From Promethearchaeota archaeon (GTDB taxonomy: Archaea > Asgardarchaeota > Lokiarchaeia > Sigyniarchaeales > SOKP01): a DNA stretch of 32,000 bases. Positions within the stretch are counted from its first letter, which is position 1; every line of letters begins with the position of its first letter. The notes under the pieces are model-generated. The model made no database searches, was not told the origin of the DNA, and saw only the letters and a list, made by a program, of their open reading frames with translations. The translations under genes were made by a program, and so were the position numbers. Below are positions 1-32,000 of this stretch, piece by piece. The stretch is taken from the NCBI GenBank assembly GCA_030606485.1, contig JAUWGH010000001.1:780001-812000 (forward strand), given 5' to 3'.

Positions 1-729
1 AAATTCTTTTCCACGCTTGATTTCTTCTATGTATAATCCAATTACGCTTGTTTGAGGGTCTTCTTTGAAGAATTCTAAGATATCAACTAAATCAATATTA
101 TTTTCATTACCCACTGATATTGATTTACCAATTTTAACAGCCCAATCATTAGCTTGCCAAAATGTGTGACATGCAATAGTTCCAGATTGACTAGCTATGG
201 AAATATTACCCCTTTCAGGGAAATAATAAATCCACATTGTATTAAAATGAGATTTTATAATCTCTGGCTGATACCAACCATTATAAATACCGAGACAATT
301 TGGGCCAATAAACCTCATATTATATTTCTTCGCAATACTATCTATCTTTTGTGAGAGTTTAGTTCCATCAAGACCAACCTCTCTGAAACCACCAGATGTG
401 ATAATTAAACGTTTTATTCCTTTTTGACCACACTCTTCCATTATTTGAGGGATGATTCTGGGTGGTAAAATAATAAATGCTAAATCAGGGGTCTCGGGCA
501 AATCTAGTATATTCTTATATGCTTTCATTCCTTGAACTTCATTTAGCCGAGGATGAATGGGGAAAATTTTCTCTTTAGGAAATCCTCCAGCAAGAATGTT
601 CCTTAATTGCATTGACCCCATTGTAGTAAGTAAATTATTATTTGCTCCAAAAATGCAAATACTCTTTGGATTCAATATAGAGTAAAGAAAATGTGATTCA
701 TTTAAGTCTTCTTCATGATTTGAAGTCAT
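1..729 (-). CDS. Acyl-CoA synthetase (NDP-forming), acetate-CoA ligase alpha-type / CoA-binding domain protein; 3' end runs off the window
   Basis: Not in the ORF track. Manual translation from ATG at 729: MTSNHEEDLNESHFLYSILNPKSICIFGANNN...IFPIHP...DLAFIILP...IITSGGFRE...RFIGPNCLG...IASQSG...SVGNE...IGLYIE. These are the typical CoA-binding and ligase motifs of the ACD/SCS-alpha family. Substrate cannot be assigned. Confidence 0.9.
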   Translation of the reverse strand, partial: MTSNHEEDLNESHFLYSILNPKSICIFGANNNLLTTMGSMQLRNILAGGFPKEKIFPIHPRLNEVQGMKAYKNILDLPETPDLAFIILPPRIIPQIMEECGQKGIKRLIITSGGFREVGLDGTKLSQKIDSIAKKYNMRFIGPNCLGIYNGWYQPEIIKSHFNTMWIYYFPERGNISIASQSGTIACHTFWQANDWAVKIGKSISVGNENNIDLVDILEFFKEDPQTSVIGLYIEEIKRGKEF

Positions 730-926
730 TAATAAAATTAATTAAAATTGATATTTAGATTTTTTTTTAATTCTAAATCCAATAATATCACAATTGTAAC
801 TGAAATTATTTATTTTTGAAAACGATATAAATAGTAGAAGAAGAGCGTATAAGATAATAAGTAAAATTTAAAAACACTTTTATAATAAAATTCCCTGAGA
901 TGTGCTCCAAAATTGTATTTCATAAA

Positions 927-981
927 CCCTCCAAGCTCATTACTAGCCTTTGGAACGAAATCCGGGGTAGAATTAGGAGGG
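927..981. other. GC-rich imperfect stem-loop in the divergent intergenic/leader region (candidate structured RNA or cis element)
   Basis: CCCTCC(927-932) pairs with GGAGGG(976-981); GGA(952-954) pairs with TCC(961-963) around loop ACGAAA; CTA/TAG and ATT/AAT pair in between. 28 of 55 nt are G/C in an otherwise very AT-rich intergenic context. Confidence 0.35.
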
Positions 982-999
982 AATAAATGTGTTTTAAGT

Positions 1000-1923
1000 A
1001 TGGATGATGTTAGCAACTTAAAATTTGAACAAGAAATATTCACGGAGATTTCATGGGGTGAGTTTTATCGTGAAGAAGGTATTGAGGATCAGATTAAAAG
1101 TTTTACCACACAAGAGTATTCATCAATTAGAGAAGATCCTGAAGAATTAACAAAGAGATTGGTAGATGTTATTTATAAAATAATGAATGAAAAGAAACTT
1201 TTTTTTGGGATTTTGGACGTTGAAGTTGATGCTTTTATGAATGAGAACGTTGCAATTAACGGATTAGAGTTAGATTATGAAACAGTAAATAGATTAATGA
1301 AAGCTCATAAACATGGAAGGGACTTAGATCTTTTTCCAGATTTAATTACTTCTTCAATTGAAAAAGAAGATAGAATAAATATAGAATTTCAGGGCAAGGC
1401 AAAAAATTTATTTCATATAATTGGAGAAAGAATTGAAGATTTAGCAGATAAAATTAGAAATGCAAAGGGATTTGGCATTGGATTGGTTGCTACCTCGAGA
1501 GGTGCTGCAAATTTTTACATTTTGACCGAAAATATTGTAATGAAAGAAGGTGAGGTAAAGGAGATGATTATTGATCAAGATAATATTGATACGGTTTTTT
1601 ACGCCATCCAGAGAGAAGTATTAGTTCCAATTTGTTGGTTTAGAATCGATATGGGTATAAGTGCGATAGAAACCTTGGAGTTATGGGAGAAAATAAAGGA
1701 GAAACCAGAATTAATTAAAGCAATAAAAAGATATGATGATTATATTCAGGCTTTAATTTATAAAAAATATAAAGCTATGTCTCAACCTCCGAGGGGTAAA
1801 GACATTAAGAAAGATTCCAATGATATAACTCCTGAAGAGAGAGAGAAGGCATTGCGAGAAATGGAGAAAACTATAGAAGTTTTAACCAACCATCTAAAAG
1901 AAGCGAGAGAAAGAGAAAAATAA
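1000..1923 (+). CDS. Hypothetical soluble protein (about 307 aa from ATG1000; frame is open from TTG913)
   Basis: Long ORF with typical codon style and a charged helical C-terminus; no family motif recognised. ATG1000 (MDDVSNLKF) is preferred over TTG913, but the start is uncertain. Confidence 0.75.
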   Translation: MDDVSNLKFEQEIFTEISWGEFYREEGIEDQIKSFTTQEYSSIREDPEELTKRLVDVIYKIMNEKKLFFGILDVEVDAFMNENVAINGLELDYETVNRLMKAHKHGRDLDLFPDLITSSIEKEDRINIEFQGKAKNLFHIIGERIEDLADKIRNAKGFGIGLVATSRGAANFYILTENIVMKEGEVKEMIIDQDNIDTVFYAIQREVLVPICWFRIDMGISAIETLELWEKIKEKPELIKAIKRYDDYIQALIYKKYKAMSQPPRGKDIKKDSNDITPEEREKALREMEKTIEVLTNHLKEAREREK

Positions 1924-1951
1924 TTTCTACATCTGTTTTTTGTATTTTTTA

Positions 1952-2263
1952 TTATTCTTTAATTATTCTAGGGGCTTTAAAAAATCCGTCTTGCTTTTCA
2001 CGTGCATTCTTTAAAGCTTCCTCTTGAGTGAGGGATTTTCCTGGAATATCTTCTCTAAAAACATTTTTTAAACCATCAATCACGTGCCTTGTGGGTTCTA
2101 CGTTTGTAGTATCAACCTCATTTAATTTTTGAAAGTAGTCTAATATATCATTTAATTGTTTTGAAAAAGTCTCCTTCTCCTCTTCGCTTAAATCAATTAA
2201 GGCTAATCTTGCGAGATGTTCGATTTTTTCTCTTGAGATTATTTTTTTGTTTTCCATTAGCAT
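1952..2263 (-). CDS. gatC: Asp-tRNA(Asn)/Glu-tRNA(Gln) amidotransferase subunit C
   Basis: ISREKIEHLARLALIDL...QLNDILDYFQKLNEVDT...VEPT...NVFREDIP...ALKNA...GFFKAPRI matches the GatC pattern along its whole length. Confidence 0.95.
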   Translation of the reverse strand: MLMENKKIISREKIEHLARLALIDLSEEEKETFSKQLNDILDYFQKLNEVDTTNVEPTRHVIDGLKNVFREDIPGKSLTQEEALKNAREKQDGFFKAPRIIKE

Positions 2264-2409
2264 TCAATAGGATTTTTTTAATAATTATCTTCCTTTTATA
2301 AGAAAAAAGATTTTGATTATTATTATTATTATTAAAATATGATTTATTATTTTTTTAGAAGGGAATATTGAAATTAAAATTAACTGATTATAAATAAATG
2401 AGATAAAAA

Positions 2410-2778
2410 ATGACTGAAAAGGATTTATGGGATGAAATTCCTTACATGGGGTATATTGCTCTTGGAAGAAGGGGTATGGAAAAAATTGAACTTACTCAAT
2501 GTTTTATTCCGGGTTGTGAAAATAAAAATATAGAGAAATTGAAGCCGATTAAAAAAGAAGAAACAGAAGATGAGGTCAAATTAGTGCAAACTTATTCCAT
2601 CCATTGTGAGGAGTGTAATAAAACATTCAAACTTTCATTTGAAACACTAAAGAAAGTAGCTAGAAAAAAGAAAAGATCTATAGATGAAAATAATGAAGAT
2701 CAAAATGAGATCCTTTCTATGGGTTTGATTTATGTCTTTGATGATAATGGAAAAAAAATGCATTTGGGTTTTTTCTAA
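2410..2778 (+). CDS. Small hypothetical protein with four Cys (CFIPGC ... CEEC), possible zinc ribbon
   Basis: 122-aa ORF with ATG start and two Cys pairs; no known family recognised. Confidence 0.7.
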   Translation: MTEKDLWDEIPYMGYIALGRRGMEKIELTQCFIPGCENKNIEKLKPIKKEETEDEVKLVQTYSIHCEECNKTFKLSFETLKKVARKKKRSIDENNEDQNEILSMGLIYVFDDNGKKMHLGFF

Positions 2779-2808
2779 GTTAAATTTTATTATTGGAGAA
2801 ATTCAAGA

Positions 2809-3519
2809 TTGAACTTTAATTATTTCTTATTTGATTTGGATAATTGCCTTGTCGAAATTCCTAACATAGGGAATTATTTCGATCAATTACTTGTAGAAAC
2901 ATTGAAGGAATTTGATGTTAAAAGAATTCCCGAATTCAATGAGAGAAAACAGATTTGGTTTGTTGGAAAACAATACATTAATTTGTTAAAATCTTGGGGC
3001 ATTAAAACCCATCAAAAATTCTGGAAAGTGCTTGATTTAAAAGATTTTAAACAACGGAAGAAATTAATTCATGATGGCAGAATTATGCTTTTTGAAGATG
3101 TTTTACAAGTTCTTAAGGAACTTTATAGATTAAATAAAAGAATGGGTATAATAAGCAATACTCCAGATAATATTATAAAATATCAATTGGATTATTTTAA
3201 AATAAAAAAATATTTTGATATTGTTGTTGGGTTAGGTGAAGATCAAACCATTTGTAAGCCAGAACCTACTGGAATAAATATTGTATTAAATTATTTCTCG
3301 GAAAACGGGCAAATTAAAAGAGAGAAAAACTTTAAAAGAATCCAATCAGAAGCAATTATGATTGGAGATTCTATAGTGGATATTATTTCTGCTAATAGAG
3401 CGAAAGTCAAATCTTGCTTAATATTAAGAAAACAACATCATTATACTGAAGAAATTAAAAGTTGGGAATACCAACCTAATTTTATTATTAATCAATTAGA
3501 TGAAATTTTAAAACTATGA
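2809..3519 (+). CDS. HAD-superfamily hydrolase (phosphoglycolate phosphatase-like)
   Basis: Motif I FDLDNCL (DxD), motif II IISN, motif III CKPEP, motif IV IGDSIVD. Confidence 0.9.
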   Translation: MNFNYFLFDLDNCLVEIPNIGNYFDQLLVETLKEFDVKRIPEFNERKQIWFVGKQYINLLKSWGIKTHQKFWKVLDLKDFKQRKKLIHDGRIMLFEDVLQVLKELYRLNKRMGIISNTPDNIIKYQLDYFKIKKYFDIVVGLGEDQTICKPEPTGINIVLNYFSENGQIKREKNFKRIQSEAIMIGDSIVDIISANRAKVKSCLILRKQHHYTEEIKSWEYQPNFIINQLDEILKL

Positions 3520-3585
3520 AAAATCCCTAATATATCAAAATTTGATAAAACAATTTTTTAAATAAATTCCTATATTAGATAAAAT

Positions 3586-4002
3586 ATGATTGACCAACTG
3601 AAAAAGAAACTTAATGAACTTGAGACAAAAAAGAGTGAAATTCAACCAAAGGTTGAGGAGTTAGCAGCAAAAAAAGAGGAAGAAATCGAAGCTGTAAATC
3701 AAAAATATTACCATTTAGTTCAAGAAGTTACTATGGACGTTGAAAAATTTGAAAAAGAAATAAATAATGGTTTTATAAACTCTTATATAGATATCGTAAT
3801 GGAAGAGATTGATACAAAGAGAAGTACAGATGAATATACAGTTACCGATAGAATTAAACAATATCGAGAAGAAATCTCAACGATAGAAATATTTCCTAAG
3901 GAATTAATTGAAAAATTAGATAAGGTAATTAGTGGGGAAGACCAGATAGAAGAGATCGCATATTATATTGATGATATTAAAAAAGAATACATTAAATCCT
4001 AG
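3586..4002 (+). CDS. Hypothetical acidic all-helical / coiled-coil protein
   Basis: 138-aa ORF with ATG start; N-terminal heptad-like K/E-rich segment. Confidence 0.7.
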   Translation: MIDQLKKKLNELETKKSEIQPKVEELAAKKEEEIEAVNQKYYHLVQEVTMDVEKFEKEINNGFINSYIDIVMEEIDTKRSTDEYTVTDRIKQYREEISTIEIFPKELIEKLDKVISGEDQIEEIAYYIDDIKKEYIKS

Positions 4003-4056
4003 ATTTTTCAAGTTATATGTTTTTTCGATTAATATTTAATTGTTTTTTATTGAGTT

Positions 4057-4620
4057 TTAAATTATTGTGGCATTAGCTTTTTGTATCGCTAAAATTTTAT
4101 AGTTTATTATAATTGTTTTATTATATAATAATCCATCTTCTAGAAATCCATAGCCTAATGCATCTTTATTAGTTATATCATCAATTCTATCTTTATCAAG
4201 ATCAACAGTTGCACTAATATTAAACGTACGGCCATATCCAACAGATTTTCCTAAGAGTTCATTATAAAATCCCAATATTAAACCATTCTCTACATTCTCA
4301 TCATACCGTGAAGAAATATTTAATGTAGCATTATACATTTGAATAACAGGATTATAATCATGATTTTCCTCTGCCCAGATGCTATAATTTAATAGAACAA
4401 GATCATATTTCTCAATTGTTTCTGTTTCTCTAGGAGTAAATGTAATAAAGATCGCAATGATCAAAATTCCGGATATAGCTAAAAAGATAAGAACCATCCA
4501 AATGCTTGTTCGGGATTTGTGATATGCGTACTTTTTAGGAGGTAATGGTTCTTCTTTATTATTATAAGTTTCTTCTTTTGATCTTTTCGGATTGCGTTTT
4601 AAATTACCCAACGTTATCAA
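4057..4620 (-). CDS. Single-pass membrane protein with an extracytoplasmic FKBP-type PPIase-like domain (divergent)
   Basis: Basic N-terminal tail, then TM IWMVLIFLAISGILIIAIFITF. After it, KYDLVLLNYSIW, GLILGFYNELLGKSVGYGRTFNIS and LLYNKTIIINYKILAI resemble the FKBP segments GDxVxINY, LIPGFEEALLGMKVGE and LAGKTLxFxVxILxI. Six N-x-S/T sequons. Confidence 0.55.
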   Translation of the reverse strand: MITLGNLKRNPKRSKEETYNNKEEPLPPKKYAYHKSRTSIWMVLIFLAISGILIIAIFITFTPRETETIEKYDLVLLNYSIWAEENHDYNPVIQMYNATLNISSRYDENVENGLILGFYNELLGKSVGYGRTFNISATVDLDKDRIDDITNKDALGYGFLEDGLLYNKTIIINYKILAIQKANATII

Positions 4621-4846
4621 TCATTAATTTAATTATCTATATTTAGAATAGAGATAAGAATTTTAAAAACTTATTTTAGAAAAATATTTTCAATTATCCT
4701 TGTTTTATTAAGAAATATTAGAGAGAGATCAATTTTTTGATCTTAATATTACACAATTGTCCCATTAAAAACATATTTTTATAAATAGAATTTCTTAATT
4801 ATGTATAAAATTGAATTTATTCATCAAACTTAATATTTGAAAGAAT

Positions 4847-6592
4847 TTGCCGACAAAAAAGAGTCTAGTTCAGAATAAGGAGTTAAATAGCAATTTACTG
4901 CGCAAGAAAATTTGGAAGATTATAAATTTGCTTGAAGCAAATCAGTTATTTGTTCATTCACGTAAAATTGAAATATCTTTCACTCCAGAGGGAAAGAAAA
5001 AAGTAGAAAAAAGAAATCTTCCGGAAATATTAACAATCTGTATGCTTAACGCAATAGCTCCCAATTCCGCAATGTTATTAATTGGTGGGCACGGGGGCGG
5101 TAAAACCTCAATCTGTAAATTATTAGGCAGAATGGTCACGGGGAAATCACTCAAAGAAATAGAAGCTTCGATAGTTCGAGGGCATCCACAACTAACGGAG
5201 GAAAAGTTAATAGGAACTTTAAAATTAGGGGAATTGATGCAAGGAAAGGAAATAGTCAGTTGGAGAAGATTTGTGATAGATTTCTGGAAAATAATTGATG
5301 AAGTGAATCGGTTGTCTCCATATGCTCAGGATATATTACTATCATTGTTAGCTGAGGGGCAAGTTAAATATTTTGACGAGGTTCAAAATATTTCAAAATT
5401 TAGTTTATATGCAACAATAAATCCACAAGATGTGGGAACTTTTGAATTATCGGAACCTTTTTTAGATAGGTTTGGTATATCAGTTCAAATTTCCATGCCA
5501 ACAAGTCATGATCTTCAAATTATATTAAAAGGTAAAGATGAAAAATATAGTGGTTACGATGAGCTTGTTCAAGTGCCCCAGGTATTAACACTTGACGATC
5601 TTATGGAGATTTGGTACCAAGTTGATAAGATAGATTTCACTACAGATGCTAATAATATCATTCATGCAATAATTCGTGAGTTTACTTTATGTATGCGAAT
5701 TGATAAAGGAAATATTGAGGAATTAAAACCAGGTGAAGGTTTATGTTCCGGTTGTCATTTTAACACGAAGGTAAATATTTGTAATAAGGTTTCTTCAATA
5801 TTAAGCGTTAGAGTAGCAAAAGATCTTCTGAGATATTCAAAAGCATTGGCATGGTTATTGGGTTTAAATAAAATAGTGCTTCCTTTAGTGGTAAATATTG
5901 CACCATATGTGATTTCACATAGAGTTGATTTTACTGATAGAGAATTGAATGCTAGTCCATATTATGGAAATAAATTATATTATACAAAAGATTTGATTGA
6001 TAATGTTAGAAAGAGATATTTAAAGCGAAAAGAGGCTTATGATGTTTTAGATAAATTTAGATTAGGCGAAGGTTCAGAAACCGATTTGCAGACATTAAAG
6101 AAATATGTTAATAATGATTTAATAGTGAAACTAGATTTAGACCCATTAATTAAGACATTAAATAATAAAAAATATGCAGAAGTTGCGAAAGAAATTACAG
6201 CTGCTTCAAAGAGAAATGATATTGAAATACTTTCTAAAATTAAAGATGATTTATTAGAAAACATTGAATTTCCAAATCGCGGGGATTTAATAAATCGTTG
6301 TAATGAAGAGTTATATAAACAAACCATAAGGGTTTTTAATTTCAAATATAAATATTGGCAAGATATATGGGCTTCAATAGCCGTAGAATTTCCTGAGTTG
6401 GATGAATTGATTAAACAGTCTTTTGAGAAACGGCAAACGAAACAAATCAGGACTAAAGATTTATTAATTGAGATAAATGTTTCTGGTACAAGTGAGAATT
6501 CAACGGTGAATTTTGGTATTTCTGGAGGATCAGATGCTTTAAAATTGAAAAAACTAATCGAAAAAGAACCTTTTATCGAGGAGAACAAATAA
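4847..6592 (+). CDS. MoxR-family AAA+ ATPase with C-terminal extension
   Basis: Walker A GGHGGGKT, Walker B IIDEVNRL, sensor-1 ATINP, EPFLDRF arginine-finger region, VSSILSVRVAKD sensor-2-like segment; directly upstream of a VWA gene. Confidence 0.9.
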   Translation: MPTKKSLVQNKELNSNLLRKKIWKIINLLEANQLFVHSRKIEISFTPEGKKKVEKRNLPEILTICMLNAIAPNSAMLLIGGHGGGKTSICKLLGRMVTGKSLKEIEASIVRGHPQLTEEKLIGTLKLGELMQGKEIVSWRRFVIDFWKIIDEVNRLSPYAQDILLSLLAEGQVKYFDEVQNISKFSLYATINPQDVGTFELSEPFLDRFGISVQISMPTSHDLQIILKGKDEKYSGYDELVQVPQVLTLDDLMEIWYQVDKIDFTTDANNIIHAIIREFTLCMRIDKGNIEELKPGEGLCSGCHFNTKVNICNKVSSILSVRVAKDLLRYSKALAWLLGLNKIVLPLVVNIAPYVISHRVDFTDRELNASPYYGNKLYYTKDLIDNVRKRYLKRKEAYDVLDKFRLGEGSETDLQTLKKYVNNDLIVKLDLDPLIKTLNNKKYAEVAKEITAASKRNDIEILSKIKDDLLENIEFPNRGDLINRCNEELYKQTIRVFNFKYKYWQDIWASIAVEFPELDELIKQSFEKRQTKQIRTKDLLIEINVSGTSENSTVNFGISGGSDALKLKKLIEKEPFIEENK

Positions 6593-8347
6593 CTGCCACC
6601 TAAATCAAAAAAGGTAAAACTCAAGAGTCGAAAAGAAGTCTCTAAAAAAATATTGCTACAAAATGAAGAAAAACTAAGAGATCTTGCAGGAATCGCATGG
6701 TCTAAGGCTTTAGAAGAATATTTTTACCCACCTTTATCAATTCCAAACTTTAAATTTGATTACACTCGTATTGAAGGGTTTTATATTGATATATCTGAAC
6801 AATGGCAAATAACTATGAATTTGGCTCAAGCACCATTGTTTATAGAAAATAATGATTATGTAAGATATTTTTTTGTTAATGCTATGCACGAAATTGGACA
6901 TTATGATCTTATTCCTTATGATGGGTTAATAAATGCACGTCTATTAAGTGCTGCAATGAAATCAGTTTCTTATATTTTTGCTCCGATTGTTGTAAATTTT
7001 TTTTCTGATTTAATTATAGATACAAAATTACATCAGAAATATCCAGAGGATATGTTATGGGAAGCACAACACACCTTTAATGAAATTATAGGTAAGAAAA
7101 AGAAAATTGCACCTTTTGCCGAATTGATCTTTAGAAGTTATGAACTCTTATGGACTCAAAAAATCGATGAAAAATATGATTTCAGGGAAGTAAATGATAC
7201 TGCAAAGAGAATTACCAAAATTATTAGGAAAAATTTTGAAGATGATTCAAAATGGGAGGAAAAAACGAGAAAAATTGCTGCAATATTGAAACCAATTGTT
7301 AATGATACATTTACGCTTATCGGAGTTGGGGCTAGATCCTGTACTGAGGGAAATACTCGTAGATTTTCTGATGATGGTAAAGGAAATATTATAGAAATGC
7401 CTGAAGAAATTGTTCAAATAATGGGAAATCCATTAGAAAATCGAAATTCAGATAGGATTAAAAGTAATAATGAGGATGCGAAAAACAGGAAAGCTGAAGA
7501 ATTTGCAAAAGAGAAAAATTTCAATGAATTTGGATCACCAGCAGTGCAAGCGGGTATTTTAAAAAATGGGGAAGTTTTAAACACATGGTATCGAGGTTTG
7601 GCTAAAGATTTAATTTCAATTAAACTATATGAGAAAAAACCAAGTGGATTAATGCCAGCATATCCAGAAACTTGGAGGATAGGGGATCCTCTAGAAGAAC
7701 TTGATGTTGTTCAAAGTTTATTGAATTATCCCAAGCTTATTCCTAATATTACTACAAAAAAGTGGGTTTCTATAGAAGGACCTGGGATTATGCAAGAAAA
7801 ACAACTTCCAGACTTAATGATCGTTTTAGATTCATCTGGTTCTATGAATTGGTCATATTCTAAAAGAATAAGTAAGAATTCAAAATCACCATATCATATT
7901 GCCTTAGTAGCTGCGTTTGCAGTATTACATTATGTTGCTAAAAAGGGGTGTAAATTTAGTGTCATTAATTTTTCAGGGAGAGCGGATATTTGTGATTGGA
8001 CATTTGATTATATCAAGGCAGAAAAAAGATTATTAAAATATCAAGGAAGTGGAACGGTTTTACCCATAAAATCTATGAAAGAATTAGCAGAGAAGGCAGA
8101 AAAGAATATTTTAATCATCTTAGTCACAGATTTTGGGTTATATAATTGGAAACCTGCAAGAAAAGGAATGTTAGAAATTTTGAATAAAGGACATAAAATT
8201 GTTGGTTTTTTTATCAGTCCATCTTTTAGACAAGATGGAGATGAACGATTTAAAGAGTTATACGATAAGGGAGCGATTTTTTATCAAATTTCAAATGTTA
8301 GTGATTTGATAGATCTAGTTATTAAAGAAGTAAAGAAAAATTATTAG
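6593..8347 (+). CDS. VWA (MIDAS) domain protein with N-terminal HExxH putative zinc-metallopeptidase region; MoxR partner
   Basis: HEIGH at 6887-6901; MIDAS DSSGS at 7829-7843 plus GSGT and VTDFG. The track starts at TTG6653, but the frame is open from CTG6593, which has GAGGAG 9 nt upstream. Confidence 0.85.
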   Translation: MPPKSKKVKLKSRKEVSKKILLQNEEKLRDLAGIAWSKALEEYFYPPLSIPNFKFDYTRIEGFYIDISEQWQITMNLAQAPLFIENNDYVRYFFVNAMHEIGHYDLIPYDGLINARLLSAAMKSVSYIFAPIVVNFFSDLIIDTKLHQKYPEDMLWEAQHTFNEIIGKKKKIAPFAELIFRSYELLWTQKIDEKYDFREVNDTAKRITKIIRKNFEDDSKWEEKTRKIAAILKPIVNDTFTLIGVGARSCTEGNTRRFSDDGKGNIIEMPEEIVQIMGNPLENRNSDRIKSNNEDAKNRKAEEFAKEKNFNEFGSPAVQAGILKNGEVLNTWYRGLAKDLISIKLYEKKPSGLMPAYPETWRIGDPLEELDVVQSLLNYPKLIPNITTKKWVSIEGPGIMQEKQLPDLMIVLDSSGSMNWSYSKRISKNSKSPYHIALVAAFAVLHYVAKKGCKFSVINFSGRADICDWTFDYIKAEKRLLKYQGSGTVLPIKSMKELAEKAEKNILIILVTDFGLYNWKPARKGMLEILNKGHKIVGFFISPSFRQDGDERFKELYDKGAIFYQISNVSDLIDLVIKEVKKNY

Positions 8348-8371
8348 GTAATATTCTGCATTTTAGAATTT

Positions 8372-8965
8372 CTACAGAAATTCTTTAAGATTAATTTGTG
8401 AGTTATCCTTTAATTCAAAATAATCAAAAAAATGAGTAGTTAGAAAAACCTTTTTATTGTTTTCTTCAATAAATTCTTTCTTTTTTAATGTTTTTATATA
8501 ATTATATGCTGAACTTCCAAATTTGGAAGAGATTTCTCTCTTACTTACATTGGGGTGTTTAAAAATCACATATGCTAATATTTTAATTTCAAATTGATTG
8601 AATAAGTCGCCGAGTGTAAATTTTTCGACTGCATTTATTATCTCTTTTTTTACGATTAATTCAAATCGTTGATCGGAATATTCTATAATTTTTAACACTG
8701 TATCAAATAATTTGTATTCTTTTTGGATATCATGGATTGCATTTATTATTCTTTCTTTTGAGGTTTTTGTTAAAATTTTTAAAAATTCTCGAATTTTAAC
8801 AGGACGTCGTGCTTGAAATAAAATGGATTCAATAGTTCTTTTAAATTCATCATATTCTAAAATTTGTCTTAAATATATTTCTGCTTTATCAATAAATGCT
8901 GAATCTTCACAATCGAAATTATTATCGCTATTATTGAATCCGTATTCAATTTGATTACTCAGCAA
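8372..8965 (-). CDS. scpB: Segregation and condensation protein B (kite, tandem winged helix), divergent
   Basis: IESILFQARRPV (cf. IEALLFxxxEPL), EIKILAYVIFKHPNVSKREI (cf. LETLAxIAYxQPxTRxEI), FLTTHFFDYFEL (cf. YxTTxxFLxxFGL). Overlaps the smc stop by 11 nt. Confidence 0.8.
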   Translation of the reverse strand: MLSNQIEYGFNNSDNNFDCEDSAFIDKAEIYLRQILEYDEFKRTIESILFQARRPVKIREFLKILTKTSKERIINAIHDIQKEYKLFDTVLKIIEYSDQRFELIVKKEIINAVEKFTLGDLFNQFEIKILAYVIFKHPNVSKREISSKFGSSAYNYIKTLKKKEFIEENNKKVFLTTHFFDYFELKDNSQINLKEFL

Positions 8966-11900
8966 TTTGCGCTAAAGCCTCCCTTATATTAATATTGACA
9001 ACTTGACTAATTCCATCAGTAATTGAAATTCCTAATAATTGGTCGCTTCTTTCCATAGTTGGTTCTTTATGAGTGATTAAAATAAATTGTGATTTGGAAG
9101 AAAGTTCTTTAATCATCTCTGCTACAAGAATTGTATTTATCTCATCTAAATTTGAATCAATCTCATCAAGGATATAATATGGTGATGGAACATATTGTTG
9201 GATTCCCAATATCAGGGCAATTATAGTAAGAGCCTTTTCTCCACCTGAAATTGATCGAATCTGACACCACTTTTTGCCCCCAGGTCGTGCCATTATTCTT
9301 AGACCGCCCTCAAAAGGATCATCATGATTTTCTAATTCTAGCTTAGCTTCTCCATTTGGACTTAATTTTGAAAAAATCGTACCGAAATTTTCATTTATTT
9401 GATAAAAAGTTCTCATAAAGACATCTTTTTTCTCTGTTTCAATTTGCTCTATGAAATCAAGAATTGATTGTCGTTCATTTACTACTTGATTATGTTTTTC
9501 AATTAAATCTTCATATCGGTTCTTAATTTTATCATATTTTTCAATTGCTCTCATGTTGACAGGTTCAAGTAACGCTTTTTTCTCTATACAGTCTTTAATA
9601 ATTTCATCTAATTTTTGCTGAGAAATCGATATCTTTTGTTTGATTTCTTGAGGGATGGTATTTTCTTCCTTCTCAAAAAAATGTTCGAAATTTTCTCCGA
9701 ATTCGGTTTTAAATTCATTCAATTGTTCAATTAGATTTTCCATTTTATTCTCTAATGTATTAACTTGAAGTGACTTAGGATGAATTGATGATTTCATCTC
9801 TTCAATTTTTATCCTTAGATCTGTAATTTTTTTTATTAATTGATTTTTTTCATCGATATATTGCCCAAGAATCTGATTTTCTTCCAATATCTTCTCATTA
9901 ATTATATATATTTCTGAATTTATTGATTTAAGAGACCCATCAATGGATGCAATTTCAGATAAATTAATTTTAATTGTTTCTTCTTTTTTAGAAATTGTCT
10001 GTTCAATTTCTTTAATATGATTTTCAAGGAAATCCTCTAATTTTGCTTTGATTTTTGTAATTTTTAATTCAAGTTCTGAAATATTACTTGTAAGGTGGCC
10101 TTTTTCTTCCTCTAAAATTTGAATGTCGTTTTTTATTTTAATATTTTTACTATTTTGAATCCCTTCTTGCAATTTTTTCTCTTGATCTTTTAAATCAGAT
10201 ATTTGATGAATAATTCCATCTAATACCTTCTTATTCTCCGTAAAACTTATTTTAACTTGATTATTTTCATCATCAATTTTTTGAATCTCGCTCTCTAAGG
10301 AATTTAACTCCTTTTCTTTTTCATTTATTCTTTCTTCAAAAAGATTTAATTGTTGGGTTATTTCGTTTAGAGAATTATTTCCTTGAATTCTAGTCTTATA
10401 ATATTCAGTTATTTTCATATCAATCTGCTTAAGTTCAGAAAGTAACATATTTTCTTTATTTCTTAGTTTATTTAAGTCCTCTTCAAGTACTGGAATTTCA
10501 GATTCTTCAATAGTTTTAAATGAGAATCCCATTCTTTTTTTATGGGAACCTCCATGCATTAAATGCGAAACTTCCACTATATCTCCTTTTATTGTAACTT
10601 TTCTCGCACTTATTGGCAATTTTATTGCTGTTTCTAAATCCTTAACGATTATTGTTTTACCAAAAACAAACTCAAACGCTTTTACAAATTGAGAGTTAAA
10701 TTGGATTAAATTAACAGCTCTACCGATTACATTTTCATTAAGATTAATTGTAAAATTTGGGTAATTTACCTTAATTTTATCTAATGGAATAAATGAAGCA
10801 CGTCCGATTTTATTTTCTTTCAAATATTGAATACATTCTTTAGCAGTTTTTTGAGAATTTACTATAATATAATTTAATTTTGCACCACCAGCTACTTCAA
10901 GAGCAATATCATATTTCGAATCAATTTTTCCCAACTGTGATATGGTCCCAAAAATCTCGCCATTTATTATACTTGTATCCTTAATTTTTAGAATTGCCTC
11001 TACTGCTCGATTTTGACTAAAATTTTTAATTGTTTTTATTTTAGATTTGAGAGAAATGAGTTGAATATGTCTATCTTCGATAATTTCTTGTAATCTTTTG
11101 ATCTCGTTAAGTATTTTAATTTTTTCACTTTCTAAATTTATAATATTGTGGGTAATAGTTCCTGTTTTTTCATGCTCTTTTCTTTTTTCATTTAATTGTA
11201 TTAGGTTTTCTTTAAAATTCTGGAGTTCTCTTTTTAATTTGGTTATTTTCTCCTGTGTATTGAGTCTAATATTTTCGAAATTTTGCTGCTTATTTTCCAG
11301 AACTTTCATTTCTGAATAAAGTTGATTTTTTGTTTCTTGGTCTTTTGAAATTTTTTCTCTTAAAATTGATAATTGCTGTTGGATTTCTATATAGGTGGAA
11401 TCGATTTTTTCTAATTTTTTTTTCAAAACATCCAATTCTTGAATTTTAATCGTTAAACTATTATGATGTATATCTTTTTCTTTCTCGAATTGAATTAATT
11501 CTTGTTTTAAATTCTGCTTTTCTTTTTGAATATTTCCTTTTTTATTTACAGATTCGATTATTTCTTGCGATAACTTGTCTATTTCTTTATTTAAATGTTC
11601 TTTTGAAGTTTCATATTTCACTTTTTCTGTTTTTAAATCATTAATTTTTTTTGTTAATTCTAACAATTCATCAGATTCTAGATTCTTTATCTTTTTATTA
11701 ATAATTTCGAGACTTTCATTTATTTCACTTAAGAGATTTCTATTATTTATGATATTTTTTTCTATTTCATTAATTTCTTGATTAATTACTAATTTTTTCT
11801 CTTCAATTTTCCTTATATCAGTGCGAATAGAATTAATTTTTGCAATCAATAAGGCTTTTTCCGTATTTTTTTGTTCATAATCTAAACGTTGATATTCTAG

Positions 11901-12542
11901 TGCATCATTTTTTTCAGACTCAAGATTGGTCAGTTGAATAGAAACTTCGTTTAAAAGAATGGTAATACGAGATATGTTTTCTTCAACTTTTTCCAGCTGT
12001 TTTTCTGCGCTTTCCTTTTTTTCATTATAAGATGCAATTCCAGAAATTTCATCAATTAAAATACGCCTTTCCAAATTCGTCATATTTATTATTCGAAATA
12101 ACTCTCCCTGTAATATCAGATTTGTAGAATTTGGAATAAGATTACATAAATCCATTAAATCCTGTAAATCCCTTCTGGTTGTTCGTCTTCTATTAATATA
12201 ATAATTCCCGTTGCCTTTACTATCAATTTTTCTTGAAATAATGACAGCTTTACTATCAATAGGAATTTTTCCATCTGAATTATCGAAAATAATATCAACT
12301 TGCGCAAAATTAGAAGGACTTTTCTCGACAGAACCCCCATTGCAAATTAAATCTCTCACATTTTTTACTCTCAGCTTATTTCCTGATAACTCTCCAAGAG
12401 CAAAAACGAAAGCATCTAAAACATTAGATTTTCCTGATCCATTAGCCCCTACAATTGCAGAAAATCCCTTGTCAAAGTATATTATAGTTTTATTTCGAAA
12501 ACTCTTAAAACCTTGACATATTATTGATTTAATATAAGGCAT
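8955..12542 (-). CDS. smc: Structural maintenance of chromosomes protein (SMC)
   Basis: 1195 aa. Walker A GANGSGKSN, Q-loop ILQGEL, long coiled coils, hinge (IFGTISQLG, IGRASFIPL), signature ISGGE, Walker B/D-loop ILDEIDSNLD, H-loop ITH. Confidence 0.97.
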   Translation of the reverse strand: MPYIKSIICQGFKSFRNKTIIYFDKGFSAIVGANGSGKSNVLDAFVFALGELSGNKLRVKNVRDLICNGGSVEKSPSNFAQVDIIFDNSDGKIPIDSKAVIISRKIDSKGNGNYYINRRRTTRRDLQDLMDLCNLIPNSTNLILQGELFRIINMTNLERRILIDEISGIASYNEKKESAEKQLEKVEENISRITILLNEVSIQLTNLESEKNDALEYQRLDYEQKNTEKALLIAKINSIRTDIRKIEEKKLVINQEINEIEKNIINNRNLLSEINESLEIINKKIKNLESDELLELTKKINDLKTEKVKYETSKEHLNKEIDKLSQEIIESVNKKGNIQKEKQNLKQELIQFEKEKDIHHNSLTIKIQELDVLKKKLEKIDSTYIEIQQQLSILREKISKDQETKNQLYSEMKVLENKQQNFENIRLNTQEKITKLKRELQNFKENLIQLNEKRKEHEKTGTITHNIINLESEKIKILNEIKRLQEIIEDRHIQLISLKSKIKTIKNFSQNRAVEAILKIKDTSIINGEIFGTISQLGKIDSKYDIALEVAGGAKLNYIIVNSQKTAKECIQYLKENKIGRASFIPLDKIKVNYPNFTINLNENVIGRAVNLIQFNSQFVKAFEFVFGKTIIVKDLETAIKLPISARKVTIKGDIVEVSHLMHGGSHKKRMGFSFKTIEESEIPVLEEDLNKLRNKENMLLSELKQIDMKITEYYKTRIQGNNSLNEITQQLNLFEERINEKEKELNSLESEIQKIDDENNQVKISFTENKKVLDGIIHQISDLKDQEKKLQEGIQNSKNIKIKNDIQILEEEKGHLTSNISELELKITKIKAKLEDFLENHIKEIEQTISKKEETIKINLSEIASIDGSLKSINSEIYIINEKILEENQILGQYIDEKNQLIKKITDLRIKIEEMKSSIHPKSLQVNTLENKMENLIEQLNEFKTEFGENFEHFFEKEENTIPQEIKQKISISQQKLDEIIKDCIEKKALLEPVNMRAIEKYDKIKNRYEDLIEKHNQVVNERQSILDFIEQIETEKKDVFMRTFYQINENFGTIFSKLSPNGEAKLELENHDDPFEGGLRIMARPGGKKWCQIRSISGGEKALTIIALILGIQQYVPSPYYILDEIDSNLDEINTILVAEMIKELSSKSQFILITHKEPTMERSDQLLGISITDGISQVVNINIREALAQIAE

Positions 12543-12778
12543 TTTTTAACCCATAGATGAAAGGAGTTGATATTAAATCTGATTTTCTTTAAAAAATATC
12601 TAGATGTATTTCTAAATAATACAGAAAATTATCATATCAAATAGAATAATATCTACGTAATATGAATGAATAGTTAAATTCAGTTGACTTTTTTTACATT
12701 TAATTTATTGAAATTGGAATATATCAACAATATAAGGAAAATAAGAGATAATTTTTGAGTGAATAAATTTTAAGTTAG

Positions 12779-15079
12779 TTAATTCTTAGTTTTGCTTCGT
12801 ATTTCTTCTATAATAGTGGCATATTTTTCAAGTAGTTTAATTAATTTTTCTTTATCAGGAACTCTTTTTAATTCTTTTTCAAATTTGGGATAATATTTAA
12901 TTAATTTATCATAAAAAGAATTTAGAGATTCTTGTAATTCGTTTTCATTTTTAATTTTCTTAGAAATTGATTTTAAAATATCTAAATATTTTGATTGTGT
13001 TAGACAAGAAGCTAGTTTTTTATAATAATAAATAACGGTTTTTGAATAATCTTCGGGATGGAAATTTATTAAATAATTATCTATATCGAAATCCCAATGC
13101 GGTATAAAGTTTATAAATTTATCATCAGGATTTTCTTTATTGTCTAAAAGATTTAATTCAAGATTTGATTTATTTAATTCCTCTAATAGAGGATACAAAA
13201 CACCTGAACTAACTTTTGTTTCTAATTCAATTATTGGGACAATCTCAGAGATTAAGAATTTATATTCTGGATATTGTTCGGGATTTTCAATCCGATAGAT
13301 ATATTCTTTTTTAATTAATTTAATAATTCTATCCTCAAGAAACTCATCATGCTCTTTTGTAAATGAAACCGTTTTTTCCTTTATAGATTCAGTATGTTTT
13401 TGCTCTGATATTACTTTTTTTGAAAAATTAGTAGAGAGAGATTGAATGAATTTATCTGAAGCTTTCTCTTTATCAATTTTTTTTTGAAGTTGCATTGCAT
13501 CACCAGGCTGTTTTTGAAGGGTTTCTACTAGTTGTTCTGATAGATAATGCCTTGCTTTTTTAGCAGCTTCTCCTTTCTTTTGAAATTTTTCGGTAATTGA
13601 AGTGAATTCAGCATATTTTCTTTCGGGACCTTCCTTTTCTTGTCGTGTTAATACTCTAAAATCAACTTTCTTGTCATCAATTTTACGAATAATTGAATAA
13701 ACAATTCCCTTAGATAATTGCGATGCTTTTATTAATTCTTTTTCAATTAAATCAATTGGAAAGGCTTCACCCCTTCGAATAAATTCATTTCTCAAAATTT
13801 TTAATATTGTTTCCATACTTTTTTCTTCTTCTTTTACAATCTCTTTCTGAATTCGCATAAACATTGAAGTTTCATGAGGTTTTAAGTAATAAACCAAAAT
13901 AGTAAGTCCTAAGAATATTATCATAATAATTGAAATTAAAAATCGATCATGCATTAATAATTCTGAAAACCCACCAATTTCTTGATTTGGAGTGCTAGTA
14001 GCTACAGCGAATCGTGATATGGTTTGTCCTAAAACACAAGCTAAAAAAAACATTATTAAACCGTCTTTTTTAAAGAATAAAATTCGCCATCCCAGAGTAC
14101 CTCCAATTTTTCGTATAATTCTTATTAAAAATATCATTGAAATCAAAAATTCAAAAATAAATAGATACCCAATAATATTTGAGGCTCCACCAAAAGCTCC
14201 TTTTAATGCATCTGATGTTTCTGGTAGAAGAATAGTATATAATGTCACTTGGTAAATTTGATAAAAAAATATGAAAAAAACAATTATAGCAAATGTAAAA
14301 TTATCAAATAATCCCGCTCTTCTGGTTTCTGCTCGCTTCCTAGTAAGAATGAATTCAATAATTATAAACACAATAGTTGTAATCAGTGAAATATATATTA
14401 ATGGCATTACTCTTTTCATTTCAATTAAATAAACTTCAGTTGATCCTATTGGATTTAAAGTTCCCAACAGATCTAGAGTGAGAAAAACAATAAAAGCTCT
14501 AAAAAACCAAGAAATAATTACTAAAAATCCTAAAATTAGAAAAGGAATTAAAAAGATTATGAAATTCCTAAAAATTGAATATTTTGACACTACTTTTGCC
14601 TCAATTTTAGTAGAAAATTTTCTTGAATACGTATAAAATCTTGAACTTTGTAAAATTAGCCAGATCATAGCTAATATTAAAAGAAAGCTCATGTAATTAA
14701 ATTGAAATAGAGTATCTACTAAGGAAAATAGAAAAAACCATCCCGTAATAAGTCCAGAAAAAATTACTATTTGCTTAATAGCAGTATTTTTTTCAAATAT
14801 AAATTGTCTTATTTTATCCACGCTAAATAATATAGAGAGTGAAAAATAAAAAAAAATTAATGCATTTCCAAAAATAAAAGGATCTCCAAACATCACAATT
14901 TGGAAAAAAATATTATCAGGATTATTAATATTAAAAAAAATCATAAAAGAAAAAAACAAAAAAATTCCAAATAACCCCCAAAATTTTTTTCCAAAATAAG
15001 ATTTTGGAGGTTCTTTGCCTTTTACATAAATCTCTTTATTGAAAATGACTCTTTTAAGATTATAATAAATGTTTTTCAT
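12779..15079 (-). CDS. Polytopic membrane protein (about 10 TM segments in the first ~400 aa) with a large cytoplasmic C-terminus containing two winged-helix-like repeats
   Basis: Hydrophobic segments counted by eye; two alignable ~75-aa repeats at about 13604-13816 and 13106-13339. No known family recognised. Confidence 0.8.
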   Translation of the reverse strand: MKNIYYNLKRVIFNKEIYVKGKEPPKSYFGKKFWGLFGIFLFFSFMIFFNINNPDNIFFQIVMFGDPFIFGNALIFFYFSLSILFSVDKIRQFIFEKNTAIKQIVIFSGLITGWFFLFSLVDTLFQFNYMSFLLILAMIWLILQSSRFYTYSRKFSTKIEAKVVSKYSIFRNFIIFLIPFLILGFLVIISWFFRAFIVFLTLDLLGTLNPIGSTEVYLIEMKRVMPLIYISLITTIVFIIIEFILTRKRAETRRAGLFDNFTFAIIVFFIFFYQIYQVTLYTILLPETSDALKGAFGGASNIIGYLFIFEFLISMIFLIRIIRKIGGTLGWRILFFKKDGLIMFFLACVLGQTISRFAVATSTPNQEIGGFSELLMHDRFLISIIMIIFLGLTILVYYLKPHETSMFMRIQKEIVKEEEKSMETILKILRNEFIRRGEAFPIDLIEKELIKASQLSKGIVYSIIRKIDDKKVDFRVLTRQEKEGPERKYAEFTSITEKFQKKGEAAKKARHYLSEQLVETLQKQPGDAMQLQKKIDKEKASDKFIQSLSTNFSKKVISEQKHTESIKEKTVSFTKEHDEFLEDRIIKLIKKEYIYRIENPEQYPEYKFLISEIVPIIELETKVSSGVLYPLLEELNKSNLELNLLDNKENPDDKFINFIPHWDFDIDNYLINFHPEDYSKTVIYYYKKLASCLTQSKYLDILKSISKKIKNENELQESLNSFYDKLIKYYPKFEKELKRVPDKEKLIKLLEKYATIIEEIRSKTKN

Positions 15080-15232
15080 TTTTATTTTAAATTTGTTGTT
15101 ATTTAAACCCTTAACTAAATAAATTCACATATATTGATAATACAATCTAAATTTAATTATATAATATTTAATTTCTGGCTTAATTAAAATATTTTATAAC
15201 TAAAAAATTTAATAACCTTTTATATTTAAATA

Positions 15233-16030
15233 ATGAAAATGGCAGTAGCTGGTAAGGGAGGTACAGGCAAAACATTAATTGCGGGAACATTAGCTAGATT
15301 ATTTGCTCAAGATGGTTATAAGGTTCTAGCTATTGATAATGACTCATCTATGAATTTAAGTTATTCTATAGGGATTGATGAATATATCCGTCAAAAGATA
15401 GTCCCAATAAAAGAAATGCTTGACCTTATAGAGCAAAGAACGGGACAAAGACCTGGTACAGCAAGTGGGGGAATATATAATATAAACCCTAAAGTCTCCG
15501 ATATTCCTGATAAATATAAAATCTATGGTCCTGATGGAGTTCAATTACTTGTTGTTGGTTCAATTGAGGAACCGGCCACGGGATGTCTTTGCCCAGAAAA
15601 TGTTCTAATTAGAACTCTTCTTTATAACCTTTTTGTGCAAAGAGATGAAGCAATAATTGTGGATTTTGAAGCTGGATTGGAACATTTGGGAAGAGGCACT
15701 GGTAAGGGAATAGAGATCATGCTTATTGCAACAGAACCGTCAATAAAGTCAATAGAATTAACTAAACATATACTAAAATTGTCAAAAGGATTAGGAGTAA
15801 AAAACAATTTAATTGTATTGAATAAAATTAAAGACGAAGCAGAATTAGAGATAATTAATAAAAAATTGAAAGAAATTGGATTAAATTCATTTCATGTTAT
15901 TCCTTTTGACCCAGAAATTGGAAAAGCTGATTTAGAGGGGGTTGCACCACTCGATTTTAATCCAAACTCAAAAGCCGTTCAATCGATTCGAGATTTGTAT
16001 AAAAAATTAAAAGAATTCAAACAAAATTAA
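15233..16030 (+). CDS. cooC: CooC/AcsF-type nickel-insertion ATPase (CO dehydrogenase / acetyl-CoA synthase maturation; MinD/ParA-like P-loop)
   Basis: Deviant Walker A GKGGTGKT, IDNDSSMNL, metal-binding GCLCP (CxC), VDFEAGLEHLGRG. Confidence 0.9.
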   Translation: MKMAVAGKGGTGKTLIAGTLARLFAQDGYKVLAIDNDSSMNLSYSIGIDEYIRQKIVPIKEMLDLIEQRTGQRPGTASGGIYNINPKVSDIPDKYKIYGPDGVQLLVVGSIEEPATGCLCPENVLIRTLLYNLFVQRDEAIIVDFEAGLEHLGRGTGKGIEIMLIATEPSIKSIELTKHILKLSKGLGVKNNLIVLNKIKDEAELEIINKKLKEIGLNSFHVIPFDPEIGKADLEGVAPLDFNPNSKAVQSIRDLYKKLKEFKQN

Positions 16031-16085
16031 TAGTAAAAAATTTATATATGAAAATTTGATTTTAGAGTATAGGGAAAAATTTTTT

Positions 16086-16349
16086 ATGAGCGAAGATAAT
16101 TTAAAACTTCAAGAATATGTCAGAAAAGCAATAGAACTCTTGTGTCAAAAGAACTTTTCAGATGTAGTTATATTAAGCTCTTATAAAATCAATTCCGTTT
16201 TACGAGAGTATTTTGGTGTAGATATTAAAGTGGATAGAGTTGGTCGAATGCTTGCGAATATTGCCAAGAAAAATCAATTAAAAAGACTTAAAACAAATAT
16301 TCCTAAATATTCTTTAAAAATCTCTCGTTTATCAAAACTTAAATTCTAG
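16086..16349 (+). CDS. Small basic hypothetical protein, possible winged helix-turn-helix
   Basis: 87 aa from ATG16086 (track starts at TTG16056). Three predicted helices (LQEYVRKAIELL / SSYKINSVLREYF / VDRVGRMLANIAKK) followed by a beta-hairpin-like LKRLKTNIPKYSL. Confidence 0.55.
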   Translation: MSEDNLKLQEYVRKAIELLCQKNFSDVVILSSYKINSVLREYFGVDIKVDRVGRMLANIAKKNQLKRLKTNIPKYSLKISRLSKLKF

Positions 16350-16371
16350 ACATATTGAATTAAAAAAGGAT

Positions 16372-17787
16372 TTATATTTTTTTTACTTTCTTAATAGATT
16401 TTTGTAATGTTTCTAATTGAGAGGCTAATTTTTCAGTTTGTTCTTTAGTTACAGATAATTTATCTGAGATATTATTAATTTCCTCATTTAAGATCTCGTT
16501 GAATTTGGTTGATATTGTATTAACTTTCTGATTTATTCCCGATATTGTTTTTTCCGTATTTTCATTTGTATTATTAACAATTTCAGTTTGTTTATTTACA
16601 TCTTGAGAGATTTTTTCTTGAATTTTTTCCAAATCCTCAAAAATTTTTGAATTTTGTTTTATTTTTTCTCCAATTTCATTTATTTTTTGACTAATATTTT
16701 CATTGATAATTTTGACAATATCTTCAACGATAAGATCAATGTTATCATTAATTTCTTTTGTAAGTTCAATTTCAGAATCTAATCTTTCTTGTACTTGGTT
16801 TTTGATTTCCAATTTAAATTCTTCCATTTGAGTTGATAAAGTTTTTTCAAACCATTCTTCTACTTTTTTAATACCTAAATCTATTGAATTCTGCATAATA
16901 GAAATAGTATTAGCTATAAAAGCTGAACTCTTAGAAGTACCAACTGTAATATCATGCGTCCATTTATTTATTTTGTCTTGAAATGTTGGTAAAAAATTGT
17001 CTTTAAGTTCTTGGGTGCCCTTCACAAAACCATCTATAGTAGGCTTTAAGGGAGATTCCTCTTTCATTTCAACTATCTCTCCTTCAGTAGGTTTAGGAAT
17101 TTCTTGAAGGTCTCCAATTTCATCATATTCTTTTATTATAATGGGACTTTCTTTTTGGGATTCTTCAACTAGATTTTTAATAATTTTGAAAAAATCTAAG
17201 GAATCTGGAGGCTCGACTTCTACAACAATTTCATGATAATCACTTTTTTCACCTAATTTATAATTATCTAATCTGAAGGATTTAAACCCTAATGAATCGT
17301 TTTTTCCCATTTGGGAATGATCAAATACAACTGCAAAGGCATCGGGTGTTCCTTCCTTTTGCCAAAATAAATGATTTTTAATATCTGTATTTGTAAAAAT
17401 TAATCCTAATCTTGGGTGGCTATGATACCAACCAATTATAGACATATTCTTTTTATTAGCCTCTTCATCAATAGAAGCAAATTTCTTGTAATCTAGATCA
17501 TTAAATTCGATATCAATACTTGATCCATGATTTATAGGAACAGCTTCATAACAAATTAGATTTTTTCCTTTTTCTGCCTTTTTTCCGATACAAACACCTA
17601 GAACTTCTACATTTTTCTCAAGACCTTCGCTACCGAAGCGTAAAACATGAGAAATCATAGTAATATAAGCATCTGATTTTATTATTACTTTTCCTTCATG
17701 TGAAAAATCTTTATCAACTACTTTATCTTGAGAAAGTCTTTTGCCAGGTGGCTTAAGTCCTTTATCCAGGGGTGGTTCTTGAGACAT
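16372..17787 (-). CDS. JAMM/MPN domain protein (Rpn11/CSN5-like) with a long C-terminal helical stalk; paralog A
   Basis: EVLGVCIG (catalytic Glu) and GWYHSHPRLGLIFTNTD (HxHx7[T]x2D, 17383-17424); about 225 aa of coiled-coil-like C-terminus. Confidence 0.9.
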   Translation of the reverse strand: MSQEPPLDKGLKPPGKRLSQDKVVDKDFSHEGKVIIKSDAYITMISHVLRFGSEGLEKNVEVLGVCIGKKAEKGKNLICYEAVPINHGSSIDIEFNDLDYKKFASIDEEANKKNMSIIGWYHSHPRLGLIFTNTDIKNHLFWQKEGTPDAFAVVFDHSQMGKNDSLGFKSFRLDNYKLGEKSDYHEIVVEVEPPDSLDFFKIIKNLVEESQKESPIIIKEYDEIGDLQEIPKPTEGEIVEMKEESPLKPTIDGFVKGTQELKDNFLPTFQDKINKWTHDITVGTSKSSAFIANTISIMQNSIDLGIKKVEEWFEKTLSTQMEEFKLEIKNQVQERLDSEIELTKEINDNIDLIVEDIVKIINENISQKINEIGEKIKQNSKIFEDLEKIQEKISQDVNKQTEIVNNTNENTEKTISGINQKVNTISTKFNEILNEEINNISDKLSVTKEQTEKLASQLETLQKSIKKVKKI

Positions 17788-17790
17788 TCT

Positions 17791-19206
17791 TTAAGAACCT
17801 CCTTGATTTTTGTCGTTAATATCTTTCAATTTTTGAATATTATTAGACACTTCATCTAAGATTGAAAGAGTAGAATCTAAAGAACTAATAAGATCGTTTT
17901 GCTTCTTTTTTATTTCATTAATTTCCTTTATTAAAGGTTTTAGAGTTTTTTCTAATTGTTTTTTAATCTTTTCTGCGTTTGAATCTATTTCTTGCACCGT
18001 TTTATTACCTAGTTGATTAATTTTCCTGGAAACCTCATCAATTAATTTAGTATTTTGAATTATATGATTAGAATTATTCTCATAACTAGATTTTAATGAA
18101 GTAAATTTTTCTTTACTGTTATTGATTAATGAATCTGTTTCATTAATTAGTGTATTTATTTGTTCTGTGAATATTTTAGATATATTCGATTCAATAGTCT
18201 CTTTTAATTGGTGAATAGAACTTTTTAATGCATTTTTATTAATATCTAATGTGTCTAATTTATCATCAATATATGTTTCCATATCTCTAAATATGTCCAT
18301 AATTGCAAATTTAGTCCAGGTGTGTAATTCCCTTAGACCATTTGATAAATTTTCCTTTAGAGATATTAGACCTTTTCTAGTTTTTAGATTGATATCAATT
18401 GTTAATTTAGTTGTTTTTTGACCCCATTGGTTTAAATATCTAATTAATGGTTCAAAGAATGAATAAGTAAATTTTGAAATACCATCATTCAATGATTGCA
18501 TTAATTCCATTAAGTTTAAATCAGGTTGTTTTGCCATCATTTGACCTTGACTAGGAATAGAAATTTCTCCAAATATATCTGGAATCTCATTAATTTCTAA
18601 AATAAGAGGTTCTTTTTTATGTATGTTATCTATTAAATTTTTAATTTCATAATAAAATCCAATATTATCAGGAGGTTCTACGATATATTTTACATCATGA
18701 TAACTAGTTGGTATTTCCGTAAAAGATGGTTTATCTAATCGAAAGATTTTAAAACCCATATTTCCTTGCTCCTCCAATAGTTCGTGATCGAAGACAATAC
18801 CAATTGCACTGGGATTTGGATTTTGAAATCCTAACTGATTTATAAGGTCAACTGCTGAGAAAAAAACGCCCAAACCAGGGTGAGAGTGGTACCAACCAAC
18901 GGAAAACCAACCCTTATCAGCAACCTCTGCATCGATACTTGCAAATGATATATAATCTGCTTCAGCAAATTGTACTTCAATTTGACCTCCATGATTTATC
19001 GGAATTGCATCATGTACTATAACATCTTTAATTTCTCCAGACCCTTCTAATTCTCCTAACAATACACCCATGCATTCACTGTAATTATCAGGATCCTTAA
19101 TTTTTGAACCAAACCGTAAAACATGAACAAGCATTTTATAATAAGCTAATGGTTTAATGATTACCTTCGAGTTATCAATGAAATTTTGCTTTTGTGTGTG
19201 TGCCAT
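17791..19206 (-). CDS. JAMM/MPN+ domain protein (Rpn11/CSN5-like) with a long C-terminal helical stalk; paralog B
   Basis: ECMGVLLG and GWYHSHPGLGVFFSAVD (canonical HxHx7Sx2D, 18847-18888). ATG19206 is preferred over TTG19212. Confidence 0.92.
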   Translation of the reverse strand: MAHTQKQNFIDNSKVIIKPLAYYKMLVHVLRFGSKIKDPDNYSECMGVLLGELEGSGEIKDVIVHDAIPINHGGQIEVQFAEADYISFASIDAEVADKGWFSVGWYHSHPGLGVFFSAVDLINQLGFQNPNPSAIGIVFDHELLEEQGNMGFKIFRLDKPSFTEIPTSYHDVKYIVEPPDNIGFYYEIKNLIDNIHKKEPLILEINEIPDIFGEISIPSQGQMMAKQPDLNLMELMQSLNDGISKFTYSFFEPLIRYLNQWGQKTTKLTIDINLKTRKGLISLKENLSNGLRELHTWTKFAIMDIFRDMETYIDDKLDTLDINKNALKSSIHQLKETIESNISKIFTEQINTLINETDSLINNSKEKFTSLKSSYENNSNHIIQNTKLIDEVSRKINQLGNKTVQEIDSNAEKIKKQLEKTLKPLIKEINEIKKKQNDLISSLDSTLSILDEVSNNIQKLKDINDKNQGGS

Positions 19207-19412
19207 ATTCAAAACTTCTTAATTAATTAATCTCATTTTAATTTTCATATACCAATATTATTTTTTGAGTTTTTATAATATTATCCAAATTCAATTATTA
19301 TTCTAATTAGCTGTGTTTAATTTAAATTTAATATTAATTTGGAAGATATGATCTAAATAATGAAAGTTTCATAACTCAATTTTAATATTTATAAAAAACT
19401 TTAAAAAGAGTA

Positions 19413-20069
19413 TTAATTGTAATCCTTGAATTCCTTTCCACAACTTGGGCAATGCTTTATCTGAAAACCACAGAAAGGACAAAAAATCTTTCCTAAAGCT
19501 CTTTCTTTTAACTCGTCTGTTTCTGCAGCATCTTTAGATGGAATCTTGGGAAGTTCTTTCTCAGTTGAAATTATTTCAGGAGATTTTTCTTGGATAGTTG
19601 ATTCTTTTTCTACATCATGTTTTTGAGAAACTGCTTTAGCTTTTGTTCTTTGGAGAAATTTTTCTCGTTCTGATAATTCTTCCTTAACCCATCCTTGAGT
19701 TCTAGGCCTTTTTAATTCTGATTCTGGAACCTTCTCTAACTGTGCTTCCTTTACTTCTTGAATTGGGATTATAACTTTCTTCTTATCTTTATTCTCTCTT
19801 GCTTGTCTCAATAAAAATTGAGTTGTTTTCATGATTTGATGAGGATTTATATTTGGGATTGCAACTGTTTTGAGGACCCAACTGACGATACGATTTCCAT
19901 TTGGTGTAATTCCCTCAACATTATCGTAAATATAAGAATCTATAATTGTGTCTCTTCCTTTCATTAATCTAGATGCCCATTTTTCATTAATTTGTCCTAA
20001 CTGTAATCTGTAGGAAGTCCCAGCAATTCCAAGCTGAGAAGTGAGTGGTTCAAAATCTTTTTCAGACAT
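19413..20069 (-). CDS. Hypothetical protein: N-terminal globular domain, charged linker, C-terminal zinc ribbon (CPFC-x6-CPSC)
   Basis: Translation from ATG20069 (track starts at TTG20081); terminal CxxC-x6-CxxC. Confidence 0.75.
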   Translation of the reverse strand: MSEKDFEPLTSQLGIAGTSYRLQLGQINEKWASRLMKGRDTIIDSYIYDNVEGITPNGNRIVSWVLKTVAIPNINPHQIMKTTQFLLRQARENKDKKKVIIPIQEVKEAQLEKVPESELKRPRTQGWVKEELSEREKFLQRTKAKAVSQKHDVEKESTIQEKSPEIISTEKELPKIPSKDAAETDELKERALGKIFCPFCGFQIKHCPSCGKEFKDYN

Positions 20070-20398
20070 GATTTTACCCAAATTGAAATTTATTACAATG
20101 ATATAAATAATATTTATATTTTTATAATTAATTCTAATTTTTTATATCTTTATTGTTTTTGACTGAATTTTAGTATGTGTTTAATTATAAAACTGATGAA
20201 ATTTTTAATATTAAAAATCTCTGTAGTTGTTGATATTTTATAAAAATGATATTTTTTATATTATGTCGATTCTCTCCTTATATTTAAAAAGAAAATTCCC
20301 CTAAATATTAATGCTACAATAAATATTCTTAAATATTTTGGAACTTCTAAAATCAATGGAATTAAAAAGAATAATTTTTATTTTTATTAAGGGAGAGT

Positions 20399-22660
20399 AT
20401 GAAAAAATTGGAAGATTTTAATGAAAATGATGAGGATTTCAGTTTAATCGATTTATACCCTAAATATGTAATCAATTCTAAAGGTATACTTAAAGATTTT
20501 GATATTACATATATCGCAAGATCAATTAATAGAGAAACTGGATTGGAATTTGAGACTTGTGAGAAAATTGCTCAGGAAGTTCTCCGAAAAATTATTGGAC
20601 AAGGGTTAAAAAGAGTTTCTTCCACGTATATTAGAGAAATAGTATGCCTTGAATTAACTGCAAGAGGATTAGAAAAATTTAGAAACATTTATGCTCGCTA
20701 TATTAACATTAGTATGACCAAATTCTCTTTAGATGAGGATTTTATTGAAAAATTTAAAAAAATTCACCCAAAATGGGGTCCCCTAGGTTATATTACTTAT
20801 AAAAGAACTTATGCAAGATATATAGAAAAAGAAAACCGTAAGGAAGAATTTTGGGAAACACTGAGAAGGGTTGTTGAAGGATGTTTCTCAATTCAAAAGG
20901 AACATTGTGTAAAATTGGGTTTACCATGGAGCGAAGATAAAGCTCAAAAATCCGCTCAAATAATGTATCAAAAAATGTGGGATTTTAAATTTATTGCTCC
21001 AGGTCGTGGATTATGGATAATGGGAACCCCATTTATTGATAGACATGGCTCTATGGCCCTTAATAATTGCGGCTTTGCCTCAACTGAGGATATAGATATT
21101 AAAGGGACGATCCCATTTGAATGGACAATGGATGCATTAATGCTGGGTGTTGGTGTAGGATTTGACACAAAAGGGGCAGGAAAAATAATTATTAAGAAAC
21201 CAAAAGAAGATGATTTTCTATTTCGCATTCCAGATAGAAGAGAAGGATGGGTTGAAGCATTAAAGTATACTTTAGAGGCATATTTTTTTGAAAAAACCAT
21301 ACCAAAATTGGATTATTCCTTAATAAGACCGGCGGGGGAATTAATTAGAGGATTTGGAGGAATCGCCTCTGGACCAGAACCGCTTGAAAAAATGATTGAA
21401 AACATTAAGGATCTTTTAAACCAACGTATTGGAGATAAACTTCGTTCAACAGATATAGTCGATATCATGAATTTTATTGGTAAATGCGTAGTTGCCGGGA
21501 ATGTTCGCCGGAGTGCTGAAATAGCCCTTGGAGATATAAATGATACGGAATTTATAACTATGAAGCAAGATAAGGAGAAATTAACGTCCCACCGCTGGGC
21601 AAGTAATAATTCAATATTTGCAAAAATTGGTATGGACTATTCATTTGTTGCTGAACAAATTGCAAAAAATGGAGAGCCGGGTGTATTATGGTTAGAAAAT
21701 TCCAGAGCTTATTCAAGAATGGCTGAGCTACCCGATTATAAAGATAAGAAAGTGGCTGGCGTAAATCCTTGTGGAGAACAGAGCCTTGAATCATATGAGC
21801 TATGCTGCTTGGTGGAGTCCTTTCCTTCAAACCATGAGTCCTATGAGGAGTTTCAAGATACACTAAAATATGCATATCTTTATGCAAAATCAGTTACTTT
21901 ATTAAATACACATTGGAAGCAAACAAATGCAATTATGGGCAAAAACAGAAGAATTGGCACTTCCCAATCGGGAATAATTAATGCTTTTGTTAAGCATGGG
22001 CGTAGGGAAATATTTAAATGGTGTGAAAAGGGTTATAAATACTTAAAGGAATTAGATTCTAAATATTCAGATTGGCTAACTACCCCTAAGTCAATTAAGA
22101 TGACCTCAATAAAACCCAGCGGTACTGTAAGTTTACTTCCGGGAGTAACTCCAGGAATACATTATCCGCATTCTGAATATTATATACGCAGGATTCGCTT
22201 TAATGAAAATTCAGATTTGCTTCCTTTTCTGAGAGAAGCGGGATATCAAATTCATACAGATAAATACTCTCCCAACACCAGCGTTGTAGAATTCCCTATT
22301 CATGAGGAATATTTTGAAAGAGGAAAAAGTGACGTATCGATGTGGGAACAGTTAGAAAATGCTGCTGCATACCAGAAATATTGGGCTGATAATCAAGTGT
22401 CTATCACAGTTACTTTTAAAGAAAAAGAAGCAAAAGAGATTAAAGTTGCTTTAGAAATATTCGAAGATAAGTTGAAAGGAGTTGCATTCCTTCCCTTGAA
22501 CGAACACGGTTATGAACAAGCTCCTTATGAAGAAATTACACAAGAACAGTATCATGAAATGAAATCGAAATTAAAACCACTCAATCTGAGTACAGTTAAA
22601 AGTGAAGCACTGGGTGAAAGATTTTGTGATGCAGATTTCTGTGAGATTAAATTCAAATGA
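20399..22660 (+). CDS. nrdJ: Class II (adenosylcobalamin-dependent) ribonucleotide reductase, RTPR/monomeric-type, with N-terminal ATP-cone
   Basis: GRGLW, LNNCGF, VAGNVRRSAEI, NPCGEQSLESYELCCLVE (radical and redox Cys), TSIKPSGTVS, YWADNQVSITV, YEQAPYEEIT, C-terminal FCDADFC (CxxxxC shuttle). ATP-cone-like segment at about 20468-20668. GGGAGA lies upstream of the ATG. Confidence 0.95.
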   Translation: MKKLEDFNENDEDFSLIDLYPKYVINSKGILKDFDITYIARSINRETGLEFETCEKIAQEVLRKIIGQGLKRVSSTYIREIVCLELTARGLEKFRNIYARYINISMTKFSLDEDFIEKFKKIHPKWGPLGYITYKRTYARYIEKENRKEEFWETLRRVVEGCFSIQKEHCVKLGLPWSEDKAQKSAQIMYQKMWDFKFIAPGRGLWIMGTPFIDRHGSMALNNCGFASTEDIDIKGTIPFEWTMDALMLGVGVGFDTKGAGKIIIKKPKEDDFLFRIPDRREGWVEALKYTLEAYFFEKTIPKLDYSLIRPAGELIRGFGGIASGPEPLEKMIENIKDLLNQRIGDKLRSTDIVDIMNFIGKCVVAGNVRRSAEIALGDINDTEFITMKQDKEKLTSHRWASNNSIFAKIGMDYSFVAEQIAKNGEPGVLWLENSRAYSRMAELPDYKDKKVAGVNPCGEQSLESYELCCLVESFPSNHESYEEFQDTLKYAYLYAKSVTLLNTHWKQTNAIMGKNRRIGTSQSGIINAFVKHGRREIFKWCEKGYKYLKELDSKYSDWLTTPKSIKMTSIKPSGTVSLLPGVTPGIHYPHSEYYIRRIRFNENSDLLPFLREAGYQIHTDKYSPNTSVVEFPIHEEYFERGKSDVSMWEQLENAAAYQKYWADNQVSITVTFKEKEAKEIKVALEIFEDKLKGVAFLPLNEHGYEQAPYEEITQEQYHEMKSKLKPLNLSTVKSEALGERFCDADFCEIKFK

Positions 22661-22801
22661 ATAAAAATGAAATATCATTCAATTATTAAAAAGTCTAGAG
22701 ATTTTAGACAAATATTATTAAGTTTATTAAGTAGACAATCTTAATAATTGCGAAATACCAATACTCATTATATTACAATATAAAAAAAAGGTTGAAAGAT
22801 A

Positions 22802-24076
22802 ATGGTAAAGATTATTCATCTTGCAGATACTCATCTTGGTTTCAGATTAAGAAAGAACTTTAAAAATGACTGGTTTAAATTTGGTGAAATTCGTTGGTAT
22901 GAAAATGATTTTTATAAGAGATGGGATGATTTTTTTAATTATTGTATTGATAATAAAGATAATATTGATTTTATAGTTCATTCGGGGGATATTTTCCATA
23001 CTCCATTCGGAGAAAATCCATTTCCACCACCAGAACCGGCAAGAGAAGTTGTTGTTAAAAGCTTAAAAACTTTTTTTAAAGAAACTGAAAATAAAATTCC
23101 CATTATCTTAATTGATGGTAATCATGGTATTTATCAAGGATATAGATATTCAATTATGGATAGTATCACCTCCATCTTTCCAAAACTCCATTATTTTTCC
23201 GTCTGGGACTTAAAACATGCCATAACTAATTCTGAACCATTAATTGTGGAATTTCCAGAAAAAAGCACTCGATTTTATTTGTTTCCTTATTTTGAATTTA
23301 ATCTAAACAATGATATTAAAATTGATTATGATAAATGGATTGAAAAACAGAGACCTAAAGAAGATATGGTCGAAATTGCTGTAGTTCATGGATCTGATAT
23401 AGATAACACGCTTCACGAGAAAGTAAAGTCGTTCAATTACTCATATATTGCATTAGGTCATGAACATAACCAGAGAAAATTTTCTGGTAATGCTTATTAT
23501 TCAGGATCATTTGTACCACTTAATTTTGATGAGGTAAATCTTTCAAACGGGTATTTAGAAGTTATTATTGAAAAAAATAAGAAACCTGTGGTCAAGAATC
23601 ATATTTTCGAGAAAAATCGTGTTTTTGAAGAAATTGATATAGAAGTAGACCCATCAACTACAAATAATTCAATATTTTCTACCATAGATGAAAAAATTGA
23701 ACCATTTAAGACCCAAAAATGGGAAGGGGTTTCTGCTGCCCGATTAAAAATAATTTTTAGAGGTAACGTACCTCTTACAAGTTTTTGGAATTTGAGTGAA
23801 GAATTGAGAGCATATCAGTCCAGAATTATTAGTGGAGGGAGCTATAATATTTTACAACTTATTATCGACTGGCATGGAGTTTCGAAATATTTAGGTGATG
23901 AGTTAGCTCCAGAAATTTTAGAAGAATACATATTAAGTAATCCTAAAGAGGAATTTCTGGAATATATTCATGGAAAAATTAAACCAGCTGAAGGATATAA
24001 TGTAGATTTATTGGCAGAAATCGCAATAGAAGCAATTGAAACATCTTTAAAAAAATTTGGAGGAGAAACAGATTGA
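22802..24076 (+). CDS. mre11: Mre11/SbcD-family metallophosphoesterase nuclease
   Basis: Motifs DTHLG, GDIFH, GNH, VHGS and LGHEH retain all expected metal ligands; adjacent to rad50. Confidence 0.9.
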   Translation: MVKIIHLADTHLGFRLRKNFKNDWFKFGEIRWYENDFYKRWDDFFNYCIDNKDNIDFIVHSGDIFHTPFGENPFPPPEPAREVVVKSLKTFFKETENKIPIILIDGNHGIYQGYRYSIMDSITSIFPKLHYFSVWDLKHAITNSEPLIVEFPEKSTRFYLFPYFEFNLNNDIKIDYDKWIEKQRPKEDMVEIAVVHGSDIDNTLHEKVKSFNYSYIALGHEHNQRKFSGNAYYSGSFVPLNFDEVNLSNGYLEVIIEKNKKPVVKNHIFEKNRVFEEIDIEVDPSTTNNSIFSTIDEKIEPFKTQKWEGVSAARLKIIFRGNVPLTSFWNLSEELRAYQSRIISGGSYNILQLIIDWHGVSKYLGDELAPEILEEYILSNPKEEFLEYIHGKIKPAEGYNVDLLAEIAIEAIETSLKKFGGETD

Positions 24077-26184
24077 AAATTAAAAGAGTGGAATTTAAAA
24101 ATTTCAAATGCTTTCCAGATTTAATACTTCCTGAAAAAGAGACCGAGAATTTCTCCGAAGGTTTATTTTTAATACAAGGAACAACTCCCGAAAGATCAAA
24201 TAGTTTCGGGAAAACGAGCTTTGTTGAAGGGATTCTTTTTGGCTTATTCGGACCAAAAAGTACAATTTTATCAATTAATAATTTAATTACTTTTGGTCAA
24301 GATAAAGGAGAGATAAAGATAATATTTGAACTTGATGGGGTCGATTATATGATACAGAGATTATTAAATAGAACGAGTTCAAGTGGTTCCCAAAAGTTAA
24401 GAAATTATATAAGAGTTAATAATACTTGGAAATCCGACAACACGATTAAAATTGAAGAATTATTAGAGATTAAGAGAGAACAAGCATTACAAACATCTTT
24501 TGTAAAGCAGGGTGAGATAGAGAGTTTGGCATCAGCTAGCCCAGCGAAATTACGGGATTTAATAATAGATTTATTTCGTTTAAACATTGTTGACTATGCT
24601 TCAGATTATCTTAAGAATATAAATAAAGATGCTATAAATCGGATAAAATCTATAAATAGAAATTACATTGCTCCTTCTGAAATTGATAAGGATATTAATA
24701 GAAAAGATCAACAATTAACAGGAAATAATATAGAAATTAAAAATAATTCTAAAAAAATCGATACCTTAAAAACTCAATTAATAAACTTTCCTGATAAGGA
24801 AAAATTAACAGAACTCAAAGATATTAAGCAAAAAATTGAACAATTTGTTGGCAAAATTGAGGTATTCTTAGAGCAATTAGCCAATAAATTAAAACCTTTA
24901 AGCTCAGATGATAATATCCAAGAGTCCAATATTGATCATTTTATAAAAATAAAAGAAAATGAAATCACTAAATTAGAAAGTAATAAAGATACACTGTCAG
25001 AAGCATTAAAAAAAGTTCTTTCAGAAATAAATAAGAAAGAAGGAATTATTTCACAGATTGAAAAAAATAAAGGTAAAATAAATAAAAACTTCGATTTTAA
25101 AGGAGGGAAAAGAATAGCTAAGTGCCCAACTTGTACAAGAGAAATAAGTTATCAAGATGCTCAAGAGATTTTAAATCACTATGATAATGAGATTAATGCT
25201 TTAATAAATGATGTAAATAAATTAAAACCAGATTTGGAAGAATTAGAAAATAACAAACAAGATATAGAAAATAAGTTGGATGAATTAAACTCAGTTTTTA
25301 GAAACTTGCAAGACATTAAAGAGATTTATACTAAAAAGAAAAAATTTGAAATAGAAATAGAAAATAAACGATTGATAAACACAAATTTATTGAGAAAATT
25401 TAATGTATCAACAGAAAAGGAATTTCTAGAAAAATTTAACGTGAAAAATTTAGATCATTTAAGAGAAAAAATAATTAAAATCGATAGTGAAATAAATTCT
25501 TTAGTAAACGTAAATAAGAGAATCGAAAGTGAAAATAATTACTTAAAGAATGAAATTCAGGAGCTCAATTTAAAAAAGAAGAATATGATCAAACTTCGAG
25601 ATGAAAGAGAACAGTTGGAAATGAAAATTAAGCATGTCGATAAAAATAAAGAACTAGTAAAAGGATTTATTACAGAGTATATGGTTGAAAAGAGACTGAT
25701 CCATAATATTCAATATGAAACCAAAAGATTTCTAAAATATTTTTCAGGTGGTCAATATTCAAATCTAGATTTAAAGAGTGTGGATAAAGGACGAGGTATA
25801 AAAATTGCTATATTTGATGAATTTAGCCAAACTATGAAGGATATTGATTTCCTTAGTGGAGGAGATAAAGTTGCTCTTGGATTTGCTTTAAGAATGGGGA
25901 TCTCAGAGTTAATGACAAAAATCAGACCAACCAAAAATTCCCCAAAGAAAAATCCTAAAATTGATTTTATGATTTTAGATGAACCATTAGCAGCATTAGA
26001 TAAAGATCGTAGAAAACAAGTATTAACAACTCTTGAAAGTCAAAAAGATTTCAATCAAATTTTTTTAATTACACATACAGATATTCCAGAAGAAATTAAG
26101 CCAAATTTTATAAAAATCAAGAAAAATTTTGAAAATGGGTTAAGTTCAGCCGTTTATATAGATAAAGAAAAAAATCAATTATAA
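24073..26184 (+). CDS. rad50: Rad50/SbcC-family ABC ATPase with zinc hook; short (703 aa)
   Basis: Extended Walker A G-TTPERS-NSFGKT, Q-loop FVKQGEI, central CPTC hook, signature LSGGD, Walker B/D-loop ILDEPLAALD, H-loop ITH. 4-nt overlap with mre11; GGAGG 9 nt upstream of the TTG start. Confidence 0.9.
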   Translation: MKIKRVEFKNFKCFPDLILPEKETENFSEGLFLIQGTTPERSNSFGKTSFVEGILFGLFGPKSTILSINNLITFGQDKGEIKIIFELDGVDYMIQRLLNRTSSSGSQKLRNYIRVNNTWKSDNTIKIEELLEIKREQALQTSFVKQGEIESLASASPAKLRDLIIDLFRLNIVDYASDYLKNINKDAINRIKSINRNYIAPSEIDKDINRKDQQLTGNNIEIKNNSKKIDTLKTQLINFPDKEKLTELKDIKQKIEQFVGKIEVFLEQLANKLKPLSSDDNIQESNIDHFIKIKENEITKLESNKDTLSEALKKVLSEINKKEGIISQIEKNKGKINKNFDFKGGKRIAKCPTCTREISYQDAQEILNHYDNEINALINDVNKLKPDLEELENNKQDIENKLDELNSVFRNLQDIKEIYTKKKKFEIEIENKRLINTNLLRKFNVSTEKEFLEKFNVKNLDHLREKIIKIDSEINSLVNVNKRIESENNYLKNEIQELNLKKKNMIKLRDEREQLEMKIKHVDKNKELVKGFITEYMVEKRLIHNIQYETKRFLKYFSGGQYSNLDLKSVDKGRGIKIAIFDEFSQTMKDIDFLSGGDKVALGFALRMGISELMTKIRPTKNSPKKNPKIDFMILDEPLAALDKDRRKQVLTTLESQKDFNQIFLITHTDIPEEIKPNFIKIKKNFENGLSSAVYIDKEKNQL

Positions 26185-26204
26185 AAAAATGAGAGTGAAA
26201 AAAA

Positions 26205-27962
26205 ATGATAATAAATATAAATGCATTAGAAAGAGTTATTGAAATTAATATTGAAAAATATTATCCCGTCCATAGTTATATAAAATTAGAATGCCCAAAA
26301 GACAAACCAAAATATACTATTTTATGTATGAACCAACAGGTTATGACTGTTGAAGAATATATTGAATTAAGACGTCAAACTGCAAATATTGAAATCAACG
26401 AATATTTGATAAAATTACTTCAGACTGGATTAAAATATGTCTTATTTGCAGCGCCTATCCTTTTAATAGACCATGAAAAAGAAACGGAAGAGTTGAAAAA
26501 ACCTAAACCTGATAAAAATAATTATGTAATAAAACGTAATGTACTTATTGAAATTGAGAAGCTTATGCAAGGTGGAGTGTTATCTCCCCATACTTCAGAA
26601 ATTTCGAAAGATCAAAGCGATATCCCGGTTCTATTGGAAAATATTTTTCCACAATCAAATGGAGTTTTTATTGGACGTTTACTGTATGATAAAACAAATG
26701 TTTATATTCCAATCAAATCATTACCGGTTCATTTAGGAATTATTGGAACGACAGGCTCAGGAAAATCTAATTTAATGCAAGTTATGATTAATGGAGCAGT
26801 TGATCATAATTTAGAAGTAAAAACTAAGAATTTAACAAATATTCCATTAGTTTCTTCACTTGCAATAGACCCACATGATGAATATGCTTTAGGACCAGAA
26901 GGGAGGGGATTATATCACCTTGTTAATTTATTAGATTTAAAAATTAGAAATGATATTTTTGGTTCTTTTTTCTATTTATATCCAAGGGGAACAAGAATTC
27001 AAAGCATATTATCTCCTTTTTCTTTAGAATGTGTTATAAATTACGAGGAAATAACTCCATTGGATGTATTAAATGTTCAAAGTTTTACTGGGGTACAATC
27101 TGAAGTTATGGAAGCAGAACATTATGTTGCTCATGATGATTGGATTGAAAATATATTAACCGGTAATTTAACCTCATCTGGACACCATGATGCTTCTATA
27201 GCCGCTGTTAGAAGAAGATTGCGTCCTATTGAAAGATCAAATATTTTTCGGCCCCAATCAGCGAATAGTTCGACATTACCAGAGATTATTTACGCTTTAG
27301 AAAGTGGTAAAATCTTGGATTTTAATTGTTCCCTGTTAAGTGATTTTGAAATGTTTCTTTTTAATACAGTTGTGGCAAGAACAATTTTCAATATTAGAAA
27401 AGCACTAAAAGCGTCAGCTACTATGACTGATTTTAAAGCTCAATTATACTCTCGTTTACCCAACTTATTTGTTAAAAGTTATGATAATAAATTGAACATA
27501 TACATTAAGAAAGGAAATGAAGTTAAAGATCCAACAGATATGCCAATTGTAGTTTTTACAATCGAAGAAGCCCCATCTATACTCAATCCAGATTTGATGA
27601 GAGGACCAAATATTTTCAAAGATATCGCAAGACAAGGAAGAAAATTTCATATTTCATTGGCTGTGATTAGTCAACAGATTTCTACATTAGATAATGCAAT
27701 AATTTCAAATCTTAATACATATATTGATTTACCTGTTGGTAGTGATAAAGAGAGAAGAGGGCTTATTGATAATGCTTCAAGCTCAATCCAGATAAATGAT
27801 CTTAAATCTTTGGAGGGGACATTAGGCGTTTCAATAATAAACGGAAATTGGCTTACAAAATTTCAAAAGATCATTATTCCAAGATATAAAGATCATTTTG
27901 AAGAAAATAAAGCAAAATATGGTATATATAAATCAAAAGGTACGAAGACTCCCTTAATTTAA
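26205..27962 (+). CDS. herA: HerA-family (FtsK/HerA) ATPase/helicase
   Basis: HLGIIGTTGSGKSN, IDPHDEY, Walker B variant TIEEAP, IARQGRKFHISLAVISQ; located in the mre11-rad50-nurA operon. Confidence 0.9.
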   Translation: MIININALERVIEINIEKYYPVHSYIKLECPKDKPKYTILCMNQQVMTVEEYIELRRQTANIEINEYLIKLLQTGLKYVLFAAPILLIDHEKETEELKKPKPDKNNYVIKRNVLIEIEKLMQGGVLSPHTSEISKDQSDIPVLLENIFPQSNGVFIGRLLYDKTNVYIPIKSLPVHLGIIGTTGSGKSNLMQVMINGAVDHNLEVKTKNLTNIPLVSSLAIDPHDEYALGPEGRGLYHLVNLLDLKIRNDIFGSFFYLYPRGTRIQSILSPFSLECVINYEEITPLDVLNVQSFTGVQSEVMEAEHYVAHDDWIENILTGNLTSSGHHDASIAAVRRRLRPIERSNIFRPQSANSSTLPEIIYALESGKILDFNCSLLSDFEMFLFNTVVARTIFNIRKALKASATMTDFKAQLYSRLPNLFVKSYDNKLNIYIKKGNEVKDPTDMPIVVFTIEEAPSILNPDLMRGPNIFKDIARQGRKFHISLAVISQQISTLDNAIISNLNTYIDLPVGSDKERRGLIDNASSSIQINDLKSLEGTLGVSIINGNWLTKFQKIIIPRYKDHFEENKAKYGIYKSKGTKTPLI

Positions 27963-27988
27963 ATAGTAAAATAAAAAGTGGATTATTT

Positions 27989-29152
27989 GTGGGGTTAAAA
28001 AAATATAAATTAATAGAATTAGAAGAATCACTGAAAAAGGCAGAAATACCTGCTCAAATAGACGAATTAAAGAAAAAACACGTTCAGTGGACTAAGGAAG
28101 AAAAAGAATTAAGAGATAAATATAAAGAAGAACTTGAAAAAGAAAAAACAGATATTATTATTGAACAAATGAAGTATACGCCTATTAAAGGCGTGGACGA
28201 AACATTTTTTAAGGAAGGAGGGTTATTAGTTGGATTTGATGAAAGTCAAAATTCAAAGATTGGCACTTATGCAAGAGTTTCATGCTTTAAATTCGGTGAA
28301 AGTCAGGTAAGTTATGAAGACGGAAGATATAAATATAGAGATTATATCTATGAGCCATTATTTGGATATTTAGAAGATAGCTATCAAAAAATTAAAATTT
28401 ATACTGATGCAATAGAATATTTTGTAAAAAATTTAGAAGATGAATTCAAAGGAACCTTTTTAGAACATTCAGTTACCGAAATAAGAAAATGGTATGAAAA
28501 AGTATTTCCCACGGAAACAGGATTAGAATGGAAACATAATTTACCTTCTGTAGGTCATGTTGCTGATCGTATTAGAACAGCAGATGAATTATTATGCACC
28601 GTTATAAGAATGAAACAAATTAAGACTGAATTTCCAGATCGAGATATTATATTTTTAGGAGATGGTATTAGTGCTTTTAGACCTCACATTTTTCCCCCAA
28701 TTCATTTTGTTCAATTTTTTCTTAAATTTCTCAAGGAATATAAATTAAAATATTATACTTTTTCAAAAACTTGTAGATTACGTGAAAAAGATACTGGTGT
28801 TTTTATTTTACCTGTGTTTTCTAAAATTATTGAAAAAGATCCATTTATTGTAGAGATACCACAAAAACGTTCAGTAAGCAACTCCCACCTTGTAAGATTG
28901 ATAAAAAGAGATATGCCTGCCTTGAGATTTGACGTTCCAAGAGAGATTGATTTGAATGGGGCAATTGCTATTATTAAAACAATTATCCCATTTTCTCCAC
29001 TTGGTTATCCATTATGTCTAGAACATGCTCATAATGCAAGTACTCTAACGAATTTGGAATGGAGGATTTTAAATATTAAATTTAGAGGGACCCAAGAAGA
29101 CCCTAGGACAAAAAATTTAGTTACAAATTTAAGAAAGTATGTTATATCTTAA
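27989..29152 (+). CDS. nurA: NurA-family nuclease (divergent)
   Basis: VGFDESQ (cf. AVDGS), FLGDG, FSKT, and GYPLCLEHAH (cf. GYPxxLxxAH); directly after herA. Confidence 0.8.
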   Translation: MGLKKYKLIELEESLKKAEIPAQIDELKKKHVQWTKEEKELRDKYKEELEKEKTDIIIEQMKYTPIKGVDETFFKEGGLLVGFDESQNSKIGTYARVSCFKFGESQVSYEDGRYKYRDYIYEPLFGYLEDSYQKIKIYTDAIEYFVKNLEDEFKGTFLEHSVTEIRKWYEKVFPTETGLEWKHNLPSVGHVADRIRTADELLCTVIRMKQIKTEFPDRDIIFLGDGISAFRPHIFPPIHFVQFFLKFLKEYKLKYYTFSKTCRLREKDTGVFILPVFSKIIEKDPFIVEIPQKRSVSNSHLVRLIKRDMPALRFDVPREIDLNGAIAIIKTIIPFSPLGYPLCLEHAHNASTLTNLEWRILNIKFRGTQEDPRTKNLVTNLRKYVIS

Positions 29153-29209
29153 AAATAAATCTTCATTTTTCTAAAATATAATATTTAGGATTATTCTAGT
29201 AGATGATAA

Positions 29210-30007
29210 ATGGCGAAGATTATATTTTTCCAAGCTCATCCTGATGATTTAGAGTTTAATTGTGCTCAATTAATGCATTATCTTGCCATAAAGAGCAAAA
29301 GAAAATATATTATTAAAATTGTTTCAATAACAAAAGGAGAATTTGGGCTTCCGGGTGCTAAATATGATAAGTTTAAAGGCAAATTCCTAGCAAAAGTCAG
29401 AACTAGGGAATTATATAAAGCTCAAAGTATTCACGGAATATCTCCCAAAAATATTGTTTTTTTGGGTTATATTGATGGTTTTGTAAAATTTAATAAAGAT
29501 TTCATTAATAGAATTGCGGATTATATTAGAAAAGAAAAACCGGATATAATTTTTGCCCCAGAACCGATATATACCTGGTATTATCATATGGATCATGTAA
29601 ATACTGGGAAGGCAATATTTTATATTATCTATAATAAATTAATTGATTATATCCCAATTCTCTATTTTTATTCATCTCTAAGTCCCAATTTTTTTTTCCC
29701 CTTTAAAAAAGAAAATATTAGCTTAGTAAATCAATTACTCGCATGCCATAAAACTCAATACTGGCTAATGAATTATATGATGTTTATTTATAAACCGATA
29801 ATGAAATTAGCTGGAAGGAAAGTAAATGGTTGGAAATATGCCGAACCTTTTCGACGGATTTATTTCGGCAAGGAAAATACGAAAAAATACAAAATATCAT
29901 TGATAACACGTATTTTCAGTCATTTTTTTTCTAGTCTTCCTTTTTACAAAGCGAAATATCCACAAGAGATATTGAAAAAACTTAAGAGAGAAAAAAATCA
30001 GAAATAA
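29210..30007 (+). CDS. PIG-L/LmbE-family N-acetylglucosaminyl deacetylase
   Basis: AHPDDLE, ITKGEFG, RTRELY, IFAPEP and HMDH metal/catalytic motifs. Confidence 0.9.
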   Translation: MAKIIFFQAHPDDLEFNCAQLMHYLAIKSKRKYIIKIVSITKGEFGLPGAKYDKFKGKFLAKVRTRELYKAQSIHGISPKNIVFLGYIDGFVKFNKDFINRIADYIRKEKPDIIFAPEPIYTWYYHMDHVNTGKAIFYIIYNKLIDYIPILYFYSSLSPNFFFPFKKENISLVNQLLACHKTQYWLMNYMMFIYKPIMKLAGRKVNGWKYAEPFRRIYFGKENTKKYKISLITRIFSHFFSSLPFYKAKYPQEILKKLKREKNQK

Positions 30008-30017
30008 AATACTAAAA

Positions 30018-30608
30018 TCAAGATCTTAATTTAAAGAAAATAAATAAACCTATCCCAACAATTGCAACAATTATCCCAATAAGTGGGGTTAATATAAGTG
30101 TGCGAAAAAAATAGGAATCATATTGAGATGGATCTTGATGCCAATAGAAATATACTTCTAGATCATTTCCTTCAAACCAAATTGTACAATAATCTGGGTA
30201 ATAATCTCCATTATAGAGCATAATTTCATATGCTCTACCTCCCCCTAACTCATATGTTATAAAACCAATTACACCATTTCTCTCCTTATGACAATAACAG
30301 ATATTTAAAACATCTCCAGTCCCCAGATATTCTAATAGAAAAACAGAAAAGAGTGATTCATTACCATAGTTCGTAAGTCATATATTTACAGAATCATTTT
30401 GATGGTGTTTTATGATTTTATAGTAAGTGAAATCCCAATCTTCAGTCACCCAAGTATAATAACATGTATCACTAGTATCGTCCGAGATCTTTATAGGAGG
30501 GTAGAAAAATGCGTTATAATCTTGAAAAGTAAAGGCTTCAACATAAACAATAAAAGATGGGAGTAGAGGAAAAATTAATAGTGAAATTAAAAGGATATTT
30601 CATTTCAT
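30018..30608 (-). pseudogene. Interrupted gene for a 196-codon secreted, C-terminally membrane-anchored protein; two in-frame TGA codons (30600-30602 and 30378-30380)
   Basis: Single frame from ATG30608: MK*NILLISLLIFPLLPSFIVYVEAFTFQDY...KHHQNDSVNI*LTNYGNES...MLYNGDYY...TLILTPLIGIIVAIVGIGLFIFFKLRS*. It has a signal peptide, a beta-rich ectodomain and a C-terminal TM. The track shows only the last 67 aa. Confidence 0.7.
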
Positions 30609-30682
30609 TAAATTATTTTTTGTATTTTAGATTTATAATTTATACTATATTTTTTAGGATGAATTTTTCATTATATAATATA

Positions 30683-31630
30683 ATGACAGTTATTATTCCA
30701 AAAAAAGCATATTTAACAATTGTTGCAGCCGCAGTTAGATTTGCTAATGCACGAATACCAAAAGATGATTGGTTGGAAGCTAGTGGCGTGTTAATTGGTA
30801 AGAATGTTGGTGATGATGTGGTAATTTCAGCAGCGCATCCTATTATGCACCAAGAATTAGACAAAAATGCTGTGATGGATCAATACAAATGGAAAGATGA
30901 AGATTATGAGGCACTCTCTATAATTGATGATGAGGCTTTTTCAAGAGGAGAATTCACCGTTGGATGGTATCATAGTCACCCCGGTTTTAAAGTAATGATG
31001 TCTCATATCGATATTAGAACAACATTGAGTTATCAAACAAATAATCCATTAGCTATTTCACTAGTGTTTAATCATATGAGATTAATAAAACAAATTGAAT
31101 TGCCTGATAAAAAAGGAGACCCAGATATTCCTTTAGAAAATGATCCAGGTTTTAAGATTTTTCGATTAGATGATGTAAGTGGAATTGAAGCAAGTTATCA
31201 TCCTACCGATTATAAAATAGAAGGATATGAGAGTATGACGCAATTAATTCAAACAACTCAAGCTTTTATTATCGATGTAACAAATCTACTCCCTAAAGAA
31301 GGTCTAATAGAGACGTATCAGAATCAAGTGAATAAATCAATAGAGGAATTAAATTCTCAATTAATTGGAACAGAAGAATATCTCAAAACACTTGCAAGAG
31401 AGGGAGCAACTTCGAGGATTCCAGAAGTCCTATTGAATCAAACTAGGGATATAAATAAATTTGTTGAAAGAGCAAATAAAAAAATTGAAAAAATGAAAGA
31501 AATTTTAGATTACTTAGAGTATAAAGAAAGAAATATAATTATACATCAAGCTTTAGAAGTAATTAGTCTGTGGGAACAAAAAGTAGAAAATTTAGAAACT
31601 GACTTACGTGCAATATCTCAGAAATTTTAA
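30683..31630 (+). CDS. JAMM/MPN+ domain protein (Rpn11/CSN5-like) with a shorter helical C-terminus; paralog C
   Basis: EASGVLIG and GWYHSHPGFKVMMSHID (30971-31012); GFKIFRLD is shared with paralog B (GFKSFRLD in A). ATG30683 (MTVIIPKKAY) aligns with the MPN beta-1 of the paralogs; the track start at 30557 overlaps the divergent gene. Confidence 0.92.
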   Translation: MTVIIPKKAYLTIVAAAVRFANARIPKDDWLEASGVLIGKNVGDDVVISAAHPIMHQELDKNAVMDQYKWKDEDYEALSIIDDEAFSRGEFTVGWYHSHPGFKVMMSHIDIRTTLSYQTNNPLAISLVFNHMRLIKQIELPDKKGDPDIPLENDPGFKIFRLDDVSGIEASYHPTDYKIEGYESMTQLIQTTQAFIIDVTNLLPKEGLIETYQNQVNKSIEELNSQLIGTEEYLKTLAREGATSRIPEVLLNQTRDINKFVERANKKIEKMKEILDYLEYKERNIIIHQALEVISLWEQKVENLETDLRAISQKF

Positions 31631-31695
31631 TAAATTAAACATATATTCGTGTTCTATCTCAACTCTTTCAAGGATTATTTGTATCAAAAATTTAA

Positions 31696-31717
31696 TAAAT
31701 TATCTTGGGATAATTTA
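31696..31717. promoter_or_regulatory. Perfect 9-bp inverted repeat TAAATTATC-TTGG-GATAATTTA, candidate transcription-factor site or hairpin
   Basis: Read directly from the sequence; lies 46 nt upstream of ATG31764 and upstream of a TTATATA element at 31742-31748. Confidence 0.35.
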
Positions 31718-31763
31718 CTTAATTTAGAAGTTTTTAGACAATTATATAGCTGATTTTGACCGG

Positions 31764-32000
31764 ATGAGAAAAATCAATTTTCCTTTTACGGCGATAATTG
31801 GACATGAAAAAATGAAAATTGCATTAATTCTCAACGTTATTGATCTTTTAATTGGAGGTGTTCTTTTATCAGGTCACCGCGGCACAGGAAAATCTACAGC
31901 AGTCCGTTCTCTTATAGATATTATGCCTGAAATAAAAGTTATAAAAGAGTGTTATTTTAATTGTAATCCTGATTCTGATCTTGAAGATTTATGTGAGATG
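31764..32000 (+). CDS. Magnesium/cobalt chelatase ChlI/ChlD-type AAA+ subunit, N-terminal part (runs off the window)
   Basis: Not in the ORF track. MRKINFPFTAIIGHEKMKIALILNVIDLLIGGVLLSGHRGTGKSTAVRSLIDIMPEI...CYFNCNP matches the ChlI/ChlD N-terminus (FPFxAIVGQ...GGVLxxGxxGTxKST...CxFNCxP). Confidence 0.88.
   Translation, partial: MRKINFPFTAIIGHEKMKIALILNVIDLLIGGVLLSGHRGTGKSTAVRSLIDIMPEIKVIKECYFNCNPDSDLEDLCEM

Follow-up and report, generated by a model that had tools for sequence, protein, structure and literature searches.

The window (the whole 32,000-nt stretch of archaeal DNA analyzed here) carried a tandem gene pair, B followed by A, and in each product an MPN domain of Rpn11/CSN5 type was joined through a conserved linker to one predicted helix of ~220 residues (Table 1). 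An earlier note on this DNA had reported two adjacent, co-oriented paralogs of ~470 aa, a Shine-Dalgarno sequence inside the upstream gene 9 nt before the downstream ATG, and four shared sequence blocks, and these observations were confirmed: (i) two 471-aa ORFs lay on the minus strand, with the ATG of the upstream gene B at 19206 and 3 nt between the B stop (TAA, 17793-17791) and the A start (ATG, 17787-17785); (ii) GGAGGT was present at 17802-17797, 9 nt from the A start; and (iii) blocks HVLRFGS, PINHG, GFKxFRLD, and VEPPD were common to A and B. The two proteins could be aligned over their full length (31% identity, E 4e-58; 40% identity over the MPN part), and their tails matched along the entire length.

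Table 1. Coordinates of the B/A tandem, its inner features, and neighboring genes in the window
Feature	Coordinates	Strand	Description	Basis
Gene B	17791..19206	(-)	471 aa; putative MPN+ (JAMM) protease carrying a long stalk helix	ORF/translation
B Glu44	19075-19077	(-)	codon of the general-base Glu	translation
B JAMM motif	18847..18888	(-)	codons of H107-S-H109-x7-S117-x2-D120	translation; columns invariant in alignments A1 and A2
B stalk	17806..18471	(-)	single predicted alpha-helix, residues 246-467	AF2 secondary structure
Shine-Dalgarno of A	17797..17802	(-)	GGAGGT within the last codons of B, encoding Gly-Gly
Gene A	16372..17787	(-)	B paralog of the same architecture, 471 aa	ORF/translation
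A motif	17383..17424	(-)	codons of H122-S-H124-x7-T132-x2-D135; Thr replaces canonical Ser	translation, motif tally
A stalk	16384..17040	(-)	~residues 250-468, probable helix	alignment with B, periodicity
p222	19413..20069	(-)	orphan protein immediately upstream of B; next to B in 75/80 same-family loci
JABC	30683..31630	(+)	third MPN+ paralog, ~316 aa: MPN domain and ~130-aa helical tail
p97	16056..16349	(+)	small protein, convergent with A; adjoins in 69/80 loci
mem766	12779..15079	(-)	membrane protein, ~10 TM segments; usual neighbor beyond p97, 64/80 loci

Tandem conservation and gene neighborhood

Of the 126 genomes in the same GTDB family, 116 carried a B orthologue; the distribution was patchy in two sister families, and neither B orthologues nor the full-length pair were found in the 25 other Asgard families of the phylum sample; the pair was thus seen in one order of Lokiarchaeia only, among the families sampled. 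NCBI labels of some loci read Thor-, Odin-, Hod-, or Hermodarchaeota, and the neighborhoods of these loci were indistinguishable from the Loki-type ones. The literature search retrieved no published description of the pair.

Synteny in relatives, which the earlier note had proposed as a check, was preserved: the order from B to A was identical at every locus seen, 75 of the 77 species-level loci with both genes complete had a B-A gap between -11 and +17 nt, and 57/77 had a Shine-Dalgarno-like motif within 20 nt before the A start. The C-terminal Gly-Gly of B was considered as a ubiquitin-like diglycine tail and rejected; it was best explained as an imprint left by the A Shine-Dalgarno sequence, because A starts at most 17 nt from the B stop and a GGAGG-type motif lies there in the 57 loci just mentioned. 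Many B orthologues ended in GG plus 0-2 residues, and the remainder ended in K/E-rich strings. Expression was represented by a single 276-nt metatranscriptome contig, which lay inside B and did not demonstrate co-transcription of B and A; the contig came from one of four RNA-labelled runs, and the others yielded nothing of use.

Four neighboring genes were compared across the loci. JABC (Pfam JAB score 52.8 bits) was located 11 kb from the pair here, was usually divergent from p222 at a distance of 150-300 nt, and adjoined in 69/80 loci; its motif was intact in all 61 complete copies, and it formed a clade separate from A+B. In p222, the N-terminal ~100 aa formed a conserved domain, the linker after it carried short motifs that were likewise conserved, and a CPxCG..CPxCG zinc ribbon lay at the C-terminus (alignment and AF2). 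p222 had no Pfam or NCBIfam match, Atlas gave its own cluster alone, and its AF2 model had no Foldseek match at E <= 0.001; its best VIA hit was a designed protein (Z 6.7), and PH/EVH1-like rows had Z 4-5, below the noise level of the tool. p97 was probably winged-helix-like, as suggested by a sub-threshold DUF5797 match in 10/10 orthologues together with linker-histone and eWH hints. mem766 had a cytosolic C-terminal half of ~370 aa (by TM-like segment reading); no Pfam family matched the protein, Atlas features gave nothing at 0.76 for this half, and p97 showed no relation to the mem766 cytosolic part or to p222 (hhalign probabilities of ~1% or lower).

A six-gene 'system' composed of these four genes plus the pair was considered and rejected: the neighbors occurred in 64-75 of 80 loci, all from one family, and the link of mem766 to the pair was synteny within that family only. 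In the five loci of the more distant sister families the B/A tandem alone was kept, p222 was not adjacent to B, mem766 occurred once, and p97 occurred once at a distance. Since these neighbors were mostly lost there, they are not claimed as parts of one machine with the pair. No ubiquitin, E1, E2, or RING E3 gene was found next to the pair in 80 neighborhoods.

MPN heads and helical stalks

The earlier note had assigned a canonical E...HxHx7Sx2D motif to B and Thr at the Ser position to A, and both assignments were seen in the translations: (i) E44, H107-S-H109, S117, and D120 in B and (ii) E61, H122-S-H124, T132, and D135 in A, the A site in this genome thus reading as nearly intact. Its further claim that the heads resemble Rpn11, CSN5, and BRCC36 more than the short prokaryotic JAB proteins held up. 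Both proteins were members of Pfam JAB (PF01398; B 52.3 bits and A 45.5 bits, gathering cut-off 22.5) and scored higher on it than on Prok-JAB. The best solved relatives of both were Caldiarchaeum Rpn11 (CsRpn11), eukaryotic Rpn11, and CSN5, and the profile of B matched CsRpn11 (2.8e-14), Rpn11 (4.6e-12), BRCC36 (8e-11), and CSN5 (4e-10). The AF2 model of B placed the MPN domain at residues 1-200 and the helix at residues 246-467, and its best Foldseek match was Rpn11 (4o8x_B, E 2.8e-9, TM by target 0.69), with further matches to CSN5, BRCC36, eIF3h, and CsRpn11; a segment of Ins-1 length was present in the head, and the long Ins-2 was absent. The architecture, Pfam scores, and structural relatives of A and B were far beyond chance expectation.

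The two active sites displayed different fates. The EHHSD motif of B was kept in the orthologues of 80/80 species, which spanned 35-93% identity, and this invariance of all five catalytic residues argues for selection on catalysis; zinc isopeptidase activity is predicted for B. The A site was complete or near-complete in 36 of 78 species, this genome with its Thr for Ser included, and degenerate in the other 42, with at least eight different loss patterns, the dead-site types EHRSD and EIRTT among them, in proteins that were still full length; at least six state changes on the A tree were needed for these losses. A also evolved faster than B (median identity 33% vs 40%).

The B stalk would measure ~33 nm if straight (AF2 model of the helix). 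The A tail was nearly invariant in length despite low sequence identity (230-248 residues across 78 species), the distal tips of the stalks were conserved, and conservation in B covered the proximal third and the distal tip. Tail lengths of A and B gave a Spearman correlation of -0.01, which was uninformative because A length barely varies. To our knowledge, a fixed-length rod of ~33 nm has been described for no JAMM enzyme. The fixed length together with the conserved tips suggests that the rod may hold the heads ~30 nm from a tip-bound target.

The hydrophobic periodicity of both stalks was 3.63, compared with 3.5 for heptads, and the stalk, which the earlier note had inferred to be a coiled coil, was thus not a classical heptad one. 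The hydrophobic seam was narrow (~120 degrees, about three of nine 40-degree bins), and the surface outside it was rich in Asn, Ser, Thr, Lys, and Glu. Profile matches of the tails included apolipoproteins A-IV and A-I (E 9e-9 to 1e-4) and, as generic long helices, MCP, the ZorA tail, spike HR1, and designed bundles; the apolipoprotein-type and other tail matches were probably compositional.

Origin of the pair and comparison with known MPN systems

A branch with SH-aLRT 91.8 separated A and B from the rest of the tree, and by sequence they were sister paralogs, each the closest to the other. The A and B profiles matched MPN+ families only, with no Rpn8, CSN6, Abraxas, or KIAA0157 among the matches listed; the A profile gave 56 matches in all, of which those to MPN domains were to Rpn11, CSN5, BRCC36, and CsRpn11, without a single Rpn8, CSN6, or eIF3 chain. 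Because A and B are sister paralogs, their duplication reads as a Lokiarchaeial event parallel to the eukaryotic MPN+/MPN- pairs and not as their ancestor. The archaeal precursor-like state put forward in the earlier note was consequently unsupported as ancestry, given the closeness of the paralogs, the MPN+ matches, and the restriction to one order; judging from these sequences, the pair is a lineage-specific, independent parallel.

Eukaryotic MPN proteins act as paralog heterodimers (Rpn11/Rpn8, CSN5/CSN6, and BRCC36/Abraxas). Among eukaryotic proteins, the strongest matches of A and B in sequence and fold came from Rpn11-Rpn8 of the proteasome lid and CSN5-CSN6 of the COP9 signalosome. These pairs combine an active MPN with an inactive one, as is proposed here, but A was not orthologous to Rpn8 or CSN6, the duplication being independent. 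The C-terminus of the pair was a single long helix rather than short helices entering the lid helical bundle, and no PCI proteins were found among the 20 window proteins scanned.

BRCC36-Abraxas and BRCC36-KIAA0157 (the BRCA1-A and BRISC cores) likewise join an MPN+ protein to a paralogous partner with a dispensable site, a dispensability that would apply to A. In BRCC36-Abraxas a helix behind each MPN pairs with that of the partner; the architecture and the asymmetric site decay seen here would fit such a design, with pairing weakly predicted. The BRCC36 coiled-coil segment is far shorter than the ~220-residue helices of A and B. BRCC36 was among the sequence and fold matches of the pair but scored below Rpn11 and CsRpn11; this, the lack of any Abraxas-like match, and the sister relation of A and B spoke against orthology with BRCC36-Abraxas. 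The stalk periodicity of 3.63 was a further difference. Unlike Abraxas, A was a recent sister of B and not an old MPN- family, and no sign of a BRISC-like super-dimer, K63 specificity, or other BRISC subunits was seen for the pair. BRCC36 is reported to be active only once assembled with partners (PMC12731174).

CsRpn11 (Caldiarchaeum subterraneum, PDB 6FJU/6FJV; PMC6043591) was the best solved match of B (3e-10 as single sequence, 2.8e-14 as profile) and, like B, is an archaeal Rpn11-like MPN+ protein with Ins-1 and without the long Ins-2. CsRpn11 consists of one ~200-aa protein that is a monomer in solution, and its gene lies beside those for Ub, E1, E2, and E3 (PMC6043591), whereas the pair was duplicated, stalked, and away from ubiquitin-system genes. 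MPN heterodimer organization was unknown in archaea as of that 2018 structural paper (PMC6043591).

Proposed complex and rival explanations

Full-length B+A complex prediction gave ipSAE values of 0.60, 0.58, and 0.60 (best control 0.00; contact agreement between runs at least 52%, partner pLDDT at least 67) and was rated 'weak support': the mark applied is reached by 58/80 solved complexes and 2/110 mismatched pairs, and a score of 0.60 or under was shared by only 7/80 solved complexes plus both passing mismatches. MPN heterodimer structures have already been solved, so the pass of B+A may reflect likeness to them. The score being weak, binding of A to B is something we infer. For the stoichiometric MPN heterodimer claimed in the earlier note, conserved gene order, coupling, A-site decay, and retention of the tandem in the two sister families all pointed the same way, and the structure prediction lent it weak weight.

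The reading to which we lean, with modest confidence, is that B and A would be a co-made heterodimeric rod, with B as an isopeptidase, A as a partner with a dispensable site, and ubiquitin-like substrates. One coupled message would supply B and A in equal amounts for heterodimer assembly; the Rpn11-like MPN heads would pair, and the ~220-residue helices would run alongside each other, making a long two-stranded rod with almost no twist. B would act as the zinc isopeptidase and A as its obligatory partner with dispensable catalysis, a role likened to that of Rpn8 for Rpn11 and of Abraxas for BRCC36, A being dead in many relatives. The rod would keep the catalytic heads ~30 nm from whatever the tips bind, and the host's own ubiquitin-like protein, in conjugates or as a precursor, would most likely be the substrate. 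A ubiquitin-family protein (C10:752621-752812), an E2 (C10:380617), and E1-like enzymes (C10:382109) are encoded in the genome and might supply such substrates, although all lie far from the pair at C10:796-799 kb.

If A and B were instead separate enzymes, each forming its own homodimeric rod for different substrates and adjacent through co-regulation alone, this would account for the 36 species, this one included, with a complete or near-complete A site, for two loci of the sister families in which the second copy was still B-like with an intact site, and for CsRpn11, which acts alone and is monomeric in solution (PMC6043591). A has lost metal ligands in at least eight ways while remaining full length and holding its tail length constant, which is unexpected for a stand-alone enzyme; the conserved translational coupling with near-zero spacing, and the heteromer prediction of 0.60 against 0.00 for the best control, rated weak, also weigh against separate enzymes, which we regard as unlikely.

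Two further explanations concern the tails. They might be apolipoprotein- or perilipin-like amphipathic helices that tether the MPN heads to a membrane or lipid surface with no coiled coil; a periodicity of 3.63 rather than 3.5, the apolipoprotein profile matches, sub-threshold Pfam matches to Apolipoprotein, Perilipin, Phasin, and YtxH, and the polytopic membrane protein among the usual neighbors would fit, but a helix-helix seam would explain the narrow hydrophobic face better than burial of half the helix in lipid, the database matches were those of generic long helices, and the membrane-protein neighbor was absent from 4/5 loci outside the family, all of which makes lipid-surface tails quite improbable. 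The chief role of the pair might also be structural, as a scaffold rod resembling a cytoskeletal element or a tether, in which the MPN heads bind proteins and proteolysis is secondary: A tail length was fixed at low sequence identity, the tips were conserved, and the eukaryotic MPN- domains of Rpn8, CSN6, and eIF3f/h are purely scaffolding, but five catalytic residues of B invariant in 80/80 species at 35-93% identity leave this explanation with very little probability.

An extended form of the heterodimer reading, tentative and rather doubtful as a whole, takes the pair as a fixed-length 'stand-off' isopeptidase and as an independent, ongoing birth of an MPN+/MPN- heterodimer. The tips would dock on a cellular structure, possibly the neighboring membrane protein or zinc-ribbon protein, and the MPN heads would strip ubiquitin-like marks ~30 nm away.

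On the main reading, a close relative of the eukaryotic enzymes has independently arrived at a comparable pair, and it has done so in the archaeal class that lies nearest the cultured Asgard models. The species span every stage of catalytic loss in A (intact, Ser-to-Thr, and dead), and this graded loss is a ready-made set on which to ask why a catalytically dead twin is so often required by MPN proteases; if the heterodimer is real, the step behind Rpn11/Rpn8-type pairs in eukaryotes would be open to study through living intermediates. In cells with ubiquitin, E1, and E2 and no known lid, such a rod hints that ubiquitin-like marks may be taken off only at certain places.

Tandem MPN genes and their head domains

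The genome (3.75 Mb, Asgard, G+C ~28%) carried the MPN paralogs B and A as adjacent co-oriented ORFs 3 nt apart, with the Shine-Dalgarno motif of A inside the end of B, a placement that best explains the C-terminal Gly-Gly of B. This matched the arrangement described in the earlier note, whose quoted shared blocks (HVLRFGS, PINHG, GFKxFRLD, and VEPPD) were all present; the translations likewise bore out a canonical E..HSH-x7-S-x2-D site in B and Thr in place of Ser in A. B and A aligned over their full length with 31% identity (E 4e-58), and their MPN parts shared 40% identity, higher than for any other pair among the genome's five MPN paralogs. Orthologues were named at NCBI only 'Mov34/MPN/PAD-1 family protein' or 'hypothetical', and no description of the A/B pair was found in the literature searched.

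Coordinates of the MPN genes and associated features (window positions unless a contig or locus is named; window, G000:C10:780001-812000; G000, this genome; C8 and C10, contigs; L0xx, loci)
Feature	Position	Strand	Remark
Gene B	17791-19206	minus	ORF, 471 aa
Gene A	16372-17787	minus	ORF, 471 aa
GGAGGT	17802-17797	minus	within last codons of B; ATG of A 9 nt further on
JABC	30683-31630	plus	third MPN+ paralog
Further MPN+ paralogs	G000:C10:884587-887925 (L004); G000:C8:323596-326928 (L005)
Extra short MPN ORFs	L008:3-1100; L031:946-2163; L088:6098-6838		site degenerate in L088 copy
MinD/CooC-like ATPase gene	15233-16030
RNR to PIG-L block	20399-30007
Class II ribonucleotide reductase (RNR)	20399-22660		753 aa
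RNR orthologue, same genus	L006:3501-6806		1101-aa open frame, 97% identical
JABC segments with insert	L012:6466-6543; L013:6615-6692; L015:6494-6571; L032:928-1005; L038:6489-6566; L041:6510-6587; L047:6486-6563; L060:6499-6576	minus of each locus

The N-terminal ~200 residues of both proteins exceeded the Pfam JAB cut-off (52.3 and 45.5 bits; cut-off 22.5), and the Prok-JAB and haloarchaeal desampylase models scored lower for both; the nearest solved sequences were the Caldiarchaeum Rpn11 homologue (CsRpn11), eukaryotic Rpn11, CSN5, and then BRCC36, with AMSH more distant, which upheld the proposed likeness to Rpn11/CSN5/BRCC36 rather than to short prokaryotic JAB proteins. No MPN- family was among the matches of the A or B profile to solved structures. 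The AlphaFold2 model of B (33 orthologues, mean pLDDT 74.8) was composed of an MPN domain (14-197), a poorly ordered linker bearing an invariant E-x-N-E...F-G...P motif, and one helix (246-467), and its top fold match was Rpn11 from the Rpn8-Rpn11 crystal. The Ins-1 segment was Rpn11-like in length; a long Ins-2 was absent from A and B and present in JABC.

Distribution and neighbourhood

With one genome taken per species, the neighbourhood scan yielded 80 loci: B preceded A in all 77 where the contig permitted, with gaps of -11 to +17 nt in 75 and an SD-like motif ahead of A in 57. These loci also placed p222 (zinc-ribbon protein) ahead of B, JABC divergently upstream, and p97 (small, probably winged-helix-like) and the 10-TM membrane protein gene mem766 past A. 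In whole-genome searches, B was found in 116/126 genomes of the same GTDB family, 4/13 and 1/1 genomes of two sister families, and 0/10 genomes of other families of the class; in the phylum sample, 25 further families yielded no full-length copy. The five sister-family loci retained the tight tandem (gaps of -26 to +13 nt), and p222, JABC, and p97 were not adjacent there; the conserved unit is thus the A/B pair, and synteny inside one family may account in part for the wider cluster. Near-identical DNA occurred in metagenomes from cold seeps, marine sediment, and the subsurface (~10 studies), and a single 276-nt metatranscriptome contig mapping inside B hinted weakly at its transcription.

Two insertions, both absent from most relatives, marked this genus: (i) an RNR-Mre11-Rad50-HerA-NurA-PIG-L block that shifted JABC 11 kb from p222 and (ii) a MinD/CooC-like gene between p97 and mem766. 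The two RNR orthologues differed by an intein-sized length. Some relatives had stalkless A-like and B-like MPN ORFs (160-246 aa) just upstream of the full-length pair. Short C-terminal motifs were conserved across species in p97 (SSLxFF), JABC (LSKKF), and A (I[TS]DFR[NQ]L[TK]), and these may be docking tails.

Active sites, stalks, and proposed pairing

The five catalytic residues of B were invariant (80/80 orthologues). The site of A was intact in 36/78, counting the Ser-to-Thr form of this genus, and degenerate in 42/78, with at least eight distinct patterns (including EHRSD, QHHSD, ESHSE, ELHSG, E[IL]RTT, QCHxD, and E[ILV]HTD) that call for six or more changes of state on the tree of A; no other gene of the neighbourhood evolved as fast as A, and every complete JABC copy kept its site. 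The MPN-domain tree recovered A, B, and JABC as monophyletic, with A and B together (SH-aLRT 91.8), placing their duplication within Lokiarchaeia. The genome contained two more intact MPN+ paralogs, one (515 aa) having a TPR-like C-terminal half and the other (388 aa) a Lys/Glu-rich helical tail, and the JAMM site was complete or near-complete in all five MPN genes.

B and A would form a heterodimeric JAMM isopeptidase, in which B would cut and A would support or regulate it, as Rpn8 or Abraxas do. Full-length A+B prediction with paired alignments (one job) gave ipSAE of 0.60, 0.58, and 0.60, where three controls scored 0.00; the runs shared at least 52% of contacts, and partner pLDDT was at least 67. 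The mark used was attained by 58/80 solved complexes and 2/110 mismatches, and a score of ≤0.60 occurred in only seven of those 80 plus both passing mismatches; the prediction, which returned no interface and was perhaps helped by likeness to solved MPN heterodimers, suggests binding only weakly. We infer binding mainly from genetics: the two genes are coupled and co-occur, and one protein is kept although its site has decayed. The earlier heterodimer proposal fits this coupling and site asymmetry; A and B as separate homodimeric enzymes would accord with the intact A sites, and the degenerate ones speak for the heterodimer.

The predicted long helix of the proposed coiled-coil stalk stood, and a classical heptad form did not: hydrophobic periodicity was 3.63 residues in both tails and as the average of both families, against 3.5 for heptad coiled coils, and apolar residues covered only ~1/3 of the helical circumference. 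We read the tails as two helices packed along a hendecad-like seam with almost no twist, so that profile matches to apolipoprotein, MCP, ZorA-tail, and spike-HR1, which might favour lipid-bound amphipathic helices, would be long-helix resemblance. The A tail after the conserved linker proline kept 230-248 residues across 78 species despite only ~33% identity, the B tail had always at least 254 and was often extended, and in both the proximal third and distal tip were better conserved than the variable middle. A straight 222-residue helix, as in the B model, would span ~33 nm. The near-constant A tail and the conserved tips would also suit a mainly structural rod, a rival reading that the invariant site of B speaks against. 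In the proposed heterodimeric isopeptidase, the paired tails would act as a rigid spacer and their conserved tips would dock elsewhere. A groove like that of Rpn11, together with Ins-1, suggests that the substrate is a ubiquitin-like C-terminal tail; the genome encodes a ubiquitin-family gene, E2, and E1-like genes, none near the pair.

Rpn11 and CsRpn11 were the nearest relatives in sequence, and BRCC36-Abraxas was the nearest analogue in architecture. A did not belong to the Rpn8, CSN6, or Abraxas types that serve as inactive partners in PCI-type and BRCC36-type pairs; because of this and the Lokiarchaeial duplication, the pair would fall outside both, and the suggested 'precursor-like state' holds only as a parallel, not as ancestry.

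An insert in JABC of relatives

Absent from the JABC of the window, a 30-32-nt insert lay exactly within the JAMM motif codons (HSHPGF, insert, K[VI]MMSHID) in JABC of eight species, and its removal restored the frame. In the fold of insert and flanks, exon paired with exon in one helix, A-rich bulges on either strand bracketed a 4-bp helix (GGCU/AGCU), and the inner hairpin showed compensatory changes. The insert has the appearance of a bulge-helix-bulge intron within a protein-coding gene.
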